Shown: piece after piece, positions 1 through 64,000 of the stretch | Position numbering within the stretch: position 1 is the first letter of the stretch | Layout of the letters: the number at the start of each line of letters is the position of its first letter | Assembly (NCBI GenBank): GCA_021793315.1 | Contig: JAJYSZ010000001.1 | Coordinates: 52,423 to 116,422 of the forward strand | Source of the DNA: Bacillota bacterium | Lineage (GTDB): Bacteria; Bacillota; Sulfobacillia; JAJZYS01; JAJYTV01 | Direction: 5' to 3' | DNA length: 64,000 nucleotides | Position numbers and translations under genes: made by a program | The notes under the pieces: generated by a model | The model's input: only the letters and a program-made list of their open reading frames with translations | Databases searched by the model: none | What the model was told of the DNA's origin: nothing

Positions 1-312
1 CTCGCTGTACGGCAAGTCGCGCAAGGCCCCTTCGATCAGCCTGAGGCCCCCCGCGACATCGAACGAGCGGACCACGCCAAGGGCCGGAACGTCGATGCGC
101 ACCGTCACGGCGCCATCCTCGAGGCTCGCGCCGAGCAGGTAGATGTCCTCCTCGGCCCCGAGCCGCATCACCGACGGCACCAGGTTGACCGCCGCCGTCG
201 TCGTGGCGGCCACAGCGCCCTGCAGCCCTTCGATCTCCTCAGGCGTCAGGACCGGCATGCCGACGATCTGGTCCAAGGTCCCGGGCAGCAAGGTCTTCGC
301 GATGTCTTCCAT
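1..312 (-). CDS. hypothetical protein, N-terminal portion (gene runs off window start)
   Basis: ATG at 310-312 (reverse) preceded by GAAAAGAGGAG RBS. Frame open to position 1. Translation MEDIAKTLLPGTLDQIVGMPVLTPEEIEGLQGAVAATTTAAVNLVPSVMRLG... No family recognised. Confidence 0.4.
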   Translation of the reverse strand, partial: MEDIAKTLLPGTLDQIVGMPVLTPEEIEGLQGAVAATTTAAVNLVPSVMRLGAEEDIYLLGASLEDGAVTVRIDVPALGVVRSFDVAGGLRLIEGALRDLPYSE

Positions 313-372
313 AGGAATTCTCCTCTTTTCCGTCTGATGCTGTCCTTAAGGTACCGCAGGGAATGGCCAGGG

Positions 373-1902
373 TCAGGCCCTGCCTTCGCTCGGCCGCACG
401 AAGTCCATGCCGCTGATGCGCAACTGGCTGATCTGCAGGCAGAGGTAGCCTTCGCCGACGGCGGCCAGGGTGCCGACCAGCGCTCCCGCGGCGAAACCCG
501 CGAGCGCGTAGGCTCCCGCGAAGAAGCCTGCCGCAATCAGCGTCGCCACGATCGTGATCAAAAAGCGCAGCCACACGGCGATGCTGCGCTGGTCGACGGC
601 ATTCGGCAGGAGCGCCCAGCCGAGCAGCCCGACCGACCGGATCATGAGCATCAGGCCAAGCGCGAGCGGCAGGCTCCAGACGGCGATCGCGCCCTGCCCC
701 ATGCCGAGCAGCCAGCCGCAGGCCACGCCTGCCCAGCCAACACCCGTCACAAGGGCGCTCGGCATGAACCAGGCCAGAAGCTTGGTACCCATGGGTCCCG
801 GCGTCTGGGACCAGAGCGGCGTCGCAAGGATCTGGCCGAAGTTCAGCGAGGCGGCCGCCGCCCCCGTCAGCACCATGACATAGGCGACAAATCCCGGCAC
901 CACCTCCCACGGCACGCCGTGGGGCAGCGCGAGGGCGCCGGCGACGCAGGCGGCGACCCAGCCGAGCACGATGAGCGGCGCCGTCAGTGGCCAGAGCGTG
1001 CGGTAGAGGCGTGCGAGCTCTACCCCGAAGAGGGCGAAATCGCCCCGCCCTGGCCAGTCGCGGCGCCGGTAGCGACGGCGGCGGGCCCGGCTGGGGACCC
1101 CGCTGCCTAAAGCGGGCTGCTGGCGTGCGAACAGGCCGCGGCGTCCAGCGAGGACGGGCAGCGCGCTCCAGTCGACGCCGCGGCGGACGATATTCGGCGC
1201 CAACATCACCATCGCAGCCACGCTGAGCGCGGCCAGGACGCCGAGGATGACGAGAGCCGGGCCCTGGCCGTGCAGGGCAGCCACCGACACTCTGGTCGGC
1301 CATGTCGCGGCCAGGGCGGCGGCAAGTCCGGCCGTGCCGTCCCGCAGAAGCGCCAAGCCGGCGTAGAGCAGGAGGCCGGTCAAAAGGACCAGCAAGGCGT
1401 AGCGCAGCCACCTGCCCCATCGTCCCAGGCCGAGCAGGATGTAGCGGATCGCCATCGCCGCGATCAGCGCGAGCCCGACCCCGTAGAGCAGGACGCCCCA
1501 GGCGACGTCTCCCGAAGCGGCCATCTGCGGCACCCAGAAGACGGCCACGACGACGAGCAGGCGCAACTGGGAGACGGCCTGGCGCACGAGAGTCCAGACC
1601 ACGATGCGGTCGGGAGCGATCGCACTCGGCACGACGAGCGCCAGGTCGGCCGGACGCGCCAAAAGGCGCCTCCGGCCGCCGATCGCGCCGAGACCGAGCA
1701 GAAGCAGCCATAGGGCCACGGCGTAGACCGACGCCGCATGCGCGAAGTGCGGCAGGCCCCGGCGTCCCTGCGTCAGGATGAAGACCATATAGGCGAGCAC
1801 GAGGACGTAGACCAGGAGACGCCCGCGCGCGCGCGCCAGCTGACGCAGCTGCGCGAGCAGGGTCCGCCACTCGAGGTAGAGGAGCGCGTTGTAGCCGCTC
1901 AT
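373..1902 (-). CDS. ABC-2 type transporter permease (large polytopic membrane protein)
   Basis: 509 aa, very hydrophobic with many predicted TM helices. Its ATG overlaps the stop of the upstream ATPase gene by 4 nt (ATGA), a typical ATPase-permease pair. Confidence 0.6.
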   Translation of the reverse strand: MSGYNALLYLEWRTLLAQLRQLARARGRLLVYVLVLAYMVFILTQGRRGLPHFAHAASVYAVALWLLLLGLGAIGGRRRLLARPADLALVVPSAIAPDRIVVWTLVRQAVSQLRLLVVVAVFWVPQMAASGDVAWGVLLYGVGLALIAAMAIRYILLGLGRWGRWLRYALLVLLTGLLLYAGLALLRDGTAGLAAALAATWPTRVSVAALHGQGPALVILGVLAALSVAAMVMLAPNIVRRGVDWSALPVLAGRRGLFARQQPALGSGVPSRARRRRYRRRDWPGRGDFALFGVELARLYRTLWPLTAPLIVLGWVAACVAGALALPHGVPWEVVPGFVAYVMVLTGAAAASLNFGQILATPLWSQTPGPMGTKLLAWFMPSALVTGVGWAGVACGWLLGMGQGAIAVWSLPLALGLMLMIRSVGLLGWALLPNAVDQRSIAVWLRFLITIVATLIAAGFFAGAYALAGFAAGALVGTLAAVGEGYLCLQISQLRISGMDFVRPSEGRA

Positions 1903-2603
1903 TCCGCTTCGGTCAGCCCGAGGAAGGCCTCCTGCAGGCTCCCGGACTGCGCCGTGATCTCCTGCAGGGTGCCCTGCGCGATCAGGCGGCCGCGCTGCAG
2001 GATGACGACGCGGTCGCAGATCTCCTCGGCGCTGCTGAGGATGTGCGTCGAGAGCAGCACTGCCGTTCCCTCCAGCTTCACCTCGCGCAGAGACTGCACG
2101 AGTTCGCGCTGTCCCGCCGGGTCCAGACCTACCATCGGCTCGTCCACCAGCAGAAGCTTCGGCTGGTGCAGGAGCGCGCAGGCGATCAGGAGTTTCTGCT
2201 TCATGCCCTTGGAAAGTGCGCCACCCACCCTGTCCGAGACTTCCTCCAGATGCAGGCGCCGCAGGATGGCCCGCCCCGCCGCCTCCCAGCCGGGCGCAAG
2301 GCTGTAAGCCCTGGCCACGAAGCCGAGATGCTCCTCGACCGTCAGCAGCGGGAAGACTTCAGGCTGTTCAGGCACGAAGCCGACGAGGGCCTTCCGCCGC
2401 TCGATCGGCACTCCGTCCAGGTAGGCCCGCCCGGACGTCGGATGAACGAGGCCGGCGAGCGCGTGCAAGGTCGTCGTCTTGCCGGCGCCGTTCGGCCCAA
2501 GCAGGCCGACGATCTCGCCCGGCCGCACCTCGAAGCTGAGATCCCCCACTGCGGCGACGTCGCCGTACTCCTTGCCGAGTCCCTCGACGCGAAGGCCGTC
2601 CAT
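1899..2603 (-). CDS. ABC transporter ATP-binding protein
   Basis: Walker A GPNGAGKTTT, ABC signature LSKGMKQKL, Walker B LLLVDEP, H-loop. Confidence 0.9.
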   Translation of the reverse strand: MDGLRVEGLGKEYGDVAAVGDLSFEVRPGEIVGLLGPNGAGKTTTLHALAGLVHPTSGRAYLDGVPIERRKALVGFVPEQPEVFPLLTVEEHLGFVARAYSLAPGWEAAGRAILRRLHLEEVSDRVGGALSKGMKQKLLIACALLHQPKLLLVDEPMVGLDPAGQRELVQSLREVKLEGTAVLLSTHILSSAEEICDRVVILQRGRLIAQGTLQEITAQSGSLQEAFLGLTEAE

Positions 2604-2740
2604 AATGCGCTGTTGTCCTCCCCAAAGGCGGGAACCTGCCGCAAGGCCGCCCCAGTCATGGACCTAAGTCTGGTATGGCGGACGGACGTCTGTCAACGCC
2701 GCCTAATGTCACGCGCGCCCGAGTGCGCTAAGATGCTTGC

Positions 2741-3967
2741 ATGTCCAGACTGAGACTCCCTTACCCGCCGGCGCTCGTCGTCCTCATTCTTTCCACGGTG
2801 CTGATGGTCTCTGGCTTTTCCATGCTCTGGCCTCTCGTGACGCTCTACGTGCACAGCCGCCTGGGCCTGCCGATGAGCTGGGCCGGCGCCGTGCTGCTGG
2901 TCCAGTCGGTGGCGAATCTCGGCGGCAACCTGCTGGGCGGCCCCCTGTTCGACGCCTGGGGCGGTCGGCGCTCCATGCTGCTCGGAGCCGGTGCGGCGGC
3001 GCTTGCCGCCTTTGGCATGGCCGCCACCCACGGCCTCTACCCGTACCTCGTCATGACCGTCGTCCTCGGGGTGGGCACGGGCCTCATCTACCCCTCGATC
3101 AATGCCTTCGCCGCGCAGGTCTGGCCCGAGGGGCGGCGCGCCGCCTTCAATGCCATCTACGTCGCCTCCAACGTCGGCGTCGCTGCCGGCTCGATGGTCG
3201 GCGGCCTCCTGGCGCAGGTCCACTTCTGGCTCGCCTTTACGGTGACGGGAAGCCTCTTGCTGCTCTACGGCCTCTCCGTGCTCTTCGGCATGCGCGGGGC
3301 GGCCTTCAGCCAGGCTCCCGCCGAAAGGCGCCTCGCCAAGTCCCTGCAAAAGCCCCGAGGCAATTCGGGCCTCGCCACTCTTGCACCGTGGCTCCTGGCG
3401 CTCGGCCTGTTCCTCGACTGGACGGCGTACGTCCAGTGGCAGACGACGGTCGCCGTGCACATGCAGGTGCTCGGCTTCTCCATCTCAAGCTACAGCATGC
3501 TCTGGACCTTGAACGGCCTGATCATCCTTGCGGGTCAGCCCCTCGCAAGCTTCGTGACGCGCCGCCTGCCCAGCATGAAGCCGCAGATCCTGCTCGGCAA
3601 CGTTCTCTTCATCCTATCGTTCGCGCTGCTCGTCTCGGCGCGCAGCTACGCCGCTTTCCTCGGCGGTATGGCGCTTACGACGCTCGGCGAAATGTTCGTG
3701 TGGCCGGGCGTGCCGGCGGCGGCCGACCGCCTGGCGCCGGACGGCCGGCGCGGACTCTACCAGGGCATCGTCAGCGGCGCAGCCTCCACCGGGCGGGCGG
3801 CGGGCCCGCTGTTCGGCGGTCTCCTCTACGACCGCTTCCCGACCAAGGTGCTCTTCACGGTGATGATTGCGATCTTCGCCATCGGCCTTGTCGTACTCAG
3901 CGTCTACGACCGCTTCCAGCCGGCAGGCGGCAGCCCCGGCGATGCCGTCACCGCCTCGTCCCGGTAG
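2741..3967 (+). CDS. MFS transporter
   Basis: 408 aa, 12-TM architecture, MFS-type loop motifs (e.g. GPLFDAWGGRRSMLLGA). Confidence 0.8.
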   Translation: MSRLRLPYPPALVVLILSTVLMVSGFSMLWPLVTLYVHSRLGLPMSWAGAVLLVQSVANLGGNLLGGPLFDAWGGRRSMLLGAGAAALAAFGMAATHGLYPYLVMTVVLGVGTGLIYPSINAFAAQVWPEGRRAAFNAIYVASNVGVAAGSMVGGLLAQVHFWLAFTVTGSLLLLYGLSVLFGMRGAAFSQAPAERRLAKSLQKPRGNSGLATLAPWLLALGLFLDWTAYVQWQTTVAVHMQVLGFSISSYSMLWTLNGLIILAGQPLASFVTRRLPSMKPQILLGNVLFILSFALLVSARSYAAFLGGMALTTLGEMFVWPGVPAAADRLAPDGRRGLYQGIVSGAASTGRAAGPLFGGLLYDRFPTKVLFTVMIAIFAIGLVVLSVYDRFQPAGGSPGDAVTASSR

Positions 3968-3987
3968 CGGCGGGGCCAGCGTCGGCG

Positions 3988-4360
3988 CTAGTCCTGGCGC
4001 CCTCCGCCGCTCCCGGCGCCGGAATCGGCCGCTTGCAAGTCCTTCCTTGGCTTGCCGGAGTGGGCCACCTCTACGGTCTCGCACGTCGCCATGCCGTCGC
4101 CCACCAGGTCCAGCAGCGTAGGCAGAAATCGTCCGATATACTCGGTGGAGTCCACGATCTCCACGAAAAGCGGCAGGTCGGACGGAAGATCCAGCAGCCC
4201 TGCCGTATGGATGCGGCTTGCGGCGCCAAATCCGTCGATCGCCCGATGCACCGTGCACCCGCCATGCCTTCGCGCTTGGCGGCCAGGACGATCGCGTGCC
4301 AGAGGCCGCGATCGTGCCGCGTCCGACTCGCCGATGTAAGCCCGCAGGCGCTCGGCAACG
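3988..4360 (-). pseudogene. DUF190 (CrcB-associated PII-like) gene disrupted by two frameshifts
   Basis: Three reading frames each carry a consecutive piece of a DUF190-like protein: LRAYIGESD, then RHDRGLWHAIVLAAKREGMAGA, then HRAIDGFGAASRIHTAGLLDLPSDLPLFVEIVDSTEYIGRFLPTLLDLVGDGMATCETVEV. Frame changes are near 4305 and 4255. Confidence 0.5.
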
Positions 4361-4475
4361 TCGTGCTGAGCGTCGGCGGCGGCGCGGCCTTCGCCCTGCT
4401 CAGGGCAACGTTGCCATGAGGGGGCTACGCGACTTTCTTGCCATCGAACTCCGACATTCAGCGGAGGCCTTCACC

Positions 4476-4722
4476 GATGAATGATGCGGTGCTTTCCCGG
4501 CGCCGCAACCGGCAAGCCGACGACGATGACCGCAAGAGCAGGCGTAACCAGCGGCCGATTGGGCGACTTCACCATCTTCGGCAACCTGATGGCGCAGATC
4601 GCCCTGGTGCGCCAGGGCGATCTGCGGTCGCGCTCGGGCTGGTCCTCGGCGAGGCGCTGGCCGGCCTTGCCTTCACCCTGCTCGGGGTGGGCACCGCAAG
4701 GCTGCTGGAGCGCCGGGCCTGA
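4476..4722 (+). pseudogene. crcB: possible crcB/Fluc fluoride channel remnant, frameshifted
   Basis: Frame 2 gives GRLGDFTIFGNLMAQIALVRQGD, resembling the CrcB GG(L/F)TTFSTF...EG core. Another frame gives the hydrophobic C-terminal helix AVALGLVLGEALAGLAFTLLGV. The N-terminal part was not found. Located back-to-back with the DUF190 remnant. Confidence 0.3.
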
Positions 4723-4803
4723 TCTCCGCCGGGCCACAAGATCCCAACCAAAGACGGTGCGGACGGCGGGCATCGGCCCGCCGTCCGCACCGTCACGTTT
4801 CGC

Positions 4804-5148
4804 CTAGGAGGACTTTTCGGCTTCCGCCACCTCGACCTTGGTCACCGCGATGTTCACGATGGCGTTCTCGATGCCGATGTTCTTCGCCAGGGCGTCCTTG
4901 ACCGCTGTCTGGACGTCGCGCATCGCCTCCGGCAGGAAGATGCCGTAGGGCACCGTGAGCTCGAGGTCCACCACAAGCTTCTTGTCCGGGCCCTCCTTCA
5001 CGCGGATGGCGCTGCCCAGCAGAAAGCGCCTGTTCACCCGCGCCGCGCCTTCGCCCGTCTCCTTGATGGCCAGTTCGACCACGGAGCGGACGGCGGTCTC
5101 CTCGATCGAGAGTTCGCCGCCCGACGTGGTCTGCAGCTTGATGTTCAT
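4804..5148 (-). CDS. Asp23/Gls24 family envelope stress (alkaline shock) protein
   Basis: MNIKLQTTSGGELSIEETAVRSVVELAIKE... typical of the Asp23 family. GGGGTG RBS before the ATG at 5148. The track ORF starts 10 codons earlier. Confidence 0.75.
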   Translation of the reverse strand: MNIKLQTTSGGELSIEETAVRSVVELAIKETGEGAARVNRRFLLGSAIRVKEGPDKKLVVDLELTVPYGIFLPEAMRDVQTAVKDALAKNIGIENAIVNIAVTKVEVAEAEKSS

Positions 5149-5215
5149 GGCAGCACCCCCCAGTTCTTGTCCTAGCACAAGTCTACACCCGTGTTGCCAG
5201 GAACAGCACCAGGGA

Positions 5216-6058
5216 TCAGCGGCCCAGCCGGCTCCGGCTGACGAGTCGCCTGGCGACGATGTTGACGATCACGATCAGCAGGAGGAGCAGGAGACCTGCT
5301 GCGTACGCGAGCGCCTGAGCCGGCGCGAACGGTTCGTTGATGTAGGTCCAGACCACATAGGTGAGGTAGCCGATCGGGGAGTGCGTCAGCTGGAGGTTCG
5401 GCATGTAGTTGGACCAGCCGGCCGTATAGAGCAGCGGCGCCGTCTCGCCGATCGCAATCGACAGCGCGAGCAGCACGCCGGTGACGACGCCTGGCAGGGC
5501 CTCGCGCAGCGTCACGCGCCAGATCGTCGTGGTCTGGCTGGCGCCGAGCGCCATGGACGCCTCGCGCATGCCGCGCGGCACCTTGCTGAGCGCGGTCTCG
5601 GTCGAGCGCACCACGTAGGGAACGCCGATCAGCGCAAGGGCGATGGCTCCGGCCAGGGTCGAGAAGCCCCAGCCCAGGCCGAGCACCAGCGTGACGTAGC
5701 CAAAGTAGCCGATGACGATCGACGGCACCCCGGCCATGACGTCGGTCGTGAAGCGGATGAACTGCGCAAAGCGCCCGGATGGATCCACCTCGCCCACGTA
5801 GACGCCGGCCATGATGCCGAGCGGGCCCGCAAACAGGATGCCGAGCCCCACGACGTAGAAGGTGCCGACGATGGCGTTTGCAAGCCCGCCGCCCGTACCG
5901 ACGGTGACCTCCGTGAAGAGGCTCGGCGTAAGCGCGGGCAACGCATGACTCACGACGAGCCAGAGCATCCCGATCACCGGCACCAGGATGATGAGGCCCA
6001 TGAGCACCGCCAAGCCCAGCATGATGCGGTCCTTCAGATGCCGCCACGCGACGGTCAC
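5216..6058 (-). CDS. pstA: phosphate ABC transporter permease PstA
   Basis: 280 aa, 6 TM, ABC permease EAA-type loop (REASMALGASQTTTIWRVTLREALPG). Overlaps pstC by 4 nt. Confidence 0.9.
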   Translation of the reverse strand: MTVAWRHLKDRIMLGLAVLMGLIILVPVIGMLWLVVSHALPALTPSLFTEVTVGTGGGLANAIVGTFYVVGLGILFAGPLGIMAGVYVGEVDPSGRFAQFIRFTTDVMAGVPSIVIGYFGYVTLVLGLGWGFSTLAGAIALALIGVPYVVRSTETALSKVPRGMREASMALGASQTTTIWRVTLREALPGVVTGVLLALSIAIGETAPLLYTAGWSNYMPNLQLTHSPIGYLTYVVWTYINEPFAPAQALAYAAGLLLLLLIVIVNIVARRLVSRSRLGR

Positions 6059-7056
6059 TGGGCCTCACCGCCCTTCTTGACGGCGCGGGAGAGCAGGAGC
6101 CGCGCCGGGACGTTGACGAGGATGCTCATGACGAAGAGCACCAGCGCGATCTCGGCCAGAGCGTGGACCGCCATGCCCGTCGGGTCGGTCATGGCCGAGT
6201 CGAGCTGCGACACGATCGTCGCGGCCATGGTGCCGATCGGGCTGAAGATGTTCTGCGGCAGGTAGTTGACCGCGCTGCCGGACACCATGAGCACCGCCAT
6301 CGTCTCGCCCAGTGCCCGGCCGAGGCCCAGGATCACGGCGCCGAAGATGCCGCTCGCCGACCACGGCAGCGACACGGCGCGGATCATCTCCCAGCGCGTC
6401 AGGCCGAGTCCGAGCGCCCCTTCCTTCGTCTCGCGCGGCGTCTGGCGGAGCACGTCGCGGGTCGTCGCCGCGATGATCGGCGTGATCATGACGGCGAGCA
6501 CGAGCCCTGCGGCGAGAAGTCCCTGGCCGGAGCCGATCGGGCCCCGGAAGAAGGGGATGAAGCCGAAGACCGCCTGCAACCAGGGTCCGAGGTCCCGGCC
6601 GATCCAGGGGATCAGCACCGCGATACCCCAGAGGCCGATCACCACCGACGGGATGCCTGCCAGCATCTCGACGACGAAGGAAAGGCTTTCGCCAATCCGC
6701 CACGGCAGGTACTCGACGAGCAGGAGGCCGATGCCGACGGCGAGTGGCACCGCCAGCAGCACCGCGATCAGGGAGCTCAAAAGGGTGCCGAGGATGAACG
6801 GCAGGATGCCGTACGCGGCGCCGGCGGGCGCGACGACGCCGTTGTGGTGGCTCAGGGAGTTGCCGTAGAGGTTGCCGATGTTCCAGCTGATCGACGTGAG
6901 GAAGTGCCCGCCGTTGTAGAGGATCGACGGCCACGAATCGCGCAGCAGGAAAATGAGAATCGCCGCCATGGCCACGAGCGAGCCACCGGCAATGATGCCG
7001 GTGGCCACCCGCATGACTCGGTCCAGGGCGCGCACTTTGCCGGGCGTCGCCATCAC
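6055..7056 (-). CDS. pstC: phosphate ABC transporter permease PstC
   Basis: 333 aa, PstC-like with EAA loop (LGLTRWEMIRAVSLPWSASGIFGA). Confidence 0.9.
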   Translation of the reverse strand: MMATPGKVRALDRVMRVATGIIAGGSLVAMAAILIFLLRDSWPSILYNGGHFLTSISWNIGNLYGNSLSHHNGVVAPAGAAYGILPFILGTLLSSLIAVLLAVPLAVGIGLLLVEYLPWRIGESLSFVVEMLAGIPSVVIGLWGIAVLIPWIGRDLGPWLQAVFGFIPFFRGPIGSGQGLLAAGLVLAVMITPIIAATTRDVLRQTPRETKEGALGLGLTRWEMIRAVSLPWSASGIFGAVILGLGRALGETMAVLMVSGSAVNYLPQNIFSPIGTMAATIVSQLDSAMTDPTGMAVHALAEIALVLFVMSILVNVPARLLLSRAVKKGGEAQ

Positions 7057-7081
7057 CCCACGAGGAGTTTCGCCTTCGGGA

Positions 7082-8167
7082 CTACTTAACCTTCGCGATC
7101 TGCGCCTCGCTCAGCTTGACGATGGCGGAGGGCAGCGGGAGGAAGTGGACCTGGTTCACGTAGGAGGGCTGGTTGCCGGTCGTGAGCGCCCAGGTGAGGA
7201 ACTGGCGCACCGCCTTGGCCGTCGCCGAGGACGACTGCTTCGCGTTCACGATCGCGTACTCGTAGTTGATGATCGGGTAGGCGCCCTGCGCCGGGCCGTA
7301 GATCAGCGAGACGCGCTCGTCCTTGGGCGTGGTGCCGACAAGGCTCTGGGCTTCGGTGGAGATCGTCTGCGCGGTCGGCAGCACGAACTGGCCGGCCTTG
7401 TTCTCGATCGCCGCGTAGCCGAGACCGTCCTGGACGGCCTGGTTCAGGAACGAGATGCCGACGTAGGCGATGCCGCCCTTGTTCTGCTGCAGGGCCTCGA
7501 CCATGCCGCCATTGCCCGTCGCGCTGATCGAGTTCGGCACCGAGGGCCATGAGATCGTCGTCGCGTACTGCGGTCCCTTGGAGGAACCCCAGGTGGTCGG
7601 GTTCGAGAACGAGAGGTACTGCGAGAACAGGAATGTGTCACCCGAACCGTCCGCGCGGTGGATCGGCACGATCTTGAGGGCCGGCAACTGCACGCCGGGG
7701 TTCAGCGCCTTGATCGCGGAATCGTTCCACATCGTGATCGAGCCGGTGTAGATGCCTGCGATGACCTGGCCGGAGAGGTGCAGGTGCTGCTGGTTGAGAC
7801 CGGGCAGGTTGTACATGATCTGCTGCGCCGAAATCGCGAGCGGGATATTGAGCATGCCAGGGTCGGCCTGCATCTGCGCGTTCGCCATGTAGGCGTCCGA
7901 CGCGCCGATCTGCACGGTGCCGTTCACGGCGTCCGAGATGCCGGTACCGGAGCCTGTGCCCTGCGGCGTGATCTTGATGTTCTTGTGGGTCTTCGTATAC
8001 GCGGGAGCCCAGATCTGGAAGAGCGGGTACAGAAGCGTGGACCCGGTCTCCTGCAATGATACCGGACCCTGGCTTGCCGTCGAGGTCGAGCCGCAGCCCG
8101 CGAGCGTCAGGGCGAGCGCGCCGACCAGTGCCGCCGCAAGACCGCCACTGCGCAAGGAAAACGTCAC
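7082..8167 (-). CDS. pstS: phosphate-binding lipoprotein PstS
   Basis: Lipobox LTLAGCGS, PBP2 phosphate-binding fold (TGSGTGISD...). GTG start with AAGGGAGGG RBS. Confidence 0.9.
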   Translation of the reverse strand: MTFSLRSGGLAAALVGALALTLAGCGSTSTASQGPVSLQETGSTLLYPLFQIWAPAYTKTHKNIKITPQGTGSGTGISDAVNGTVQIGASDAYMANAQMQADPGMLNIPLAISAQQIMYNLPGLNQQHLHLSGQVIAGIYTGSITMWNDSAIKALNPGVQLPALKIVPIHRADGSGDTFLFSQYLSFSNPTTWGSSKGPQYATTISWPSVPNSISATGNGGMVEALQQNKGGIAYVGISFLNQAVQDGLGYAAIENKAGQFVLPTAQTISTEAQSLVGTTPKDERVSLIYGPAQGAYPIINYEYAIVNAKQSSSATAKAVRQFLTWALTTGNQPSYVNQVHFLPLPSAIVKLSEAQIAKVK

Positions 8168-8255
8168 GCGTAGCCCTCCCTTGGTCGTTCGAGGGCAGCA
8201 TACACGCGCTCTGTTACGGCCAAGTTAAGTCGCGCGATTTTCAAATGAGCGGCAG

Positions 8256-9503
8256 CTAAGCCCCGGTCGACACGACCTTTGCGGCCACCTCCGTCTTGCC
8301 GAACCAGAGGACGAGCAATAGCGCCACAAGCGAACTCGCGATGCTGACCAAAAACATGGCCTGATATGCCCCATGCGATACGGCGATCACCTGGCCCGCG
8401 AGCGGCGCCGCCACCATCAGGCCGAGCGACTGCACGAGGTTGGCATTGCCGTAGAGCGCGCCATGCAAGTGCGCGGCCATCTCCTTGGCGTCGTCCTCGC
8501 TCAGGCCGCGCCGCAGGTGCTGGCGCAGCATGTCGGCGGCCAGGGGATAGCTCGTCACCTGGATGCCGCCCCAGGCAAGGCCCGCGACAAAGAGGAGCAT
8601 GAAGGCCTCGCTGACGGTCGTGAGCCAGAGTCCGGTCGATGCCGCGAGCGCAAAGAGCGCAAGCGTCGCTCCGAGCAGGATGCGCGCATCGTGCCGCTCG
8701 TAGAGGCGGCCGAACCAGAGCGAGACGAAGATGCCCGCCACCGTGAAGACGGACATGCCGAGCGCGGAGTCGAGCAGGCTGCCGTGCAGGGAGTGCTCCA
8801 TGTACGGCGTGAAGAAGCTGGCGATCGCCTCGAAACTCAGCCACCAGAGCCCCTGCGCGACGTAGTACTTGAGCAGCGCCGGGCTGCGCAGGGCGGCGGC
8901 CGCACCCCGCGCCGGGCGCTTGGGCGTCTCGCTGCGCTCCTTGGCCGTGAACGCCGTCCAGAGGCCGCCGCCGAGCAGGATCACCGCGCCGAGCACGAAG
9001 CCCAGCACGTGGCTCACAAGCTCGTACACCAGCGGCACGACAAGGAAGGCGATCAGGTTGCCGAGCGTCCAGAGCAGGTTCAAGATGCCCGACGCCTCGC
9101 CGTAGTCCTTCTCCTCCACGCGGTCCGGCATCATGGCCTGGTAGGGCGTCGGGCTGAGCTGCTGGAAGAAGTAGAAGAGAAGGGTCGCCGCGATGGCAAG
9201 CGTCAGGCTCTTCGTCAGGTAGAAGAGCATCAGCATGATCGCCGCACCGGGGAACGCGACGAAGAGATAGGGACGGCGCCTGCCAATCCTGGTTGGCGTG
9301 CGGTCGGAAAGCCAGCCCGAGAGGGGGTTCAGCACCACGCCGAACAGGCCCTCCGCGCCGAGCACCGAACCGATCAGCTGCGTCGACGGCGTCAGGGCGC
9401 CGAGCATCGCCGCCGTGAAGACCTTGTTCATGCCCCAGCCGACGTTGCGTCCGAGCCCTGCGAGTCCGAGCAGCCACACGTAGCGGCGCTCGCGCTTGTC
9501 CAA
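8256..9503 (-). CDS. MFS transporter (GPH/sugar-phosphate-like)
   Basis: 415 aa, 12 TM, DRTPTRIGRRRPYL motif after TM2. Confidence 0.8.
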   Translation of the reverse strand: MDKRERRYVWLLGLAGLGRNVGWGMNKVFTAAMLGALTPSTQLIGSVLGAEGLFGVVLNPLSGWLSDRTPTRIGRRRPYLFVAFPGAAIMLMLFYLTKSLTLAIAATLLFYFFQQLSPTPYQAMMPDRVEEKDYGEASGILNLLWTLGNLIAFLVVPLVYELVSHVLGFVLGAVILLGGGLWTAFTAKERSETPKRPARGAAAALRSPALLKYYVAQGLWWLSFEAIASFFTPYMEHSLHGSLLDSALGMSVFTVAGIFVSLWFGRLYERHDARILLGATLALFALAASTGLWLTTVSEAFMLLFVAGLAWGGIQVTSYPLAADMLRQHLRRGLSEDDAKEMAAHLHGALYGNANLVQSLGLMVAAPLAGQVIAVSHGAYQAMFLVSIASSLVALLLVLWFGKTEVAAKVVSTGA

Positions 9504-9527
9504 CGGTGAGCCCTCCTGTGACGGTGC

Positions 9528-10220
9528 CTAGTCTTGGCGGTTCCGCTTGCCCATGTGCTCGATCAGCAGGTCCGGGCGGTTGCTCGCGATGCCATCCACG
9601 CCGATCTCCTGGCAGAAGGCGAACTCCTCCACGGTGTCCGCCGTCCAGATGGAAAGATGGAGGCCATGGGCGTGCGCTGCCGCCACCTCTTCACGGCTCA
9701 CCGTCTCGAGCGCCGGCAGCAGGATCTGCGCGCCGGCCTTCTCCGCGAGCAGCCACGGCTCGATCGGCGCCCCGGCGTAGAGCACGCCTGCCGTGAGCCC
9801 CTGGACCTGCTCCGTGAGCGCACGGATCAAGGCGTGGCCGAATGAGATCGGCCAGAGCCGCTCGCGCAGTTCGGGACGCCCGCGGTAGAGCGCGATCAGG
9901 CCCGGGACCGCCTCGGGCGTCTTCACCTCCACCACGACGGGCAGAGCGACCGCCTCGAGCACCTCCTCGAGGGTCGGCACCCGCTCACCGTCGCCCGCGT
10001 CAAGCGCCTTGATCTCCCCGAGGGTGCGCTCGCGCACCGGTCCTTTGCCGTTCGTCGTGCGGTCGAGGGTCGCGTCGTGGACCACGACGAGGGCGCCATC
10101 GCGGCTCCGGTGCACGTCGCACTCCACAAGGTCCACGCCAAGTTTCTCCGCGGCCCGAAACGCTCTCAGGGTGTTCTCCGGATGCTGTCCCGAAAATCCG
10201 CGGTGCGCGATAAGCCACAT
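9528..10220 (-). CDS. glycerophosphodiester phosphodiesterase
   Basis: IAHRGFSGQHPENT, DLVECDVHRSRDGALVVVHD, GDPD catalytic motifs. Confidence 0.85.
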   Translation of the reverse strand: MWLIAHRGFSGQHPENTLRAFRAAEKLGVDLVECDVHRSRDGALVVVHDATLDRTTNGKGPVRERTLGEIKALDAGDGERVPTLEEVLEAVALPVVVEVKTPEAVPGLIALYRGRPELRERLWPISFGHALIRALTEQVQGLTAGVLYAGAPIEPWLLAEKAGAQILLPALETVSREEVAAAHAHGLHLSIWTADTVEEFAFCQEIGVDGIASNRPDLLIEHMGKRNRQD

Positions 10221-10295
10221 GAACGTTTGCCACCTCGCCGCTCATTTCGCCTCGCATCGGCGTGTTCCTGGCGGGGCCCGCGGCGCTTTGTGGCC

Positions 10296-10661
10296 ATGCG
10301 GTACAATAAGGCTCGAAAGCTGGCGATCGATGGAGCGCTGCGTCATGACCAAGACCCGCATCGTGGACAAGACCATGCGAGAGCGCGGGCCCTGCTCGGG
10401 CTCCTCGCGCACGGGGTGGGCCGCATGATCCCGCGACTCGACCCGGTGCTGCTGCGCCGGGTGCTGCACGAGCTGCCCGACCGGCGCTGGGCCTCGCTGC
10501 TCACGCAGCGCTTCGGGCTCGATGCCGAGCCGGAGCAGCCTTCGGCCCTGCGTCTGCGCTACTACCCCGATCTCGATGAGCTGGCGTTCCGCAGGCGCCT
10601 CAAGGCGGTCGAGGCGGAGGTGCTGAGCCGCATGGCCCAACTCATGAGCAGTCCTGAGTGA
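10296..10661 (+). CDS. hypothetical protein (weak call)
   Basis: ORF MRYNKARKLAIDG...MIPRLDPVLLRRVLHELPDRRWASLLTQRFGLDAEPEQ... No family recognised. Overlapping frames also carry short ORFs, so a frameshifted gene is possible. Confidence 0.2.
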   Translation: MRYNKARKLAIDGALRHDQDPHRGQDHARARALLGLLAHGVGRMIPRLDPVLLRRVLHELPDRRWASLLTQRFGLDAEPEQPSALRLRYYPDLDELAFRRRLKAVEAEVLSRMAQLMSSPE

Positions 10662-10813
10662 ACGAGGGCCGCACCCGCTTGGGATGCGGCCCTTCGCATG
10701 CCAGAAGCGCTTCCTGGAAGGAATCGGTCGAGGTCGGACCGAAGCTGCCGGACGATGGCTCGCGCGGCGCCCGGTTTCTATGGAACTGCAGGCGGCCGAC
10801 GCGCAAGGATGCG

Positions 10814-11827
10814 ATGCCGTTGCGCCCTGCGATCGGTGCCGTCGTCGCCCTGCTGGGGGTCGTGCTTGCCGGCTGCGGCCAGTCCGCGGCACCACTGCTC
10901 CCTCCGCAGAGGCCCCTGGTGCGCCACGTCAAGGCGGACGCCGGCAAGACGCCGGACTACGTCCAGCCTAACCCGTCGGGACAGCCGGTCTCGGGCTCCG
11001 CAGGCAGGGCGTGCCTCAAGGCGCTGGGCGCCAAAGGCATCGCCACAAGCCGCCTGACGGAGAACAGCTTCGCTGTTCCCCCACAGCCCATCACGCTGTC
11101 GTCCTCCTTGACGAGCGGCCCCTTCGTTCAGGGCGAGGGAGTTGCGTCCGGCATCGAGACGGCGACCTGGAACCTCCTCTCGCGGGCGTCCGGCCTGCCG
11201 CTCACGCCGTATCTCGGCAAGACGCTCCTCGAGGTGCAGCTCACGAATCCCGGCAGCACCCGCATCGGCGGCTACACCTGCTTCGAGCAGGGCACGGCCG
11301 TCGTCGGGATGTTTGCAGAGCAGCCCTATTACAGTCTTCAGCCCATGGGCGCCGTCGCGATCGACGGCAGGACAGTGCGCGAGCTCACGGGCCTCGACTA
11401 TCTGCACTGGCTTGAGAAGGTCAAGGCCTACCTGCCGCATCCCGTCCCGGACACGCCCAATCTGAGCGCCGCCGCCGCCCTGCTGGACTCCTTCGACGTG
11501 CTGAACGCCAATCTGCCGGTGGCCGAGCGCAAAGGACTCGAGGCGAGCCTCGCCCCCGGCGGCCCCAACTCAGGACCGCTCGGTGCCCAGTACCAGGTGA
11601 TGCAGGCCTACGTGCCGATCGCGATCAGCCCATGGCGGCCGCCGGCCGGCTTCCCCGCCCAGAACGCCACGCTGCAGCGCGAGTACAGTGTCGAGCTCTG
11701 GCCGCACTTCCGCCACTTCGCCCCGAAGTATCTGGCGGGCGACGGCTGGGTCGGGTTCTTCTACAGCCTCGCGCGCAAGACGATCCAGGACCCCTGGCGG
11801 GTGGTGAGCTCGGGCACTGGGCCTTGA
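10814..11827 (+). CDS. lipoprotein, function unknown
   Basis: ATG at 10814 gives MPLRPAIGAVVALLGVVLAGCGQS (SPase II lipobox). 338 aa mature domain with no recognised family. Confidence 0.6.
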   Translation: MPLRPAIGAVVALLGVVLAGCGQSAAPLLPPQRPLVRHVKADAGKTPDYVQPNPSGQPVSGSAGRACLKALGAKGIATSRLTENSFAVPPQPITLSSSLTSGPFVQGEGVASGIETATWNLLSRASGLPLTPYLGKTLLEVQLTNPGSTRIGGYTCFEQGTAVVGMFAEQPYYSLQPMGAVAIDGRTVRELTGLDYLHWLEKVKAYLPHPVPDTPNLSAAAALLDSFDVLNANLPVAERKGLEASLAPGGPNSGPLGAQYQVMQAYVPIAISPWRPPAGFPAQNATLQREYSVELWPHFRHFAPKYLAGDGWVGFFYSLARKTIQDPWRVVSSGTGP

Positions 11828-11847
11828 TCTTCCCTGCACGCCGGACG

Positions 11848-14358
11848 TCAGGCCGCCGGGTGGAACCGCCGCATCGGGTCGATGCGGCGCAGGAGCGTCG
11901 AGTTCGTGGTGACCGACACGGAGCTCAGGGCCATGGCGGCGCCCGCGATCACCGGGCTCAGCAAGCCGAGGGCCGCGAGCGGCACGCCGATCGAGTTGTA
12001 GACGAGCGCCCAGAAGAGGTTCTGGCGGATCTTGCCGAGCGTCGCCCGGCTGAGGTCGATCGCGGCGACGACGCCCCGCAGGTCGCCCGACATCAGGGTG
12101 ACGTCGGCCGCCTCGATCGCGACATCGGTGCCGGTGCCGATCGCCATGCCGACGTCGGCGGTGGCCAGGGCCGGCGCATCGTTGATGCCATCGCCCACCA
12201 TGGCGGTGACGAGCTTCTGCTCCTGCAGCCGCCGCACCTCGTCGGCCTTGCGGGCCGGCAGCACCTCGGCGCGCACGTCCTCGGGCGCGATGCCCACCTG
12301 CCGCGCGATGGCCTCCGCCGTGCGGCGGTTGTCGCCGGTGATCATGAGCACGCGGATCCTCATCTCGTGCAGGGCCGCGATCGCCTCCAGGCTGCCTTCC
12401 TTCACCGTATCGGCGACCGCGATCGCCGCAAGCAGGCGCTCCTCGTCCGCGAGCAGCATCGCCGTCTTGCCGTCCCCCTCGAGCTTCTCGATGCCTTCGT
12501 CGGCTCCGGAGAGGTCGACACCCTTCTGCGTCATCAGGGTGCGGTTCCCGAGCAGATAGACGCGCCCCGCCACCTTCGCCTGGACGCCGCGCCCGGGCAG
12601 GGCCTTGAACTCTTCCACTGCGCCCGGCGCAATGCCCTTGGACAGCGCGTGGTCGACGATGGCCGTCGCCAGGGGATGCTCCGAGCGGCTCTCGAGCGCC
12701 AGCGCCAGGGCCAGGATCTCAGCCTGCGCCATGTCGGCGAGCGGGACGACATCGGTCACCGCGGGCCTGCCGGTCGTGATCGTGCCCGTCTTGTCGAGCA
12801 CGACGGCCTGCAAGGTGCCGGTGCGCTCGAGGTGACCGGCGGCCTTGAAGAGGATGCCCGCCTCCGCCCCGCGCCCTGAGCCCACCATGACGGCGGTCGG
12901 CGTCGCGAGTCCGAGCGCGCAAGGACAGGCGATCACCAGCACCGAGACGCCGGCCAGGATGGCGGCCGTCAGGTTGTGCGAGAGCAGAAGCCAGAGCAGG
13001 AACGTCACGATGGCGATGCTGATCACCGTCGGCACGAAGTAGTTCGAGATGACGTCCGCCAGGCGCTGGATCGGCGCCTTCGAGCCCTGCGCCTCCTCCA
13101 CGATGCGCACGATCTGCTGCAGGGCCGTGTCGCGCCCCACCTTGGTCGTACGGAAGCGGAAGCTGCCCGTCTTGTTGATCGTGCCGCCAACCACCTCGGA
13201 GCCCTCGCGCTTCTCCTGCGGCAGCGACTCGCCGGTCAGCATCGACTCGTCCACGGCCGAGTAGCCGTCCACGACGACCCCGTCGACCGGGATGCGCTCG
13301 CCCGGGCGGACGACGACCGTGTCGCCGACAGCCACCTCGTCGATCGGCACGTCGACCTCGTCGGCCCCGCGCGCGATCCGCGCCGTGCGCGGCTGGAGAC
13401 CCAGCAGGCTGCGGATCGCCTGGGACGTCCGGCCCTTGGCGATCGCCTCGAGCATCTTGCCGGTGATGACAAGCGTGATCAGCACGGCGCTCGTCTCGAA
13501 ATAGGTGCCATGGGCCGGCCGCCCGCCCGTGAAGACGGCCGACAGGCTGAAAAGGTAGGCCGCGGACGTGCCGAGCGCCACCAGCACCGACATGTTGGCG
13601 TTGCGGTGCTTGAGGTTGTAGTAGGCGTCGACGTAGAAGGTCATGCCCGGCCAGAACTGGACGACGCTGCCGAGCGCGAGCTGCAGCCAATAATTGCTGA
13701 GGATCCCCGTCACGGAACCTCCGCCGCCCGTCATCTCCAGCACCATCGCGACCAGCAGCGGCAATGACAGGAGGCCGGAGGCCCACAGGAGCCTGCGCCA
13801 GTGGCGGGTTTCGCGTACCGAGGAGTCCTCCCTGGCCCCCGGTCCCTCGTCCGCGACCGCCGCACCATAGCCCACCTGGCGGATCGCGCGCACCATCTCG
13901 GCCGGCATCACGCTGCTCTCGCTGTAGTCGACGAAGGCCGCGTTGGTCGCGAGGTTCACCTGGGCCGAGGCGATGCCGGGCAGGCGGGAAAGGGTGTCCT
14001 CGATCGTCTTGACGCACGTGGCGCAGGTCATGCCCTCGATGTCGAGCTTGACCCGCTGCGTGTGCACGCCGTAGCCGCGGTCCTTCACCTCGGCGATCAT
14101 TTGGGGCAGGTCCACCTCGTCCTGCCTGAAGCGCACGATGGCTTTCGCCGTCGCGAGATTCACGCTGACGTCGAGCACCCCGGGCAGCTCCGTGAGTCCC
14201 TCCGTCACCGTCGCGACGCACATGGCGCAGGTCATGCCCTCGATGTCGAGCACGGCACGGCTCGTACCGGCCTGCTCGCCCGTCTCGGCAGGACGGCTCA
14301 TCTCCGCTTCCGCCACCAGATCCACCCGCTCCCTGTCGATGGTCGGGGGCCGCCTCAC
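11848..14358 (-). CDS. copA: copper-translocating P1B-type ATPase CopA with two N-terminal HMA domains
   Basis: GMTCAMC and GMTCATC metal-binding motifs, CPC ([13 protein letters not shown]), [21 protein letters not shown]. Probable GTG start at 14358 (GGGGGT RBS); alternative ATG at 14301. Confidence 0.9.
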
Positions 14359-14377
14359 GGCAACCCCCGAAAGACGT

Positions 14378-14557
14378 CTAGTGGCTGTGCATGTGCATGC
14401 TGGGGTCGCCGCCGCCGCTGAGGAACTTCTCGGGGTCCTTGTCGAAGGCGTGCTTGCAGCCTGGTGCGCAGAAGTAGTAGGTCGTTCCTTCGTGCTCGCT
14501 CGTCCACTTGGCTGTCGCCTCGTCGACCTCCATCTTGCAAACGGGATCGATCGCCAT
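14378..14557 (-). CDS. YHS-domain (TRASH-like) small metal-binding protein
   Basis: 59-aa ORF absent from the track: [62 protein letters not shown] cysteines and a His-rich tail. GGGAGG RBS. Stop lies 20 nt before the copA start. Confidence 0.7.
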
Positions 14558-14601
14558 TTAGCTTGCCTCCCTCAACGGTTGCGTCCGGCGGGTAAGCTCA
14601 C

Positions 14602-14618
14602 ATACCCCCGTATGGTAT
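14602..14618 (-). promoter_or_regulatory. candidate CsoR-type copper-responsive operator upstream of YHS-copA
   Basis: Minus-strand sequence ATACCATACGGGGGTAT is a GC-rich pseudo-palindrome (ATACC...GGTAT), about 45 nt upstream of the YHS ATG. It resembles, from memory, the Bacillus copZA CsoR operator. Confidence 0.35.
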
Positions 14619-14747
14619 ATCCCACGGCCCCATGATAGTACCCGGCCATAGTCTTGGCAAGTTCCCGCGCTGCAGCCAAACGGCCAAGACGGATGGACAG
14701 CAACAGCGCCGCCCCCGCCAAGGCGGGAGCGGCGCCCGAGGCACTCG

Positions 14748-16046
14748 TCAGTCTGCCGACGCAGCCGCCCTGAAGGCCGCCGGCAGGGCCCCGCGGATGA
14801 TCTCGAGTTCGGTGTCGCCCAGGGCGAGCGACGGAAAGATGGCCTCATTGGCCGCCGGCGGCAGCAGCACGCCGGACTCGGCCATCGACTGCCAGAAGGC
14901 GCGGTAGCGGGCGATCTGGTTGCGCTCCGTATCGGCCTGGTCTCGGACGGGCCCTTCGCAGAAGAAGGCGGAGAGCAGTCCTGGCGCCCCTTGCACGGTG
15001 CAGGCGACGCCTGCGGCAGCCGCGGCCTCCCGCATCTCCCGCTCGAGCGTCAGGCCGAGTTCGCGCAGCCTTCGGTACGCCTCGGGATCGCGTGCAAGCT
15101 CGCTCAGCTGCGCCAGGCCCGCCGCCATGGCGATCGGGCTGCCGGAGAGCGTGCCGGCCTGATAGACGTCGCCCTGCGGCGCGATGCGCTCCATGATCTC
15201 GCGCCGGCCGCCGTACGCCCCGACCGGCAGGCCCCCGCCGATCACCTTGCCAAGGCACGTCAGGTCCGGATCGAGGCCGAACATCCCCTGGGCGCCGGAG
15301 AAGCCGACGCGAAAGCCCGTGATCACCTCGTCGAAGATGAGCAGCGCCCCGTGCTCGCGCGTCACGCGCCGCAGACCCACAAGGTAGCCCTCGACCGGAG
15401 GCACGACGCCCATATTCGCCGCAATCGGCTCGACGATCACCGCGGCGATCCTGTCGCCCCGCTCCCGGAATGCCTGCTCGATCGCTCCGAGGTCATTGTA
15501 GGGCAGCACGATCGTGTCCTCGGCCACTTTCCCCGGCACGCCGGGCGAGACCGGCAGGGCCGAGAGGGCCGCCCCCGAGCCCGCGCGGGCAAGCAGGGCG
15601 TCCACGTGGCCGTGGTAGCAGCCGGCGAACTTGATGATCAGGTCACGCCCCGTGAAGGCGCGCGCAAGCCGGATGGCGCTCATCGTGGCCTCGGTGCCCG
15701 ACGATACGAATCGCAGCTCGTCGACGGCCGGCAGGGCCGACGTGAGGAGCTCCGCGAGTTCCACCTCGAGGCGGCTCGCGATGCCGAACGTGAGAGCCCG
15801 CTCGGCCTGCTCCTTGATCGCCCCGACGACGGCGGGGTGGCCGTGGCCGAGAATCAGGGGACCCCACGAGCAGAGCAGATCGACGTAGCGGTTGCCGTCG
15901 GCGTCGTAGACGTAGGCTCCCTCGCCGCGCTCCGCGAAGAGCGGATAGGGGCGCACCTGGCGCATCGAGCGCACAGGGCTGTTCACGCCGCCCGGCGTCA
16001 CCTGGCGGGCCCGTTCGTAGAGCAGGCGCGAGTTGTCGGTCGTCAT
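14748..16046 (-). CDS. hemL: glutamate-1-semialdehyde 2,1-aminomutase
   Basis: Class III aminotransferase. MTTDNSRLLYERARQVTPGGVNSPVR..., LLIFDEVITGFRVGFSGAQ. Start at internal ATG 16046, overlapping the pepP stop by 4 nt. Confidence 0.9.
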   Translation of the reverse strand: MTTDNSRLLYERARQVTPGGVNSPVRSMRQVRPYPLFAERGEGAYVYDADGNRYVDLLCSWGPLILGHGHPAVVGAIKEQAERALTFGIASRLEVELAELLTSALPAVDELRFVSSGTEATMSAIRLARAFTGRDLIIKFAGCYHGHVDALLARAGSGAALSALPVSPGVPGKVAEDTIVLPYNDLGAIEQAFRERGDRIAAVIVEPIAANMGVVPPVEGYLVGLRRVTREHGALLIFDEVITGFRVGFSGAQGMFGLDPDLTCLGKVIGGGLPVGAYGGRREIMERIAPQGDVYQAGTLSGSPIAMAAGLAQLSELARDPEAYRRLRELGLTLEREMREAAAAAGVACTVQGAPGLLSAFFCEGPVRDQADTERNQIARYRAFWQSMAESGVLLPPAANEAIFPSLALGDTELEIIRGALPAAFRAAASAD

Positions 16047-17134
16047 GGCTCCACCACCTGCAACTCGCGCGGGTAGCCCGTCAGCACCTCGCCGCCGTCC
16101 TCGGTCACGAGCACGTCGTCCTCGATGCGGACGCCGCCCTGGCCGGGCAGGTAGATGCCGGGCTCGATCGTGAGGCACATGCCCGGCTTGAGGGGATCGG
16201 TGCGCCCGGGCAGCAGGAACGGCTCCTCGTGCGCCTCAAGCCCGAGACCGTGCCCGACGCGGTGCGGGAAGCGCTCGCCGTAGCCCATGTCCGCGATGTG
16301 CGCCCGGGCCGCGAGGTCGAGGGCTCCCATCTCGGCACCCGGCCGCACCGCGGCCCGGCCGCGCCTCGCCGCCTCCGCCACCACGCCGTAGATGCGCCGG
16401 AGCTCCGCCTGCGGCTCACCGAAAAAGAACGTGCGGGTCGTGTCGGACACGTAGCCTTGGTAGCGCAGGCCGATGTCGACCAGCACGATCTCGCCCCGAC
16501 GCAGCACACGGTCCGTCGGGCCGCCATGGGGCAGGGCGCTGCGCTCGCCGAACAGCACGATGCTGTCGAAGCCGGGCTCGCCGCCCAGTTCGTCCCGCAT
16601 GTAGCCCTCGATCGCGGCGGCCATCTGGCGCTCGCTGACGCCTTCGCGGATCAGGCTCTTCGCGTAGGCGGTCGCCTTGTCGAGCCGCCGCGCGGACTCG
16701 CGCAGAGCCGCGGCCTCGTCCTGATCTTTGCAAACGCGCAGGTCCGAGAGCATCTCCGACACATCCGCGAGCTGCTCGACGCCGAGGCCGGCGGCGTGCG
16801 CCACGTCCAGCGCCCAGGCGAGCGTCATGTGGCTGCGCTCGACGCCGAGCCGGCCACCGTTTCCGATGCGCCCTGCCAGGACATCGCGGGGTCGCACTCC
16901 ATCCTCCACCGAGACGAACGGCAGGCCGATGCCGCCGAGGCGGCCGCTCTCGAGCGCCGGTCCGAACACGACGGCCTCGCCCGCCTGGGGCACGTAAAGC
17001 GCGAAGAAGCGCTCATGCGGGAAGATGAAGGCCGACGTGAGGTAGCCGATCTGCGTGGGGCCCGTGACGAGCGCCGCGTCGAGCCCTGCCTTCGCGAGTT
17101 CCTGCTGCAGTGCCTGGATGCGCAATCCCTTCAC
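16043..17134 (-). CDS. Xaa-Pro aminopeptidase / M24 family metallopeptidase
   Basis: 363 aa, creatinase N-domain plus M24 pita-bread domain (HGLGLEAHEEPFL, GMCLTIEPGIY). Confidence 0.85.
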   Translation of the reverse strand: MKGLRIQALQQELAKAGLDAALVTGPTQIGYLTSAFIFPHERFFALYVPQAGEAVVFGPALESGRLGGIGLPFVSVEDGVRPRDVLAGRIGNGGRLGVERSHMTLAWALDVAHAAGLGVEQLADVSEMLSDLRVCKDQDEAAALRESARRLDKATAYAKSLIREGVSERQMAAAIEGYMRDELGGEPGFDSIVLFGERSALPHGGPTDRVLRRGEIVLVDIGLRYQGYVSDTTRTFFFGEPQAELRRIYGVVAEAARRGRAAVRPGAEMGALDLAARAHIADMGYGERFPHRVGHGLGLEAHEEPFLLPGRTDPLKPGMCLTIEPGIYLPGQGGVRIEDDVLVTEDGGEVLTGYPRELQVVEP

Positions 17135-17158
17135 ACTCCTCTTGCTGCGCTGGCCGTT

Positions 17159-18214
17159 TCAGACGGCGAAGCGGAAGTTGATGACGTCGCCGTCCTGTAC
17201 CACGTACTCCTTGCCTTCAAGCCTGAGATGGCCGAGCTCCCTGGCCTTGGCGAGGCTGCCGGCCGCCGCGAGGTCCGGGTAGGCGCACACCTCCGCGCGG
17301 ATGAAGCCGCGCTCGATATCCGAATGGATCGCGCCCGCAGCGGCCTTGGCCGCGATGCCCCGGCGCACGGTCCAGGCGCGCACCTCGTCGCTGCCCGCCG
17401 TCAGGAACGAGATGCGACCAAGGCCGCGGTAGACGCCCTGGCTGAGGCGCGCGACGCCGCTCTCCTGGAGACCGAGATCCCCGAGAAACGCCGCCTGCTC
17501 CTCCGGCTCGAGCTCCTGGATCTCGCGCTCGAGCTGAAGCGACATCGTGACGAGCGGCACACCGCGCTGGTCCGCGTAGCCGGCGATGCCTGCATGCAGC
17601 GGGTGGTCCGGCTGGATCGTCTCCTCGTCGCCATTGAAGACCAGGATCAAGGGCTTCTGGGTCAGCAGCGTGAAGCCCCGAAGGGCCTGCTCCTCATCGT
17701 CCGAGAGCGCCGTCGCGCCGGCCCGGCGTCCTTCGCCGAGGTCGTTTGCGATCCGCTCGAGGGCCTCGCGCTCGACGTCCGGCTGCGGGCGCTTCTTCTC
17801 GTGGGAGATGCGCTCGAGGCGCCGTTCCACGACGTCGAGGTCGGCCACGGCAAGCTCGAGATCCAGGGCCTCCGCCGCCGCTATGGGGTCTGGCAGGTCG
17901 GGATTCGCGAAGCCCTGCAGCACGTGGACGAGCGCATCCACTTCGCGGATGTCGGCAAGGAAGCGCCGTGCCTCCTGCGCGGCCCCGCCGACGCGCACGC
18001 CCGGGATGTCGACATACTCGACCTTCGCCGGCGTGACCTTCTTCGGATGGAACATCTCCGCCAGCACCGAGAGCCTCTGATCGGGCACGTCCGCGGCTCC
18101 GACGTGGGCTTCGGGCCGGGCCATGGCTCCCGTGGGCAGATCCGACCTGGTGAGCAGATTGTAGAGCGTCGTCTTGCCGCTCAAGGGCAGGCCGACAAGG
18201 GCGGTGCGCAACAA
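17159..18214 (-). CDS. ychF: ribosome-binding ATPase YchF (Obg-family GTPase)
   Basis: G1 GLPLSGKTTLYNLLT. C-terminal TGS domain ...EGKEYVVQDGDVINFRFAV. Confidence 0.9.
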   Translation of the reverse strand: MLRTALVGLPLSGKTTLYNLLTRSDLPTGAMARPEAHVGAADVPDQRLSVLAEMFHPKKVTPAKVEYVDIPGVRVGGAAQEARRFLADIREVDALVHVLQGFANPDLPDPIAAAEALDLELAVADLDVVERRLERISHEKKRPQPDVEREALERIANDLGEGRRAGATALSDDEEQALRGFTLLTQKPLILVFNGDEETIQPDHPLHAGIAGYADQRGVPLVTMSLQLEREIQELEPEEQAAFLGDLGLQESGVARLSQGVYRGLGRISFLTAGSDEVRAWTVRRGIAAKAAAGAIHSDIERGFIRAEVCAYPDLAAAGSLAKARELGHLRLEGKEYVVQDGDVINFRFAV

Positions 18215-18310
18215 ATCCTTCCCTCCACGGACAAAGCTGGGCCGGACGAGAAGGTCTGGCCCACTCGATCATACGTTTCGCGGGGGCGCCCGTCCACGCA
18301 CAGCCAGAGG

Positions 18311-19093
18311 TCAGCCCGGCGTCTTCTCCGCCATCTCACGCAGGATGCGCCTGCCGACAAGGTCGACCAGCCAGGGAGCCGCTCGGGCGAGCCAGATCAG
18401 CACGACGTAGAAGCCCGGCACGACGATGCGGCGGGGACCCTGGCGATACGCTCGCAGCACCGCCCTCGCCACCACCTCCGGCCCTGGCATCGGCAGTCCG
18501 ATGCCCCGCGTCATGTCGGTGCGCACGAAACCCGGCAGGATCGCGGTGACGCGCACGCCGTCCGCCCGCACTTCCCGGCCCAGGCCGTCGGCGAAGCGCA
18601 TCAGCGCCGCCTTGGTCGCCGCATAGAGCGCCGAGCCGGGCAGCGCGACCTCGCCGGCCACCGAAGCTACGATCACGATGCTGCCCCTGTGCTGCCGCCG
18701 CATGGCGGGCAGCACAAGCTGGACAGACCGCAGCACGCCGAGGAAGTTCGTCTCGACAAGCCCCCGGACGTCTTGTTGGCTCATCGAAGCAAAGAGGTCG
18801 CCGCCGCCGATGCCGGCGTTCGCGACCAGGAGGTCCACCCGGCCGAAGCGGTCGAGGGCGTCCTGTACGAATCCCTCGACGGACAGGTGATCGCGTACAT
18901 CCAGGGCGCTCGCCGTGGCGTTGCCGCCGGCCGCCGCGATCTGGCGCACGAGTTCGTCGAGATCGCCAAGCGAGCGCGCCCCGAGCACCAGGGTGAAGCC
19001 AGCCGCTCCGAGGGCCAGCGCAACGGCCCGGCCAATGCCTCGCGACGCCCCTGTGACGAGCGCGACCGGAGCCTCGGGCCGCCTGCCCATCAA
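18311..19093 (-). CDS. SDR family oxidoreductase
   Basis: TGASRGIGRAVA (TGxxxGxG), NAG, YAATKAAL (YxxxK). Confidence 0.85.
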   Translation of the reverse strand: MMGRRPEAPVALVTGASRGIGRAVALALGAAGFTLVLGARSLGDLDELVRQIAAAGGNATASALDVRDHLSVEGFVQDALDRFGRVDLLVANAGIGGGDLFASMSQQDVRGLVETNFLGVLRSVQLVLPAMRRQHRGSIVIVASVAGEVALPGSALYAATKAALMRFADGLGREVRADGVRVTAILPGFVRTDMTRGIGLPMPGPEVVARAVLRAYRQGPRRIVVPGFYVVLIWLARAAPWLVDLVGRRILREMAEKTPG

Positions 19094-19248
19094 GTTTCAG
19101 GACGGCAAGACTTCTGGCGGCACCAAGGTCGCCAGAAGTCTCGCACTGCCCAAGCCACAGTCCCGCAATCCACGGCGATCCGCGTCGCGATCACCCCCGG
19201 ACATCCTGCCGAGGGATACCACGCCTCAGGCGGCCGTTCCTTCCAGGC

Positions 19249-19953
19249 TCAGAAACCCTGCTGGATGGACTGCATCATCTGCTGAAGAAGCTTTGCGTCC
19301 TGCTGCACGCGCGTCCAGTCCTTCTGCGCCGTGGCAGTGTTGAGATCGCTCACGAGGCTCGACATCTGCTGGAAGGTCGGGCCCGAGCCGGACACGTAGT
19401 TGGTCGTCATCCAGGCCAGCGACTTTTGGGCGTTCGAGACCGTCTGGTTTACCTGGCTCACGTTCTTCTGGGAGATCGCGAGCGCCAGGTTCGCCAGATC
19501 CGCGGTGAAGCCGTTGAGGTCCGTGGTGGCGACGCCGGACTTGCCATACGTGTTCTCGAGACTTGCCCAGCTCGATTCCGCCGCCTGAAGCTCGTTCGTC
19601 GCCAGCTGCCAGTCCTGTCCCTGCGCCGCCAGCTCCGTCGCCTGGAGCTCCTGCGTGAGGGCCTGCGCCTGCGGCGGTCCAGCGGAGGCCGGCGCCTGCG
19701 TCGTCGTCGCGGTGACCGCCGGCTGGCCGGAGAGGTATGTCTCGAGCTGAGACAGAAGCACACCGCTCTCACGCGTGTGGTAGAGCAGCCCAAGTGCCAA
19801 CAGGACCACCAGACCACCGATCAGCTGACCGCGCCAGCGTGGATTCGATGAGGACGGAGAAAAGGATCTGGGCGTTCGCGAAGCCCGCGGCGAGGGGTGC
19901 ACCACCCGTTCCTGATGCACGGCCTCTCCCCAGGGAATGCGTCGTGTCCGCAC
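19249..19953 (-). CDS. hypothetical membrane-anchored protein with Q/T/S/A-rich extracytoplasmic domain
   Basis: Basic N-terminus, then one TM (LIGGLVVLLALGLLY), then ~170 aa helical Q/T-rich sequence. The local DNA looks less GC-rich than its surroundings. Confidence 0.5.
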   Translation of the reverse strand: MRTRRIPWGEAVHQERVVHPSPRASRTPRSFSPSSSNPRWRGQLIGGLVVLLALGLLYHTRESGVLLSQLETYLSGQPAVTATTTQAPASAGPPQAQALTQELQATELAAQGQDWQLATNELQAAESSWASLENTYGKSGVATTDLNGFTADLANLALAISQKNVSQVNQTVSNAQKSLAWMTTNYVSGSGPTFQQMSSLVSDLNTATAQKDWTRVQQDAKLLQQMMQSIQQGF

Positions 19954-20043
19954 CGCCGCACCTCCCGCATCTCAGGATGTCTCTCGATGCGTATGGGCGT
20001 GGCGGCACAGTTAGAACGGGCGGGCACTGCCCGCCCGCTCGCG

Positions 20044-20193
20044 CTACTCCTCAGGTTCTTCGAACTGCGTCGGCCGTGGCGCCTGGCCGCCGTTCCTGCG
20101 CAGATCGGCCGCGATCTCGTTCGCGACTTCCTGCGCAAACTGCTGCGGATCGATCTGGAGTCTCGGCTTCTGCGTCGGCCGCGTTTCCGCCAA
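20044..20193 (-). CDS. small hypothetical protein (49 aa)
   Basis: TTG start 7 nt after a GGGAGGTG RBS. LAETRPTQKPRLQIDPQQFAQEVANEIAADLRRNGGQAPRPTQFEEPEE. Below the track size cutoff. Confidence 0.3.
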   Translation of the reverse strand: MAETRPTQKPRLQIDPQQFAQEVANEIAADLRRNGGQAPRPTQFEEPEE

Positions 20194-20662
20194 TGGGCCC
20201 ACCTCCCGACGTTATGGTGACCCGCAGGACGGCAGCGCTTGCGTGAAGATGTCGGCAAAGAACCCAGGGGCGGCACCGCCCCCGCACGCGCACTGCATGC
20301 CGCGCCGCTCCTGCGGGCATGCTCGACGCGGGGGCGAATGCCGTTGCCTCTGCTCATCGCTGCAGGCCATCATCTCGGACACCACCACCATCTCATCGCA
20401 AGCGGCGCCGCAGGCGTGCCCGCGGCGCCGCTCTGGATACCCGTGCTGCTCGGCGCCATCGTCATTGTGGCGATCGGTCTCTATTGGGCTTCGACGCGCG
20501 CCTGAACGGCGGTCTGCGTAGTATGGCGCCGGGGGGTGCCGCGGATGCTCTGGGCCTACCTGGAGGTAGGTATCCTCACCGCCTGCTGGCTCGTGGTCAT
20601 GGGAATCCTGTTCGCGCGCCACTTGATGCGCACACCCGATTGATCTCAAGGGGGAGCCGGAC

Positions 20663-21454
20663 TTGTCCCGTCACATCGAAGATCGCGCGATCCACCGTCA
20701 CGGGCCGGGGTTCCTGCGGCTGGCGGCGGCCTGCGGCCTCCTGGTTTGGGCCGCGCCCGCATGGGCGCAGGCAGCCCCTCAGCCAAGCCGCACCGTTCTG
20801 AGCGAGCCGCTGCCGGTCGCAAAGCAGGAGGTAGCGCTGACGTTCGATGACGGTCCAAGTCCCGGCGCCACCCGTCAGATCCTCGACCTGCTGCGCAGCC
20901 ACGGCGCCCACGCCACCTTCTTCGTGCTGGGCGCCGAGCTGGAGCGCTTCCCGGGCCTCGGCGTCGCGGAAGCCCGCGAAGGCAACGAGGTCGCCGATCA
21001 CGGCATGACCCACAAGTCGCTGCCCAGTCTCGGCAAGGCGCGCATGCTTTACGAACTCAGGGCAACCGCCGACCTGATCCGGGAGCTCACGGGCAAGCCA
21101 CCCGCCTTCGCCCGCCCCCCGTACGGCAACATGGACCAGCGGGTCGTCCAGACAGCGAGAAGCCTGCACATGTCGGTCGCCCTCTGGACGACGGACACCC
21201 TGGACTGGCAGACCCCCGGAGCCGCCACGATCGCCCGCCGCGCCCTGCAGAACCTCAAGCCCGGTCAGATCATCCTGATGCACGACGGCGGTGGGCCGCG
21301 CCAGCAGACGGTACAGGCCGTGGGCACGATCCTCGGCGCCCTCGACGCGCGCGGCTACAAGGCGGTCACCCTGGCGCAGCTGGTGCAGGACGCGAGGCCG
21401 TCTGTCGCAAGGCATGTGGCTCCGCAGGCCCCGTCGGCGAGACTTCTTGCCTAG
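20663..21454 (+). CDS. polysaccharide deacetylase (NodB homology), secreted
   Basis: Signal peptide LLVWAAPAWAQA. NodB motifs LTFDDGP, ADHGMTHKSL, ILMHDGGG. Confidence 0.85.
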   Translation: MSRHIEDRAIHRHGPGFLRLAAACGLLVWAAPAWAQAAPQPSRTVLSEPLPVAKQEVALTFDDGPSPGATRQILDLLRSHGAHATFFVLGAELERFPGLGVAEAREGNEVADHGMTHKSLPSLGKARMLYELRATADLIRELTGKPPAFARPPYGNMDQRVVQTARSLHMSVALWTTDTLDWQTPGAATIARRALQNLKPGQIILMHDGGGPRQQTVQAVGTILGALDARGYKAVTLAQLVQDARPSVARHVAPQAPSARLLA

Positions 21455-21468
21455 GCTCGGCCGAGCGT

Positions 21469-22485
21469 TCAGAACTTCGCCAGAATCTTGACGTGGGCAG
21501 CCCTGATCAGCGACGCGACATACTGCTCCCAGGCGCTCTCCTCGTCGCCGTGCGCCTTCGTGTAGTGCACGCGCATCGCGTTGACCCCTTCCGTCGCTTG
21601 CAGGGCCAATAGCTCGCCCTTGGTCGTCGGCAGTCCCCTGGCGACGGCCTCACTCTTGACGGTGCTCAGCGGTGGGAAGAATCCCTGCGCCTTCGCCACC
21701 TGCTGCGGTACGAACTGCTGCACAAGCGCCTCGAACGCCCGCTTGCGCAGCGCCGCCGAGCCCATGCCCCTGCCCGTAAAACCCGAGAGGAACATCTCCG
21801 CCTCGGCCATCACCTTGGCGGTCACCTTCTCGCCATTGACGTAGCCGACGATGCGCGGCAGGCCGGGGTCGGTCGCCGCTACCATCTTGGCGTTTGCCTG
21901 GGCCGTGGTCGGTTGCGTCCCCATGGGATTCACGATCCCCGTGCTGTCCGTAATGACGGGGTTCGCGCCACCGTCGCCGGCCTTGGCCGGGACCCGCCAG
22001 CCCGCCAGGAGCCCTAGCACCTCGGCCCTCGCCCTCTGGCGATCGCCCGTGACCACCGCCTCGACGCAGTAGTCGATGTCGATGCCCGGAGATCCGCTCG
22101 GCCTCGCCATCACGGCCCAGTATTCGTAGGTGGTCGGGCCGTGCGGCTCCGCCGCCGGCGGCGTGCGCTCGTTGAGCGCGAACCAGGCCTTCCCGTCCGG
22201 CGTCTCGACGAACGTCTGGCTCAGGATCCGGGAGTGGTTCCCTACCGCCGAGAGTCCATAGGGGTGCTCCGGCACAGCACCCGTGACAAGGATCAGCACC
22301 GCGACGTCCTGCCATTGGACCGCCCGCATGACGCCCGCGGTCGACAGGACCTTTCCGTTCGGCAGACGCAGGGTCGAGGCGGCGATCGGCGTCGGGCTGG
22401 CCGCCTGGGCCTGGGCTACGAGAACTGACGCCCCCAGGAGGGCCACCATGGCCAGTGCGCCGCGGACGAGGCGCCTCATCGCCAT
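21469..22485 (-). CDS. secreted hypothetical protein
   Basis: Real start at ATG 22485 (AAGAGGGG RBS) giving MAMRRLVRGALAMVALLGASVLVAQAQAAS signal peptide. The upstream 215 codons in the track ORF are R/G/P-rich shadow sequence. Confidence 0.6.
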   Translation of the reverse strand: MAMRRLVRGALAMVALLGASVLVAQAQAASPTPIAASTLRLPNGKVLSTAGVMRAVQWQDVAVLILVTGAVPEHPYGLSAVGNHSRILSQTFVETPDGKAWFALNERTPPAAEPHGPTTYEYWAVMARPSGSPGIDIDYCVEAVVTGDRQRARAEVLGLLAGWRVPAKAGDGGANPVITDSTGIVNPMGTQPTTAQANAKMVAATDPGLPRIVGYVNGEKVTAKVMAEAEMFLSGFTGRGMGSAALRKRAFEALVQQFVPQQVAKAQGFFPPLSTVKSEAVARGLPTTKGELLALQATEGVNAMRVHYTKAHGDEESAWEQYVASLIRAAHVKILAKF

Positions 22486-22508
22486 CCCCTCTTTCCCGGC
22501 CGGACCTC

Positions 22509-23216
22509 CTACGAGGCGGGCTGCGGAATGTGGAGGTCTGTGCGCGTTCTTAGATGGAGCGCCTCCGCCCAGACCGCGCCCGCCTGGAGCCCCTGCGCCC
22601 TCATCTGCTCGTCGAGACGCGCGAGGTAGGGATCCTCGGGTCCGAATTGCGAGCGGTGACAGGCGATCGCACGACTGCGCGCCGCATGAGCCTCGGGGTC
22701 GAGGGGGCTCAGGACGTCCGCCCGGTCGGGGAAGTAGAAGAGGATACCCTTGACCGTCCAGGGCGCGAGTTCGTCCGGCGCGTAGTGGACGAGCCCCGAG
22801 AGCAGGGCTGCCTCCGCCACCGCAAAGCCGACCGCCCGGTGGTCCGAGTGCGCCTCGTAGCGCAGCCAGGGATCGCAGACGAAGACGAAGTCGGGCCGGC
22901 AGCGGCGGATCTCGCGCACCGCGCGGTCGCGCAGATCGTAGGCGTCGAAGGGGCCGCCGTCGGGCAGCCCGAGCATGTGGAGGCGAGCGCCGAGCACGGC
23001 CGCGGCGGCCTCCGCCTCGCCACGGCGCAGGCGGGCGACCGCGTCGGGCGGGACGCCGGGGTCCCGCGTGCCAAGCCTGCCATCCGTCACGACGGTCAGG
23101 TGCACCTCGGCGCCCCGGCGCCCAAGGCTCCAAAGTGTGCCGCCGCAGCCGAGTTCCGCATCGTCCGGATGCGGCGAGAAGGCCAGGTAGCGCTCGGATC
23201 TCCGCCAGTCCTGCAA
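22509..23216 (-). CDS. PIG-L/LmbE family N-acetylglucosaminyl deacetylase
   Basis: AFSPHPDDAELGCGGTL, HSDHRAVG motifs. Confidence 0.8.
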   Translation of the reverse strand: MQDWRRSERYLAFSPHPDDAELGCGGTLWSLGRRGAEVHLTVVTDGRLGTRDPGVPPDAVARLRRGEAEAAAAVLGARLHMLGLPDGGPFDAYDLRDRAVREIRRCRPDFVFVCDPWLRYEAHSDHRAVGFAVAEAALLSGLVHYAPDELAPWTVKGILFYFPDRADVLSPLDPEAHAARSRAIACHRSQFGPEDPYLARLDEQMRAQGLQAGAVWAEALHLRTRTDLHIPQPAS

Positions 23217-23244
23217 AGGTCCGCTCCTCCAGTCCCGACGGGAG

Positions 23245-23583
23245 CTACAGACTCAGGGAGTTCTCGAGGGGCAGCACGAAGACGACGGTGCCGCTCTCCC
23301 AGTCGCCGTAGGCGTAGGGCTGCGCCGGCCCCGCGCTCTGGCGCAGGTCCTGCACGATCTCGTCCACGTCGTCCTCGGGTGCCACCAGCACCAGCACCGC
23401 GCTGCCGCGCCTGAGAAAGCCCCCCTGGGCCAGAAGGCGCGTGAAGCGTCGCTGCCGGTGGCGCAGGAAGGTCTCCACTTTTCCCAGCCGCGGCTCAGGC
23501 ACCACGGCGATCACCTGACGCAGTCCCCCGCCGTGGTTCTCGTCCGGCACGGGTTGTCCCCCTCCGCTCTGGTCTCGCCTCAT
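23245..23583 (-). CDS. DarA/YaaQ-like PII-fold c-di-AMP receptor protein (DUF970)
   Basis: RQVIAVVPEPRLGKVETFLRHRQRRFTRLLAQGGFLRRGSAVLVLVAPEDDVDEIVQDL...SGTVVFVLPLE aligns along its length with B. subtilis DarA. The ATG at 23583 overlaps the dnaE2 stop (ATGA). Alternative GTG at 23512. Confidence 0.65.
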   Translation of the reverse strand: MRRDQSGGGQPVPDENHGGGLRQVIAVVPEPRLGKVETFLRHRQRRFTRLLAQGGFLRRGSAVLVLVAPEDDVDEIVQDLRQSAGPAQPYAYGDWESGTVVFVLPLENSLSL

Positions 23584-26500
23584 TCTACGCGCAGACCCAG
23601 GTCAGGCTCAAAGAGTTCCTCCGCACGCAGCGTGAGGCCCCGCCCGCGCCGCTGCACCCTGCCCAGGACGCCCAGAAGGGGCGGCCGCTTGCCGAAGAGC
23701 AGGTCGCCCTGGCGCCGGTAGACATCTTCCATTGCGACGAGATCCAAAAGTCCTGTCTCATCCTCGAGCATAAAGAACGCCACCACCGCACCGCTGCGCG
23801 TCGGCGGCCTGTGCGGCCGGTATGGCACGCCCGCCACGCGGACCGTCTCGCCGTGGCGCAGATGCTTGGTGAGCCCGACGCTGGCGATGCCCTGCCGCTT
23901 CAGGGCCGGTCTGGCCGCCGCCGCGAGGCGGCTGGGCCCGCGCAGGCCGAGCACGGCCTCCTGGCGCCAGAATCGCTGCCAGGGCGCGAAATCCGGCATC
24001 TCCGGCGGCACGGGAGGGAAGAGGCCGTCCGCCTCGCGCCGCGCCCCGATCTGGAGGAGCAGCCGGCGCCGGTTGCGGTCGAAGCAGTCGAGGGCTCCCC
24101 CGTCGCAGAGCGCCGCAAGCTCGTCCGCCTTGAGGCCTGTGCGGGCGGCCAGGTCCTGCAGGCTCCGGAACGGCCCTTCCCGCCGTGCCGCCAGGATGCG
24201 TTCGCGCTGCGCCGCGCCGAGGCCGCGCACGGCGCAGAGCCCTACGCGCACGGCGCCGTCGGCCTCCACCGTATAGGAAGACTCGGATCGCCTGATGTCG
24301 AGCGGCCGGAAGCGCACCCCGCGCCGCAGGGCCTCGCCGACCAGGATGTGCGGCGGGTAGTAGCCCATCGGCTGCTGCGACAGAAGCCCGGCGAAGAGCG
24401 CCTGCGGGCGGCGGGCGGAAAGCTGCGCGGTGCGCAGCGCGGTGTGCGCGAAGGCGGCGGCATGCGCCTCGGGAAAGCCGTAGCTCGCATAACCCTGCAG
24501 CATCGCGAAGATCTCCCGCGCCACCGTAGGATCGCTGCCGTTCTCGGTCGCCTTCTGACAGAAGAGTTCACCCAGGCTCTCCATCTCGGCGGCCGAGCGC
24601 GCATGCGTCATCACGCGGCGCAGCTGGTCGGACTCGCCCAGCGTGAAGCCGCCGATCGTGGTCGCGATCTCGATCACCTGCTCCTGGAAGAGCACGACGC
24701 CGTACGTCTTCTCGAGGATCGGCCTGAGGCGCGGATCGAGGTAGGTGACGCTCTCCTGCCCGGCGCGCCGCCTGAGATACGGGGTGACCATGTTGCCCTT
24801 GATCGGCCCCGGCCGGATAATCGCGAGCGCATGGACGATGTCCTCGAAACTCTTCGCGCCCATCTGCCCTTGCAGGGCGCGCTGCGCCGGGCTCTCGAGC
24901 TGGAAGAGCCCGATCGTCTCCCCCGAGGCGACGAGCGCCATCGCCGCAGGGTCTTCCGCGGCCCTGGCCTCGGCAAGATCGGGCGCGGCCCTGTACGCCT
25001 CGTCCAGCACGGCGAGCGTGCGCAGGCTGAGCAGGTCGAACTTGAGGAAGCCGAGATCCTCGACATCCACCTTGTCGAACGGCACGATCGCCACACCCTT
25101 GGCCGACAGTTGGCGCGGCGCCACCTCGTTCACGGGCTGGCGGCTCACGATCAGCCCGCCGAGGTGCGTGCCGAGATGGCGCGGCAGCCCGGCCACGGCT
25201 GCCGCCGCGCGCAGCAGCAGCGCAAGGCGCTCGGAGGCGCCGGATGCCGCCTGAAGCTCGGGAAAGAGGTCCCAGTGTTTTAGAATCGCATCAGCGGGCA
25301 TGTGCGGCAGACGGCGCTGCAGTTCCTCCACCTCCGCGGCGGGAAAGCCGAGCGCCTTGCCGAGGTCGCGCACGGCCGAACGCCCCTGAAACGTCTGGTA
25401 GGTGGCGACGCCAGCGACATGTTCCTCGCCATAGCGCTGGAAGAGGTAGGCGGCGACGCGGTCGCGCGCGCGGTGGTCGAAATCGAGGTCGATGTCGGGC
25501 CGCTCGGCCCGCTCGCGGTTCAGAAAGCGTTCGAAGAGCAGGTGCCGCGCGATCGGGTCGACCTCCGTCAGGCCAAGGCAGTAGGCGACGGCGGAGTCCG
25601 CGGCCGAGCCGCGCCCCGCGACGCGGATGCCCTCCGAGCGCGCGAAGCGGACAACATCCCAGACAAGCAGGAAGTACTCGGCGAAACCGAGCTCCGCGAT
25701 CGTGCCGAGCTCGTGCTGCAGGCGCCGCCTCACCTCCTCCCGCAGGCTGCCGTAGCGGCGGATGGCCCCCTCGTGCACCAGTTGCTCCAGCATGCCCTGC
25801 GCCGTGTGTCCCGGCGGCAAGGGATAAGCGGGGTAGAGGCGCACGCCGGGCGTGATCGGTGCGCTGCAGCGCGCTGCGATCTCGTCGGTCGCCGCAATGA
25901 GTTCCGGCCGGTCCGAGAAGCGCTCCCGCATCTCCGCCGCGGAGAGAAGGTAGCGCTCGCCGTTCAAGGGACGCTGGGGGCGCACCTCGTCGACGCTGCA
26001 GCCGAGCCGCACGCACGTCAAAAGGTCGTGCACCCAAAAATCCTCGCGCCGCAGGTGGTGCACCGCCGCGCTTGCCGCCTGCGGCAGGTCCAGGCGACGC
26101 GCAAGCTCCTCAAGTCCCGCCTCGAGAGCCAGGTCGCCAGGCAGGGCACCGCGCTGCACCTCCACATAGAGCCGGCCGGGAAACAGTTCGCGCAGGCGCC
26201 GCAGCGCCTGGTCGGCGAGATCCGGGCGCCTCGTCAGGAGCGCTCTCGCAACCGGGCCCGTACGGCCGCCGGTGAGCGCGATCAGCCCATCCTCGCCGGC
26301 AAGCGCCTGATACGGCAGGCGCGGCGCACCCCGCCGGGAGCCGAGATGTGCCGTCGTCAGCAGGCGGCAGAGCCCCGCATATCCCTCTGGACCCGTCGCG
26401 AGCAAGGTCAGGCGCGCACCGTCCGCAAGCGTCACCTCGCTGCCGGCGATGGGCTGGATGTCGAGCCGCCGCGCCGCACGGCAGAGGGACGGCACGCCGC

Positions 26501-26627
26501 TCACGCTGTCATGGTCGGTGAGGGCGATCGCCTTCTGTCCGAGCTCCGCCGCGCGCGTGGCCAGCGCCTCGGGCATCGCCGTCCCGTCCAGAAGCGAGAA
26601 GGCGGAGTGCACGTGCAGGTGCACCAA
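23580..26627 (-). CDS. dnaE2: error-prone DNA polymerase DnaE2 (Pol III alpha C-family)
   Basis: PHP domain HLHVHSAFSLLDG, full Pol III alpha core, ~1015 aa without tau/beta-binding tail. Probable TTG/GTG start near 26627 after AGGAAGGA. Track ORF runs to 26711. Confidence 0.9.
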   Translation of the reverse strand: MVHLHVHSAFSLLDGTAMPEALATRAAELGQKAIALTDHDSVSGVPSLCRAARRLDIQPIAGSEVTLADGARLTLLATGPEGYAGLCRLLTTAHLGSRRGAPRLPYQALAGEDGLIALTGGRTGPVARALLTRRPDLADQALRRLRELFPGRLYVEVQRGALPGDLALEAGLEELARRLDLPQAASAAVHHLRREDFWVHDLLTCVRLGCSVDEVRPQRPLNGERYLLSAAEMRERFSDRPELIAATDEIAARCSAPITPGVRLYPAYPLPPGHTAQGMLEQLVHEGAIRRYGSLREEVRRRLQHELGTIAELGFAEYFLLVWDVVRFARSEGIRVAGRGSAADSAVAYCLGLTEVDPIARHLLFERFLNRERAERPDIDLDFDHRARDRVAAYLFQRYGEEHVAGVATYQTFQGRSAVRDLGKALGFPAAEVEELQRRLPHMPADAILKHWDLFPELQAASGASERLALLLRAAAAVAGLPRHLGTHLGGLIVSRQPVNEVAPRQLSAKGVAIVPFDKVDVEDLGFLKFDLLSLRTLAVLDEAYRAAPDLAEARAAEDPAAMALVASGETIGLFQLESPAQRALQGQMGAKSFEDIVHALAIIRPGPIKGNMVTPYLRRRAGQESVTYLDPRLRPILEKTYGVVLFQEQVIEIATTIGGFTLGESDQLRRVMTHARSAAEMESLGELFCQKATENGSDPTVAREIFAMLQGYASYGFPEAHAAAFAHTALRTAQLSARRPQALFAGLLSQQPMGYYPPHILVGEALRRGVRFRPLDIRRSESSYTVEADGAVRVGLCAVRGLGAAQRERILAARREGPFRSLQDLAARTGLKADELAALCDGGALDCFDRNRRRLLLQIGARREADGLFPPVPPEMPDFAPWQRFWRQEAVLGLRGPSRLAAAARPALKRQGIASVGLTKHLRHGETVRVAGVPYRPHRPPTRSGAVVAFFMLEDETGLLDLVAMEDVYRRQGDLLFGKRPPLLGVLGRVQRRGRGLTLRAEELFEPDLGLRVE

Positions 26628-26753
26628 TCTGCATACGTCCTTCCTGGGGTGCGCAAAGCCTCCCCGGCGCCGGGCGACGGGAGGCGGCCAGCAGGAACCC
26701 ATCCGACCCATCCGGAACGAGCCTCAGCAGAAGGAGGCGGCGCTACGCGCGAA

Positions 26754-27263
26754 CTGACCTTCCGCCGCCTCCAGGCGGGCGATCTGCCGCTCCTCGGCTC
26801 CTGGCTCGCCCTGGAGCCGGCCCTGCGCTGGTACCAGGGCGGCAAGGCGCCGACGGCGGCGGAGCTTGAGGCGAAGTACCTGCCGCGCATCCGCGGCGAG
26901 GTGGCGGTCGCCTGCTGGATCCTGATGCGCCAGGAGCAGCCGGCCGGCTTCTTCCAGACCTATCGCCTGCGGGACTTCCCATCTCATCCAGCCGGTCCCC
27001 GACCGCGCGCCGCCGCCCTTGACTACCTGCTCGCGCCGTCGGCGCAGGGCCAGGGCCTTGCCGCCCCGGCCCTGCTCGCGTTCCTGCATCAGGTGGTGTT
27101 CGCGGCGCCGGACATCCTGCGCTGCTACGCGGATCCTGACCCGGCCAACCTCGCCTCGGTGCGCTCCCTGCGCCGCGCAGGCTTCCGCAAGAGCCCCGGG
27201 CCCCAGGCCGAAGGGGTCATGCTGCTCTCCTGCACGCGCCGCCGGGCCTTCGCTCAGTCGTAG
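26754..27263 (+). CDS. GNAT N-acetyltransferase, AAC(6')-Ib-like family
   Basis: LTFRRLQAGDLPLLGSWL...RWYQGG...YLP...LDYLLAPSAQGQGL...CYADPDPANLASVRSLRRAGF parallels AAC(6')-Ib. Strong AAGGAGG RBS at 26731-26737, but no ATG/GTG/TTG in frame between the RBS and the conserved N-terminus (candidates CTG 26754 or ACG 26745). Convergent with and overlapping the DUF4113-like ORF by 10 nt. Confidence 0.65.
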   Translation: MTFRRLQAGDLPLLGSWLALEPALRWYQGGKAPTAAELEAKYLPRIRGEVAVACWILMRQEQPAGFFQTYRLRDFPSHPAGPRPRAAALDYLLAPSAQGQGLAAPALLAFLHQVVFAAPDILRCYADPDPANLASVRSLRRAGFRKSPGPQAEGVMLLSCTRRRAFAQS

Positions 27264-27499
27264 TTGCGGGTCAGGGTCCAGTCGCGCCTCTCGAGATCGA
27301 AGAGAAGCTCGAACACGCCGCCGCCCTCGGTCTCGACGCGGTAGACCTGGCGTTCGCCGTGTCCCTCCCACCACTCGCCGGCCTCCCGCCAGGCCTCGAG
27401 CACCCGCGCGACGCGGTGCCGGCCGCGGAAGGAGAAGGCGAGCGGCGCTCCGTCCCTGCGTGCGGCCACCGGCACCGGCCGGTTCACGAGTCTCGACAT
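27254..27499 (-). CDS. DUF4113-like ImuB C-terminal domain protein, encoded as a separate ORF
   Basis: 81 aa (EAWREAGEWWEG...YRVETEGGGVFELLFDLERRDWTL). In the same frame as imuB, separated only by a TAG stop and 7 codons. Own GAGGGG RBS 6 nt before the ATG. Confidence 0.5.
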   Translation of the reverse strand: MSRLVNRPVPVAARRDGAPLAFSFRGRHRVARVLEAWREAGEWWEGHGERQVYRVETEGGGVFELLFDLERRDWTLTRNYD

Positions 27500-27520
27500 C
27501 GCATTCCCCTCGCTCTCCGT

Positions 27521-28654
27521 CTATTGCCGCAGCTCAGCCTCGCCGCGCCGGTAGGGGTCGTAGTAGGCCAGGCGCTGCTCCCGCCCGGGCAGGCGCTCCA
27601 GGGGCGGCGGCCCCGGCTTGCGCCGCTCGGGCGCCCGCGCGGCCGGATAGAAGAGACCGCGCTCCTGGCTCGGCTGCGCCTCCTCGGTCGCCGGCAGAAG
27701 GCGCAGGCAGATCTCGTGCACGCCGCCCCCGGCAGCCGCAAGGGCCATGCCGAGCAGGGTCGCCTCCAGCCGGCGCCGCTCGCGCGTCGGTTGGAGCAGG
27801 GTGCGACAGGTCGTCCTGCGGCGGGCCGCCATGTCCTCGATCGCCAGTTCGAGTGCCCCGATCGAGGGCAGGCGCCGCTGCCCGGCGGTCAGCGCCGAGA
27901 GCGCCTCCGTCACCGCCTGGGCGATCTCGACCCGGTTCGTGCAGGCCGCCTCGGGGTAGCTGCGCCGCCACGAGAGGTCCTGTGGCGGCTGCAGCGGCCG
28001 ATAGCCGATAGGCTCTTCGGCTTGCGCGAACTGCCAGAGCTCCCGCCCGACAGGGCCCACCTGCTGCCACAGGGCGCCAGCGCCGAGCGCAAGCACCTCC
28101 CCGACCGTCCTGAGTCCGAGCCCGCCAAGGCGGCGCTGCGCCGACGGCGGCAGCCAGTCGAGCGCCGCGAGCGGCAGATCGCCCCGCTCGCCCGCGCAGA
28201 CGAGTCCACCCGGCACCTCTGCGGGCACGCCGCCGCGCACCCGCGCCTTGGCAAGGCGCAGACTCTCACCCGCCGCCACGCGCACCCGCCAGCCGATGCC
28301 CCGACAGGCCGCGATCGCAGCCGGAATATCCTCCGTCGACCAGAGCTCGATCGCCATCTCGCCGATACCGCACTCCATCACGCCGCGCGCCACGGTGAAG
28401 AGACGCTGGCGCAGTTCCGCCTGCAGTTCGGCGCAGGCGGCGTCCCCGGGATCCCGGCGCCAGAGCAGTCCCAAGGCGATCAAGGCGGCCGGGGACAGTT
28501 CCTGTCCCTGTACGAGTCCGCTGCCCGCCCCCCGCTCCGAAAGATCGCGCAGGCGCCGGCCCGAAAGCACGGCAAGGGGCTTTTCGACGAGTTCGGGCTC
28601 GCGCTGCTGCAGAGCCTGGGCTCTCAGGCCGTCGACCTCCACGTATAGCAGCAT
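27521..28654 (-). CDS. imuB: ImuB-like inactive Y-family DNA polymerase, N-terminal polymerase-fold part
   Basis: MLLYVEVDGLRAQAL... Y-family fold with degenerate catalytic residues (EVD instead of DMD; GIGE instead of SLDE). 377 aa, shorter than typical ImuB because the C-terminal domain is in the next ORF. Confidence 0.8.
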   Translation of the reverse strand: MLLYVEVDGLRAQALQQREPELVEKPLAVLSGRRLRDLSERGAGSGLVQGQELSPAALIALGLLWRRDPGDAACAELQAELRQRLFTVARGVMECGIGEMAIELWSTEDIPAAIAACRGIGWRVRVAAGESLRLAKARVRGGVPAEVPGGLVCAGERGDLPLAALDWLPPSAQRRLGGLGLRTVGEVLALGAGALWQQVGPVGRELWQFAQAEEPIGYRPLQPPQDLSWRRSYPEAACTNRVEIAQAVTEALSALTAGQRRLPSIGALELAIEDMAARRRTTCRTLLQPTRERRRLEATLLGMALAAAGGGVHEICLRLLPATEEAQPSQERGLFYPAARAPERRKPGPPPLERLPGREQRLAYYDPYRRGEAELRQ

Positions 28655-28675
28655 GTGTCGCCTCGTTCCGTTTCA

Positions 28676-28687
28676 GAACATTTGTTC
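28676..28687 (-). promoter_or_regulatory. LexA (DinR/Cheo-type) SOS box in imuB promoter
   Basis: GAACATTTGTTC is a perfect GAAC-N4-GTTC palindrome. It sits 8 nt downstream of the -10 and about 22 nt upstream of the imuB ATG. Confidence 0.7.
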
Positions 28688-28695
28688 TTATTCGG

Positions 28696-28724
28696 AGTAT
28701 AGGCAGCAACCAGCCGGTCGTCAA
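28696..28724 (-). promoter_or_regulatory. sigma-A type promoter of imuB operon
   Basis: Minus-strand TTGACG-N17-TATACT, immediately followed by the LexA box. Confidence 0.6.
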
Positions 28725-28757
28725 CCCGGGGCAGGTGGCAATGCATGCATAAAAAGA

Positions 28758-28791
28758 CACCGCTCCCCTGCACACTGCAGAAGGAGCGGTG
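28758..28791 (-). terminator. Rho-independent terminator candidate (terminating the small upstream ORF)
   Basis: 9-bp perfect stem CACCGCTCC/GGAGCGGTG with a 16-nt loop, followed on the minus strand by TCTTTTTA. Confidence 0.5.
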
Positions 28792-28806
28792 CAAACGGGA
28801 GGCGGT

Positions 28807-28985
28807 TCAGGCGATCAAGCTGTAAATCCAAAGGAAGACGGCAAGCGTGATGACGCCGACGAGTACGGCATCCATGTCCACCACGGTCCCCTGCACGGCG
28901 CTCCCGGCAGCGAGGGCAACTTGTCCGAGCATCATCGCGCCGGAGAACACGCCAAGGAACAGCCAACGACGCAACTCCGCCACCC
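28807..28985 (-). CDS. small hydrophobic membrane protein (59 aa, GTG start), speculative
   Basis: VAELRRWLFLGVFSGAMMLGQVALAAGSAVQGTVVDMDAVLVGVITLAVFLWIYSLIA with one clear TM helix. Extended -10 TGCTACAAT just upstream. Own terminator. Missed by the track (<60 aa, non-ATG). Confidence 0.3.
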
Positions 28986-29252
28986 CCCATGCGTACGACG
29001 CACATTGTAGCAGAATTGCGCCAAATGCTCATGGTCATTTGGCCGTTGGCGTGGCCAGGCGGACCAGCACCGCGTCGCCGCGCGACCGAAGACGCCCAAA
29101 TCGCACCAAGGCTCCACAGCGGCAGGAGCGGCCAACAAAGCCAGAGAATTCACCTGTACGGATCTACACGGCATTTAGTAAAATGCACGGAAAGGATCGT
29201 CGGCCTAGCGGCTGACGACCCGAGATCCGCGGCGGAGTGGGAGGTGTTCCGC

Positions 29253-29705
29253 ATGGCCCACCGGTTGTTCACGGTGTCCGAGGCGAACGCTCTCGTGCCA
29301 TTCCTGGAAGGCCATCTTCGACGCCTTCAGGAACTGCAACGGCAGGCACAGTCCCACTTCGAGGAGATGGAGCGGATCAAGGCGGTCGGCTACAAGCCTG
29401 ACGGCAAGCTGATCCTGCAGCGGGACTTCCAGGACACCCGGGACGCCTTCGACCGCTCGGTTGCGGAGGCGAACGCCCGGATCGCCGACATCAACCGCAC
29501 CGGCTGCCAGCTCAAGAGCGTGGAGTCAGGGCTTGTGGACTTCCCGAGCGTGCTTGAAGACCATGAGGTGCTGCTCTGCTGGAAGGTCGGCGAAGACGCC
29601 CTGCGTCACTTCCACTCGCCACTTGAGGGCTTCGACGGACGCCGCCAGCTGCCCGACTGGGCGCTGCCGCAGGAGTCCAGCGACCCGAACGCAAACGCGA
29701 GCTGA
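29253..29705 (+). CDS. hypothetical protein, DUF2203-like
   Basis: ATG 29253 with GGGAGG RBS. MAHRLFTVSEANALVPFLEGHLRRLQELQRQ... resembles the DUF2203 N-terminus (F-T-x-EEANALLP). Confidence 0.5.
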   Translation: MAHRLFTVSEANALVPFLEGHLRRLQELQRQAQSHFEEMERIKAVGYKPDGKLILQRDFQDTRDAFDRSVAEANARIADINRTGCQLKSVESGLVDFPSVLEDHEVLLCWKVGEDALRHFHSPLEGFDGRRQLPDWALPQESSDPNANAS

Positions 29706-29794
29706 ACGGACCATTGAACGACGGCGGGTCGCCTCGAAGGCGGCCCGCCGTCCTGTTGTTCTCGCGCAAACCCCGAGCCGGCCGCGTGGCCCTG

Positions 29795-30613
29795 CTACGC
29801 CAGGGCCGCTGCGAACAGGATGTGGCCACCCGCATCCGGGCTGTGCCTGCAGGCGTCGCACTCCGCTTCGAGCAGTGCGGCGAACATCTCAGGGCGACTC
29901 TTGAGCGCTGCGAGCTGCGCGTCCGGCAGCGAGAGCAGGCAGTCGGTCGCGGAGAGGTCGAGGACGTGCAGTCCGCTGCGTCCGAGCAGGGCCCGCAGTT
30001 CCTCGGCGTGCAGCATCTTCGCCTGGTGCTCGGAAAAATGCTCCGTCAGCAGACCCGTGCGGTAAACCTCGAGCAGTTCCTTGCCGCCGATCGACGGCTC
30101 GGGCAGCCAGCCCGTATGGAGCGCCATGCCGAGGGCTCCCATGGTGCTCATGACGCTGCCGACCAGGCGCCCGCCCGGCCTCAGAAGACGGGCAAGCAGC
30201 CTCAGGCCGGCTTCCATGTCTTCCGGATAGTAGTTCAGGGCGCCGCCGAGGCAGAGGATGACATCGAACGTGCCGACGTCCAGGTCGCCAAGCTCAAAGA
30301 GACTCAGGTGCAGAAAGCCTTCAGCGGACAGGCCATGCTCGGCGAACCGCTCCCGCGCCGCGTCGAGCATGGCAGAAGAGATGTCGAGCAGGGTGACCTG
30401 GGCCCCGCGGCGCGCGAGCCCGAGCGCGAAGCGCCCGGGGCCGCTGCCGACGTCCAGGGTGCGCCCGGCGGGCAGTGCCCAGCGCCGGAGGAACTCGGCG
30501 ATCACCAAAAGCTGCACTTCGCCGAGCGGCGTTTCAAAGCGGCCCCATTCCCGCCCTGCCCCATACCCGTCATAGAAGGCCTCGATCCGGCCCTCGCGAT
30601 CGCGCAGGTCCAC
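29795..30613 (-). CDS. class I SAM-dependent methyltransferase
   Basis: Motif I LDVGSGPGRF, motif II/III spacing. 272 aa. Confidence 0.85.
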   Translation of the reverse strand: MDLRDREGRIEAFYDGYGAGREWGRFETPLGEVQLLVIAEFLRRWALPAGRTLDVGSGPGRFALGLARRGAQVTLLDISSAMLDAARERFAEHGLSAEGFLHLSLFELGDLDVGTFDVILCLGGALNYYPEDMEAGLRLLARLLRPGGRLVGSVMSTMGALGMALHTGWLPEPSIGGKELLEVYRTGLLTEHFSEHQAKMLHAEELRALLGRSGLHVLDLSATDCLLSLPDAQLAALKSRPEMFAALLEAECDACRHSPDAGGHILFAAALA

Positions 30614-30699
30614 GTCACGCCTCCCGTTCGGCTTTCGTCGCCAACCGCTTGGCCAACGAGAAAGTGTTGTCGCGCACGCAACCGCGTTCCTGCCGCTGC

Positions 30700-31254
30700 C
30701 TAGAGGCCGAGCTCCGCCCTGGCTTCCTGCAACGCCGCGATGACGTTCTGGATGTGCTCGTCGAGCGGCACGCCGAGTTCCTCCGCCCCCTGGACGATGT
30801 CATCGCGGTTGACGCCGCGCGCGAATGCCTTGTCTTTCATCTTCTTGCGCACCGACTTCGCCTCGAGGTTGTCGAGTCGCTCGGGCCGCACGAGCGCCAC
30901 CGCCACCACGAGGCCCGACAGCTCGTCCACGGCGAAGAGCGTCTTCGCCATGTCGGTCGTCCGAGCCACCCCGGTGTGGTTGCCGTGCCCGAGGATGGCC
31001 TGCAGCATGTCTTCGGGATAGCCATGCTGGCGCAGGATCTCGACGCCCTTGTAGGGATGGTCCTCGAGGCTCGGGTAGATCTCGTAATCCATGTCGTGCA
31101 GCAGGCCTGTCAGGCCCCAGCGCTCAGGGTCCTCCCCCCGCAGCATGGCGTAGTGCCGCATCGCGGCCTCCACCGCCAGGGCGTGCTTCAGGAGCTGCGG
31201 CGACTTCGTGTACTCGCCGAGCAGCGCAAAGGCTTCGGCACGGGTCTTCTCCAA
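30700..31254 (-). CDS. HD-domain phosphohydrolase
   Basis: H...HD motif (LLHDMD) and downstream His/Asp ligands. 184 aa. Confidence 0.85.
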   Translation of the reverse strand: MEKTRAEAFALLGEYTKSPQLLKHALAVEAAMRHYAMLRGEDPERWGLTGLLHDMDYEIYPSLEDHPYKGVEILRQHGYPEDMLQAILGHGNHTGVARTTDMAKTLFAVDELSGLVVAVALVRPERLDNLEAKSVRKKMKDKAFARGVNRDDIVQGAEELGVPLDEHIQNVIAALQEARAELGL

Positions 31255-31258
31255 GTGG

Positions 31259-31687
31259 TTACTCCCCCTTGATCTCGATATCGGACGGCACCGGCAGAAA
31301 GGTTCCCTCCGCCTCGGCCACCACGTCCCCCGCGACGCGGATCACCGCCTCGGTCCTGGCAAAGCGGCGGCTGGCGCGCAGGCATCTCGCGTCCACCTGG
31401 AAGACCTGCTCCGTCGGCAGTGGCCTGCGGTAGCGCACGGAGATCTCGGCGGTCGCCACGCCTGGCATGCCGCGCATCGCGACAGCGTAGTACATCGCCT
31501 CGTCGAGAACCGCCGCGACGATTCCGCCGTGGCTGCGGCCGACAAAGCCCTGCAGATGGGCCGGCACGACCCCCTCGGCCCGGGCGCCGTCGTCCGTCTT
31601 CTCGAAATGCAGGTGCAGTCCCTGTTCGTTCTCGGCGCCGCAGACGAGGCAGCTGCCGTCGTCACGCCAGATCGACTGCCCGCTCAA
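31259..31687 (-). CDS. PaaI/4HBT-family hotdog thioesterase
   Basis: GGIVAAVLDEAMYYAVAMRG motif. 142 aa. Overlaps the upstream CN-hydrolase by 4 nt. Confidence 0.8.
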   Translation of the reverse strand: MSGQSIWRDDGSCLVCGAENEQGLHLHFEKTDDGARAEGVVPAHLQGFVGRSHGGIVAAVLDEAMYYAVAMRGMPGVATAEISVRYRRPLPTEQVFQVDARCLRASRRFARTEAVIRVAGDVVAEAEGTFLPVPSDIEIKGE

Positions 31688-32742
31688 TGCGTTCCGCCCC
31701 GCCAGAAGCCAGAGTAGACGCGCGGGAAGTAGCGCTCGTAGAGTGCGGGGTTGAGCTGCAGGGGCTGCTCCTCCCGCAGGTGGCGCAGGGCCGCCACGTC
31801 GAGGTCCGCCAGTACGAGCGCCTCCCCCTCGGGACGGTCCGAGATCGCGAGGCGCCCGTCTCCGTGCTCGGTCAGGGCGAGCGGCGCATAGATGCCGGCA
31901 TGCCCCGTCAGGCGCATGCCAAGCGCCTCGCCGACCAGGGCCCCCTGCACGCCGAAGACCTGCGACTCCTGCACGCGCGGCCAGATGCCGCGCAGCGCTT
32001 TCCAGGGGCTGTACGGATACTCGGGGTCCGCCATCGGCAGCACGACGATCTCGGCACCGAGCTGGCGCAGGATGCGGAACGTCTCGAAGAAGGTCGCGTC
32101 CATGCAGACCGGCAGGCCGATCCTGCCCAGGGCCGTGTCGAAGACCTCGAGGTCTTCACCGGCCGTCAGCCCCCACTCCTCTTCGAGGGGCAGCAGATGG
32201 CACTTGGCCTGCTGCAGGATGCGCCCTTCGGGCGTGAAGAGATGGCCGATGTTGAGCACCCGTTGGTCGGCGAGCGGCAGGACGGCGGAGCCCGCTGCGA
32301 TGTGCACGCCGTAGCCCCGGGCGAGTGTCGCGAAGGTGGTCTCGTAGATGCGTCGCGTCGCACGTCCCAGCAGGCGGAAGAGGTCCGCCACCTGGACGTC
32401 CTCGCCGACCTGGCGCAAGGCCTCGTCCACCGTGAAGTTCTTCAGCATCGGGCCGAGACCGGGCATGACGCCGACCAGAAGACTGGCGGTGTCCTCCGGG
32501 AAGGCGACGAGTTCGGCCCCCTCGCCGACGGCGGCCCGGACCCTGTCGTAGATGAGGTCGGCGAATTCCTCCGCACTCTCGCAGAGCCGCCACTCCATCT
32601 GCACGGCGGCCGCACGGACGACGCCCACCTCGGGCGTGCGCACGCGATGGCGGAAGCCGCGCCGGTGCAGTCGCCGCGTGACGCGGCCGGGTCGCGAGCG
32701 CATCTGCAGCATGAACTGCAGGGTGAAGTCGCGCAGGTTCAT
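31684..32742 (-). CDS. carbon-nitrogen hydrolase (nitrilase superfamily), catalytic triad intact
   Basis: VRAAAVQM start of the CN domain. E in ELVAFPE, K in QQAKCHL, C in GLPVCMDATFFE. Confidence 0.8.
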   Translation of the reverse strand: MNLRDFTLQFMLQMRSRPGRVTRRLHRRGFRHRVRTPEVGVVRAAAVQMEWRLCESAEEFADLIYDRVRAAVGEGAELVAFPEDTASLLVGVMPGLGPMLKNFTVDEALRQVGEDVQVADLFRLLGRATRRIYETTFATLARGYGVHIAAGSAVLPLADQRVLNIGHLFTPEGRILQQAKCHLLPLEEEWGLTAGEDLEVFDTALGRIGLPVCMDATFFETFRILRQLGAEIVVLPMADPEYPYSPWKALRGIWPRVQESQVFGVQGALVGEALGMRLTGHAGIYAPLALTEHGDGRLAISDRPEGEALVLADLDVAALRHLREEQPLQLNPALYERYFPRVYSGFWRGGTH

Positions 32743-33749
32743 GGCAGTCTCCTGTATACGAGCGGCAGATACTTGCGGTAGAGACCCGGATTCAGGTGGC
32801 GCAGCAGGGGGTAGTCGCGGCGCACCTTCTGGATATCGTCGACGCGCAGCGCAGCCACCTGCGCCCCCGTACCCACGAAGTAACCCGGCCGCGGGAGGAA
32901 GCCGGCGTCGTCTTCCGTCATCTCGCAGGGCGCCAGGATCGCAGCCCGGCCGGCATAGGCGCGCTCGCCGACCATGCCGTAGAGGCCCGCCTCGACGCCG
33001 AACACCTGATTCTGCTGCACCTCCTGCCAGAGACCCCAGAGCGCCTCCTCCGATGGGTAGGGCGCTGCCGGCGCCAAGGGCGCGAGGAGAATATCGGCGC
33101 CCTGCAGCGTCAGGATGCGGCTCACTTCCGGGTACCAGGCGTCTCTTCCGACAAGCAGGCCGACCTTGACTCCGGCATCGACCGCGATCGGGGAGATTTC
33201 GTCCGATACCGCCTGCACCAGCGCGTCACGGTGCGTCTGCAGCTGCTCGCCCACCAGGTTGCCCTGGCGGTCGAACACGGCGGCATACTGCTGCAGGCGG
33301 GACTGTGGGGTCATGAGATACACCGTGCCTGGCACGACGACGGCGCCGAGCGTGCGTGCGGCATAGCTGCCTGCGGCCAGATAGGCGTCCTTGAGCGATG
33401 CGTCCGCAAGTGCCGACCCCTCAGGGTCGGCCAGATCCAGCTGTGGAACGAGACCCAGCGCCAGCAGGCCTGGGAACAGGTAGAGGTCGGCCGGATTGCG
33501 CTGGGCTGTGGACTCCGCGGCCTGCACCAAGGCGCGGCCAAAGGATGCTGCGTCGGGTGCGGCGAACGGTGGGAGGCGAAACGTCGCCACGGTGAAGTCG
33601 CGCTCCAGCGTTGCCCCTCCTCGCACGAAGCTACAAGCCCGTTTGACGCATTTCCGACATATATCGGCAAACTCCTGCAGAAAGGGATGCACCATCATCG
33701 AAGACTCATCCGCCATGAGCCTTGCGGCATGGGAGCAGGGCTTCGCCAC
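32739..33749 (-). CDS. CN-hydrolase paralog lacking the E-K-C catalytic triad (probable pseudoenzyme)
   Basis: Same fold and C-terminal tail as the neighbour, but LYLFPG (E to G), QTHRD (K to R) and GLLVGRDAWYPE (C to G). ATGA overlap with the downstream active paralog. The true start may be internal (MMVHPF...). Confidence 0.65.
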   Translation of the reverse strand: MAKPCSHAARLMADESSMMVHPFLQEFADICRKCVKRACSFVRGGATLERDFTVATFRLPPFAAPDAASFGRALVQAAESTAQRNPADLYLFPGLLALGLVPQLDLADPEGSALADASLKDAYLAAGSYAARTLGAVVVPGTVYLMTPQSRLQQYAAVFDRQGNLVGEQLQTHRDALVQAVSDEISPIAVDAGVKVGLLVGRDAWYPEVSRILTLQGADILLAPLAPAAPYPSEEALWGLWQEVQQNQVFGVEAGLYGMVGERAYAGRAAILAPCEMTEDDAGFLPRPGYFVGTGAQVAALRVDDIQKVRRDYPLLRHLNPGLYRKYLPLVYRRLP

Positions 33750-35034
33750 AGGTGCATGGGCGGCTGGCGAGGACTACGTCCTGGCTGAGCGCGTGCAGGA
33801 CCTGCGACGCGACCGGAAGACGCTCGCCGGGCGGGTTCGCGGCGCCCACGGCGACTATTGGGTGCGGCTCGAGCTCGCGCTGCCTGTCGCTTCGGTCTGC
33901 GATTGTGGCAGGCCGCGCTGCCGGCACGCCGCCGCCATCGTCCAGGCGTATCATGCCCGCAGATTGCCAGTGACCGACGTCGGCCGAATGGTGGAGGAGT
34001 TCCTGGCCCATCCGCGCAGGGAACCTCTGGCCGCGGCAGCCATGGGCGAGGACCTTGTCGCCGCCATGGCGCTGCCGCCGCTGGACGTCGAGGACGTCTG
34101 GGCGCTTCAGGGCGAGCGCCGCCTGCTGGCCCTGGACGCGGCCCTGCGCGTCGCACCCGATCCGCATCACCTCCTCTTGCGGGCTCTGCCCGAGGCGGAA
34201 CACGACCCCGATCTGCAGGCACTCCTGGCGAGCGCCCTGTCGGATCGGTCGCCGTCCGCCGCCACCTGGCCATCGCTGCTGCGCCAGGCGCCGGAACCCC
34301 TTGCACCGCTGCTGGCCGATCTGAGGCCGCAGGACCTCTCCCCCGAGGCGATCCTGGCAGCGCTCTGGCAGGCCGGCGCGGACGGCGACCGGCGGGGGCT
34401 TGTGCGCCTGGCGCCGCACGCAGCGGCTATCGCGCCCAGGCAGGCCTACCATGCGCTCGACGCTCTCGCCCAGGGTACGCCCGAGCTGATTTTGGCGCTG
34501 CTCGCCGCGGCCAGGAGCGCGGGCTGCCTGCAACGCGCCGCGGTGCGCCTGCTGCGGAGGGCGGACAGCCTGCCGCAAGCGCAGGCGAAGACGATCCATG
34601 AGGTGCTGGTCCGTCAGGAGGACCTGCCGCTCCGCCTCAAGGTGCTCCTGCGCGTGCGCGCGGCGGCCGACGCCGGCGGCTCCGCGCAGATCCTCGCCGC
34701 ACGGCGCGCGGCCATCTCGGCAGGCGTTTGGCCCAGCTTGCGCCCAGGGATGCTGCGGCGCATCCAGCATCGCCCCGACGGCCCCATCCTGGAGACGCAA
34801 CTGCTGCTCGCGGAGGGCGACCTCGATGCTGCCGCGCGGGCCGCCGATCGCTGCCGGTCCTCGCCGCTGCCGGAGCACCTGGTGGCCGAGGCCCTGCGCT
34901 CGGTCGATCCGGCGTCGGCACGGCGTCACGAACTCAGGGCGCAGGCCCTCGCAGCGCAGCTTGCCGGTGCCGAAGATCGGCCGCGGGGCAGGTTCGGCGG
35001 CGGACGAGGAAGAAATCCTAGGCCACGGAGGTGA
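33715..35034 (+). CDS. SWIM zinc-finger domain protein with long alpha-helical repeat region
   Basis: YWVRLELALPVASVCDCGRPRCRHAAAIVQAY is a CxC-Xn-CxH SWIM motif. 440 aa, Ala/Leu-rich helical C-terminus. Confidence 0.7.
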   Translation: MSLAAWEQGFATGAWAAGEDYVLAERVQDLRRDRKTLAGRVRGAHGDYWVRLELALPVASVCDCGRPRCRHAAAIVQAYHARRLPVTDVGRMVEEFLAHPRREPLAAAAMGEDLVAAMALPPLDVEDVWALQGERRLLALDAALRVAPDPHHLLLRALPEAEHDPDLQALLASALSDRSPSAATWPSLLRQAPEPLAPLLADLRPQDLSPEAILAALWQAGADGDRRGLVRLAPHAAAIAPRQAYHALDALAQGTPELILALLAAARSAGCLQRAAVRLLRRADSLPQAQAKTIHEVLVRQEDLPLRLKVLLRVRAAADAGGSAQILAARRAAISAGVWPSLRPGMLRRIQHRPDGPILETQLLLAEGDLDAAARAADRCRSSPLPEHLVAEALRSVDPASARRHELRAQALAAQLAGAEDRPRGRFGGGRGRNPRPRR

Positions 35035-35038
35035 GGCG

Positions 35039-35500
35039 GTGGACCGGCTTCAGCGGCTTCGGGAGGCACTGAGCGAACAAGAGTGGCTCGAGCTTGGGCG
35101 CCTCGTGCCGGAGGGCGCGACACTGCCTTTCGACCACCCCGAACAACTTGACGGCCTTATCGCCAAAGCCGACGACGGGGCAATGGAACTCCTGATCAAA
35201 TGTCAGGCCCTCCTAAACGCCGATCTGCCCCCCGCCATCCCCCCGGCCCGCACCGACGCGACCCTCGTGTTCGCCTTCGAGCCCGAGTCGAGGGAGCTCG
35301 ATCATTTTCTCGGCTCTCTGCGCCGCAACGGCTTCCAGGCCACGACACTCGAGGGCGTCGAAGCTACGGTGCACGTCTACCTCGACGGCGTCACGGACCA
35401 GGAGTTCTTTCATCTGAAGGAGACGGTCCGCTCGCTCTACGAGTTCACCCGCATGGCCCTCGGGCGCAACCCGAAAGGGCGGCGGCTGCACACGTCTTGA
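35039..35500 (+). CDS. hypothetical protein translationally coupled to SWIM protein
   Basis: GTG 35039 lies 7 nt after a GGAGG that overlaps the SWIM stop codon (35032-35034). 153 aa, no family recognised. Confidence 0.45.
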   Translation: MDRLQRLREALSEQEWLELGRLVPEGATLPFDHPEQLDGLIAKADDGAMELLIKCQALLNADLPPAIPPARTDATLVFAFEPESRELDHFLGSLRRNGFQATTLEGVEATVHVYLDGVTDQEFFHLKETVRSLYEFTRMALGRNPKGRRLHTS

Positions 35501-35606
35501 GACGAGGACAGGTCTGGCGCAGAATACCTTGTGCCGGGTGCACGGAACGCAAGCAGGGGGGATCGCCGTGCGGCGACTTCGTCCAGATTTCGGTTTGAAT
35601 CTGCGC

Positions 35607-36467
35607 ATGCTGTTTTCGCTGCTGCTTCTCGCGGCGCTCTACACGCTGTTCGTCTGGATCCTGCTGCAGGCAGGGGTTGGCTTCTTCGGCATCGTGGTGT
35701 TCGCGGGCGGGCTCCTGCTGGTGCAGTACTATTTCTCGGACCGGCTCATCCTGGCGACGATGGGCGCGCGCATCCTGCGCCCCGGCGAGGATCCTGATCT
35801 CGAGCAGATGGTGGCGCGCCTCGCACAGCTTGCAGATATCCCCGCTCCGAAGATCGCCCTGGTCCGCACGGACATGCCGAACGCGTTTGCCACGGGCCGT
35901 TCGCCGCGCCATGCGGTCGTGGCCGTGACGACCGGGCTGCTGCAACGCCTGACGCCGGGCGAGGTGGAGGCCGTGCTGGCACACGAGATCACGCACGTCC
36001 ACAACCGTGACATGGCGCTGATCACGATGGCGAGCTTCTTCGCCACCATCGCGTCCTACATCGTGCAGATGGCCTTCTGGTTCATGCCGCTCGGCGGCTT
36101 CGGTGGCGGCTTCGGCGGCAACCGTCGCGACGGCGGCAATGCGGCACTGGTGTACCTCGCCTCGTTCATCGTGTGGATCATCTCGTTCTTCCTGATCCGC
36201 GCCTTCTCGCGCTACCGCGAATACGCCGCCGACCGCGGCTCCGCCATCCTGACGGGCCAGCCGGCGCAGCTGATGTCTGCGCTGCAGAAGCTGCACCAGT
36301 CCAGCCGCATCCCGCGCAAGGACCTCAGGCACGCCGAGACGCTGCAGGCGCTCTTCATCATGCCGGCGGCCACGCAGAGCGCGATCTACGAGCTCTTCCA
36401 GACGCACCCGACGCTCGAGCACCGCCTGGACCACCTGCGCCGACTCGAGCAGGAGATCAACCAGTGA
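35607..36467 (+). CDS. htpX: zinc metalloprotease HtpX (M48)
   Basis: N-terminal TM pair, HEITHVHNRDMA (HExxH), downstream Glu ligand region. Aligns with HtpX along its length. Confidence 0.85.
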   Translation: MLFSLLLLAALYTLFVWILLQAGVGFFGIVVFAGGLLLVQYYFSDRLILATMGARILRPGEDPDLEQMVARLAQLADIPAPKIALVRTDMPNAFATGRSPRHAVVAVTTGLLQRLTPGEVEAVLAHEITHVHNRDMALITMASFFATIASYIVQMAFWFMPLGGFGGGFGGNRRDGGNAALVYLASFIVWIISFFLIRAFSRYREYAADRGSAILTGQPAQLMSALQKLHQSSRIPRKDLRHAETLQALFIMPAATQSAIYELFQTHPTLEHRLDHLRRLEQEINQ

Positions 36468-37033
36468 GCTTCTTCGACGCGCTGTTCGGGCGCACACGCC
36501 TCAAGAAGCCGCAGTTCGACCCGTTCTTCCGTCTGAGCACCGCCATGGCGGACCTGGAGGCCAAGGGCCTGACCTTCGCGGGGGCTGGCGGCGTGTGCTG
36601 CCGGCCGAGCGAGGAACAGGCCTTCGCCGACGCTCTTCGCCAGGCCGAAGATGTGACGCGGCTCTATGCCGACGAGCACAAGCTGGCGCTCGCGTGCACC
36701 GACGACAAGGAGCGCTTTCGCTGGATCGTGCTGCACGGCCCGGCCGAGGACGTGATCACAGGCCTGCACGCACTCGGTGACACGCTCGCGGACCAGGGCT
36801 ACGGCGGGGCACTTCTTGCGGCTCTCTTCCCTTTCCGGGACAGGGATGGCACGTCGTTCCTCGTCTACAACTACAAGCGCGGCCGCTTCTACCCGTTCCG
36901 GCCTGCGGCGCGGGAAGACCGCGACGAGGCCCGCGAGATCCAGCTCCAGACCCTGCTCACGCCGTTCCTGCCGATGGAGCCGGAACTCGAGCGCTGGTAC
37001 CCGATCTGGGACAATCCGCTGAGTGACGTTTGA
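36464..37033 (+). CDS. hypothetical protein, GTGA-coupled to htpX
   Basis: GTG 36464 overlaps the htpX TGA. AGGAG RBS 8 nt upstream. VSFFDALFGRTRLKKPQFDPFFRLSTAMADLEAKGLTFAG... 189 aa, no family confidently recognised. Confidence 0.55.
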   Translation: MSFFDALFGRTRLKKPQFDPFFRLSTAMADLEAKGLTFAGAGGVCCRPSEEQAFADALRQAEDVTRLYADEHKLALACTDDKERFRWIVLHGPAEDVITGLHALGDTLADQGYGGALLAALFPFRDRDGTSFLVYNYKRGRFYPFRPAAREDRDEAREIQLQTLLTPFLPMEPELERWYPIWDNPLSDV

Positions 37034-37235
37034 CGATCTCGTCGCCCTTTCGAAGGCGGCCCGCGCTCCCAGGCGCGGGCCGCCTTCGCGCGTGCTGGGC
37101 CACGGGCCGGCGGAGGCATGCACCTGACGGCACAAGGGCAGGCTACTTGCTCGATGGCACTTTTAGCCGCTTCTCAGGCTATCTCGAAGGACCCGATGCT
37201 AGAATGAGCCCTGGATCGCAGTAAGGAGGGCTTAT

Positions 37236-38363
37236 GTGCTCTCGTTGATCATTCCGACCTTCAACGAACGCGATAACATCCAGCCCCTTTATGAGCGGGT
37301 TCGCAATGCTCTGGGCGCTGAGGAATACGAGATCATCTTCGTCGACGACAGCATCGACGAGACTACGCGCGAGATCGCCCGCCTCGCGGCGGAAGACCCC
37401 CGCGTGCGCCTCCTGCACCGCCGGGAGCGCGGCCTGTCCACTGCGGTCATCGCCGGGTTCGGCGCCGCGCAGGGCGACCTTGTCGCCGTGATGGACGCGG
37501 ACCTCCAGCATCCGCCAGAGATCCTGCCGCAGATGCTGGAGGCGCAGCGCCAGCGCGCAGCCGACCTGGTGGTGCCGTCCCGCTATGTGGATGGCGGCAA
37601 CCCCGGCGGACTCAACGGCCCGATCCGGCGCCTGCTCTCGCTGGGCGGCAAGGAACTTGCCCACCTCATGCTGCGCGAGAGCCGCGTCACCAGCGATCCC
37701 ATGTCCGGCTACTTTCTGGCTACGCGCGAGGCCGTGCTGCCGCTGCTTGGCGCCAAGCCCAAGGGCTTCAAAATCCTTCTGGAACTCCTCGTGCGCGGCC
37801 ACGTGCGCCGCACCGTGGAGGTGCCATATGTTTTCGCAGAGCGGTCCGCCAACCAGTCCAAGCTCGGTTGGAAGACGCAGGTGGACTACCTCAGACAGCT
37901 TCTGGACCTTGTTCCGGTCCATCCCGAGAACACCCGCTTCTTTCTCTTCGCACTCGTGGGCGGCACGGGAGTCGCCGTCAATGCCGCGCTCTTCTCGCTC
38001 CTGACGAGCGACCTGCTGACAGGTGTGCAGTACGCCGCCCTGCTGGCGTCGCCGATCGCCTCGAACGCGGCGATCATCTGGAACTTCATCTGGAACACTT
38101 CGATCACATGGCGCGACCGCTACCGCTCGGAATACCTCTGGCGGCATGCGCTCCGCTACGTTCTCGTCTCCGAGATGGGCACCCTGCTCACCTGGCTCGT
38201 GCTCATCGTCCTCCGCGCCATGGGCCTGCGCTTCGACCTCCTGGGCCAGTTGATCGGCATCGGCGTGGCGGTGCTGGCCACCTACCGCCTGAACGACCGC
38301 TGGACCTACCTGCCCGACGGCAAAACCGTCCTCGAGCCCGAGCGCAGCGTCTCCCGCCGTTAG
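37236..38363 (+). CDS. polyprenol-phosphate sugar synthase (Dpm1/GtrB-like GT2) fused to a GtrA-family membrane domain
   Basis: IIPTFNERDNI, VMDADLQHPPE (Dpm1-type DAD motif). C-terminal ~120 aa with four TM helices and the GtrA signature (VGGTGVAVNAALFSLL...NFIWNTSITW). Confidence 0.85.
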   Translation: MLSLIIPTFNERDNIQPLYERVRNALGAEEYEIIFVDDSIDETTREIARLAAEDPRVRLLHRRERGLSTAVIAGFGAAQGDLVAVMDADLQHPPEILPQMLEAQRQRAADLVVPSRYVDGGNPGGLNGPIRRLLSLGGKELAHLMLRESRVTSDPMSGYFLATREAVLPLLGAKPKGFKILLELLVRGHVRRTVEVPYVFAERSANQSKLGWKTQVDYLRQLLDLVPVHPENTRFFLFALVGGTGVAVNAALFSLLTSDLLTGVQYAALLASPIASNAAIIWNFIWNTSITWRDRYRSEYLWRHALRYVLVSEMGTLLTWLVLIVLRAMGLRFDLLGQLIGIGVAVLATYRLNDRWTYLPDGKTVLEPERSVSRR

Positions 38364-38366
38364 CGC

Positions 38367-39506
38367 ATGGTAACAGCCGGTACCCCTCCACGCTGGCGCG
38401 AGCGCATACCGCTGGCGCTTAGGGGATTCCTCTTTACGCTGGTGCCGATCTGGCTCATTGGCATCGTGGGCCTTTGGATACTGCCGCTGCCGCTCGGCTC
38501 TCACCACTGGGCTCCGCCCATCGCCGGCTGGGTCGGCCTGTTCGCCCGCTGGGATTCCGCCTGGTACTACCGCATCGCGGACATCGGCTACTGGCGCACG
38601 GCCGCCTACGCGTTCTCGCCTCTCTACCCGCTTCTGATGCGCGGCCTGCATGCCCTGACGGGCGTGCCTCTGGTCTTGAGCGGCGAACTGCTCGGCTGGG
38701 CCGCAGACCTCGCCGCGCTCGCGCTGCTTGTGCGGCTGTGGCGCGAGGAGGCCGGAGAGGAGGTGGCCCGCCGGGCGCTGTGGCTTCTGCTTGCCTACCC
38801 GGCCGGCTTCTTCCTGCTTGCGATGTACCCGGAGTCGCTCTACCTCCTGCTTTCCGTCGTCACGTACCTGCTGCTGCGCCGCGAACGCTACGTCTGGGCT
38901 GCAGTGGCGATGGCGCTGGCGGCGCTCTCGCGCGCCAACGGCATCCTGCTTATCCTGCCCTACCTCGCATTTGCCTGGGAGGGCTCGGGCCGCAAGCTCG
39001 ACCGGCTCTTCTGGCGGCGCGCCGCTCTCGCGCTGATCGGCGTTGCGGGACTCGGCCTCTACCTGGCCTACAGTTGGGCAACCAGCGGCGACCCGCTGCA
39101 GTTCCTGGCGCAGCAGGCCACTTGGCATCGCCACTTCACCGGCGGCGCCTTCGCGCTCGCCTACGCCCTCATCCACATCTTCTACGGTCAGGGTCTGCCC
39201 TTGACCATCACGGACTTCCTGGCGCCGCTCGCGTTTCTGGGCGTGATCGCCTTCGATCGCGGCCGGCTGACGCTCGGCGACAAGCTTTACGTCTTTTTCG
39301 GCGTTCTGTCGATCCTGGTCGACCCGTCGATTCCAAACGGCTTCGTTCTTATGAGTGCGACACGCCTCGTCATGCCGTACTTCCCTGTATACCGTGTAGT
39401 CGCGGAACGGCTGACCGAGCGGCAATGGCGCATAACTATGGGGGTGATGGCCTTCCTGCAGGTGTGGTTCTGGTTTACATATACGCACTGGTGGTTTTCC
39501 GGATAG
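38367..39506 (+). CDS. GT-C fold membrane glycosyltransferase, PIG-V/Gpi18-like mannosyltransferase family
   Basis: FARWDSAWYYRIADIGY and the subsequent TM arrangement parallel the PIG-V family (RWD..H...IAE.GY). 379 aa polytopic. Starts 3 nt after the stop of the preceding GT2 gene. Confidence 0.6.
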   Translation: MVTAGTPPRWRERIPLALRGFLFTLVPIWLIGIVGLWILPLPLGSHHWAPPIAGWVGLFARWDSAWYYRIADIGYWRTAAYAFSPLYPLLMRGLHALTGVPLVLSGELLGWAADLAALALLVRLWREEAGEEVARRALWLLLAYPAGFFLLAMYPESLYLLLSVVTYLLLRRERYVWAAVAMALAALSRANGILLILPYLAFAWEGSGRKLDRLFWRRAALALIGVAGLGLYLAYSWATSGDPLQFLAQQATWHRHFTGGAFALAYALIHIFYGQGLPLTITDFLAPLAFLGVIAFDRGRLTLGDKLYVFFGVLSILVDPSIPNGFVLMSATRLVMPYFPVYRVVAERLTERQWRITMGVMAFLQVWFWFTYTHWWFSG

Positions 39507-39658
39507 CCCTCGGCCAACTCTTGGCTCGCTCTAAGTTTGTTCCTGTACGGTCCTAGATGACCCCGGAGCCAGGGCTTCTGTGCTACCGTAGTTGCGGTTG
39601 TACGTGTGAAAGAGAACGCAGATCGGCGCCTCGCGTCGTACGTCGAAGGAGGATCTTC

Positions 39659-40834
39659 TTGCGCATACTGATCATCGGTGGCGACGGTTACCTGGGCTGG
39701 CCGACGGCTATGCATTTCGCCCAGCGCGGACATGAAGTCGCAGTACTCGATAACATGATCAAGCGCCGCTGGGAGAGCGAGCTCGGAGTCGCTCCGCTCT
39801 GGCCCATCGCAACGCTGACCGAGCGCGCGCAGGCCCTGCGCGAGACTACGGACCGCGAAGTCGAGGTGTTCGTCGGCGACGTCGCCGACAAGTCGGTGGT
39901 CCGGGGCGTGCTTTCGCGTTTCCTGCCGGAGGCGATCGTACACTACGGCGAGCAACCCTCAGCGCCGTTCTCGATGATCGACGCCGAACACGCCATCCTC
40001 TCGCAGGCCAACAACGTCCTCGGCACGCTGCAGCTCGCCTTCGCCATGCACGACATCGTGCCTGACGCGCACTTGATCAAGCTGGGCACGATGGGCGAAT
40101 ACGGCACGCCGAACATCGATATCGAGGAAGGCTACCTCGAGATCGAGCACAACGGCCGACGTGACCGCCTGCCCTTCCCCAAGAGCCCCGGCTCCTTCTA
40201 CCACCTTTCGAAGGTCCACGACTCCCACAACCTGATGTTCGCCGCGAAGCTCTGGAACCTGCGCATCACCGACCTCAACCAGGGCGTCGTCTACGGCACC
40301 ACCACCGACGAGACCGCAATGGATCCGCGGCTGGCGACGAGCTTCCACTATGACGAGTACTTCGGCACGGTGATCAACCGCTTCGTGGCGCAGGCCGTCG
40401 CCGGCATGCCGCTCACCGTGTACGGCGCGGGGGGCCAGAAGCGCGGCTACCTCAACATCCGCGACACCTTGCAGTGCGTCGAGATCGCCGCGATGAACCC
40501 TGCGTCAGCTGGAGAGTTCCGGGTCTTCAACCAGTTCACCGAGCAGTTCACGATCGACGAACTGGCGAATCTCGTGGTGGAGGCCGCCGCCAAGCAGGGC
40601 ATCCGGGCGGAGAAGAAATCCATCCCGAACCCGCGCATGGAGCTCGAGAATCACCACTACAACGCGCGCAACAGCGGGCTGATCGCCCTTGGTCTACAGC
40701 CGCACCGCCTGACTGTCGACGTGCTGGCCGGCATGATCGCGTGGGCAGCGCAGCACCCCGAGCGCATCAGCCGCGACGTCATCATCCCGACCGTCCAGTG
40801 GCGCAAGCAGCCTGAGGGCGTCCGCGAAGCCTGA
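39659..40834 (+). CDS. sqdB: UDP-sulfoquinovose synthase (SqdB/SQD1/Agl3 family)
   Basis: TTG start 6 nt after AAGGAGG. ILIIGGDGYLGW Rossmann motif, HYGEQPSAPFSMID, KLGTMGEYGTPNIDIEEGY, SFYHLSKVHDSHNL, DLNQGVVYG are SQD1-family signatures rather than generic epimerase motifs. Confidence 0.85.
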   Translation: MRILIIGGDGYLGWPTAMHFAQRGHEVAVLDNMIKRRWESELGVAPLWPIATLTERAQALRETTDREVEVFVGDVADKSVVRGVLSRFLPEAIVHYGEQPSAPFSMIDAEHAILSQANNVLGTLQLAFAMHDIVPDAHLIKLGTMGEYGTPNIDIEEGYLEIEHNGRRDRLPFPKSPGSFYHLSKVHDSHNLMFAAKLWNLRITDLNQGVVYGTTTDETAMDPRLATSFHYDEYFGTVINRFVAQAVAGMPLTVYGAGGQKRGYLNIRDTLQCVEIAAMNPASAGEFRVFNQFTEQFTIDELANLVVEAAAKQGIRAEKKSIPNPRMELENHHYNARNSGLIALGLQPHRLTVDVLAGMIAWAAQHPERISRDVIIPTVQWRKQPEGVREA

Positions 40835-40865
40835 TCGAGCAGCATTCGCAAGGGGGGGTGAGAGC

Positions 40866-41792
40866 ATGCGCCAGCGGGTTTGGACGTGGGGCATCCCAGC
40901 GGTCTTTTCGCTTGCCGGCGTCTACGCCGTGGTCAAGAGCCTCGGCTCCCTCAACATGCTCTGGCACGTCCACCCCTACTGGCCCGACCTTCTGCTCGTG
41001 CTCGTCGTCTATCCCGTGTTCGCCGCCGGGCGGGGCCTGCGCTTCCGCCAGTTGCTGCGCGACGAGGGCACCTGGCAGAAGACGGTCGGCCTCGGCTGGC
41101 TCTACTCAGCTGCGTGCAGCGTGCTGCCGGGCGGCATCGGCGAGGTGTCGCTGCCGCTCATCTACCGGAGCGCGCCCGGCGGTCCTGCGCACGCCACCGC
41201 CGCCATGGCGGTGGCGCGGGTGCAGGACCTGCTCTCGTGGCTCGTCATCCTGGTCATCGCCGGCTTCGCCGTATCCACGCTGCCAGCCGGCTCCATGGCC
41301 CTTTTGAGCATCTCTCTCGTCGTGACGGCGGTCGGCACGCTCGTGGTCTTCGTCCCACCGGCGCGGCGCTTCCTATTCCGCCTGGCTGGCCTCATTCCCT
41401 GGCCCAAGCTGCACCGCTTCCTCGCGCAGATCGACGAGCGGCTCGGCGACATGGTCTACAACTTGCCCAGCTGGATCGTCACCTTCGGGCTACGCCTGCT
41501 GAGCATCCTCTCCTACTACCTGTCGCTGCGGGCCTTCGGCGCTCCCGTCACCTTCGCCGAGGCGTCCGTCGGCGGGGCTCTGGCAGCCCTGCTGCTTGTC
41601 CTGCCCGTGCAGGGCGTGGCCGGGCTCGGCACCGTCGAGGTGTGGTGGATCATGATCCTGCGCCTCTTCGGCACTCCCTGGTCGGTGGCCGCCGTGGCCG
41701 CGATCGGCGTCCACTTGACCCTGCTTGTCCTGTCGGTGGCCGTGGGCGGCCTGTCGTTCAAGACGTCCCCGGGCCTTCTATCCACCACCTGA
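40866..41792 (+). CDS. UPF0104 / lysylphosphatidylglycerol-synthase-TM-like flippase-type membrane protein
   Basis: 308 aa, ~8 TM, resembles the LPG_synthase_TM family that often accompanies Dpm1-like GT2 enzymes. Confidence 0.65.
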   Translation: MRQRVWTWGIPAVFSLAGVYAVVKSLGSLNMLWHVHPYWPDLLLVLVVYPVFAAGRGLRFRQLLRDEGTWQKTVGLGWLYSAACSVLPGGIGEVSLPLIYRSAPGGPAHATAAMAVARVQDLLSWLVILVIAGFAVSTLPAGSMALLSISLVVTAVGTLVVFVPPARRFLFRLAGLIPWPKLHRFLAQIDERLGDMVYNLPSWIVTFGLRLLSILSYYLSLRAFGAPVTFAEASVGGALAALLLVLPVQGVAGLGTVEVWWIMILRLFGTPWSVAAVAAIGVHLTLLVLSVAVGGLSFKTSPGLLSTT

Positions 41793-41808
41793 ACGGAGGA
41801 ACGACGCC

Positions 41809-42846
41809 ATGAGCGCCCTACGCCTCGGCGGCATTCTCGTCGCACTGATCCTTGGCTTCATGGTCCTGCGCGGGCTCTCACGCCGCGCGCCGACCTCCGT
41901 CGACGGCCTCGGCTTCCTGGCCGCCCTCATCCTTCTGGCGGTTTCCCTGTTCCCGGGCCTCGTCAACGTCCCGACGGACCTCCTGCTCCTCGGGCGCGCG
42001 CCGAGCGGACGCCTGCTCGCGCTCATCCTTGCGTCGAACATCGTGCTCTGGCTCTACACGTTCTGGTCCGCGGGCCTGCACCGCCGGAGCCACGAGCGTG
42101 CGGACGGGCAGCTGGAGGCCCTGGTGGCCCGCATCGCGTCGCAAGGTGCGAACCCCGACCTCGGCGGCATCGTCATCGTGATGCCCGCCTACAACGAGGA
42201 GGAGTCCGTGGCGCAGGTCGTGCGCGGACTGCCGAGGGAGATCCTCGGCCAGCACGTGTACCCCGTCGTGGTCGCCGACGGCTGCAGCGACCAGACGACG
42301 GCCGTGGCGCGCAGCGCCGGAGCGCTGGTGCTGGACCTGCCGATCAACATGGGCGGCGGGGCGGCCATCCGGGTCGGTTACAACTTCGCCGCTCAGAGCG
42401 GAGCTCGCGTGATCGTCACCATGGACGCCGACGGGCAGCATCTCGCCTCCGACATCGAGGGGCTGGTCGCGCCGATCCTGCACGGCGAGGCGGACTTCGT
42501 GATCGGCTCGCGCCGCCTGGGCACGTTCGAGAAGGTGAGCGCACTGCGCAGCGCGGGGCTGTCCTTCTTCAACTTTTTTCTCAACCTTCTGCTGCAGACC
42601 CGGCTCACCGACTGCTCTTCGGGCTTCAGGGCCTTCGACGCGCACAAGCTGACGCACCTCGAGACCTCGGAGAGCCAGTACCACACGTCGGAGACCATCA
42701 TGCTCGTGCGGCGGCTCGGGCTGCGCATCGCGGAGCGTCCGATCACCGTCCAGCGCCGCATCGCCGGTCAGAGCAAGAAGGGGAACGATTTCGTCTACGG
42801 CTATCGTTTCGCGCGCACCATGCTGACCCGATGGCTGCGCGGGTAG
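41809..42846 (+). CDS. GT2 glycosyltransferase, Dpm1-like, with N-terminal membrane anchor region
   Basis: ATG 41809 (MSALRLGGILVALILGF...). ~100 aa N-terminal TM region, then VIVMPAYNEEESV, VTMDADGQH (DAD), FVIGSRRLG. Confidence 0.85.
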   Translation: MSALRLGGILVALILGFMVLRGLSRRAPTSVDGLGFLAALILLAVSLFPGLVNVPTDLLLLGRAPSGRLLALILASNIVLWLYTFWSAGLHRRSHERADGQLEALVARIASQGANPDLGGIVIVMPAYNEEESVAQVVRGLPREILGQHVYPVVVADGCSDQTTAVARSAGALVLDLPINMGGGAAIRVGYNFAAQSGARVIVTMDADGQHLASDIEGLVAPILHGEADFVIGSRRLGTFEKVSALRSAGLSFFNFFLNLLLQTRLTDCSSGFRAFDAHKLTHLETSESQYHTSETIMLVRRLGLRIAERPITVQRRIAGQSKKGNDFVYGYRFARTMLTRWLRG

Positions 42847-42853
42847 GGCGGAC

Positions 42854-44701
42854 GTGGCAAAGGCGGACGCGGTTGCGCCGCAGCGCAGGGGCCTCGGCCA
42901 AGTGCTGAGGCCCGTTGCGCATTTCGTGGTGCGCCTGGTTCCGCCAAGCCGCAGGGCGGAACTCGAGCGGGCAGGCACCACGCCCTATGGCTTCGGGCTG
43001 GGCCTGGCCGTCTACCTGGTGCTCACCCTCGCCGTGCTGGGACCCACGCTCGTGCGTCCCGGCGGGAGCTTCCCAGGCTATGGCGGCGACGCGGAGCAGT
43101 ACATGTGGTACATCGGCTGGTTCTGGCATGCCGTCGCGTCAGGCAAGAACCCCTTCATCACTCTCTTGATCAACTACCCGCACGGCATGAACCTGATGTG
43201 GAACACGTCGATCATCGCGGAATCGGTCCTCCTGGGCCCGCTGGCCGCCACGATCGGCACCACCGCAAGCTACAACCTCTGGTTCGGGCTGAACTACGTT
43301 TTGGCCGGGGTCCTGGGACAGGCGATCTGGGCCCGCCTCGGCGCACGCCAGTGGCTCAGCATCCTGGGCGGCCTCTTGACCGTGACACTGCCCTACATGA
43401 CGACGCAGGCCCTCTCCCACATCAGCCTGATCACGATCGAGCTCCTGCTGGGCATCGTGCTGATCCTGCTGAAGCTCGCGCAGGACCGGCCGCACCGGGT
43501 GTGGCTCTGGGGCGTCCTGGCGGGCGCCCTGCTCGCACTGCAGTTCTACACGCTGCTCGAGGTGCTGGTCAGCGCCGTCCTGACAGGTGCACTCACGCTG
43601 GTCGTCGCCTGGTTCGCCGCCCGCCAGGATCTTGTCCGGGTCGCGCGGCGCATCCCGCCCGCCTTCTGGGTGGCGGCCGCCGTCACGGCGGGCGTCCTCG
43701 CCGCTCCGGGGCTCTACGAGATGCTGTTCGGGCCGTTCCGCGTCTTCCACTCGGTGCAGCCCCCGAACGTCTACGTAGTCGACCTCGTGAACCTCATCCT
43801 GCCAACCCACGCCTTCCTCGTGCACTTCCCCGGCACCGATCCCGCGGCCTGGTTCACGGGCAACTTCGCCGAGGACAACGGCTACCTCGGCATCCCGGCC
43901 CTGCTGCTGCTCCTCTGGGCCGTGCGCCGGCTCTGGCGGCGGCCGCTGGTGCGCGTGCTCGCCATCGTCGCGGGCATCGTCACCGTGCTGGCCCTTGGCC
44001 ACACGCTGCACCTGATCGGCTGGACGTCGCCCCTGCCGCTGCCCTGGGCGGCGGTCAGCCTGCTGCCCTTCGTCAAGGACCTGCTGCCAACCCGCCTCAT
44101 GCTCTATACCGACCTCGCCGTCGTGGCCATCACCGTACTGGCCGTCGAGGACTACCTTCGCCACGGCGGCACCGGGGCGGGACACAGGCCATACTGGCTT
44201 TTGGGCCTGATGGTCGCCACGTGGCTGCCCGTCCTGCCCTATCCCAATACCACGCTCCCGCAAGCCACGGTGGACATGGCGCCCAAGACCGCGGTGGCGA
44301 AGGCGCTGCGCGGACAGCCCACCTACGTGCTCACCATGGCGTTCCCCGAGACCATGCAGATGCTGCAGCAGGCGGGCTACAGCTTCCCTGTCGCCAATGT
44401 CTACGGCCACAACGACAACACCATCAGACGCCAGCAGCAGCTGCAGGGCGTCCAGGTGTTGCTGAACCCGAGTCTCGCCCCGGAGATCTACCAGACCATT
44501 CTTGTCGACGACCTGATGCGGCTGCATGTCACGCGGCTCTACTTCCTGCCGCGCCCGAACTACGGTTCGACCACGATCCCTCAGGAGGCCCTGCGCCAGA
44601 TCAACGCGACGCTCGGGCCGCCGATCGCCGCCTCGCCCACTGGCAGCATCGTCTGGCGCGTGCCGAAAACTCCGGTCTTCGAACAGAACCCACAGCCGTA
44701 A
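42854..44701 (+). CDS. large polytopic membrane protein, probable GT-C glycosyltransferase (YfhO/PMT-like)
   Basis: 615 aa, >12 TM. Conserved-looking loop GGDAEQYMWYIGWFWHAVASGKNPFITLLINYPHGMNL near the N-terminus. Directly follows the GT2 gene (8-nt gap). Confidence 0.55.
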   Translation: MAKADAVAPQRRGLGQVLRPVAHFVVRLVPPSRRAELERAGTTPYGFGLGLAVYLVLTLAVLGPTLVRPGGSFPGYGGDAEQYMWYIGWFWHAVASGKNPFITLLINYPHGMNLMWNTSIIAESVLLGPLAATIGTTASYNLWFGLNYVLAGVLGQAIWARLGARQWLSILGGLLTVTLPYMTTQALSHISLITIELLLGIVLILLKLAQDRPHRVWLWGVLAGALLALQFYTLLEVLVSAVLTGALTLVVAWFAARQDLVRVARRIPPAFWVAAAVTAGVLAAPGLYEMLFGPFRVFHSVQPPNVYVVDLVNLILPTHAFLVHFPGTDPAAWFTGNFAEDNGYLGIPALLLLLWAVRRLWRRPLVRVLAIVAGIVTVLALGHTLHLIGWTSPLPLPWAAVSLLPFVKDLLPTRLMLYTDLAVVAITVLAVEDYLRHGGTGAGHRPYWLLGLMVATWLPVLPYPNTTLPQATVDMAPKTAVAKALRGQPTYVLTMAFPETMQMLQQAGYSFPVANVYGHNDNTIRRQQQLQGVQVLLNPSLAPEIYQTILVDDLMRLHVTRLYFLPRPNYGSTTIPQEALRQINATLGPPIAASPTGSIVWRVPKTPVFEQNPQP

Positions 44702-44733
44702 GCGGGGTGGCCATCGATGGCCACCCCGCTTCG

Positions 44734-45864
44734 TCAACGCCCGCTGCGGATCCCCGTGAACTCCTGCACCCGATTCACGAGCCCGGGAGGCCAGTCGTTC
44801 AGGATCTGATCCACGTGCAGCGGCGTGCCGCGCAGATCAAGCTCATCGCGTTCGATCGGCTCGTCGCGGTCATCGGCGACCACGGTCACCACGGGCTGGA
44901 GCGGATGACCCTGGTTCAGGCCGGTCACCGCGCCGAGCAGCCCGTTGGTCAGGCGGACGATCTCGCCGACCGGGATGATCGCGACGTGGGCCAGAATCGC
45001 CTGCACCGCCGACGCGTCGAGCTTCGGACCAGCCTCCTCCTGCATGATCTGCAGCACGCGTCTCGGTGCGTAACGCGCCCGGTAGTTGCGTTCTGCCCGG
45101 ATGGCGTCGAAGACGTCCGCTGCCGCGACGACGCGCGAGAACACGTAGATCTCGTCGCCTTTGAGGTGCGAGGGGTAACCTGAGCCGTCCAGACGCTCAT
45201 GGTGTTGGAGGACGACGATCGACGACGTCGGCATGATGTTCTGGAATCCCTCGTGCACGAGATCCCAGCCGAGCCTGGGGTGCTGTTTGATGATCTCGAA
45301 CTCGTCGGCGGTCAGGGCGGCCGGCTTCTGCAGGATCTCCTGCGGCACCGTAACCTTGCCGACGTCGTGCAGGATTGCGCCCGTCCCGAGTCGCACCAGC
45401 TGGTCCTCCGTCATCAGGAGGTGCTTGCCCACCAGCACCGACAGGATGGCCACCTGCACCGAGTGCTCGAATGTATAGTTATCCCAGGTCCTCAGGTGGG
45501 CGACGTTGGCGACGACATCGTCGTTGTGCAGGATGTCGTCGACGAGGCTGCGCAGCGCAGCGGCCAGGCGCAGCGCCTGCGCCTGGCTCGGCGGCGCCTT
45601 CTCCTTCGCGGACTTGAAGATGTCCTCCAGGCAGCGCCGCGTGACGTTCACGGTCTCATCGCGGACGACCGCCTGCACTTCCAGATCGGGAAAGAGCTCG
45701 TCCGTCACCCAGATCGCCTGGATGCCCCGGCGCTGCAGCGCCGCCACCATCGAAGGGCGGATCCGGGTGCCTCTACGGAGCAGCGGCGTGCGGCCCGTGC
45801 GGTTGTAGATGGTCTTCGCGGAAAACTTCCCGACGATCTGCTCGTCGACCTGTACCCTGCGCAA
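44734..45864 (-). CDS. HD-GYP domain c-di-GMP phosphodiesterase
   Basis: HDVGKV..., HHERLDGSGYP. 376 aa with an N-terminal regulatory region. Confidence 0.85.
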   Translation of the reverse strand: MRRVQVDEQIVGKFSAKTIYNRTGRTPLLRRGTRIRPSMVAALQRRGIQAIWVTDELFPDLEVQAVVRDETVNVTRRCLEDIFKSAKEKAPPSQAQALRLAAALRSLVDDILHNDDVVANVAHLRTWDNYTFEHSVQVAILSVLVGKHLLMTEDQLVRLGTGAILHDVGKVTVPQEILQKPAALTADEFEIIKQHPRLGWDLVHEGFQNIMPTSSIVVLQHHERLDGSGYPSHLKGDEIYVFSRVVAAADVFDAIRAERNYRARYAPRRVLQIMQEEAGPKLDASAVQAILAHVAIIPVGEIVRLTNGLLGAVTGLNQGHPLQPVVTVVADDRDEPIERDELDLRGTPLHVDQILNDWPPGLVNRVQEFTGIRSGR

Positions 45865-46450
45865 GTAGTGACCCCCGTTTGCAAGTGCCAGACAAGGTCA
45901 CCATATTCTACAGTCCGGCTCCGTATCCCTCCGATAGGAATAGAGCCCGCTGTCAAAACGGATGCAAAAGATCTCATTGGGCCATGAGTGTCGGCCCCGA
46001 GCGTTGGAGAATTCGGCCCTCCAATACCATGTAGGTGTTCATGCTGTCCCCTTGCCGAAAGTCCGTCGCCGCATGGAACCTTCTGGTACGAGTTATCCGC
46101 GAGGGTCCACGCCGCCTAGAGGCCGTGGGCCCCCTCCACGCCGGCATCTCCTGGATGAGCCTCGCGCCCACCCCTCGCCGGCGTCGGTCCCGGAGCACAC
46201 CGATTTCATCGAGCGGGAGTTCCCGTTCTTGGTCCTGGCGCGGCGGCGCCACGACCCGGAACAGGCAGCCCACGGCGGCATTGTCCAGAACAAAACCGCC
46301 TGGTTGGCAAATAAGGCCCGTGCCGCACAGGGGCCGAGCGGCGTGCGGGCACCTCCGCGCCTCTCAAAGGTCGAAGTCCGCGTCCTGCAGCGCAAGATCC
46401 GCCGGCGGAGCCCGTCGCCCACCCCCGGCCGCCTCCACGGGAGGACCTGA

Positions 46451-47320
46451 TCACCTTTCGACATAGCTCCAGAAGAGTTCCTCAAGCGAGAGTCCTTCCA
46501 CCTGTACCGCCGTGACGCCGGCCACCTGACGCACCGCGTCCGCTTCTGCGGTGCCCGTCACGAGAAAACCGTGAGACCCGTTCTCCACCTGTCGCACGCC
46601 CTCGAGCTCCCGCAGAGCTGCCCCTGCGGCCCGCGGGGCGCTCACGATGATGCGCCGCTGGGATTCCAGGATCTCCGGCATCGGGCCCGCCACCTGGATG
46701 CGCCGGTCATGGACCAGCGCGAAGTGATCGCAGGCGCGCTCGACAAGCCCGAGATCCTGCGACGTCAGCAGCACCGTGCGGCCGCTCACCGCACTCGCTT
46801 CCAGCAGGACCTGCAGGTAGCGCCTGCGGTGGACGGGATCGAGACCTGACGCGGGCTCGTCCAGGATCAGCAATTCAGGCTGGGTCGCGAGGCCGAGCGC
46901 CAGCGCGAGTTGTGTGCGCATGCCCGTGCTGAGCGCTCCGACCCTGCGCTGGATCGGCAGCTCGAAAGCGTCGAGGTAGTGCGCGGCGCACCCGGCGTCC
47001 CAGCGCGGGTGCAGGGCGCCCACGAAGCGCAGCAGCTCACCCACCCGCATGTTCTCGTAGTAGGCAGGGCGATCGGGCACGTAGGCGATGCGGGCGCGCT
47101 CCTCGGGCGTCAGCCCGCCCAGCGGACGGCCAAGGACGGTGCCCTCGCCTCCGCTCGGGTGCAGAAAACCCATGAGAACCCGGAGCAGAGTCGTCTTGCC
47201 CGCCCCGTTCAGGCCAAGGAGACCGAAGATACTCCCCTCCGGCACGTCGAGGTCGATGCCGTCCAGCACGGTGAGGCGGCCGAATCGCTTCTGCAGGTTC
47301 CTCAGACTAACGGCCAGCAT
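46451..47320 (-). CDS. ABC transporter ATP-binding protein
   Basis: GLNGAGKTTLL, LSTGMRTQLALAL, LLILDEPASGLD. Confidence 0.85.
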   Translation of the reverse strand: MLAVSLRNLQKRFGRLTVLDGIDLDVPEGSIFGLLGLNGAGKTTLLRVLMGFLHPSGGEGTVLGRPLGGLTPEERARIAYVPDRPAYYENMRVGELLRFVGALHPRWDAGCAAHYLDAFELPIQRRVGALSTGMRTQLALALGLATQPELLILDEPASGLDPVHRRRYLQVLLEASAVSGRTVLLTSQDLGLVERACDHFALVHDRRIQVAGPMPEILESQRRIIVSAPRAAGAALRELEGVRQVENGSHGFLVTGTAEADAVRQVAGVTAVQVEGLSLEELFWSYVER

Positions 47321-47732
47321 GCCCCTGTGCCTCCCCGTCCTCGTCCTTCGCTCTGGTGGCGTCCGCCTCGGCGACGGCCCTCTCCAGTTCGGCCACGGCC
47401 CCCGTCGCAGGGAAACCGAGCCGCTCAGCCTCGAGCAGGAACGCCGTCGCCGCTGCCCTGAGCCTCGCGCGCCGTTCGGCCTCCTTGATCTGCGGCCGGC
47501 CCCGCACGAACGTGCCGCGTCCGCGCGGCTGCTCGATCACCCCGATCTGCTGCAGTTCATCGTAGGCCTTGACGACTGTGGCCGGGTTGACCGTCAGCTC
47601 CACCGCGAGCTCACGTACCCCGGGCAGCTTGTCCCCGCTCTGGAGCACGCCGGAGAGAACCGCCTGCTCGATCTGGGCGGCGATCTGCCGGTAGATCGGT
47701 ACGCCGCTGTGACTGTCGATCCGGATCCACAT
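47307..47732 (-). CDS. GntR-family transcriptional regulator (YtrA subfamily-like, short)
   Basis: IYRQIAAQIEQAVLSGVLQSGDKLPGVRELAVELTVNPATVVKAY winged-HTH. 141 aa. Overlaps the downstream ATPase by 14 nt. Confidence 0.85.
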   Translation of the reverse strand: MWIRIDSHSGVPIYRQIAAQIEQAVLSGVLQSGDKLPGVRELAVELTVNPATVVKAYDELQQIGVIEQPRGRGTFVRGRPQIKEAERRARLRAAATAFLLEAERLGFPATGAVAELERAVAEADATRAKDEDGEAQGHAGR

Positions 47733-47734
47733 CG

Positions 47735-48532
47735 CTACACCTCTTGCCGCGCGAAGACGGCCCAGGCGGCCAGGAATGCGACGGCCGCCCAGATCGCCGC
47801 TAACGCGATGTGCCCAACCGGATAGGTGCCCTGAAGCATCAGCCTGCCAGCGGCCGCGTAGTCGAACGGAGTCAGCTTGAGGATGAACGCGACCGGCGAA
47901 TTGGCGGCGACGAACACCGGGATGAAGATGAAGACCGCCGCCGCGGTGACCGTCGCCAGCACCGCGTAGGTCTGTTCGCGCAGGAAGAGCAAAATGAGGA
48001 CCAACGTGGCCGCGAGTGCCGCCTGGTCCAGCGCAAGCGCCCCAAGCGCTTCCGCGACGCGCAGATCGCTTGCGCTCTGGCCGATCAGCGCCATCGCCGC
48101 GATGACCGCGACGAAGACGCCGAGGTAGATCAGCCCGAGCTGCACCAGCAGGGAGAGCGAGCGCTCCCCCAGGAGGCGTCCCCGTCGCACCGGCATGGCG
48201 AGGAGAAACTCCAGCGTACCGTGGTCCACGTCGCTCGCCACCACGCTGACGGAGACCAGCGCGACCCAGATGCCGACGATCAGGGTGATCCAGCCCGAGA
48301 GGTCGATCGTGCCGATCCAGCCCGCGACGCTGAAAACGTTCAGGCCGCCGCCGACGAACTGCAGGAACTGCGGCGGCAGTTGCCGCAGGACGGACGTCAT
48401 GCCCGCCGCGAGCGCCGGGCTTGCCACGACGCTATAGAGGCTGGTCTGCAGCACAACGAGTGCGATCACCGCGACGGCCCAGCCGATCAGAGCCGCCGCC
48501 TCGCGGCGCAGGTGGTGCCGGAAGATCGCCAT
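47735..48532 (-). CDS. ABC-2 family transporter permease
   Basis: Real start MAIFRHHLRRE at 48532. 6 TM. The upstream part of the track ORF is R-rich shadow sequence. Confidence 0.7.
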   Translation of the reverse strand: MAIFRHHLRREAAALIGWAVAVIALVVLQTSLYSVVASPALAAGMTSVLRQLPPQFLQFVGGGLNVFSVAGWIGTIDLSGWITLIVGIWVALVSVSVVASDVDHGTLEFLLAMPVRRGRLLGERSLSLLVQLGLIYLGVFVAVIAAMALIGQSASDLRVAEALGALALDQAALAATLVLILLFLREQTYAVLATVTAAAVFIFIPVFVAANSPVAFILKLTPFDYAAAGRLMLQGTYPVGHIALAAIWAAVAFLAAWAVFARQEV

Positions 48533-48534
48533 GG

Positions 48535-49323
48535 TCAGACCTCCCTCCCCTCGAACGTGCGCACGGCGCCATACGTCAAGAGGGCCGATGCCGCCAGCAG
48601 CACGAAGGTGGCGAGCCACGGGAAGGCATGCGTAAGCAGAAGATGCGGCGGATCGTAATAACCGTAAGGCAGGACGTAGCGCCAGCCCGGCGACGCCGTC
48701 GCGAGGCGGACCGCCAGGTCGTAGACGAACGGGACCGCCGCGATGCCGAGACCCCAGCGGGCCGCCGTGGCGTAGTCGCGAGCGGCCGCGCTGGCCCAGA
48801 GCGCGCCGGTCGCCGTGGCGAGCGTCACCAGGAGACCGCTGTAGCCGACCAGCACATAGCCGAGCACGTCGGGCCGAAACCCCTGCTGCCGTATGGAGAC
48901 GATCACGGCCAGTATCGTCACGGCCCACATCGCGACCTGCGAGGTCACAAGGGCAGTCAGCCGGACGAGCAGAAGCCTCCGTCGCGTCAGAGGCAGGCCG
49001 AGCAGGAAGTCGAAGCGGCGGTGGTCCATCTCGCGCGCGAGGAGCGATGATGCCTGAAAGCCCGCAAAGATGCCGATCAGGAGCGGCAGGTACATGAGGA
49101 GCTTGATATAGAGATAGCCGTCGAGCGGACGCCTCACCATCAGCGTCCCGCCCATCACGGCCCGCACGGAGGCCGGCAGATCGCCCAGGAGTGCGGCGAG
49201 CGCATGGGAGTCCGCCACGGCGGGGGCCGCCGACACGACCGTCGCCACGCCAAGCACGACGACGATCGCCCAGATGAGCCAGGAGACGAACTGCTGGCGC
49301 AGGGCCATGCGATAGAGCGTCAT
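48535..49323 (-). CDS. ABC-2 family transporter permease
   Basis: 262 aa, 6 TM. 4-nt overlap with the upstream ATPase. Confidence 0.7.
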   Translation of the reverse strand: MTLYRMALRQQFVSWLIWAIVVVLGVATVVSAAPAVADSHALAALLGDLPASVRAVMGGTLMVRRPLDGYLYIKLLMYLPLLIGIFAGFQASSLLAREMDHRRFDFLLGLPLTRRRLLLVRLTALVTSQVAMWAVTILAVIVSIRQQGFRPDVLGYVLVGYSGLLVTLATATGALWASAAARDYATAARWGLGIAAVPFVYDLAVRLATASPGWRYVLPYGYYDPPHLLLTHAFPWLATFVLLAASALLTYGAVRTFEGREV

Positions 49324-50222
49324 GACGGACGACCTCCGTAGTAGGTCCGGAAGACCTCCTCGAGACTGGGCTCGGTGATCGTGACGTCCACTGGCGGGTG
49401 CTCGGCGAGCGCCCGGAAGAGTGCGGCGGTGTCGCCTACGATGTGGAAGCGGACGGCAGGACCCTGCACCTCGAGTCCGCGCACGCCGGTGACCAGGGCA
49501 AAGTCGGGCGGCTCGCCCTCGTAGCGCAGCTGGACCGCCCTGAGCCGGCTTCGCCGCAAGGCCTCGACCGTATCCACGGCGACCAAGCGGCCATCGCGGA
49601 TGATGCCGACGCGGTCGCTGAGGGTCTCCACCTCTGGCAGCACATGGCTGCTGAAGAAGATCGTCTTGCCCCGTCTCTGCTCCTCCCGCAGGAGGTCCCG
49701 GAAGGCGTCCTGCACCAGTGGGTCGAGCCCGCTCGTCGGTTCGTCCAGGAGCAGAACCTGCGGGTCATGGGCCATGGCCAGGAGGATCGCCACCTTCTGT
49801 CGGTTGCCGCGCGACAGCTGGCGGATCCTTCTGTCCAGCTCGACCTCGAGGCGCTCGGCGATGGCAGTCGCGTGGCGGCGATCCCGAATGGCGCGCAGCC
49901 CGAGAGCCAGGTCCAGGTGCTGGCGGCCCGTCATGGTGTCATAGAGTGCCGGGTCGCCAGGCAGGTAGCCCGTGATCCGGCGCACCTCGACGCTGTCCCG
50001 CACGACATCCCTGCCTGCGATGCGGGCCCGCCCAGCCGTGAGGTGCGTGAGCCCGAGAAGCGACCGGATCGTTGTCGTCTTGCCTGCGCCGTTCGGCCCG
50101 AGAAAGCCGAAGATCTCGCCCTCGCCGATCTCGAAATCGATGCCGAGAACGCCGCGGCCGCTCCTGTAAACCTTCTGGAGGTTCTCAGCCTCGATCGCCG
50201 CGGTCATGGCCACCACCCCCAC
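49320..50222 (-). CDS. ABC transporter ATP-binding protein
   Basis: GPNGAGKTTTI, LSRGNRQKVAILLAM, LLLDEPTSGLD. Confidence 0.85.
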   Translation of the reverse strand: MGVVAMTAAIEAENLQKVYRSGRGVLGIDFEIGEGEIFGFLGPNGAGKTTTIRSLLGLTHLTAGRARIAGRDVVRDSVEVRRITGYLPGDPALYDTMTGRQHLDLALGLRAIRDRRHATAIAERLEVELDRRIRQLSRGNRQKVAILLAMAHDPQVLLLDEPTSGLDPLVQDAFRDLLREEQRRGKTIFFSSHVLPEVETLSDRVGIIRDGRLVAVDTVEALRRSRLRAVQLRYEGEPPDFALVTGVRGLEVQGPAVRFHIVGDTAALFRALAEHPPVDVTITEPSLEEVFRTYYGGRPS

Positions 50223-50453
50223 CCTGAGCCTTGCCTCGGTGTACTAGCACACTAATACACCCACGGCAGGCGCTCGGCAAGATGGCCAGTCGGTCGCCCT
50301 TTGGCCACCAGATGGGCCCCTGGACGCTGGACGCGGCTCCTGGACCTAAGCCCGATCCGCTGGCGCCCGCCAAGTGATAAGCTGGACTCTGGCCGCCAGC
50401 CGGAGGGCGCGACGGCCCCATTCGTTTCTGCCTACCAGGTCCAGGAGGTACTT

Positions 50454-51644
50454 GTGCGTCAGCGGATACCGGGCATCGTCTGGCTGCTCATCGCCGGGGA
50501 CGGCTTCGCGTCGGCGTTCCGCTTCCTGGTGATGCCTTTCCTTGCGCTCTACATGCATGCCGTCACCGGCGCGGCGCCTGCGGTCGTGGGTCTCGTGATC
50601 GGACTCGGCGCCGCGTCGAACCTTGTGGCGAGCTTTCTGCTCGGCCCGCTCTCCGACCGGATTGGCCGCAAACCGTCGCTGATCTGGGGCACCATCCTGC
50701 AGGTGGTGACCCTGGCCGGATTCGGCGTGGCCCACACCCTTGCGGCCTTCGCGCTGCTGCAGGTCATCTCCGGCATGGTCTGGGCCCTGCAGGGTCCCGC
50801 GTACATGGCCATGCTGACCGACCTCACGCCGGAGAGCTACCGCACGCGGGTCTTCGGCTTCAACTACTGGGCCGTGAACATCGGAGCGGCGATCGGACCG
50901 CTCGGCGGTGCCATGATCGGCTCCGGCCACACGGCGATGCCATTCCTGCTGGCGGCCGCGTCGCAGGTGCTTCTGGCCGCAGCCCTGATCATCTACCTCC
51001 CCGCGGCGAGCGGCGAGCAGCGGGGAGGCGCCACAAGTCTCGAGAGCCTGAGGCACATGGCCCAGGGACTCCGTCATCATGTCCTTTTCTGGGTCTTTGT
51101 CGGCACGTTCCTCACAAACCTCGCCTACAGCCAGATCGAGACGAACCTTGCGCAGTATCTCGGCATGCACTATCAGCACGGCGTACAGCTGTTCGCCTAC
51201 GTAATCGCGGCCAACGCCATCACGGTCGTGCTGCTGCAGCCCTTCCTCGGCCGCTGGCAGGAGAACCGCCCGATGCTCCTCGGCTTCGCGGGCGGCTCGA
51301 TCATCTATGCCATCGCCAACGCGCTCTTCATTTTCGCCGTCGCGCCTTGGGCATGGATTGGCATCAACGCGTTCTTCACGGTGGGCGAGGTACTGCTCGC
51401 TCCTGTCGGCCAGGCGGTGATCGCGCGCTACGCGCCCCAAGACCAGCGCGCGACCTACTTCGCGCTCCAGAACATCGTTTTCGGCCTCTCGTTCGCGGTA
51501 GGCCCCTCGCTTGGCGGTCTTGCGCTTTCCGTAGGCAGCAAGTTCGGCCTCTTTGGCAGCATGGCGATAGTCAACGTACTGGCTCTGGGCGCATTCCTCG
51601 TCGCGTTCCAGCCTTCAAGGGAGACCCGCTCCACCGCGGCCTAG
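50454..51644 (+). CDS. MFS transporter
   Basis: GTG 50454, 5 nt after AGGAGG. 12 TM. GPLSDRIGRKPSL motif. Confidence 0.8.
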   Translation: MRQRIPGIVWLLIAGDGFASAFRFLVMPFLALYMHAVTGAAPAVVGLVIGLGAASNLVASFLLGPLSDRIGRKPSLIWGTILQVVTLAGFGVAHTLAAFALLQVISGMVWALQGPAYMAMLTDLTPESYRTRVFGFNYWAVNIGAAIGPLGGAMIGSGHTAMPFLLAAASQVLLAAALIIYLPAASGEQRGGATSLESLRHMAQGLRHHVLFWVFVGTFLTNLAYSQIETNLAQYLGMHYQHGVQLFAYVIAANAITVVLLQPFLGRWQENRPMLLGFAGGSIIYAIANALFIFAVAPWAWIGINAFFTVGEVLLAPVGQAVIARYAPQDQRATYFALQNIVFGLSFAVGPSLGGLALSVGSKFGLFGSMAIVNVLALGAFLVAFQPSRETRSTAA

Positions 51645-51654
51645 CCCGCCCCAC

Positions 51655-52749
51655 TCAGCGTATCTGCCCGCGTCTCGCCCGCTGGAGCACGGCGTCTGGC
51701 CAGTCGTCGAGGATCTCTTCCACATAAACGCCCGAGCCGCGCAGCTGGGCCTGGCGGCGTTGCACAGTCTGGCCCAACCCGCCTGCGAGAACGATGCAAA
51801 GCGGCTGCAGCGGCGCACCGGGGCTGTGCGCCACCACCTTGGCGAGCGAGCCGTCCGTCAGCCGGACGATTGCGCCATGCGGCACGATCGCCACATGGCG
51901 CAAAACGATCGCGCAGGACTTGTTGTCTAGCCCCACCCCCGCCTCCTCCTGCAACAGGCCCACGATCTGCGCAGGGTGGAAACGCCGGCGATGCGGCCGG
52001 TCGGAGCGGACCGCCGCCACGACGTCCGCCACGGCGGCGATGCGGGCAAACAGATAGATGTCCCGCCCCTGGCGGCCTTCCGGGTAGCCTGAGCCATCCA
52101 TCCGCTCATGGTGCTGCAGGACGACGCTCGCTGCCGTGGGGGCCACAGAGGGCAGCCAGCGGTGCACGAGCTGCCAGCCGTCGCGCGGATGCGCCAGCAT
52201 GGCTGCGACACCGTCCGCATCGAGCAGCCTTGACTGGCCCAGGATGCTCTCCGGCATCCGGCCGAGGGCCACATCCATCAGCAGGGTGCCAACGCACAGC
52301 CTGAGCAGCTGATCCCTCGAAAGCGGGTAGTGCCGGCCGATCTGCACCGCAAGCCCGGCCGCCTCGATCGCGTGCTCGCTGCGGTCGGCGCCCGCGGCGT
52401 CCCACGGACCCAGATCAGCGACCTCAGCGTCTGCCGCGAGGACTTCCTCGACCAACTTGCGGGCCACCTGCAACAGACGTCGCAGTTCGGCTACCGGGCG
52501 CTCCTTGCGCGCCTGCGCGAGAACCGCAGTTAGGTCGCTTACGGCCGCGTGCGCTTCAAGGCGGGTGTGCACCGGCACCGTGTCAAGGTCAGGAACTTCG
52601 GGGAAGATCTCATCCCGCAGAAAAACGTGCTGGATGCCGCGCGACAGCAGGGCCTGCACGTCGCGCAGGTCCAGCCGCACGCCCGCCGCCACCAGCAGTC
52701 CCGTGCCCTCCGGCCCGTACACATCAACGGTGACCTGTCTGCCTACCAT
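51655..52749 (-). CDS. HD-GYP domain c-di-GMP phosphodiesterase (paralog)
   Basis: Start MVGRQVTVDVYG at 52749 by analogy with the paralog N-terminus. HHERMDGSGYP. Confidence 0.8.
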   Translation of the reverse strand: MVGRQVTVDVYGPEGTGLLVAAGVRLDLRDVQALLSRGIQHVFLRDEIFPEVPDLDTVPVHTRLEAHAAVSDLTAVLAQARKERPVAELRRLLQVARKLVEEVLAADAEVADLGPWDAAGADRSEHAIEAAGLAVQIGRHYPLSRDQLLRLCVGTLLMDVALGRMPESILGQSRLLDADGVAAMLAHPRDGWQLVHRWLPSVAPTAASVVLQHHERMDGSGYPEGRQGRDIYLFARIAAVADVVAAVRSDRPHRRRFHPAQIVGLLQEEAGVGLDNKSCAIVLRHVAIVPHGAIVRLTDGSLAKVVAHSPGAPLQPLCIVLAGGLGQTVQRRQAQLRGSGVYVEEILDDWPDAVLQRARRGQIR

Positions 52750-52944
52750 GGCTTCCGTAAGGTGGTAACGCTGCACGTTATGTCCCTTCCACCCAATATG
52801 GTAGCGTTCTCCATGCGCGATGAAATGGGCGGCACGGTCAATATGGCCTGGGCTTCGTGTCGCAGGAGTCCGAGGCGGCGCCAGCGTGGATGCAGGCGGG
52901 GCCGACCCAGCCAAGATGGCCGGGTCGGCCCCTGTCGCGCACTC

Positions 52945-53211
52945 TCAGGCGTGTTGCGTAAAGAGCGCCCGCGCCTCTTCAAGCGTGATGTCAGCGGGAG
53001 GCAGCACCAGGTCGGACTCCCGCAGCACCTCCGCCGGCAGCGTGCGCCCCTCGCTGCGCACCAGCGCGAGCAGCGCGTCCCGCCGTTCGGTAAAGCCTGC
53101 CTCGTCGCCCGCGGTCAAGCGCTCCATCAGTTCGTCGTCCAACCTGCGCAGGTTCGCCAATGCCGAGGCCGGCAGCTCGTACTGCCCCTCGTGCAGGATG
53201 CGTGCGATCAC
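52945..53211 (-). CDS. small PspA-associated protein (PspAA-like)
   Basis: 88 aa MIARILHEGQYELPASALANLRRLDDELMERL... ATGA overlap with the pspA stop. Confidence 0.5.
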   Translation of the reverse strand: MIARILHEGQYELPASALANLRRLDDELMERLTAGDEAGFTERRDALLALVRSEGRTLPAEVLRESDLVLPPADITLEEARALFTQHA

Positions 53212-53924
53212 TTCTGCCCACCTGCCGAGATCTTCGCCTTGAGCGCCTGCAGGTCATCCTCGACCTGCGAAGTCTGCTGGGTCTTGCGCAGTTCCCTCTC
53301 CACGGGATCCTCCCCCGGGGTGGCCAAGGCGTCATCCAGCACGCCCTTGTCCGTGAGTTCGTCGATGGCCTGCGCCCTTGCCCGCATGCGCTCGGTCTTG
53401 TCCTGCGCGCGCTGCACCGAGAGGCCCACGTCCGCAAACTCCTCGGAAAGTCCTGTCGAGGCCTCCCCCATCTTGACCTGCGCCTGTGCGGTCGTGTACT
53501 GGGCCTTGATGACCTCCTTCTGGGCGCGGAACGCCGCGATCTTCGTCTCAAGGCGCCGCGCGTTCTCCTCCATCTTGTCTTCCTGCGCCTTGAGCTCCGC
53601 GATCTGGGAGTCGAGGCCGCCCGTCTGCGTCGCGAGCGCCGCCTTGCGCTCCAGGGCCTGGCGCGCCAGATCTTCGCGACCCGCCTTGAGCGCCGCCTCG
53701 GCCTCGTTCTGGTACTTGTCCATGTCCGCCTGCAGACGGACCTTCTGCAGCTCGATCTGCTTGCGCGCAGTAACGGCGTCGGCCAAGCTGCGCTTCACCT
53801 GCTGCAGCATCTCCATCTGGCGCTCGTAGGAGTAGTCGAGGGTCTGCCGCGGGTCCTCCGCGGCGTCGAGCGCCGAGGAAACCTTGGACTTGAAAATCGT
53901 CGACATGCGAGACATCAGCCCCAT
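53208..53924 (-). CDS. pspA: phage shock protein A / IM30 family (PspA/LiaH-like)
   Basis: Start at ATG 53924. MGLMSRMSTIFKSKVSSALDAAEDPRQTLDYSYERQ... extended coiled-coil typical of PspA. Confidence 0.85.
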   Translation of the reverse strand: MGLMSRMSTIFKSKVSSALDAAEDPRQTLDYSYERQMEMLQQVKRSLADAVTARKQIELQKVRLQADMDKYQNEAEAALKAGREDLARQALERKAALATQTGGLDSQIAELKAQEDKMEENARRLETKIAAFRAQKEVIKAQYTTAQAQVKMGEASTGLSEEFADVGLSVQRAQDKTERMRARAQAIDELTDKGVLDDALATPGEDPVERELRKTQQTSQVEDDLQALKAKISAGGQK

Positions 53925-54041
53925 GTCTGCTCCCTTCCTCTCCCCGACCCACTTCGATCCGCTTCCAATATAGCACGCACCGCATGCGCGGCGCGGCTCA
54001 CTCACCGCCTGGCGGGAACACTGTGCCAGGGAGGTGGCGGC

Positions 54042-55286
54042 ATGTTCGAACTGCTGCGCGGCGCGGAGTGCTACGGTCCAAAACCGCTCGGAAGGCAGGA
54101 CGTGCTGATCGCCGGCGACGTCATCGCGCGCATCGCGCCGACCATCGAACCCGACCGCGACATCTTGCCGGATCTCAGGGTGCACGATCTCCACGGCCGC
54201 ATGCTCGTGCCAGGCTTCATCGACATGCATGTGCACATTGCCGGCGGCGGTGGCGAGGGCGGCTACCAGCACCGCACGCCGCCGATCGATCCGAAGGCCC
54301 TCGGCCCGCACGGAACCACCGGCGTCGTCGGCCTGCTAGGCACCGACGGGGTCACGCGCTCGGTCGCGGACCTGCTGGCGGAGGCCCGCCGCCTCACGGC
54401 GCTCGGCCTTACGGCCGACATCCTGACAGGTGCCTACCAGCTCCCGACCAGGACGCTCACAGGCAGTGTCCGCTCGGACCTCGTCTTCCTGCCCGAGGTG
54501 CTCGGTGCCGGCGAGATCGCCATCGCCGACGACCGCGGCAGCCACCCTTCCGGCCACGATCTCGTCGCGATCGGCGCGGAGGTGCGGGTGGGAGCCCTCC
54601 TGGCAGGCAAAAAGGGCATCCTGCATATCCATGTCGGCGACGGGCAGCGGCGTCTCGAAGCCCTGCGCGACGCCCTGCACCGCAGTGCCCTGCCGGAGGA
54701 ACTCTTCTCCGCCACGCATCTCAACCGAAACCCGGACCTCTTCGCGGAGGCGGCCGACCTCACGCGCATGGGCGCCTATGCCGACGTCACCGCCGGCATT
54801 TTCCCCGCACCTGGCGACACGCGTCCCATCGATCCCGGCGAAGCGCTTGCCGATCTCCTGCACCGCGGCCACCCGGAGCGCGTGACCATGAGCTCGGACG
54901 GTCAGGGCTCGTCACCCGTCTTCGACCAGCAGGGCAAGCTCGTCGGCATCGGCATCGGCCAGGCATCCCGGCTCCACTGGGCCCTGCGCCGGGCCGTGCT
55001 GAAGTACTCGACGCCATTCGAACTGGCCCTGTCGACCGTCACCTCGCACGCGGCCGCCGCGCTCGGGCTGCCGCAGCGTGGACGCATCGAGACCGGCTGG
55101 AAGGCCGATCTCGTGGTGCTCGACGATGACCTCCAGGTGCATGAGGTGTTTGCCCGCGGGCGCCTCTGCGCCAAGGACGGTCATTGGCTGCTGCCGGATC
55201 CCTTCCAGACCCCCGACTCGGCGAAAGGCCTGAGAAGGCTGGCGAAGACCAAGAGCCGCTCGCCCGGCGGCGCGTACGGCAGCTGA
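54042..55286 (+). CDS. iadA: isoaspartyl dipeptidase (IadA, amidohydrolase superfamily)
   Basis: ATG 54042 after GGGAGGTGG. VPGFIDMHVHIAGGGGEG metal-binding HxH. C-terminal ...WKADLVVLDDDLQVHEVFARGRL. Confidence 0.8.
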   Translation: MFELLRGAECYGPKPLGRQDVLIAGDVIARIAPTIEPDRDILPDLRVHDLHGRMLVPGFIDMHVHIAGGGGEGGYQHRTPPIDPKALGPHGTTGVVGLLGTDGVTRSVADLLAEARRLTALGLTADILTGAYQLPTRTLTGSVRSDLVFLPEVLGAGEIAIADDRGSHPSGHDLVAIGAEVRVGALLAGKKGILHIHVGDGQRRLEALRDALHRSALPEELFSATHLNRNPDLFAEAADLTRMGAYADVTAGIFPAPGDTRPIDPGEALADLLHRGHPERVTMSSDGQGSSPVFDQQGKLVGIGIGQASRLHWALRRAVLKYSTPFELALSTVTSHAAAALGLPQRGRIETGWKADLVVLDDDLQVHEVFARGRLCAKDGHWLLPDPFQTPDSAKGLRRLAKTKSRSPGGAYGS

Positions 55287-56146
55287 ACGTCACCCTTGCC
55301 GCCCGCCTGCCCGATCACGGCGGCGGGCCTGGGTCCGCGCACCGCACTCTCCAGCGGTCCGCGGACCGCGATCGGCGTCGCCTTGAAGGCGGCGAGCACC
55401 GCGGCAAGGCGCGGGTCGCCGAGCGCCGGCAGGTCCAGCAGCAGGACGTCCGGCCGCCCCCAGAGGACGTCCTGGCGAAAGCGGCCAAGCACCGTGTCGA
55501 GCCCCTGACCCTGCCACGGCAGCGGCCCGTCGTCCGGCCAGAAGGTCGCGAGCGACTGCACCCTGATGCCTTGCCACGGCATCGTCAGCACGAGACTGTC
55601 GACCAGGATCGGAGGATGCTCCAGCCCGAGTCTTGGCCGCAGTGCCGGCGCGCCGAGGTCCGCATCGAGAATCGCGACCGAGCGGCCAAGCCCCTGCAGC
55701 GCAAGCGCCAGGGCTACGACGGCCGTGCTGCGTCCGCTGCCGGCGCCGCCGAAGACGCCGAGCACCTCGGCGTCACCGAGCCCGCCGACCTCTGCGCGCA
55801 GCGTGCGCGCGAGCCCGACCGCGTCGCGTACGCCCCGCACCGGAACCTCGGCTCCGGACCGCTCGCGGCAGACATCGAGAAACGCGGCGTGCCACGGACT
55901 GTCCGGATCAGGCAGCTCAAGGGCGTCACCGCGCACCAGACCGAGCCGGTCGGGCGGAGCCAGGAGCAACGGGTGGCATGGCCAGCTCAGGTCGATCGCG
56001 ATCGCCTCCCCTAGACTCTTCGTCAAAATTCCCGGAGCGCCTCGTCGCATCCTGCCGTGGCGCATTACTTCGGCATGTCCATATGGACACTGTAGAGCGT
56101 CTGGTTGGTCGTGTCCTGGTGACGTTTTCACTTGGCATTTGGCCAC
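55181..56146 (-). CDS. Mrp/MinD-family P-loop protein homolog with degenerate nucleotide-binding motifs
   Basis: VFGGAGSGRSTAVVALALALQGLGRSVAILDADLGAPAL and WGRPDVLLLDLPALGDPRL mirror Mrp/ApbC GKGGVGKST...DADIYGP...DYLIIDMPPGTGD, but lack the Walker A Lys and the PPGTGD. It is the only plausible gene in 55.3-56.2 kb. Its 3' end overlaps iadA by ~105 nt. Start uncertain. Confidence 0.4.
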   Translation of the reverse strand: MAKCQVKTSPGHDQPDALQCPYGHAEVMRHGRMRRGAPGILTKSLGEAIAIDLSWPCHPLLLAPPDRLGLVRGDALELPDPDSPWHAAFLDVCRERSGAEVPVRGVRDAVGLARTLRAEVGGLGDAEVLGVFGGAGSGRSTAVVALALALQGLGRSVAILDADLGAPALRPRLGLEHPPILVDSLVLTMPWQGIRVQSLATFWPDDGPLPWQGQGLDTVLGRFRQDVLWGRPDVLLLDLPALGDPRLAAVLAAFKATPIAVRGPLESAVRGPRPAAVIGQAGGKGDVQLPYAPPGERLLVFASLLRPFAESGVWKGSGSSQ

Positions 56147-56274
56147 TTATTCGTTATCCTTGCGGAGATATGATTGGGCCACATGGGCCTGCCCCAAACG
56201 GCAGGCGACGCCGCCTCACGCGGAGCTCAGGTTCCAGTGGCCGCCCATCGCGGAAGATCGGAGGGCGGAGATCT

Positions 56275-57294
56275 TTGAGAAGGCATCGTCGGCCCGGCTT
56301 CAAGGCGTCGCTGCCTCTGATCGTGACCCTTGCGGCGCTCCTGCTCGGCGGATGCGGGCTCGGCAAGCAGTCGACGCTCTCACCGGCCGGACCTGTTGCA
56401 CAGGCTCAGCTCGGCATGCTGTACGAGAGCCTCGCGATCATGAGCGTGATCTTCATCGTGGTTCTTGCCGTGTTCGTCTACTCTCTGATCCGATTCCGCG
56501 CGCGCAAGACGGATACCGAACTGCCGAAGCAGGTACACGGCAGCACGGCGCTCGAGATCGTCTGGACCATCATCCCGATCATCATCATCGTCGCCCTCTC
56601 GATCTCCACGGTGCACTACGCGTTCGCCCTGGAAACGCCCCAGACCGGCAAGGGCACGGTGCAGGTCCAGGTGATCGGCCATCAGTTCTGGTGGGAGTTC
56701 CGCTATCCCGGCACCGGGGTCGTGACGGCCAACCAGGTCCACATCCCGGTCGGTAAGAAGGTCAACTTCTCGCTGCAATCCGCGGACGTCGTGCACTCGT
56801 TCTGGGTGCCCCGCCTTGGTGGCAAGACAGACCTGATCCCCGGCCGCACGAACACGCTCTGGCTCGAAGCGTCTAAGCCTGGCGTGTATTACGGCCAGTG
56901 CGCCCAACTCTGTGGCGCAGGGCACGCGTACATGAAGTTCACGGTCCTGGCGCAGTCGCCTGCCGCGTACAAGGCGTGGCTCCAGCACATGCAGCACGAC
57001 ACGGTGTCCGTGACGACCCCGGAGGAGACGGCCGGCCTCGCCCTGTTCAAGCAGGACTGCTCGACGTGTCACACCATCCAGGGCACGCCCTTCCACGGAA
57101 ACGTGGGGCCGAACCTGACCGCCCTCGCTACGCGCCCGACCATCGCTGCGGGCACGCTGCCGAACACGGCGCAGGGCCTTGCCACCTGGCTCAAGGACCC
57201 GGCGGCCGCCAAGCCGGGCGCCAAGATGCCGGACCTCGGCCTGTCGCAGACCCAGATCCAGTCGCTCGTCGCCTTCCTGCAGACCCTGAAGTAG
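56275..57294 (+). CDS. ctaC: cytochrome c oxidase subunit II with C-terminal cytochrome c domain (caa3-type)
   Basis: TTG 56275 after GGAGGG. Lipoprotein-type signal LLLGGCG. CuA CAQLCGAGHAYM. Heme c CSTCH. Confidence 0.9.
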   Translation: MRRHRRPGFKASLPLIVTLAALLLGGCGLGKQSTLSPAGPVAQAQLGMLYESLAIMSVIFIVVLAVFVYSLIRFRARKTDTELPKQVHGSTALEIVWTIIPIIIIVALSISTVHYAFALETPQTGKGTVQVQVIGHQFWWEFRYPGTGVVTANQVHIPVGKKVNFSLQSADVVHSFWVPRLGGKTDLIPGRTNTLWLEASKPGVYYGQCAQLCGAGHAYMKFTVLAQSPAAYKAWLQHMQHDTVSVTTPEETAGLALFKQDCSTCHTIQGTPFHGNVGPNLTALATRPTIAAGTLPNTAQGLATWLKDPAAAKPGAKMPDLGLSQTQIQSLVAFLQTLK

Positions 57295-57318
57295 ACCGCG
57301 CAAGAGGAGGTACGGACC

Positions 57319-59184
57319 ATGGCGGCGATCACCGAACGCGTGGCCATCGCGCATTCCGAGGCGCGTAGCTACCATGGCATCTGGGCGTGGCTGGCGACGG
57401 TCGATCATAAGAAGATCGGCATCATGTACATCTACGCGGCCCTGTTCTTCATGGCCTTTGGCGGCGCCGAGGCGCTCCTCGTGCGCATCCAGCTCTGGCA
57501 GCCGAACAACCACTTCGTCTCCGCCGAGACGTTCAACCAGCTGTTCACCATGCACGGCGTGACGATGATCTTCCTGGTCGCCATGCCGATCCTGATCGGC
57601 TACATCAACGCGATCGTTCCGCTCCAGATCGGCGCGCGCGACGTCGCCTTCCCCCGCATGAACGCGCTCTCGCTCTGGCTCTTCGTCCTGGGCGGGATCT
57701 TCCTCTATACGAGCTGGTTCATGGGCGGCGCGCCGGACGCCGGCTGGTTCAACTACGTGCCGCTTTCCGGCGCCCACTTCAGCCCCGGCGCGGGCGTCGA
57801 CTTCTACGACATCGGCCTGCAGATCACCGGTATCGGCACGCTGATGACGGCGATCAACTTCCTTGTGACGATCCTCAACATGCGCGCGCCTGGCATGCGG
57901 CTCTTGCGCATGCCGATGTTCACCTGGTCGGCGCTGATCACGATGCTGCTCATCCTTTTCGCCTTCCCGCCGATCACCGTGAACCTGATCCTGCAGATGA
58001 TGGACCGGCTGTTCCACGCCACCTTCTTCAACATCCCGCTCGGCGGCAACGCGCTCCTGTGGCAGAACCTCTTCTGGATCTTCGGGCATCCCGAGGTGTA
58101 CATCATGATCCTGCCGGCCTTCGGCATCGTCTCGGAGATCATCCCGACGTTCAGCCGCAAGCCGCTCTTTGGCTACGAGTCGATGGCCCTGGCGCTCTCG
58201 GTGATCGCGTTCCTCTCCTTCATGGTCTGGACGCACCACATGTTCGCCGACGGGCTCGGCCCGATCGTCAACTCGATCTTCGCCATCACTTCGATGCTGA
58301 TCGCCGTGCCGACGGGCATCAAGATCTTCAACTGGCTGGCGACGATCTGGGGCGGACAGATCCGCTTCACGACGGCCAACCTCTACGCCCTCTCCTTCAT
58401 CCCGCTGTTCGTGATCGGCGGCATCAGCGGCGTCATGCTCGCCATGGCCCCCGCCGACCTGCAGTACAACGACAGCTACTTCGTGGTGGCGCACTTCCAC
58501 TACGTGCTGTTCGGCGGCACCCTGATGGGCGCCCTCGCGGGCCTCTACTACTGGTTCCCGAAGATCTGGGGCCGCCTCCTCAACGAGAAGCTCGGCCGCC
58601 TGAACTTCTGGCTCGTGTTCATCGGCTTCAACGTGACCTTCTTCCCGATGCACATTCTCGGGCTTGAGGGCATGCCGCGGCGCATCTCGACCTACGCGCC
58701 GGGCTACGGCTGGACGACGCCGAACCAGATCGCGACGGTGGGCGCCTTCATCCTGCTCGCGGGCATGCTGATCCTGCTCTACAACCTCATCCGCACCTTC
58801 GCGAAGAAGCCCGACCTCGTGCAGGACCCCTGGGACGGTCGCTCGCTCGAGTGGTCGATCCCCTCGCCGACGCCGGAATACAACTTCGCGCAACTGCCGC
58901 TCGTCGAGGACCGCGACGCCTACTGGGTGGCCAAGCGGGAAGGCAACGGCGAACTGCCCAAGGCTGAGCCGGTCGGTCCGATCCACATGCCGTCACCGAG
59001 CCTCTCGCCCTTCTTCCTCGCCCTGACGGTAGTTATCGCAGGCTACGCGGCGCTGCTGCACGTCGACTGGCTGGCCCTCGTGGCCCTGCTCGCGGTATTC
59101 TGGCAGATCGGCCTGCAGCTCGTGCACGAGGACCACGGCTACCACGTGCATCCCGATGTTCCGGCGGGAGGTGCGGCCGAGTGA
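57319..59184 (+). CDS. ctaD: cytochrome c oxidase subunit I
   Basis: FGHPEVYIMILP, WTHHMF, HFHYVLFGG. 621 aa. Confidence 0.95.
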   Translation: MAAITERVAIAHSEARSYHGIWAWLATVDHKKIGIMYIYAALFFMAFGGAEALLVRIQLWQPNNHFVSAETFNQLFTMHGVTMIFLVAMPILIGYINAIVPLQIGARDVAFPRMNALSLWLFVLGGIFLYTSWFMGGAPDAGWFNYVPLSGAHFSPGAGVDFYDIGLQITGIGTLMTAINFLVTILNMRAPGMRLLRMPMFTWSALITMLLILFAFPPITVNLILQMMDRLFHATFFNIPLGGNALLWQNLFWIFGHPEVYIMILPAFGIVSEIIPTFSRKPLFGYESMALALSVIAFLSFMVWTHHMFADGLGPIVNSIFAITSMLIAVPTGIKIFNWLATIWGGQIRFTTANLYALSFIPLFVIGGISGVMLAMAPADLQYNDSYFVVAHFHYVLFGGTLMGALAGLYYWFPKIWGRLLNEKLGRLNFWLVFIGFNVTFFPMHILGLEGMPRRISTYAPGYGWTTPNQIATVGAFILLAGMLILLYNLIRTFAKKPDLVQDPWDGRSLEWSIPSPTPEYNFAQLPLVEDRDAYWVAKREGNGELPKAEPVGPIHMPSPSLSPFFLALTVVIAGYAALLHVDWLALVALLAVFWQIGLQLVHEDHGYHVHPDVPAGGAAE

Positions 59185-59804
59185 GCGCCCAGAGCGAGAC
59201 CACGCGCGTCGCCTTGGAACATGAGACATCGCAGGAGCTGGGACTGCCCAAGGACCATCGCATCCTGGGGCTGTGGATCTTCCTCGCCGGCGAGTGCGCC
59301 TTCTTCGCATCGCTGATCGGCGCCTATCTGGGCCTGCACACGGGTGTCGCCCACGGGCCGACCGGCGCGCAGCTCTTCGACCTGCCGCTCACCACGGTGG
59401 CCACCCTGATCCTGCTCTCGAGCAGCCTCACGGTGGTGCTGGGCGTGGCCGCGATGCAGCGGCGCGACGTGCGCGGCATGCAGATCTGGCTCTGGCTGAC
59501 GGCACTGCTCGGCATCATCTTCCTCGAGTTCCAGGGCTACGAGTTCTACACGTTCTACCACCACGGGCTCACGTTGCAGACGAGTGCCTTCGGCTCCGCG
59601 TTCTTCACCCTCACGGGCTTCCACGGACTGCACGTCGCGTTCGGCGTGTTCTGGATCCTGCTGCTGCTGTTCCAGTCCCTAAGGCACGGCATCAACGAAG
59701 ACCGCACCACCAAAGTCTTCGTCATGAGCCTCTACTGGCACTTCGTCGACGTCGTCTGGGTCGTGATCTTCACCCTCGTCTACCTCGCAGGAAAGGTGAG
59801 CTGA
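59181..59804 (+). CDS. ctaE: cytochrome c oxidase subunit III
   Basis: 207 aa, 5 TM COX3-like. 4-nt overlap with ctaD. Confidence 0.9.
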   Translation: MSAQSETTRVALEHETSQELGLPKDHRILGLWIFLAGECAFFASLIGAYLGLHTGVAHGPTGAQLFDLPLTTVATLILLSSSLTVVLGVAAMQRRDVRGMQIWLWLTALLGIIFLEFQGYEFYTFYHHGLTLQTSAFGSAFFTLTGFHGLHVAFGVFWILLLLFQSLRHGINEDRTTKVFVMSLYWHFVDVVWVVIFTLVYLAGKVS

Positions 59805-59808
59805 AGCG

Positions 59809-60117
59809 ATGAGCCAGGAGACACCGCTGCTGCCCGCCAACGCGGGACGCTCGCAGAAGGCGCTCTACATCACGATCGGAGTCCTGAGTCTGGTGCTCAC
59901 CCTGGTGGCCGTCTTCCTGGTGGAGATCGGCCTGCAGGCCTCGATCGCGCTGCCAGTCCTGATCGCGCTGGCGATCGTACAGGTCCTGATGCAGGCTTTC
60001 CTCTTCATGCATCTGCGCGGCAGCCGGCACGTGTACACCTATTTCTTTGTGGGCGGACTGACGCTCGCCGTGCTGATCGGGACCTCTCTCATGGTCCTGA
60101 TCCAGCAGTGGGCCTGA
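59809..60117 (+). CDS. ctaF: cytochrome c oxidase subunit IV (CtaF-like)
   Basis: 102 aa, three TM. Position after ctaE, as in Bacillus-type caa3 operons. Confidence 0.7.
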   Translation: MSQETPLLPANAGRSQKALYITIGVLSLVLTLVAVFLVEIGLQASIALPVLIALAIVQVLMQAFLFMHLRGSRHVYTYFFVGGLTLAVLIGTSLMVLIQQWA

Positions 60118-60167
60118 CGCCCGCGGGGCGATGCGTCGTTCCCAAGGTATCAATCTGCATTAGGGAG

Positions 60168-61085
60168 ATGGCCCCCTTGGCAAATCCTCTCGAGCTCGAG
60201 GCCTCGCGCGGGCGGGCTGGCGTGGCCACGGTGGGCGACTACGTCCAGCTGCTGAAGCCGCGCATTGTCCTGCTGCTCATCATCACGTCCTACTGCGCCA
60301 TGATCGTCGCATCGCACGGGTTGCCGGCCTTCTGGCCGTCGCTCGTCGGCACGCTGGGCCTCGCGCTCTCGGCCGGCGGCGCCCACGCCGTCAACATGTG
60401 GTACGACCGCGACATCGACGCCGTCATGGCGCGCACAAGCGACCGGCCAGTCCCATCCGGGCGCATCCCAGCCACCCGCTCGCTGATGATCGGCATCGCG
60501 CTTGAAGTGGCGTCGTTCGCGCTCCTCCTCGACCTCAACCTGCTCACCGCGCTCCTTTCGCTTGGCGGCTTCGTCTTCTACGTCGGCATCTACACGATGT
60601 GGCTCAAGCGCCGCACCCCGCAGAACATCGTGATCGGCGGCGGCGCCGGCGCGTTCCCGCCGCTGATCGGCTGGGCCGCCGTGACGGGCCACCTGTCGCT
60701 CGCCGCCTTCTGGATGTTCCTGATCATCTTCCTCTGGACGCCGGCCCACTTCTGGTCGCTCGCGCTGTTCCGCCAGGAGGACTACCGCCGGGCCAAGGTG
60801 CCGATGATGCCGGTCGCACGCGGCGAGCGCGTGACCAAGGTCCAGTCCCTCATGTACACCCTGATGCTGCTCGCGGCGACGCTCGGCCTCTACCTGACCG
60901 GTGTCCTCGGTAGCCTCTACCTCGTGGCCGCGGCCGTGCTCGGCGTGGGTTTCGTGGCCATGTGCCTCGGCCTTTTGCGCGAGCGTGCGCCCGAGGTGCG
61001 CTGGGCCAAGGCCACGTTCGGCTACTCGCTCGTCTACCTGACCCTGCTGTTCGCCGCGATGGTCTTGAACGTGCACGCCATCTAG
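60168..61085 (+). CDS. ctaB: protoheme IX farnesyltransferase (heme O synthase)
   Basis: UbiA family. NMWYDRDIDAVMARTSDRPVPSG Asp-rich motif. Start ATG 60168 or TTG 60177. Confidence 0.9.
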   Translation: MAPLANPLELEASRGRAGVATVGDYVQLLKPRIVLLLIITSYCAMIVASHGLPAFWPSLVGTLGLALSAGGAHAVNMWYDRDIDAVMARTSDRPVPSGRIPATRSLMIGIALEVASFALLLDLNLLTALLSLGGFVFYVGIYTMWLKRRTPQNIVIGGGAGAFPPLIGWAAVTGHLSLAAFWMFLIIFLWTPAHFWSLALFRQEDYRRAKVPMMPVARGERVTKVQSLMYTLMLLAATLGLYLTGVLGSLYLVAAAVLGVGFVAMCLGLLRERAPEVRWAKATFGYSLVYLTLLFAAMVLNVHAI

Positions 61086-61127
61086 CGCAACCTGGAAACG
61101 GGATCCGTAGAAGCGGAGGCGGGCCCC

Positions 61128-61580
61128 GTGTTTCTCGCATACCTCAATGAAGCCTTCATGCTGCTCTCCGCCCTGTCGGTCGCCCTCGGCTGGCGCGCCA
61201 TCCGCCAGGGCAGACGCGACGTCCACCGGCGCTACATGCTCACGGGCAGCACGCTGGCCGTCCTCTTCTTTGTCAGCTACGTGCTGAAGTCTTTCCTAGT
61301 CGGCGATACGACCTTCGGGGGCCCTGAGAGCTGGGCCGTCCCGTATCTTGTCTTCCTGCAGATCCACACGGTGCTCGCCACCGTGGCGGCGATCCTCGGC
61401 ATCATCACCCTGCGGCTGGCCCTCAAGGGCCGCTTCAGCCGGCACAGGCGGATCGCCCCCTGGACGGCGGCATCCTGGTTCGTCGCCGCAGCCATGGGCC
61501 TTGGCGTCTTCCTCATGCTCTACATCGTCTTTCCGTCCGGCGCCACGACCAACATGCTGCGCGCCATCCTCGGCCACTAG
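61128..61580 (+). CDS. DUF420 family membrane protein (cta-cluster associated)
   Basis: 150 aa, 4 TM. Position between ctaB and ctaA, as seen for DUF420 proteins in Firmicute cta clusters. Confidence 0.65.
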   Translation: MFLAYLNEAFMLLSALSVALGWRAIRQGRRDVHRRYMLTGSTLAVLFFVSYVLKSFLVGDTTFGGPESWAVPYLVFLQIHTVLATVAAILGIITLRLALKGRFSRHRRIAPWTAASWFVAAAMGLGVFLMLYIVFPSGATTNMLRAILGH

Positions 61581-61650
61581 CTACTGGAGGTCCTGAACCA
61601 CGCACCGCGCAACCACGCCGCCGTCCAGGGGCCTTCTGCTGCTCGCCCGC

Positions 61651-62547
61651 GTGACGAACATCCTGATGTTTGTCGTCCTCATCGCCGGCTTCCTCGTGAC
61701 CGAGACCGGCTCGGCCCAGGGCTGCGGCCGGCACTGGCCGCTCTGCGACGGGCACTTCACGCCGCCCTTCGACCTGCACGGCTTCGTGGAGTATGGTCAC
61801 CGCTTCATCTCCGGCATCGTCGGCATCCTCGTCCTCTGGCTGGCCATCTGGGCCTGGCAGCGCTGGGGGCGGCGCCTGGAAGTGCGGGTGCTCGCCGTCC
61901 TGATGTTCCTCTTCACCTACATCCAGGCCTTGCTGGGCGCCGAGGCGGTCCTCTTCCCCACGTCCCCGGAGGTGCTGGCGTCGCACTTCGGCGTCTCGCT
62001 CATGGCGTTCGCCGGCACGTTCGGTCTCGACCTGCGCCTGCACGAGGCGGCGGCGGCGGCCCGACTCCAGGACGGGCAGCCGGTGGCAGTGACCCTGCCC
62101 AAAGGACTGCGGCGATCCGTCTATCTCTTCGCCGTCTACATCTTCCTTTTGGTCTATCTCGGCGCCTACGTCTCCCATACGGGGACCGGCATGCTTTGCG
62201 GCACGAGCTGGCCGCTCTGCTTGGGGCAGGTGGTGCCGAGCCTGCAAGGGGCCGTCTGGATCCCTTACCTGCATCGCGTCGCCGCGTTCGTCGCGGTCAT
62301 CTGGGCCGCGTGGCTTTACATCGCCCTGCGCCCGTATGCGCCGGAGAACTCCCTCGCGGTGCGCGGTGCAGCCGCGGTGCTCCTGCTGATCGTGCTGCAG
62401 GCCTTCTCGGGCTGGTACCTCGTGGCCAGCGGCCTCACGCTCGGCGCCATCATGCTGCACGTGACCCTGATGACCTTGCTCTTCGCGGCCCTCACCTACC
62501 TCGTACTGGAGACTCTGCCACAGGCTCGGCGCCAGGCGGGCGGCTGA
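61651..62547 (+). CDS. ctaA: heme A synthase (CtaA/COX15)
   Basis: Cys pairs GCGRHWPLCDG and CGTSWPLCLG in the extracytoplasmic loops. His ligands in TM helices. Confidence 0.85.
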   Translation: MTNILMFVVLIAGFLVTETGSAQGCGRHWPLCDGHFTPPFDLHGFVEYGHRFISGIVGILVLWLAIWAWQRWGRRLEVRVLAVLMFLFTYIQALLGAEAVLFPTSPEVLASHFGVSLMAFAGTFGLDLRLHEAAAAARLQDGQPVAVTLPKGLRRSVYLFAVYIFLLVYLGAYVSHTGTGMLCGTSWPLCLGQVVPSLQGAVWIPYLHRVAAFVAVIWAAWLYIALRPYAPENSLAVRGAAAVLLLIVLQAFSGWYLVASGLTLGAIMLHVTLMTLLFAALTYLVLETLPQARRQAGG

Positions 62548-62601
62548 CGGTCCGGCAGGACATGGGCCAAGCCCTGTCGCGCCACGAGGTTGCGCGCGAA
62601 C

Positions 62602-62644
62602 AGGAAGAGGCGGTCCGCCCCAGCGAGCGGGCCCGCCTCTTCCT
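62602..62644. terminator. bidirectional hairpin between convergent ctaA and AHSA1-like gene
   Basis: 12-bp perfect stem AGGAAGAGGCGG/CCGCCTCTTCCT with a 19-nt loop. No strong U-tract. Confidence 0.4.
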
Positions 62645-62656
62645 CGTCGTCTCGAA

Positions 62657-63042
62657 TCAGGCGAGCAGCGTAGCCAGCCGATCGTAGGTCTGCCGCAGGC
62701 CCTGGGCCGCACCGTAGTCCCTGATCGCCTGCTGCCGCTCCTCCACCGAGGCGAACCGCATGCGCACCGTGACCTCCGTCTGGTTCCCCTGTCCCAGCAG
62801 GGTCACCTCGTGGCGGAACCACTCTGGTGCGCCGGCTCGAGCACGAGACGGCTGGGCGGGTCCAGCTCGGCGAAGGTAATCTCGTTGGGAAAGACGCTGC
62901 CGTCCGGCCCCCGCATGACGAGGCGCCGCGCATCAGCGCGACCAGTTGCTGTGAACAGCCGCTCCACCACCACCTCACGTCCCGCTGCCGCGAACAACCC
63001 CAGGGCCCCACGCATGGCGGCCCTGACGTCTTCACCTGCCAT
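62657..63042 (-). pseudogene. AHSA1/SRPBCC-family protein gene with a -1 frameshift
   Basis: N-part MAGEDVRAAMRGALGLFAAAGREVVVERLFTATGRADARRLVMRGPDGSVFPNEITFAELDPPSRLVLEPAHQ, then the frame changes near 62810 to ...FRHEVTLLGQGNQTEVTVRMRFASVEERQQAIRDYGAAQGLRQTYDRLATLLA. Both halves are AHSA1-like. Confidence 0.5.
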
Positions 63043-63370
63043 CGGACTTCGCCTCCCTCTCCTGCACGTCATGCAGGTATTCCTCGAGACGGTCCATGCT
63101 CTCGGCCCAGAAGCGTTCGTAGAAGGCGAGCGAGTCCGGCGCGCTGCAGCACCTGCAGGTGCTTGGGAATAGCCGGCTGGCTCATGGCGAAGGCGCCGCG
63201 AGATCCCTGACGGTCGCCTCTCCCGCCGCCAGGCGCCGCAGCATCGCGCGGCGCGTGGGATCGGCAAGGGCCGAGAAGACTGAACTCAGGTGATCTTCCG
63301 CCACCGCCACAAAACCAATCTTGATTTCATCGTTTGGTTTATGTTGGCTGCATGATGGGACATTGTCCAT
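63032..63370 (-). pseudogene. ArsR-family HTH regulator gene with at least two frameshifts
   Basis: MDNVPS...HLSSVFSALADPTRRAMLRRLAAGEATVRDLAAP, then (other frame) FAMSQPAIPKHLQVLQRAGL, then (third frame) AFYERFWAESMDRLEEYLHDVQEREAKSDGR. Stop overlaps the AHSA1 start by 11 nt. Confidence 0.45.
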
Positions 63371-63483
63371 CTCCCCGGACTCCTTGCACGCTGTCCACCC
63401 ATCTTGACATCGGCGCGTATTTCGACGATTCTCTAACTGTTCAGTCGGCCGGCACCACCCGGCCATTCGGAGGTGCGTTTCTC

Positions 63484-64000
63484 ATGCGATTGGCCAGCCG
63501 CGCCGCGAGGTTGCTCGTACCCCTCCTGCTCGCAGTCACGCTCGCCGCGTGCGGCAGTTCGACGCCGCAACACCAGAAGAGCGGCGGTGCGTCAAGCGGC
63601 TCTTCGGGCAGCAGTTCCAACAACCTGACGAACGCCTTCCCGTTCGCGTCGGCCAGCCTGCCGTCGTACACCGCGAGCTACGCGATCAGCGGCTCCACCC
63701 AGGGCACCATGACGTGGACGATTGCGCCCGAGGGGCAGACCGAGACCCTCGTGACCATCCAGCAGCAGTTCCAGGGCAATGTGGAGACTGACCACGTGGT
63801 GCTCACCCGCAAGGGCCTTCGCTTCGTCTCGGCGCAGGAAGAGGCGACGGCGCCAGGCCATCACCTCACCATCTCCGCAAAGGTGCAGGGCAAGAAGATC
63901 GTCGAGACCGCCAATGTGGACGGCAAGGCCGAGGCCGTGAGCTATCCCGTCACCGGCCAGACGCTCGTCAACGTCGCGATGCTGGCGGTCCTGGCGGGTC
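63484..64000 (+). CDS. lipoprotein, function unknown (runs off window end)
   Basis: ATG 63484. MRLASRAARLLVPLLLAVTLAACGSS lipobox, then a Ser/Gly-rich linker. Frame open to 64000. Not in the track because no stop lies in the window. Confidence 0.6.
   Translation, partial: MRLASRAARLLVPLLLAVTLAACGSSTPQHQKSGGASSGSSGSSSNNLTNAFPFASASLPSYTASYAISGSTQGTMTWTIAPEGQTETLVTIQQQFQGNVETDHVVLTRKGLRFVSAQEEATAPGHHLTISAKVQGKKIVETANVDGKAEAVSYPVTGQTLVNVAMLAVLAG

Follow-up and report, generated by a model that had tools for sequence, protein, structure and literature searches.

DarA (YaaQ) of B. subtilis and PstA of S. aureus and L. monocytogenes are PII-like c-di-AMP receptors of the CdAMP_rec family (PF06153), whose partner and function, about ten years into their study, are still counted among the open questions; for canonical DarA neither a partner nor a phenotype is known, and it seems to be active, like DarB, in its apo form (PMC10636490). 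The connection of DisA and c-di-AMP to DNA repair is likewise unresolved in the field. In PstA, Asn41 contacts the ribose of the ligand, and its replacement (N41A) strongly weakens binding, Gly47 makes a main-chain contact, and the B-loop moves upon c-di-AMP binding, with Gly94 supplying a phosphate contact (PMC4475381). The pstA/darA gene shares an operon with the thymidylate kinase gene (tmk) invariably in the six Firmicutes species analysed (PMC4475381). Canonical PII proteins (GlnB/GlnK) have the same ferredoxin-like beta-alpha-beta fold, with a long T-loop, a Walker-like B-loop and binding of ATP/ADP/2-oxoglutarate.

The second system of relevance is the 'Kyrpidia tusciae type' mutasome cassette (Timinskas & Venclovas 2019, PMC6511836), in which iPolY, ImuB-C and DnaE2 are encoded in this order under a LexA-type operator and imuA is absent; in the published model RecA, and not a new protein, replaces ImuA. 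The window studied here, meaning the whole 64-kb stretch of DNA that was analysed, contains the same three co-directional genes in the same order, likewise without imuA and behind a LexA-type operator, and its PolY probably belongs to the same inactive group as the Thermaerobacter marianensis entry in the table of that paper. It differs in that an opposite-strand GNAT gene splits the cassette in the subclade of the window, and in that a gene for a DarA-like PII protein follows dnaE2, of which the paper and its supplement make no mention. The cassette, ordered probably inactive PolY, ImuB-C (DUF6504), DnaE2 and DarA-like protein behind a promoter with a LexA box, is the published ImuA-less mutasome with an undescribed fourth gene. 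Our literature search found no description of an association of dnaE2/ImuB-C with a DarA-like or PII protein.

Table 1. Features of the mutasome cassette and the adjoining DarA-like gene (positions in the window).
Feature	Position	Strand	Remarks
DarA/PstA-like PII-fold protein, short B-loop	23245..23550	-	101 aa from conserved GTG; 112 aa if ATG at 23583 used
Shine-Dalgarno of DarA-like gene, GGAGGGGG	23558..23565	-	assigned from sequence; purine-rich equivalent in all relatives
Promoter-like TTGAGC, 18 nt, TAGAAT	23582..23611	-	within last 30 nt of dnaE2; putative function
dnaE2, error-prone C-family polymerase	23580..26624	-	longest ORF to 26711; likely start GTG 26624
GNAT acetyltransferase	26745..27263	+	between ImuB-C and dnaE2; outside the system; Pfam Acetyltransf_8/3/1
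Standalone ImuB-C-like protein (DUF6504), 81 aa	27254..27499	-	Pfam PF20114, E 5.8e-13
iPolY, divergent Y-family polymerase-like, ImuB substitute, 377 aa	27521..28654	-	weak Pol IV thumb-region matches
LexA (Cheo-type) box, AGAACAAATGTTCT	28675..28688	-	directly downstream of -10; conserved in L045, L048
Sigma-70-like cassette promoter TTGACG, 17 nt, TATACT	28696..28724	-	10/12 matches; 0.2 sites expected in shuffles

The promoter at the head of the cassette recurs with the same architecture upstream of the PolY-like gene in lineages L045 and L048, where the LexA box also occupies the same position (CGAACAGATGTTCT and AGAACAAACGTTCT, respectively), so that a Cheo box abutting the -10 element is conserved in three lineages. 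The pattern GAAC-N4-GTTC has just two matches in 64 kb. Binding of LexA to this box would be expected from the known Gram-positive consensus, and SOS (LexA) control of the cassette is indicated at the level of sequence motifs. The iPolY protein (46-84% identity in relatives) has no Pfam match, and of its parts the palm gave no alignment to solved Y-family polymerases and the thumb alone matches them, weakly. Where SIDE is expected, GIGE was read by eye, which corresponds to the loss of the catalytic Asp; the position of the gene and the C-terminal motif QRLAYYDPY are as in the 'other_inactive' PolY of T. marianensis (PMC6511836), and the protein is probably inactive as a polymerase. The ImuB-C-like gene, the product of which is 75-99% identical within the clade, lies between those of iPolY and DnaE2, as does ImuB-C of PMC6511836; from this position and the T. 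marianensis entry we infer that DUF6504 corresponds to ImuB-C. The GNAT gene occurs only in the window subclade (L003, L005, L006, L050/51) and is absent in L052, L001 and L045-48. The product of dnaE2 comprises PHP, DNA_pol3_alpha, finger, HHH_6 and OB domains (Pfam), and its best NCBIfam match is error-prone DNA polymerase NF004225, at 815 bits below the curated cut-off of 939. The Shine-Dalgarno sequence GGAAGGA precedes TTG/GTG, its homologues are of 1013-1014 aa, and the start is probably GTG 26624 rather than ATG 26711.

Results of our analysis confirm the proposal of the first-pass annotation that the small ORF downstream of dnaE2 encodes a member of the DarA/PstA family. As a single sequence it matches Pfam CdAMP_rec PF06153 with 27.0 bits, exactly the gathering score of 27, and the solved structures of PstA and DarA with E values of 1.7e-5 and 4e-4, while a profile of the clade reaches 3.9e-11 and 1.1e-8, respectively, with matches over the full length; PF06153 is already assigned to its homologues in precomputed annotations. 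An AlphaFold model (pLDDT 85, pTM 0.77) had 4d3h, 4wk1, 3m05 and 4rle as its top Foldseek matches (TM 0.72-0.79), of which PstA 4d3h/4wk1 are the closest (TM 0.75-0.79), GlnB/GlnK forming a second tier behind them. Sequence and predicted structure together identify the ORF (23245-23583, minus strand) as encoding a genuine, if divergent, PII-like protein of the DarA/PstA (CdAMP_rec) branch. The further statement that it aligns with DarA along its length was too strong: its B-loop lacks 17 residues, the NCBIfam DarA equivalog NF058593 gives 30.1 bits, against a curated cut-off of 140, and covers profile positions 3-64 only, and the gene follows dnaE2 in all contexts, unlike canonical pstA/darA, which lies with tmk (PMC4475381). 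No second CdAMP_rec copy was found when the family HMM was run against all six-frame ORFs of the 64-kb window, the sole match being at 23245-23601.

Comparison of 18 clade sequences, with PstA residues mapped via alignments and contacts taken from PMC4475381, indicates that Arg26, Thr28, Gly34-Gly35-Phe36-Leu37 and Phe99 have invariant or almost invariant equivalents, and the short T-loop with GGF[LM] is retained. As in DarA/PstA, there is no C-loop and no Walker-like B-loop motif, and none of the motifs of canonical PII proteins is present. The equivalent of Asn41 is Ser, Thr or Asn, that of Gly47 is Val, Ala or Thr (conservative or main-chain contacts), and that of Thr97 is Val/Ile; nothing corresponds to the contact made by His108 in the Listeria protein. 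The most marked difference concerns the B-loop. In place of the 30-residue loop with a universally conserved GGA kink, the clade has one that is 17 residues shorter than in DarA, with [SV]GT replacing GGA, and this short loop is itself strongly conserved (GPAQ...E.GT). Also unlike DarA/PstA are an acidic N-terminal tail of about 10 residues and a clade-specific basic motif, LRH[RQHE]x-RR[FY]TR. Where alpha1/beta2 borders the cleft there is an extra, invariant basic cluster of R30, H31, R34 and R35 (numbered as in the 101-aa protein). Net charge is approximately neutral across the clade and gives no sign of a DNA-binding protein; binding of DNA by bulk charge was dropped as a candidate function. 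The predicted PII-like protein, as its sequence reads, has kept the nucleotide pocket of the T-loop together with a short, clade-conserved B-loop, and it is probably trimeric, like the proteins that it resembles.

Outside the clade, the nearest sequence relatives (33-41% identity, 60-79 bits) are short-B-loop proteins of Chloroflexota and fused two-domain CdAMP_rec proteins of about 220 aa, in which the B-loop is likewise short and lacks GGA. Unlike the DarA-like clade, they have retained Asn41 and Gly47. Their genes stand in unrelated contexts, either as long+short tandem pairs or as fusions of a long and a short form, and never adjoin dnaE2. P0049, a candidate long-form relative, proved to be another such tandem pair in an unrelated context. 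An exhaustive HMMER search of 1.84 billion representatives returned one intact 50% cluster (E 7e-43) and a related frameshifted sequence, P0019 (E 3.7e-26); an exact look-up of P0001 gave no record.

The DnaE-type ORF (minus strand, 1043 codons, 23580-26711) ends with TGA 23582-23580, which is overlapped by ATG 23583-23581; the latter opens a 112-codon ORF ending at 23245. The ATGA overlap noted at first is present, and it had been read as translational coupling, by which receptor and polymerase would be made stoichiometrically. We consider this very improbable. Junction alignments show that only the window and its closest relatives (L003/4, L005, L050/51 and L052) have this ATG in the frame of the DarA-like core; L006, L008 and L010/45-47 have it in another frame, in L001 it leads to TAG after six codons, and L048, where the dnaE2 stop is TAA, lacks it. 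Every lineage, by contrast, has a GTG or TTG start with a purine-rich Shine-Dalgarno sequence 7-10 nt upstream of it. That of the window includes GGAGG and precedes GTG 23550-23548, 29 nt past the dnaE2 stop, whereas no Shine-Dalgarno sequence precedes ATG 23583; gene callers give all database homologues 99-103 aa. The comparison of junctions across lineages identifies GTG 23550, and not the overlapping ATG, as the conserved start, and since this GTG lies 29 nt past the stop and has its own Shine-Dalgarno sequence, coupling via ATGA was rejected. An internal GTG (23514-23512), previously offered as an alternative start, has no Shine-Dalgarno sequence and is Val/Ile in relatives, and was likewise discarded.

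The A and T of the overlapping ATG belong to a conserved hexamer, TA[GC]AAT. The promoter-like element at the 3' end of dnaE2 would place this ATG inside its -10 box, which is preserved in all lineages despite residue changes: Val, Ile and Leu are interchanged as GTA/ATA/TTA and Glu and Gln as GAA/CAA, and Phe is always TTT. The box survives these changes because rare codons are used, GTA accounting for 5% of Val, GAA for 17% of Glu and TTT for 27% of Phe codons in dnaE2 of the window. No terminator-like structure was found between dnaE2 and the DarA-like gene. Conservation of the putative promoter within dnaE2 speaks for expression of the latter that is, at least in part, independent.

The adjacency of the two genes, first seen in one genome, is kept in all 11 distinct contexts examined. 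In 10 of them DnaE2 is encoded 21-31 nt upstream of the DarA-like gene, and in the eleventh (L009) an inserted IS has left the last ~15 nt of dnaE2. The flanks vary around the intact pair, with Peptidase_M29, PIG-L or a convergent deacetylase downstream and DUF2203 or an ABC transporter upstream, and with GNAT inserted inside the cassette. Of the initial interpretation, then, family membership and conserved adjacency stand, and coupling and full-length likeness to DarA do not. The clade is small and consists of hot-spring Bacillota, all of them known through metagenome-assembled genomes (MAGs) alone, and within it DnaE2 is 67-99% identical. A pattern scan of 185,579 species genomes yielded no cultured Thermaerobacter and no more than 8 MAGs, all of Bacillota, so that the cassette in general can do without its fourth gene. 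A word-indexed protein search for DUF6504 gave 4 matches only, and a metagenome scan for ImuB-C cassettes gave 8 loci, too few for a real phyletic test; the three more distant ImuB-DnaE2 loci among them (L055-57) have no CdAMP_rec gene. In the 64-kb window, from which nothing follows for the remainder of the genome, no diadenylate cyclase was seen and no c-di-AMP riboswitch or other RNA family reached its gathering score.

We favour, with a probability of roughly 0.45, the reading that a divergent DarA/PstA-family protein is the terminal fourth gene product of an SOS-controlled, ImuA-less mutasome cassette and is, as we propose, gated by c-di-AMP. The gene might instead be a syntenic passenger, encoding a general-purpose and perhaps the only DarA-type c-di-AMP receptor of the lineage, expressed from its own promoter and without a functional tie to the mutasome. 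Some of the wider synteny (Polysacc_deac_1, PIG-L, adh_short and YchF) is partly retained in this narrow clade, so the adjacency could reflect inheritance and not selection, but the short dnaE2 junction has remained intact though genes were inserted or exchanged downstream, upstream and inside the cassette. The embedded sigma-70-like promoter and the gene's own Shine-Dalgarno sequence are consistent with a passenger, as are the related cassettes elsewhere without a DarA-like gene, and the lack of a terminator-like structure speaks against one. Canonical DarA shows that a member of this family may have no known partner or phenotype (PMC10636490), although the protein studied here, with its conserved short B-loop, basic motif and low equivalog score, is not a canonical DarA. 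It also evolves approximately as the accessory subunits do (49-57% identity where iPolY has 46-51%). On balance, we regard the passenger explanation as rather unlikely.

It is less probable still that the protein is a structural or accessory subunit with another ligand or none, for example a PII-like scaffold standing in for ImuA, or a sensor of ATP/ADP, pApA or (p)ppGpp. The cassette lacks ImuA, yet the published model puts RecA in its place (PMC6511836). The changes of Asn41 to Ser/Thr and Gly47 to Val and the loss of the GGA kink and His108 contact would fit an altered ligand, but GGF[LM], Arg26 and Thr28, to which specificity for the second adenine of c-di-AMP is chiefly due, are invariant. 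The basic cluster at the cleft edge is compatible with a subunit of this kind, as is a B-loop that is strongly conserved, unlike the poorly conserved canonical one, and that suggests a fixed protein interface; the near-neutral net charge is not what a DNA-binding one would lead us to expect.

The DarA-like gene is translated from its own Shine-Dalgarno sequence and GTG. Under the favoured reading of a c-di-AMP-gated fourth component, it is probably transcribed along two routes, one being read-through of transcripts begun at the LexA-controlled promoter and the other the use of the promoter embedded in dnaE2; by the latter route the sensor could exist before induction of the polymerase. The presumed trimer would bind c-di-AMP in its inter-subunit clefts, and its ligand state would, by analogy to other PII-type proteins, decide on contact with a partner, most likely in the apo form. 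This partner may be a mutasome component, namely DnaE2, iPolY, ImuB-C or RecA, whichever way the regulation runs. Error-prone synthesis would then depend on LexA cleavage together with a second signal, a change in c-di-AMP after DNA damage (DisA pausing). A regulatory link from the DarA-like protein to the mutasome is plausible, the evidence for it being gene order in a narrow clade known from MAGs.

The invariable presence of a DarA-like gene after dnaE2 in this clade suggests second-messenger control of damage-induced mutagenesis, and a published three-gene mutasome variant gains a fourth gene. For a family whose partner has been elusive in model Firmicutes, a member at the end of a LexA-controlled DnaE2 cassette offers a small set of candidate partners: DnaE2, the probably inactive PolY, ImuB-C and RecA. 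It also suggests that LexA and a second messenger may both be involved in licensing error-prone synthesis. The boldest version, in which a c-di-AMP-sensing PII-like protein is a dedicated fourth mutasome component gating SOS mutagenesis post-translationally, is tentative and in our estimation doubtful; if true, it would provide the DarA/PstA family with its first class of protein targets.

The small protein encoded downstream of dnaE2 truly belongs to the DarA/PstA branch of the PII-like proteins, as follows from its Pfam, phmmer, clade-profile, and structural matches. The assignment to the DarA family made in the first-pass annotation is thus supported. In the DUF970/DarA profile search, PF06153 (CdAMP_rec) matched at 27.0 bits, which is exactly its gathering score, and only over profile positions 3-61, while a phmmer search of PDB sequences retrieved PstA of S. 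aureus (E 1.7e-5) and DarA/YaaQ of B. subtilis (E 4e-4). With a profile built from 18 sequences of the clade, the E-value fell to 3.9e-11 for PstA and 1.1e-8 for DarA, and the alignment of this profile with DarA covers the whole protein at the cost of a 17-residue deletion in the B-loop. The AlphaFold model (64 homologues; pLDDT 85, pTM 0.77) has the beta-alpha-beta-beta-alpha-beta topology of PII proteins, and the structures closest to it are those of PstA (4d3h and 4wk1, TM 0.75-0.79), P. pentosaceus 3m05, and DarA (4rle), with GlnB/GlnK proteins ranking behind. Identity as a DarA equivalog can be ruled out, with a score of 30 bits against the NCBIfam model, the cut-off of which is 140.

Contacts of PstA with its ligand (PMC4475381) were mapped with the use of alignments of the small protein and the clade profile to PstA and DarA. 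The T-loop GGF[LM] and the equivalents of Arg26, Thr28, and Phe99 are invariant or nearly so in the clade. The position of PstA Asn41, whose change to alanine makes c-di-AMP binding much weaker (PMC4475381), is occupied by Ser, Thr, or Asn, that of Gly47, a main-chain contact (PMC4475381), by Val, Ala, or Thr, and that of Thr97 by Val or Ile. Judging by sequence, the binding of c-di-AMP by the DarA-like protein is plausible. The B-loop, which is the output element of the DarA/PstA family, is remodelled: it comprises about 13 residues instead of the 30 of the canonical family and is well conserved in sequence (GPAQ...E.GT), whereas the canonical loop is poorly conserved. The GGA kink, universal in PstA/DarA, is [SV]GT in the clade. 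A basic motif, LRH[RQHE]x-RR[FY]TR, is invariant clade-wide and lies at the edge of the cleft; the N-terminal tail is short, acidic, and of low confidence, and the net charge of these proteins across the clade is near neutral.

The three genes upstream of the DarA-like gene (those of a PolY-like protein, DUF6504, and DnaE2) match the ImuA-less 'iPolY-ImuB-C-DnaE2' variant described by Timinskas & Venclovas (PMC6511836). Thermaerobacter marianensis is in the supplementary table of that paper, and the C-terminus of its PolY (RERQLAYWDPW) is like that of the window protein (REQRLAYYDPY). We found no mention of a DarA, YaaQ, or PII gene in such cassettes in PMC6511836, its supplement, or the papers retrieved by literature searches. 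The four-gene cassette is a new version of the described mutasome cassette, with a remodelled DarA/PstA-like protein. Upstream of the PolY-like gene, a sigma-70-like promoter is followed by a putative LexA box, and the same layout occurs in relatives' loci L045 and L048. The GAAC-N4-GTTC pattern has just two occurrences in the 64-kb window; the other Cheo-type match is at 44557-44568 (GAACTACGGTTC). Just upstream of the cassette there is a plus-strand ORF (28989-29705), which contains MAHRLFTVSEANALVP and takes the position of the DUF2203 gene in L001 and L045/46, and, on the cassette strand, a 58-aa hydrophobic ORF (28807-28983).

Features of the cassette and of paired CdAMP_rec genes (window positions unless a locus is named)
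Feature	Position	Strand	Remark
Promoter TTGACG-17-TATACT	28724-28696	-	upstream of PolY-like gene
Cheo-type LexA box AGAACAAATGTTCT	28688-28675	-	directly after promoter; motif match
DnaE-type ORF (dnaE2)	26711 to TGA 23582-23580	-	longest ORF
Promoter-like TTGAGC-18-TAGAAT	23611-23582	-	consensus scan; within last ten dnaE2 codons
112-codon ORF	ATG 23583-23581, end 23245	-	ATG overlaps dnaE2 TGA (ATGA)
Shine-Dalgarno GGAGGGGG of DarA-like gene	23565-23558	-	5' of GTG 23550
Conserved DarA-like start GTG	23550	-	29 nt past dnaE2 stop
Tandem CdAMP_rec pair, L015	7974-8273 + 8298-8636		
Tandem CdAMP_rec pair, L058	6001-6381 + 6378-6656		

The DnaE-type protein contains PHP, Pol III alpha, finger, HhH, and OB domains (Pfam), and its top NCBIfam match is NF004225 'error-prone DNA polymerase' (815 bits, under the curated cut-off of 939). 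Translation of dnaE2 probably begins about 29 codons into the longest ORF, given that its homologues have 1013-1014 aa and that the Shine-Dalgarno (SD) sequence GGAAGGA stands before a TTG/GTG near 26624. A third sigma-70-like match, TTGCCC-17-GATAAT (24793-24821, plus strand), is antisense to dnaE2 and may represent chance or an antisense promoter.

The ATGA overlap of dnaE2 and the small ORF that was noticed at first pass is present, and both genes are real. However, the translational coupling deduced from it is unsupported, because the frame of this ATG is not conserved, the DarA-like gene has its own SD and GTG or TTG start, and the 'AT' belongs to a -10 hexamer. According to junction alignments across the window and relatives' loci, only the window and its nearest relatives (L003/4, L005, L050/51, and L052) have the overlapping ATG in frame with the DarA-like core. 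In L006, L008, and L010/45-47, this ATG lies in another frame; in L001 it runs into TAG after six codons, and it is absent from L048, where dnaE2 ends with TAA. In all lineages, a purine-rich SD lies 7-10 nt 5' of the GTG or TTG, and gene calls for all homologues in the databases give 99-103 aa.

The promoter-like sequence at the end of dnaE2 was detected in a consensus scan for which 0.2 sites are expected per shuffle of the region. Every lineage retains its -10 hexamer, TA[GC]AAT, including those with other residues encoded at these positions. Val, Ile, or Leu is always encoded there by the rare GTA, ATA, or TTA, Glu or Gln by GAA or CAA, and Phe always by TTT, while in the dnaE2 gene (68% G+C) GTA makes up 5% of Val, GAA 17% of Glu, and TTT 27% of Phe codons. 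This retention through rare codons despite residue changes points to selection on the hexamer as a DNA sequence, most simply as a promoter. The DarA-like gene is served by a ribosome-binding site of its own and probably also by a separate promoter. Read-through co-transcription from dnaE2 is also likely, since no terminator-like structure was found at the window junction of the two genes.

A pattern scan with one genome per species located the subfamily in only 8 Bacillota MAGs, and its distant relatives (33-41% identity) in 34 Chloroflexota MAGs. When 1.84 billion representatives were searched exhaustively with HMMER, the yield was one intact 50% cluster of the subfamily (E 7e-43) and the related protein P0019 (E 3.7e-26), the C-terminus of which looks frameshifted. 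Together with other relatives' loci, the scan provided eleven different gene neighbourhoods for the Bacillota clade, and the adjacency to dnaE2 proved conserved: in 10 of 11, the 3' end of dnaE2 is 21-31 nt upstream of the DarA-like gene. The eleventh is that of a single MAG (L009, 1-1190), where dnaE2 has given way to an insertion sequence that carries a serine recombinase: only the last ~15 nt of dnaE2 are left, including the hexamer TACAAT, and the DarA-like gene is intact. This recombinase (221 aa, MerR-like N-terminus) is IS607-like.

The conserved unit consists of the PolY-like (376-382 aa), DUF6504 (81 aa), DnaE2, and DarA-like genes, with within-clade identities of 46-84% for PolY-like, 67-99% for DnaE2, and 49-99% for DarA-like proteins. 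The upstream flank varies (DUF2203 or an ABC transporter), as does the downstream one (Peptidase_M29 genes, a PIG-L/BshB1-like deacetylase, or a convergent polysaccharide deacetylase). In the window, the PIG-L/BshB1-like gene (22509-23216, minus strand; TTG start, SD GGAGGAG) begins 28 nt past the stop codon of the DarA-like gene; no terminator-like structure lies in between, and the two genes may be co-transcribed in the window subclade. Relatives of the Thermaerobacter type instead have a G+C-rich hairpin and Peptidase_M29 genes downstream of the DarA-like gene. Only in the window subclade does an opposite-strand GNAT gene lie between DUF6504 and dnaE2. At its start position there is an ACG (26745-26747, plus strand) 7 nt past a strong GGAGG SD, with no canonical in-frame start nearby; ACG is common to four of five relatives (also L003, L005, and L050; ATG in L006), which suggests a conserved non-canonical start codon.

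Short B-loops occur also elsewhere. Tandem CdAMP_rec pairs of Chloroflexota and another lineage combine a short-B-loop protein (92-99 aa) with one of canonical length (112-126 aa), as in loci L015 and L058 and further in L013, L017, L020, L022, L024, L027, and L032. The exhaustive HMMER search also returned many proteins of ~210-260 aa in which long-loop and short-loop domains are fused in one chain. These pairs and fusions suggest the existence of hetero-oligomeric DarA-type receptors.

In the best-supported reading, one thermophilic clade of Bacillota has an ImuA-less mutasome cassette under SOS control whose last gene encodes a short-B-loop DarA/PstA-like PII protein. The main rival reading makes the DarA-like gene a passenger that has been retained by descent in a narrow clade and is independently expressed. 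In line with this are the internal promoter, which is conserved, the partly conserved wider synteny, and related cassettes that lack the gene; no CdAMP_rec gene was found in the more distant ImuB-DnaE2 loci L055-57. Substitutions in the pocket, together with the additional basic cluster, lend support to another possibility, namely that the protein serves as a scaffold or senses some nucleotide other than c-di-AMP.

Under the reading of a mutasome-associated receptor, the DarA-like protein would, by analogy with PII proteins and DarB, bind a partner according to its nucleotide state. DarB works in its ligand-free form, and DarA appears to do so as well (PMC10636490). Genomic context nominates the mutasome as the putative partner, which suggests that two signals, LexA cleavage and a change in c-di-AMP, might control error-prone synthesis. 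Of the link between c-di-AMP and the mutasome proposed in the first-pass annotation, DarA-family membership and linkage to dnaE2 hold, but translational coupling does not. Through its context, the DarA-like gene points to a testable candidate for the partner of the DarA/PstA receptors.

Follow-up and report, generated by a model that had tools for sequence, protein, structure and literature searches.

A conserved CN_hydrolase gene pair with one triad-less member as a candidate two-subunit amidase in Bacillota and other bacteria

The window analysed here, a stretch of 64,000 nucleotides from the genome of a Bacillota bacterium (contig JAJYSZ010000001.1), contains five neighbouring open reading frames, all of which were confirmed in the ORF list on the minus strand and at the coordinates first given for them. 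Pfam profiles assigned them to two CN_hydrolases, a 4HBT protein, an HD protein and a class I SAM methyltransferase, in agreement with the identities that an earlier sequence-only reading of this DNA had proposed. The features of the region are as follows.

33715 to 35034, plus strand: divergent gene of about 439 aa (ORF list)
32739 to 33749, minus strand: dead CN_hydrolase paralog, putative pseudoenzyme subunit (PF00795, 50 bits)
32739 to 32742, minus strand: ATGA stop/start overlap of the dead and active genes (sequence read-out)
31684 to 32742, minus strand: catalytically competent CN_hydrolase, predicted amidase-like subunit (Pfam, 61.3 bits)
31259 to 31687, minus strand: hotdog-fold (4HBT/PaaI-like) thioesterase (Pfam 4HBT, 44.3 bits, cut-off 20.6)
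30700 to 31254, minus strand: HD/HDIG phosphohydrolase-domain protein (PF01966, 39.8 bits, cut-off 22; TIGR00277, 34 bits, cut-off 27.6)
29795 to 30613, minus strand: class I SAM-dependent methyltransferase (Methyltransf_25, 69.8 bits, cut-off 27; also Methyltransf_12 and Methyltransf_11)
29720 to 29752, no strand assigned: GC-rich 15-bp hairpin between the convergent methyltransferase and DUF2203 genes (terminator scan)

The two CN_hydrolase genes, currently annotated as 'nitrilase-related hydrolase' or 'hypothetical', both exceed the PF00795 cut-off of 23.2 bits, and their products are 34% identical over 216 residues (E = 3e-23), which identifies them as paralogs. They share the C-terminal tail LNPxLYxxYxPxVY, and the active copy has in addition a family-specific N-terminal extension, which is basic and about 40 aa long, and about 50 aa inserted behind the Glu strand. 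At their junction, ccATGAac, the genes share the four nucleotides ATGA, AGGAG lies 8 nt further upstream, and from this arrangement their translation is predicted to be coupled. The dead gene is annotated from GTG 33749, a start that is doubtful because the divergent plus-strand gene begins at about 33715 and so abuts or overlaps this annotated 5' end. ATG 33698/33695 (ATG ATG) or GTG 33626 is probably the likelier start, and homologs of the dead protein are 293-306 aa long.

Alignment of the active copy to the solved P. horikoshii amidase (1j31/6ypa), used as the reference, places a complete triad at Glu83 (AFPE), Lys180 (QAKCH) and Cys213 (PVCMD), together with a second Glu220, as expected from the earlier proposal that the downstream copy keeps Glu, Lys and Cys. 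In the dead copy, alignment to 6mg6 puts Gly201 opposite the nucleophilic Cys (GLLVGRDAWYPE vs GLMVCWDQWYPE), and, in alignments with the family and with profiles, Gly94 stands in for Glu and Gln171 for Lys, whereas the second Glu208 and Asp203 are retained. Thus, of the Gly, Arg and Gly that the sequence-only reading had placed at these positions, both glycines are correct, but Lys is replaced by Gln171 (LQTH vs AKCH) rather than by the Arg of QTHRD, and profile alignment does not move the catalytic positions in such a way that the upstream copy regains a triad. The loss is a property of the family. Among 158 dead-type domains, which share the conserved pattern x-Gln-Gly-Glu, Lys is changed to Gln in 146 and Cys to Gly in 135, while the first Glu position is variable (Ala in 53, Gly in 48, and others). 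Active-type domains, in contrast, keep Lys and Cys in 139 of 139 cases and the first Glu in 138 of 139. By these substitutions, the upstream copy is predicted to be a structural, non-catalytic member of the nitrilase superfamily.

The gene-neighbourhood comparison revealed the dead and active pair in every locus examined. In loci that were chosen by homology to one or other partner, and hence do not form an unbiased census, the dead copy lies upstream of the active copy in 18 of 18 complete loci from Bacillota, Chloroflexota and the cultured Thermaerobacter marianensis. The two genes are immediate neighbours in that order, and share a strand, in the window, in T. marianensis (L091) and in each of the 16 loci of L001-L017 that are complete (L016, cut at a contig end, is outside this count). 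Most related loci show the adjacency, the genes usually overlapping by about 4 nt. In one further locus, L092, a single membrane-protein gene stands between them. Furthermore, we found natural fusions of the two genes (about 20 clusters at the 90% identity level and 12 representatives at the 50% level), and every fusion checked has the dead domain at the N terminus and the active domain at the C terminus, matching the gene order. One of these fusions recurs unchanged in a second, independent assembly, and one of its two copies lies on a 724-kb contig. Because the pair is always found together and is sometimes fused, we consider it most likely, with a probability of roughly 0.7, that the pair specifies an obligate heteromeric CN hydrolase, most likely an amidase, with one subunit from each gene. 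Amidase chemistry is suggested by the nearest solved relatives, which are amidases or carbamoylases (P. horikoshii amidase, Nit2, Nesterenkonia amidase and D-carbamoylase). The pair reached no NCBIfam equivalog, and the scores against those for true nitrilases are far below their cut-offs (nitrile_Arch NF040852, the best, 55.7 bits vs 500; Nit6803 TIGR04048, 22.2 vs 502.6).

The earlier reading had also regarded all five genes as one dedicated pathway acting on an acyl-CoA-derived or amide/nitrile-containing metabolite. A speculative version of our own would be CoA/pantetheine breakdown with a pantetheinase-like amidase. In the window, four genes are indeed linked by overlaps or gaps of 4 nt: the active gene and the thioesterase gene overlap by 4 nt at caTTGAgc, with a TTG start, and a 4-nt gap preceded by GGGGGAG separates the thioesterase gene from the HD gene. 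The thioesterase gene is also adjacent to or overlaps the pair in L011, L001 and L002/3. However, it is restricted to this clade, and at least 12 other pair loci lack it, whereas the CN_hydrolase pair alone is universal, so that the thioesterase gene appears from its distribution to be a clade-specific accessory. Its former designation as PaaI holds as far as the general hotdog/4HBT domain is concerned, but not for the PaaI equivalog TIGR02286, where its 33 bits fall short of the cut-off of 118.9. The HD protein reached no specific subfamily among Pfam and NCBIfam profiles, and its ortholog in L003 is unlinked, 8 kb from the pair; the HD gene is probably a lineage-specific neighbour that is not tied to the pair. 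The methyltransferase gene, separated from the HD gene by 86 nt and provided with its own GGGAGG and GTG start, reached no NCBIfam equivalog (best 62.8 bits vs 180). It is absent from L001, and shares only generic SAM-domain similarity with the non-orthologous methyltransferases near other pairs, and is probably an unrelated neighbour. Beyond it, the hairpin at 29720-29752 was the single hit of the terminator scan, not above shuffle expectation, and by its position alone is likely to mark the transcript end. The divergent gene on the other side, which matched no Pfam or NCBIfam profile, is kept beside the pair only in the window's clade, where L001 and L002/3 have versions of 446-449 aa. In other lineages an MFS transporter and a GH125 protein adjoin the pair instead, and the fusion genes stand alone. 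The thioesterase, HD and methyltransferase genes therefore lie outside the conserved unit, and a five-gene pathway is unlikely.

The AF2 model of the dead copy (pLDDT 85.5) has the predicted four-layer alpha-beta-beta-alpha fold, and its best PDB matches in Foldseek are CN hydrolases (TM 0.68-0.8); together with the shared tail, this bears out the claim that the upstream copy retains the fold and the C-terminal end of its active relative. For the active copy, the fusion homolog P0053 stands in; both of its domains were modelled and match amidases. From a shallow alignment of 20 fusions, the P0053 model reached pLDDT 88.7 and, although its linker is disordered, a pTM of 0.89, which suggests that the two domains are confidently placed against each other in the model. 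Within the dead family, 14 of the 25 invariant columns fall in residues 201-217 (the helices after the lost Cys), in the WQEVQQNQ helix (241-248) and in the C-terminal tail (320, 324), regions which we take to be the dimer ('A') surface in nitrilase structures.

Around the former active site, Gln171, Thr172, His173, Asp203 and Glu208 are near-invariant in the dead family. Such conservation would fit a retained role in ligand binding, and it would suit a protein that works on its own, without catalysis, as a ligand binder or regulator (a sensor or a substrate carrier, for instance) and is only an operon-mate of the active enzyme. However, most of these residues look structural, because they are equally conserved in the active family. 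That dead and active domains are repeatedly fused, and pack confidently in the fusion model, speaks for physical association; we therefore regard an independent protein as improbable. An enzyme with a relocated active site, for example at the Cys of the APCE(M/L)T motif, seems more improbable still. Cys275 is specific to the dead family (Leu in the active family) and lies in a conserved motif beside Glu276, but no more than 107 of 158 dead-type domains have it, and 40, several fusions among them, have Val or Leu instead. A buried hydrophobic position, rather than a nucleophile, varies in this way, and Glu276 and Thr278 are common to the active family.

Purifying selection acts on the dead gene as strongly as on the active gene, with dN/dS values of 0.09 and 0.08, respectively, between the window and L011. 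Its reading frame is intact in every ortholog examined, with no internal stops, and the protein is conserved across phyla down to 35% identity with family-specific invariant motifs. The family is found in Bacillota, Chloroflexota and Armatimonadota and comprises a few hundred clusters at 50% identity. These selection and conservation data refute a decaying pseudogene from a recent tandem duplication, to which the loss of all three catalytic residues might otherwise have pointed. The conserved triad loss, the low dN/dS, the retained fold, the constant adjacency and the fusions together strongly support what the sequence-only reading had proposed for the upstream copy, namely a pseudoenzyme partner rather than random decay.

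In the two-subunit amidase that we favour, the only active site would be on the downstream product, formed by Glu83-Lys180-Cys213 and Glu220. The upstream product would be a paralog that arose by duplication and then lost Glu, Lys and Cys. The two-fold dimer is the building block of the nitrilase superfamily, and the dead paralog, having presumably kept its fold along with the helices of the dimer interface and the C-terminal tail, could substitute for the second protomer of this dimer. A physical complex and an interface between the two subunits are what we infer. The dead subunit would complete and stabilise the catalytic subunit, and may play an activating role or help shape the substrate site. 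The resulting enzyme would be asymmetric, with one active site per dimer, and coupling of translation through the ATGA overlap would favour equal amounts of the subunits.

To our knowledge, characterised members of the nitrilase superfamily consist of identical, all-active subunits. The present pair shares family, fold and Glu-Lys-Cys(-Glu) residues with CN_hydrolase (PF00795) amidases such as PH0642 (1j31/6ypa), mouse Nit2 omega-amidase (2w1v), the Nesterenkonia amidase and D-carbamoylase. Unlike in these enzymes, one protomer here would be a separate, conserved, triad-less gene product, and the active subunit has an N-terminal extension and the insertion of about 50 aa. The NIT4A/NIT4B nitrilases of grasses, whose heteromeric complexes were reportedly described by Jenrich and co-workers in 2007, resemble the proposed complex in being hetero-oligomers of paralogs from the same superfamily, with an activity that depends on the mixture. 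The plant subunits, as far as is known, all retain the triad and assemble into helical filaments. In contrast, one partner here is triad-less, and the genes are bacterial, apparently translationally coupled and sometimes fused. PqsB and PqsC of Pseudomonas aeruginosa, the products of neighbouring genes, make up a FabH-like heterodimer; the catalytic residues are missing from PqsB. The likeness lies in adjacent bacterial genes for an active enzyme and a dead paralog, which here would likewise form a heterodimer, but PqsB/PqsC has a thiolase fold, known chemistry and no sequence relation to the present pair. In trypanosomatids, S-adenosylmethionine decarboxylase is activated by a dead paralog. 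As in that case, the present pair involves a duplicated enzyme gene that has lost its catalytic residues and is still under selection, and its product may be an obligatory partner. PMC3663545 describes the same for trypanosomatid deoxyhypusine synthase, which is activated by a catalytically dead paralog termed 'prozyme'. The prozymes belong to different folds and to eukaryotic parasites, and activation has been measured for them, whereas here it is proposed from conservation and gene arrangement.

Our search of the literature found no description of the pair, and an amidase with a catalytic and a non-catalytic subunit appears to be undescribed for the CN hydrolase superfamily. It is tempting to go further, although the odds are slightly against it, and to speculate that the pair represents the first 'prozyme'-type system of the nitrilase superfamily: a widespread bacterial amidase that is active only as an asymmetric heterodimer, in which the dead paralog activates the enzyme or builds part of the substrate site, and whose metabolite in several lineages is apparently imported by the MFS transporter encoded alongside a GH125 (mannosidase-family) protein. 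As far as we know, nitrilase-superfamily enzymes are treated, in metabolism as well as in industrial biocatalysis, as homo-oligomers of identical active subunits. If the two-subunit amidase is confirmed, a family with a dead and an active subunit, separate or fused, would be a new quaternary arrangement for the superfamily, would account for possible inactivity or instability of the 'nitrilase' of such organisms when expressed alone, and would correct the annotation of both genes. The evolution of pseudoenzyme partners out of homodimers could also be studied in this pair as a tractable bacterial model, with a cultured thermophile among its hosts.

Two tandem carbon-nitrogen hydrolase genes in the window encode one protein with a complete catalytic set (the active copy) and, directly upstream, one without the triad (the dead copy). 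We confirmed the five minus-strand ORFs that the sequence-only reading had proposed for this locus, and they are listed here with the neighbouring genes discussed below.

Features of the locus (window coordinates, strand)
32739-33749, minus: dead copy, CN_hydrolase (Pfam, 50 bits)
31684-32742, minus: active copy, CN_hydrolase (Pfam, 61.3 bits)
31259-31687, minus: hotdog thioesterase, 4HBT (Pfam)
30700-31254, minus: HD protein (Pfam)
29795-30613, minus: class I SAM methyltransferase (Pfam)
33715-35034, plus: divergent 439-aa protein
23580-26711, minus: DnaE2-like PHP/DNA_pol3_alpha protein, 1043 aa
27254-27499, minus: small DUF6504 protein
27521-28654, minus: 377-aa protein, no Pfam match, in the position of an ImuB-like gene

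An alignment of the active copy with the Pyrococcus horikoshii amidase of known structure (1j31/6ypa) matches Glu83, Lys180 and Cys213 to its triad; the second Glu is also there, as Glu220. In the dead copy, Gly201 lies opposite the nucleophilic Cys of 6mg6; in the family alignment and the profile read-out, Gly94 stands in for Glu and Gln171 for Lys. The triad had been read as replaced by G, R and G; all three residues are indeed gone, but the Lys substitute is Gln rather than Arg, because LQTH aligns to AKCH. The first refuting condition of the sequence-only reading, a profile alignment showing the triad kept elsewhere in the dead copy, was checked in this way and did not hold. Judged by sequence (34% identity over 216 residues, E = 3e-23, and a common C-terminal LNPxLYxxYxPxVY tail), the two proteins are clear paralogs. 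By structure both belong to the nitrilase superfamily; by catalytic definition only the downstream one does.

The dead copy belongs to a conserved family. A search with it found 33 homologs (Thermaerobacter, Calderihabitans, other Bacillota and one Armatimonadota MAG), all of which lack the triad and carry the new motifs QxQTH, GxDAWYPE, WQEVQQNQ, APCExT and LNPxLY. Searching 1.84 billion representatives with a profile yielded 394 proteins at E <= 1e-30, dead and active families taken together. Reading the four catalytic positions through one profile from the pooled sequences gave 158 dead-type and 139 active-type domains.

Residues at the four catalytic positions
First Glu: dead-type variable (Ala 53/158, Gly 48/158, others); active-type Glu 138/139
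Lys: dead-type Gln 146/158; active-type Lys 139/139
Cys: dead-type Gly 135/158; active-type Cys 139/139
Second Glu: dead-type Glu 153/158; active-type Glu 139/139

A few relatives (P0163, P0271, P0284, P0234, P0086, P0092 and P0098) break this two-class pattern. P0163 has two domains, both of which read Glu-Lys-Gly-Glu and have lost the Cys, and in several single-domain proteins of the 'active type' the Cys is replaced by Gly, Ser, Thr or Arg. Such exceptions could reflect sequencing errors or represent additional pseudoenzyme derivatives.

Direct reading of the sequence bore out the ATGA overlap between the two hydrolase genes (ccATGAac, preceded by AGGAG). The active and thioesterase genes meet at caTTGAgc, the thioesterase and HD genes are separated by 4 nt with GGGGGAG before the junction, and the HD and methyltransferase genes by 86 nt, the latter gene having a separate GGGAGG. 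A GC-rich hairpin of 15 bp lies 3' of the methyltransferase stop codon (29720-29752). Pfam upheld the HD and class I SAM methyltransferase assignments. The 'PaaI hotdog thioesterase' stands as a 4HBT hotdog protein, but not as PaaI (NCBIfam 33 against a cut-off of 118.9). Since the NCBIfam scores of all five proteins were sub-threshold (for example nitrile_Arch, 55.7 bits against a cut-off of 500), none of them is a member of any named equivalog. PADLOC defence-system models gave no match except mad2 with the methyltransferase (75.5 bits, confined to the SAM-binding domain), which appears to be generic domain similarity; no further defence component was seen nearby. In all-vs-all BLAST, long ORFs opposite both hydrolase genes, in the window (31684-33749) and in related loci, appeared 'conserved' and made up many of the neighbour clusters; we rejected them as genes, as they are shadow ORFs, an artefact typical of ~68% G+C DNA.

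As annotated, the dead gene begins at GTG 33749, which makes its 5' end overlap the beginning of the divergent plus-strand gene (ATG 33715). The 'MSEM...' N-terminus annotated in the homologs P0006-P0008 corresponds to ATGTCGGAAATG at 33660, which in the window is out of frame and runs into a stop after 9 codons, indicating a frame difference in the 5' region of the window's lineage. Candidate true starts on the minus strand are 33698, 33695 and 33626. The divergent 439-aa protein, without Pfam or NCBIfam match, has a CxC...CxH motif (CDCGRPRCRH) that recalls a SWIM zinc finger; in the related loci L001 and L002/L003 the equivalent position is taken by counterparts of 446-449 aa, accompanied by a conserved unknown protein of ~155 aa. 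On the other side of the locus, the polymerase-related genes form an error-prone polymerase cassette (23580-28654, minus), and the same arrangement adjoins the hydrolase pair in L001.

The sequence-only reading had joined all five genes into a dedicated pathway. Thioesterase orthologs (46-72% identity) adjoin the pair only in L011, L001 and L002/3, which form one clade; the HD gene adjoins it in L011 and L001 and lies 8 kb off in L003; and the methyltransferase is missing from L001. We also rejected the methyltransferase as a conserved partner, its likeness to methyltransferases near other pairs being restricted to the SAM domain (~35% over ~146 aa). Thus, with accessory genes so unevenly distributed and not conserved with the pair across loci, the five-gene 'pathway' is a local arrangement, and we consider the pathway interpretation unlikely and not supported. 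Other lineages, Candidatus Contubernalis and Dethiobacter among them, have other neighbours: an MFS transporter gene directly upstream in six loci, often overlapping the dead gene (generic transporter matches only in NCBIfam), and, also in six loci, a GH125-family protein without NCBIfam match. In L005 (10105-11505), L010 (7116-8561) and L015 (~8274-10214), the gene immediately downstream of the active one encodes an uncharacterised protein of 466-481 aa; the 466-aa L005 member, the one scanned, had no Pfam or NCBIfam match. A Methyltransf_25 gene lies upstream in all three of these loci and an MFS gene in two.

What is conserved is the pair itself. In the window and in 16 of 16 complete loci of L001-L017 (L016, cut by a contig end, is outside this count), a dead-type gene lies directly upstream of a same-strand Glu-Lys-Cys-Glu gene; three of these loci had been reached through the active protein, and they too had a dead partner. 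In the genome scan with the dead-family alignment, the true family members were L011-L017 only; a second pattern, DxWYPE, brought in ~70 generic CN hydrolases of Bacteroidota and further phyla, which were set aside as non-family. Two further loci fit the pair pattern as peripheral cases. In the cultured Thermaerobacter marianensis DSM 12885 (L091 4477-5949, CP002344.1), the 490-aa protein encoded upstream of the active gene belongs to the dead family (202 bits); it has a ~150-aa low-complexity Pro/Ala/Gly-rich insertion following the first strand, and its C-terminal tail is of low complexity as well. Precomputed Pfam gives it no domain, so it is effectively unannotated. In CP002344.1 coordinates, derived from L091, the dead gene spans about 972357-973829 and the active gene 973881-974999. 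In a Chloroflexota MAG (L092 3670-7098), the sole locus seen with the two genes non-adjacent, the gene for a 356-aa multi-pass membrane protein without Pfam match lies between them.

Furthermore, both domains occur in one protein in 12 representatives at 50% identity, or ~20 clusters at 90% identity (616-839 aa), and every fusion read out has the order dead(N)-active(C), matching that of the separate genes. The fusion P0296 is identical in a 724-kb NCBI MAG contig and an independent Logan assembly, with none of the window's accessory genes around it. With 20 natural fusions aligned as input, the AF2 model of the fusion P0053 reached pLDDT 88.7, falling below 50 only at the linker (273-292) and C-terminal residues 606-616; its pTM of 0.89 for a two-domain chain of 616 residues means that the domains are confidently placed against each other. 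A fold search of this model against the PDB gave single-domain matches only (TMq ~0.35). That the dead protein is an independent binding protein seems to us a poor prospect, somewhat below even the pathway.

The dead family has 25 invariant columns, and 14 of them fall within three elements, delimited from the model secondary structure: 201-217 (helices after the lost Cys), 241-248 (the WQEVQQNQ helix), and 320 and 324 (the C-terminal tail). We take these to be the two-fold 'A' dimer surface of nitrilase-superfamily structures. The lost catalytic Glu position is free to vary, and this combination is the expected pattern if the interface, not chemistry, is under selection; the dead and active domains would use this surface between them. 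An active site relocated around Cys275 is highly improbable, and Cys275 was rejected as a relocated nucleophile, since a quarter of the members (40/158) have Val or Leu there.

Compared with the closest relative, L011, the dead gene has a dN/dS of 0.09 and the active gene one of 0.08, so both are under purifying selection. AF2 models the dead protein with confidence (pLDDT 85.5), and the best PDB matches of the model are CN hydrolases (TM 0.68-0.8), consistent with the earlier claim that the fold is retained. With this dN/dS, the predicted fold and family-wide conservation, the idea of a decaying pseudogene can be dismissed; the dead copy represents a conserved family, and its interpretation as a pseudoenzyme is supported. 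The other refuting condition named in the sequence-only reading, internal stops in orthologs of the dead copy, was checked too and did not hold either.

We therefore favour, with a probability of about 0.7, an obligate heteromer in which the dead paralog would take the place of one protomer of an ancestral homodimer. It would support, and may activate, the single catalytic subunit, and translational coupling would keep subunit amounts equal. The enzyme is probably an amidase, since among solved structures its nearest relatives are amidases and carbamoylases, not true nitrilases.

PqsBC of Pseudomonas is among the nearest functional analogies to the proposed heteromer. The heteromeric NIT4 nitrilases of grasses are another, but to our knowledge all their subunits keep the triad, which the dead copy lacks. 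The third is the 'prozyme' systems of trypanosomatids (PMC3663545). A full-text literature search of incomplete coverage did not turn up any account of a partner subunit without the triad in the nitrilase superfamily; it gave only analogies from other folds. We rate the pseudoenzyme partner as a known kind of arrangement that is new for the nitrilase superfamily.

Follow-up and report, generated by a model that had tools for sequence, protein, structure and literature searches.

UDP-sulfoquinovose (UDP-SQ) classically serves as the precursor of SQDG (PMC13436972). A different use is predicted in Sulfolobus acidocaldarius, where a membrane-bound glycosyltransferase encoded beside agl3 would decorate the N-glycan with sulfoquinovose, using UDP-SQ as donor (PMC4388408). 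GacJ and Rv3632, the two DUF2304 proteins studied, both partner a polyprenyl-phosphate-HexNAc synthase that feeds a GT-C enzyme (10.1101/180810). Here we analysed a 64-kb stretch of DNA (the window) carrying a locus of six plus-strand genes (positions 37236–44701). The host is a heat-loving bacterium of Gram-positive type.

We propose, with a probability of about 0.58, that the locus encodes two lipid-carrier glycosylation modules, the second of which puts sulfoquinovose on an extracytoplasmic envelope acceptor. The initial annotation, made from sequence alone, had likened the locus to the three-component logic of CsbB/GtcA/YfhO. The parts that it named (a GT2, a UPF0104 protein and a GT-C enzyme) are present, but that system is a less close experimental analogue of the second module than are GacI/GacJ/GacK/GacL and PpgS/Rv3632/Rv3779. 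It had placed the UDP-SQ synthase inside a two-module locus; of this locus, we tie only sqdB and the UPF0104, GT2 and GT-C genes of module 2 to sulfoquinovose.

Results

The six open reading frames are present on the plus strand at or near their annotated positions, co-oriented and close-packed (gaps, from gene 1 to gene 6, of 3, 152, 31, 16 and 7 nt), and they show the codon-position GC expected of real genes (GC3 0.83–0.91, GC2 0.41–0.49). The same gene order occurs in four closely related genomes, whose SqdB proteins are 76–93% identical. Given the tight gaps and the order kept in relatives, the block is not a chance juxtaposition, and its original description as six co-oriented, tightly spaced genes is borne out. 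Each family assignment made from the sequence likewise held up when compared with Pfam, NCBIfam, PDB entries and fold models. A cyanobacterial SqdX probe found no GT4 SQDG synthase in the whole 64-kb window, in agreement with the reported absence of an sqdX/SQD2-type GT4. No other glycosyltransferase or nucleotide-sugar gene was found among the other window ORFs scanned.

Just 3' of a PspAB-family gene lies a hairpin whose GC-rich 17-bp stem is perfectly paired (positions 37051–37088, plus strand), for which the predicted RNA fold has an energy of -43.8 kcal/mol (z -4.3; equalled by none of 200 shuffled sequences). It is also conserved in another locus (L081), is terminator-like yet without a T tract, and marks the upstream boundary of the locus. 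Aligning the window with three relatives revealed a conserved region upstream of gene 1 (positions 37157–37235, plus strand), with the invariant blocks GCACTTTTAG, TTCTCAGG, CCGATG and AGGAGGGC. An extended -10-like element (TGcTAGAAT, positions 37197–37205) is found here, and an AGGAGG ribosome-binding site precedes the GTG start of gene 1 at 37236. We place a putative promoter in this region; a consensus promoter scan gave no match. The 152-nt spacer between the modules (positions 39507–39658, plus strand) holds blocks conserved in the alignment with relatives, together with the ribosome-binding site of sqdB, and may contain an internal promoter or leader. An Rfam search of the whole window matched no family.

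Gene 1 (37236–38363, plus strand; 375 aa) encodes a fusion protein in which a GT2 catalytic domain is joined to a membrane domain of the GtrA/DPMS type with four helices, as first annotated (Pfam Glycos_transf_2, 1.2e-31; GtrA_DPMS_TM, 3.5e-19). It matches the Pyrococcus furiosus dolichol-phosphate-mannose synthase PfDPMS (5mlz) over its full length (216 bits, E 9e-63), residues 2–357 aligning to 25–371 with DADLQHPPE conserved, and is a predicted polyprenol-phosphate-hexose synthase, the hexose probably being mannose. Gene 2 (38367–39506, plus strand; 379 aa, called at 364–375 aa in relatives) encodes a polytopic membrane protein that belongs with the PIG-V-like (GT76-type) GT-C enzymes. This earlier assignment is upheld by Pfam Mannosyl_trans2/PIG-V (E 1.9e-8; 34.6 bits against a cut-off of 22.4); NCBIfam gave a weak match to the AZOBR_p60025 cell-surface glycopolymer family, and a sequence search of the PDB gave none. 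Gene 2 is the predicted user of the lipid-linked sugar made by gene 1. The two genes are missing from the next-closest relatives, and module 1 looks like a lineage-specific polyprenol-phosphate-hexose module.

Gene 3, sqdB (39659–40834, plus strand; 391 aa), has a confirmed TTG start at 39659 behind a GAAGGAGGA ribosome-binding site. Its product aligns with the structure of Arabidopsis SQD1 (1qrr) at 490 bits (E 3e-146; 53% identity over 382 ungapped positions), carries the family-specific KLGTMGEYGTPNIDIEEGY block verbatim, and retains the catalytic T/Y/H/K residues, T144, Y181, H182 and K185 corresponding to T145, Y182, H183 and K186 of SQD1. Matches to GalE and to the dTDP-glucose dehydratase RmlB reach only about 40 bits, and the protein groups with SQD1, as had been claimed. 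The NCBIfam UDPsulfquin_syn model scores 458 bits, under its cut-off of 575. The catalytic residues are also kept in all 54 homologues linked to gene 5-type transferases whose sequence covers these positions. By family, gene 3 is thus a genuine SQD1/SqdB-type UDP-sulfoquinovose synthase.

Gene 4 (40866–41792, plus strand; 308 aa) encodes a polytopic membrane protein with a full-length match to Pfam PF03706 (UPF0104/LPG_synthase_TM; E 1.3e-13, 51.5 bits against a cut-off of 33.4), residues 18–294 covering model positions 20–302 of 302. The match substantiates the earlier placement in UPF0104. No solved relatives were detectable by sequence. In 14 independent loci, homologues lie near genes of the gene 5 family, from adjacent to about 5.5 kb apart. 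This adjacency and the homology to the membrane region of MprF suggest that gene 4 is a putative flippase for a lipid-linked sulfosugar; against this, we know of no experimental precedent for a UPF0104 protein as a polyprenyl-phosphate-sugar flippase.

Gene 5 (GT2b; 41809–42846, plus strand) combines a three-helix DUF2304/GacJ-like membrane domain with a Dpm1/PpgS/ArnC-type GT2 domain (Pfam Glycos_transf_2, 8e-18). We moved its start to the ATG at 41809, behind a GGAGGA ribosome-binding site; the resulting 345-aa protein has the length called in relatives and its gene does not overlap gene 4. With this correction it is the second Dpm1-like GT2 of the initial annotation, and the DAD..QH motif reported for both GT2s reads VMDADLQH in gene 1 and TMDADGQH in gene 5. 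DUF2304 is the top match of the N-terminal part, but is sub-threshold (E 0.0045); relatives carry PF10066. When the GT2b family profile was compared with the PDB, the seven best distinct sequences were those of PfDPMS (96.5 bits), ArnC (74–77 bits) and GtrB (58 bits), aligned over the entire catalytic domain including the acceptor half, whereas the next matches, chondroitin synthase and GpgS, reached about 40 bits over the nucleotide-binding half only. A structural model (pLDDT 81.8) has ArnC, DPMS and GtrB among its top Foldseek matches (3.2–5.4 Å rmsd), and PpgS is the best NCBIfam match (110 bits; AglJ, 87 bits). Several observations count against a role as polyprenyl-phosphate sulfoquinovosyltransferase: the top model matches also include GpgS (about 7 Å rmsd), whose acceptor is soluble, the PpgS score is below the equivalog cut-off of 370, and the acceptor of a GT2 enzyme is not readable from sequence. 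From family, fold and gene linkage, GT2b is a predicted UDP-sulfoquinovose:polyprenyl-phosphate sulfoquinovosyltransferase, although linkage is the single line of evidence that points to its donor.

Gene 6 (42854–44701, plus strand; 615 aa) encodes a DUF6311-family polytopic membrane protein with a C-terminal soluble domain. It had no match in the Pfam copy used; its relatives carry a precomputed match to PF19830 (DUF6311). The AlphaFold2 model is confident (pLDDT 87.6, pTM 0.86) and has a GT-C fold, as originally suggested: the 32 best Foldseek matches in the PDB are all GT-C enzymes (probability 0.97–1.00; query-normalised TM-score 0.26–0.50), including AftD, STT3/AglB/PglB, AftA, DPY19, Pmt4, ALG3 and ArnT. 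The loop that follows membrane helix 1 contains an invariant residue, D79. Based on this model, gene 6 is a predicted transferase of a lipid-carrier sugar to an extracytoplasmic acceptor.

Comparative gene linkage provides the strongest new evidence that module 2 may use sulfoquinovose. Metagenome loci were found with the GT2b profile, a close match being one of at least 150 bits and a well-flanked locus one with at least 2.5 kb available on both sides. Of the 52 loci with a close GT2b match, 28 encoded SqdB in the fetched flank, compared with 0 of the 28 with a weaker GT2 match; for well-flanked loci the figures were 13/19 and 0/9. The gap between the two genes was mostly below 1 kb. Conversely, a GT2b relative was present in 18 of 80 sqdB-centred genome loci. 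The pairing spans Bacillota, Actinomycetota, Chloroflexota, Patescibacteria and unassigned marine contigs. A neighbour-joining tree separates the SqdB proteins linked to GT2b from a clade of cyanobacterial and acidobacterial sequences linked to SqdX.

UPF0104 and assorted GT-C genes (YfhO, PMT_2, GT87, DUF6311) often accompany the pair. Examples are a Bacillota MAG (L088: sqdB, UPF0104, GT2b, YfhO-like), a TARA contig (L090: PMT_2, SqdB, GT2b, UPF0104, GT87/MptA_B), an Actinomycetota locus (L073: sqdB, GT2b, two YfhO-like genes) and a Patescibacteria locus (L091: PAPS reductase, thioredoxin, SqdB-like, GT2b, UPF0104). PMT_2 or YfhO proteins adjoin GT2b or lie within about 1.2 kb in L093, L094, L099 and L120, and a DUF6311-family gene also follows sqdB in a Chloroflexi locus (L046). 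Against our reading, sqdB is missing from the fetched DNA at 6 of the 19 well-flanked loci with a close GT2b match, and many sqdB–GT2b pairs (e.g. in Solirubrobacterales) have housekeeping genes around them and no UPF0104 or recognisable GT-C gene nearby, so that the full four-part module is not universal.

Discussion

The model of the initial annotation, in which UDP-SQ is converted to polyprenyl-phosphate-sulfoquinovose, flipped and used by a GT-C enzyme, is the best-supported reading. SqdB, whose activity is predicted from its family, would make UDP-SQ from UDP-glucose and sulfite. GT2b, a membrane-anchored DUF2304–GT2 fusion, would load the sugar on a polyprenyl (probably undecaprenyl) monophosphate at the cytoplasmic face, the UPF0104 protein may flip the product to the outer leaflet, and the DUF6311 enzyme, with its GT-C fold, would transfer the sulfoquinovose to an extracytoplasmic acceptor. 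Candidates are wall polymers (teichoic-acid-like or secondary), lipoglycans and surface proteins. We infer the donor, lipid carrier and acceptor of module 2 alike. In parallel, the PfDPMS-type synthase and PIG-V-like GT-C enzyme of module 1 would probably add a hexose, mannose or another, and the polymer that receives it may be the same one.

GT2b could instead be a non-GT4 sulfolipid synthase acting on diacylglycerol or another membrane lipid, with the UPF0104 protein moving the glycolipid outward, as the MprF membrane domain moves lysyl-phosphatidylglycerol to the outer leaflet, and the GT-C enzymes serving other sugars. Some GT2 enzymes do act on diacylglycerol (e.g. cyanobacterial MgdA), SQDG is the classical product, UPF0104/LPG_synthase_TM shares homology with the membrane portion of a lipid synthase-flippase, and a two-gene lipid-making unit would simply explain the many pairs with no GT-C gene nearby. 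We nevertheless consider this unlikely: all of the closest solved relatives by profile are polyprenyl-phosphate transferases, with alignments that extend through the acceptor half, the only role known so far for the fused DUF2304 is to partner polyprenyl-phosphate-sugar synthases (10.1101/180810), and at least four GT-C families beside or within a few kb of sqdB–GT2b in unrelated lineages would be hard to explain if irrelevant.

More doubtful is a parallel to Agl1, the membrane-bound transferase of Sulfolobus for which such a role is proposed: on the cytoplasmic side, GT2b would extend a lipid-linked oligosaccharide or polymer by adding sulfoquinovose directly from UDP-SQ, with the glycan then exported and the GT-C protein acting as ligase, polymerase or oligosaccharyltransferase rather than single-sugar transferase. 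Such direct transfer to the N-glycan is what is predicted for the agl3-adjacent enzyme (PMC4388408), Foldseek ranked oligosaccharyltransferases (STT3, AglB, PglB) among the top matches to the gene 6 model, and sqdB lies inside a Wzx/Wzy-type polysaccharide cluster in a Chloroflexia locus (L011). However, a priming phosphoglycosyltransferase, Wzx and an ABC exporter are all absent from the window block, the GT2b profile scores much higher against monophosphate-lipid transferases than against polymer-building GT2s, and the GacJ-like fusion also favours monophosphate-lipid transfer. Least probable of these alternatives is that linkage misleads as to the donor, GT2b loading glucose, GlcNAc or another common sugar while UDP-SQ feeds an SQDG synthase of the conventional type whose gene lies in another part of the genome. 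Characterised relatives of GT2b use HexNAc, mannose, glucose or Ara4FN, the six well-flanked loci with no sqdB nearby fit such a donor, and our SqdX search was one of the 64-kb window. Yet that window yielded no SqdX-like gene, the SqdB tree partitions by partner type, adjacency to sqdB recurs across several phyla for close GT2b matches and not for more distant GT2s, and the PAPS reductase and thioredoxin genes in the Patescibacteria cluster would represent a sulfite supply.

We found no prior description of such a bacterial sulfoquinovose system in the literature. If the polyprenyl-phosphate-sulfoquinovose reading is true, the cell surface would carry a phosphate-free, permanently anionic sugar, and the same pairing in several phyla points to sulfoquinovose use beyond the plant-type sulfolipid.

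Organization of the locus and its surroundings

The + strand from 37236 to 44701 carries six open reading frames in tandem, with gaps of 3, 152, 31, 16 and 7 nt between them. The window has a G+C content of ~68%, and genes 1–6 show third-position G+C values of 0.83–0.91 and second-position values of 0.41–0.49, the pattern of real genes. The start of gene 3 (sqdB, 39659–40834) is the TTG at 39659 proposed in the initial annotation, with GAAGGAGGA directly upstream. For gene 5 (hereafter GT2b, 41809–42846), an upstream TTG was dropped in favor of the ATG at 41809, which is preceded by GGAGGA and gives 345 aa, the product length called in all relatives. The block is clearly delimited. On its 5' side come HtpX-type M48 peptidase and PspAB-family genes, then a hairpin whose GC-rich stem is 17 bp long and after it a conserved TGcTAGAAT/AGGAGG region, while on the 3' side an HD-GYP-type gene and an ABC transporter/GntR unit occupy the opposite strand.

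Pfam searches of ~40 other ORFs in the window revealed no further glycosyltransferase, nucleotide-sugar or sulfur-assimilation gene. The sole other carbohydrate-related genes found there, encoding a polysaccharide deacetylase (20663–21454, + strand) and a PIG-L-family de-N-acetylase (22509–23216, − strand), are not linked to the block. Rfam and tRNA scans across the window were empty, and a promoter/terminator scan gave nothing beyond chance level. The 152-nt spacer preceding sqdB (39507–39658) contains blocks conserved among relatives, such as CTCTAAGTTTGTTCC and ACGCAGATCGGCGC; it matched no Rfam family and could act as a leader or as an internal promoter.

Three other regions of the window were recorded. 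A gene for a 1043-aa DnaE-type DNA polymerase III alpha subunit lies within 23580–28654 (− strand) beside ORFs of 216 and 377 aa, the latter without a Pfam match; the arrangement resembles an error-prone DnaE2 cassette, of which the polymerase alone was identified. At 5216–10220 (− strand), ~27 kb from the locus, PstS/C/A-like phosphate ABC transporter and glycerophosphodiester-phosphodiesterase-like ORFs, assigned by eye, together with an MFS transporter (Pfam), would make up a phosphate-scavenging neighborhood. A cytochrome c oxidase operon at 55633–62547 (+ strand), comprising a COX2–cytochrome c fusion, ORFs the size of subunits I and III, a UbiA-family (CtaB-like) gene and CtaA, fits an aerobic organism.

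Gene 3 encodes a predicted UDP-sulfoquinovose synthase

The gene 3 product (SqdB) aligned with Arabidopsis SQD1 over 382 positions without gaps, at 53% identity (490 bits, E = 3e-146). T144, Y181, H182 and K185 align with T145, Y182, H183 and K186 of SQD1, of which Thr145, Tyr182 and Lys186 are catalytic and His183 is family-specific (PMC4388408), and the N-terminal GGDGYLG corresponds to the GxxGxxG NAD-binding motif. Other SDR sugar enzymes (GalE, the dTDP-glucose dehydratase RmlB and UXS) scored only 38–40 bits. Because of this gap of ~450 bits, identification of gene 3 as a GalE or a dehydratase was ruled out, and the SQD1/SqdB assignment of the initial annotation survived the comparison with epimerase models that it had called for. 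The NCBIfam equivalog NF041015 was the top match by >400 bits; its score of 458 bits lies under the 575-bit cut-off, which we read as a strict cut-off rather than as evidence against membership. On these alignments, we place gene 3 in the UDP-sulfoquinovose synthase family SQD1/SqdB.

A tblastn search with the SqdX protein of a cyanobacterial locus, L065 (E = 1e-3), detected no SqdX-like GT4 in the 64-kb window, in agreement with the claim that a GT4 SQDG synthase is missing. The same probe does find sqdX beside sqdB at four comparison loci (L005, L029, L075 and L079). Among the ~45 window ORFs scanned with Pfam, none matched Glyco_transf_8, the SqdD-type GT8 family.

GT2b resembles polyprenyl-phosphate glycosyltransferases

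GT2b has three N-terminal hydrophobic helices followed by a GT2 domain with a metal-site DAD lying within TMDADGQH. DUF2304 was the best Pfam match to its N-terminal 118 aa, a weak one (E = 0.0045; 17.7 bits against a cut-off of 25.5), and homologues with 40–47% identity over the full length carry Pfam DUF2304 (PF10066) plus GT2. A profile built from 35 family members and searched against the PDB ranked the dolichol-phosphate mannose synthase of Pyrococcus furiosus (PfDPMS) first, at 96.5 bits, followed by three ArnC entries (74–77 bits) and three GtrB entries (58 bits), all aligned across the whole catalytic domain (positions 117–332). Beyond GtrB, scores fell to ~40 bits and the nucleotide-binding half alone was aligned. 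The AlphaFold model (pLDDT 81.8), whose membrane helices agree with the sequence segments, superposed on ArnC, DPMS and GtrB with 3.2–5.4 Å rmsd in Foldseek; GpgS also scored well, but at ~7 Å. The GT-A fold, the DxD and the closeness to PfDPMS, ArnC and GtrB across the acceptor half bear out the earlier description of gene 5 as Dpm1-like. PpgS was the best NCBIfam match, at 110 bits under a 370-bit equivalog cut-off; because of this shortfall, GT2b is regarded as a member of the wider polyprenyl-phosphate GT2 group and not as a PpgS orthologue.

The other proteins of the block

Gene 1 matched PfDPMS (5mlz) over its full length, four-helix membrane domain included (216 bits, E = 9e-63), as expected for the GT2 fused to a GtrA-like domain that had been proposed. 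The GtrA/DPMS-type membrane domain is part of the synthase, with no separate protein of that kind. The DAD..QH motif attributed to both GT2s is present, in gene 1 as in PfDPMS and in gene 5 as TMDADGQH. Gene 1 differs from PfDPMS in being bacterial and in adjoining a gene for a putative PIG-V-like GT-C enzyme: gene 2 scored above the threshold of the PIG-V (Mannosyl_trans2) Pfam model, so its annotation as PIG-V-like stands. Likewise, gene 4 (40866–41792) matched LPG_synthase_TM/UPF0104 over its full length, as annotated. Sequence searches of the PDB returned no solved relatives of gene 2 or gene 4, and a 12-member UPF0104 profile gave only spurious matches, to a secretion-system protein.

The 615-aa product of gene 6 (42854–44701) gave no Pfam match in hmmscan, even at E = 1. 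It belongs to a small family, with 33 proteins found by a word-indexed search; relatives (P0263–P0295) with 72–100% identity carry precomputed PF19830 (DUF6311) assignments and, in one case, PF09594 (GT87). The AlphaFold model (pLDDT 87.6, pTM 0.86) had GT-C enzymes as all 32 of its best PDB matches in Foldseek (probability 0.97–1.00), among them AftD, STT3/AglB/PglB, AftA, DPY19, Pmt4, ALG3 and ArnT. The predicted structure thus has a GT-C fold, as the initial annotation had supposed. D79 of gene 6, in the motif GDAEQY, is invariant among 28 family members. It comes directly after the first long helix (residues 44–67), in the loop that houses the catalytic acid of GT-C enzymes, and we infer a catalytic role for it.

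sqdB belongs with the second of two modules

On contigs whose SqdB is 76–93% identical, all six genes occur in unchanged order; the SqdB proteins with 76% identity carry the name Thermaerobacter sp., which places the source organism among high-G+C Bacillota. The next relatives, two Bacillota MAGs (L001 and L088, SqdB 68–69% identical), retain sqdB, UPF0104 and GT2b. Both are without genes 1 and 2; the upstream position is taken by a prolyl-tRNA synthetase gene. The locus therefore consists of two modules, genes 1 and 2 and genes 3–6. On this gene content sqdB is tied to module 2 only, and genes 1 and 2 are probably a polyprenol-phosphate-hexose module acting in parallel. In L088 there are also genes for a YfhO-like protein and for a further polytopic membrane protein. 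Between its GT2b and YfhO-like genes, positions 13257–14474 (− strand) encode a protein of 405 aa that matched no Pfam family and is predicted to have nine membrane helices. It is weakly similar (E = 1e-4) to the PMT_2 protein of a TARA contig, L090, and may represent another GT-C-like protein of short length.

sqdB and GT2b are linked across phyla

We surveyed the sqdB–GT2b pair from both sides. Starting from sqdB, with one genome per species and 10-kb flanks, a GT2b relative of at least 140 bits was present in 18 of the best 80 loci, and in all but one it lay <2 kb from sqdB. These loci belong mostly to Solirubrobacterales, Thermoleophilia and other Actinomycetota, with a Dehalococcoidia and Bacillota in addition. 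Starting from metagenome loci collected with the GT2b profile, SqdB was encoded in the fetched DNA of 28/52 loci with a close GT2b match (at least 150 bits) compared with 0/28 loci with weaker GT2 matches, and because of this contrast chance adjacency was ruled out. When at least 2.5 kb was available on both sides, SqdB was found at 13 of 19 close-GT2b loci, mostly with a gap of <1 kb, and the other six were without sqdB.

By alignment, T(S)-Y-H-K is kept in all 54 GT2b-linked SqdB homologues that cover the catalytic positions. In a neighbor-joining tree, of which the broad partition alone was used as a few long branches came from over-extended ORFs, GT2b-linked SqdB proteins stand apart from the clade holding SqdX-linked genes. 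That clade includes cyanobacteria, Alicyclobacillus, Chloroflexaceae and Acidobacteria, and it is there, away from the GT2b-linked proteins, that the sqdB genes adjoining sqdX in Alicyclobacillus (L005), cyanobacteria (L065 and L079) and Chloroflexaceae (L075) fall.

A locally built HMM located UPF0104 homologues near GT2b-family genes at 14 independent loci, at distances from adjacent to ~5.5 kb. Many loci also have genes for GT-C-type or large polytopic membrane proteins beside the sqdB–GT2b pair or within a few kb of it. Near sqdB or GT2b, these are YfhO-like at L088, L073 and L120, PMT_2 at L090, L093, L094 and L099, GT87/MptA_B at L090 and DUF6311 in the lineage of the window; a DUF6311-family gene also directly follows sqdB in a Chloroflexi locus (L046). 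The TARA contig L090 has the order PMT_2, SqdB, DUF2304–GT2, UPF0104, GT87. In a Patescibacteria MAG (GCA_027717985.1; L091, 1650–13220), a PAPS reductase, an EF-Tu/CysN-type GTPase, a phosphodiesterase-family protein and thioredoxin are clustered with a 513-aa SqdB-like protein, a DUF2304–GT2, a second GT2, a sulfatase-family protein, two methyltransferases and UPF0104. The reductase, the CysN-type GTPase and thioredoxin could supply sulfite, and the cluster resembles a glycosylation island that leads from sulfite to sulfosugar and is complete in itself, in a bacterium with a reduced genome.

A Pfam census of 113 neighbors of sqdB–GT2b pairs yielded mostly lineage-specific housekeeping genes, the commonest families being AIR-synthase-related (8), class V aminotransferase (7) and PfkB kinase (7). 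UPF0104 accounted for only five, so that the full module is present at some sqdB–GT2b loci but is not the rule among them. The three commonest families occur at soil Actinomycetota loci (such as L110, L111, L117, L119, L126 and L133), where the neighborhood may reflect plain lineage synteny or a sulfur-donor link.

Other sqdB contexts were also seen. In an uncultured Chloroflexia (L011, 9992–20277), sqdB lies in a Wzx/Wzy-type polysaccharide cluster with an epimerase, a Polysacc_synt flippase, a GT4, a Wzy_C protein and a GT2b-like gene, which suggests sulfoquinovose in a repeat-unit polysaccharide. In MAGs of Hyphomicrobiales and Alphaproteobacteria (L002, 10001–15060; L043, 9189–11155), the genes flanking sqdB were judged by eye not to be sqdD/sqdC; they look like a NeuB-type sugar-acid synthase, a cytidylyltransferase and an ABC exporter.

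Relation to known systems and alternative explanations

In Streptococcus pyogenes, GacI makes GlcNAc-P-undecaprenol and is bound and stimulated by the DUF2304 protein GacJ; GacK is the flippase, and the GT-C enzyme GacL adds GlcNAc to polyrhamnose outside the membrane (10.1101/180810). Similarly, the mycobacterial DUF2304 protein Rv3632 stimulates PpgS, and DUF2304 and GacI homologues are fused in some other bacteria (10.1101/180810). GacIJKL and PpgS/Rv3632 are the best experimentally backed analogues of module 2. Module 2 shares with GacIJKL, which builds the GlcNAc side chain of the group A carbohydrate, a GT2 with a three-helix, DUF2304-like membrane component, a candidate flippase and a GT-C enzyme. 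It differs in that this component and the GT2 form one protein, UPF0104 takes the place of a Wzx-like flippase, the GT-C enzyme is DUF6311 rather than GacL-like, and the linked gene is predicted to make UDP-sulfoquinovose, not UDP-GlcNAc. PpgS (Rv3631) of M. tuberculosis serves GalN addition to arabinogalactan, and its polyprenyl-P-sugar is used by the GT-C enzyme Rv3779. PpgS is the best NCBIfam match of GT2b and has a DUF2304 protein as its partner; the predicted sugar, the organism and the GT-C family differ.

The initial annotation had likened the locus to three-component systems. The logic of a cytoplasmic GT2 acting on undecaprenyl phosphate, a flippase and an extracytoplasmic GT-C enzyme is indeed shared with GtrA/GtrB/GtrC and CsbB/GtcA/YfhO as well as GacIJKL, and YfhO-like proteins take the place of DUF6311 at the related loci L088, L073 and L120. 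The flippase component differs: module 2 contains no flippase of known type (GtrA, Wzx or ArnEF) and no separate GtrA-type protein, but a UPF0104/LPG_synthase_TM protein, and the predicted sugar is sulfoquinovose rather than GlcNAc or glucose. With the classical SQDG pathway the locus shares the first enzyme, catalytic residues conserved; the partner of sqdB is a Dpm1/ArnC-type GT2 and not SqdX/SQD2 or the SqdD–SqdC–SqdA set of alphaproteobacteria. The Agl3 pathway of Sulfolobus acidocaldarius directs UDP-sulfoquinovose to an N-glycan, with a membrane-bound glycosyltransferase encoded in the same cluster as the synthase (PMC4388408). The locus would resemble it in supplying UDP-sulfoquinovose for a surface glycoconjugate and not for a diacylglycerol lipid, although the Agl3 system is archaeal and uses a dolichol-pyrophosphate oligosaccharide, the AglB transferase and a predicted sulfoquinovosyltransferase step of its own.

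By analogy with GacI/GacJ/GacK/GacL and PpgS/Rv3632, SqdB would make UDP-sulfoquinovose, GT2b would transfer the sugar to form polyprenyl-P-sulfoquinovose, UPF0104 would flip this lipid and the DUF6311 GT-C enzyme would pass sulfoquinovose to an extracytoplasmic acceptor. The data themselves establish protein families, the modelled folds, gene order and linkage across phyla; donor, carrier lipid, flippase role and acceptor are all assigned through this analogy. We have moderate confidence in the system as read from sequence.

Three other explanations were weighed. GT2b might be a sulfolipid synthase of a novel kind and UPF0104 an MprF-like lipid flippase, which would suit the many sqdB–GT2b pairs that have no nearby GT-C gene. 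The ranking of PfDPMS, ArnC and GtrB at the head of the GT2b profile search, the GacJ-type domain on GT2b and the recurrence of GT-C neighbors all argue against a sulfolipid synthase. A second possibility is that GT2b acts in the cytoplasm and extends a lipid-linked oligosaccharide with sulfoquinovose, in parallel with the proposal for Sulfolobus Agl1, but the block is without a priming transferase or an exporter. Finally, GT2b could use another sugar while UDP-sulfoquinovose feeds an sqdX outside the window; the sqdX search covered the 64-kb window and 6/19 well-flanked GT2b loci are without sqdB, whereas the linkage contrast (28/52 versus 0/28) argues against this explanation.

The broadest form of the polyprenyl-P-sulfoquinovose reading is an undescribed, phylum-spanning bacterial route in which a dedicated DUF2304–GT2 would make the lipid-linked sugar, UPF0104 would flip it and interchangeable GT-C enzymes would place it on wall polymers, lipoglycans or surface proteins. 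To this we give a probability of roughly 0.45, slightly short of even odds.

Implications for sulfoquinovose biology

UDP-sulfoquinovose can be made enzymatically, undecaprenyl phosphate is obtainable and Thermaerobacter species can be cultivated. Sulfoquinovose is usually viewed as the head group of SQDG, the photosynthetic sulfolipid, with archaeal N-glycans as its only other use; the latter is the known non-lipid use (PMC4388408). A 2026 review of sulfoquinovose cycling gives biosynthesis via SqdB–SqdX only, and views of the global cycle start there (PMC13436972). Our full-text search, combining sulfoquinovose with undecaprenyl or polyprenyl carrier, GT-C, YfhO and teichoic acids, found no bacterial system of this kind, nor did we find an earlier description of a monophosphate-carrier route for sulfoquinovose through a GT-C enzyme. 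While the logic itself has precedents, what is new is the predicted sugar, a GT2 clade dedicated to it and the family to which the candidate flippase belongs.

If the reading is correct, UDP-sulfoquinovose would have a second biosynthetic fate and new producers among non-phototrophic bacteria. A role would be found for a large DUF2304–GT2 clade and for UPF0104 and DUF6311 proteins, and UPF0104 would add a new class to the flippases of lipid-linked sugars. Soils, sediments and hot habitats would contain an overlooked source of sulfoquinovose in the form of non-phototrophic Bacillota, Actinomycetota, Chloroflexota and Patescibacteria. For the cells themselves, the sugar would provide a strong negative envelope charge free of phosphate, a sulfonate counterpart to the charge of teichoic and teichuronic acids.
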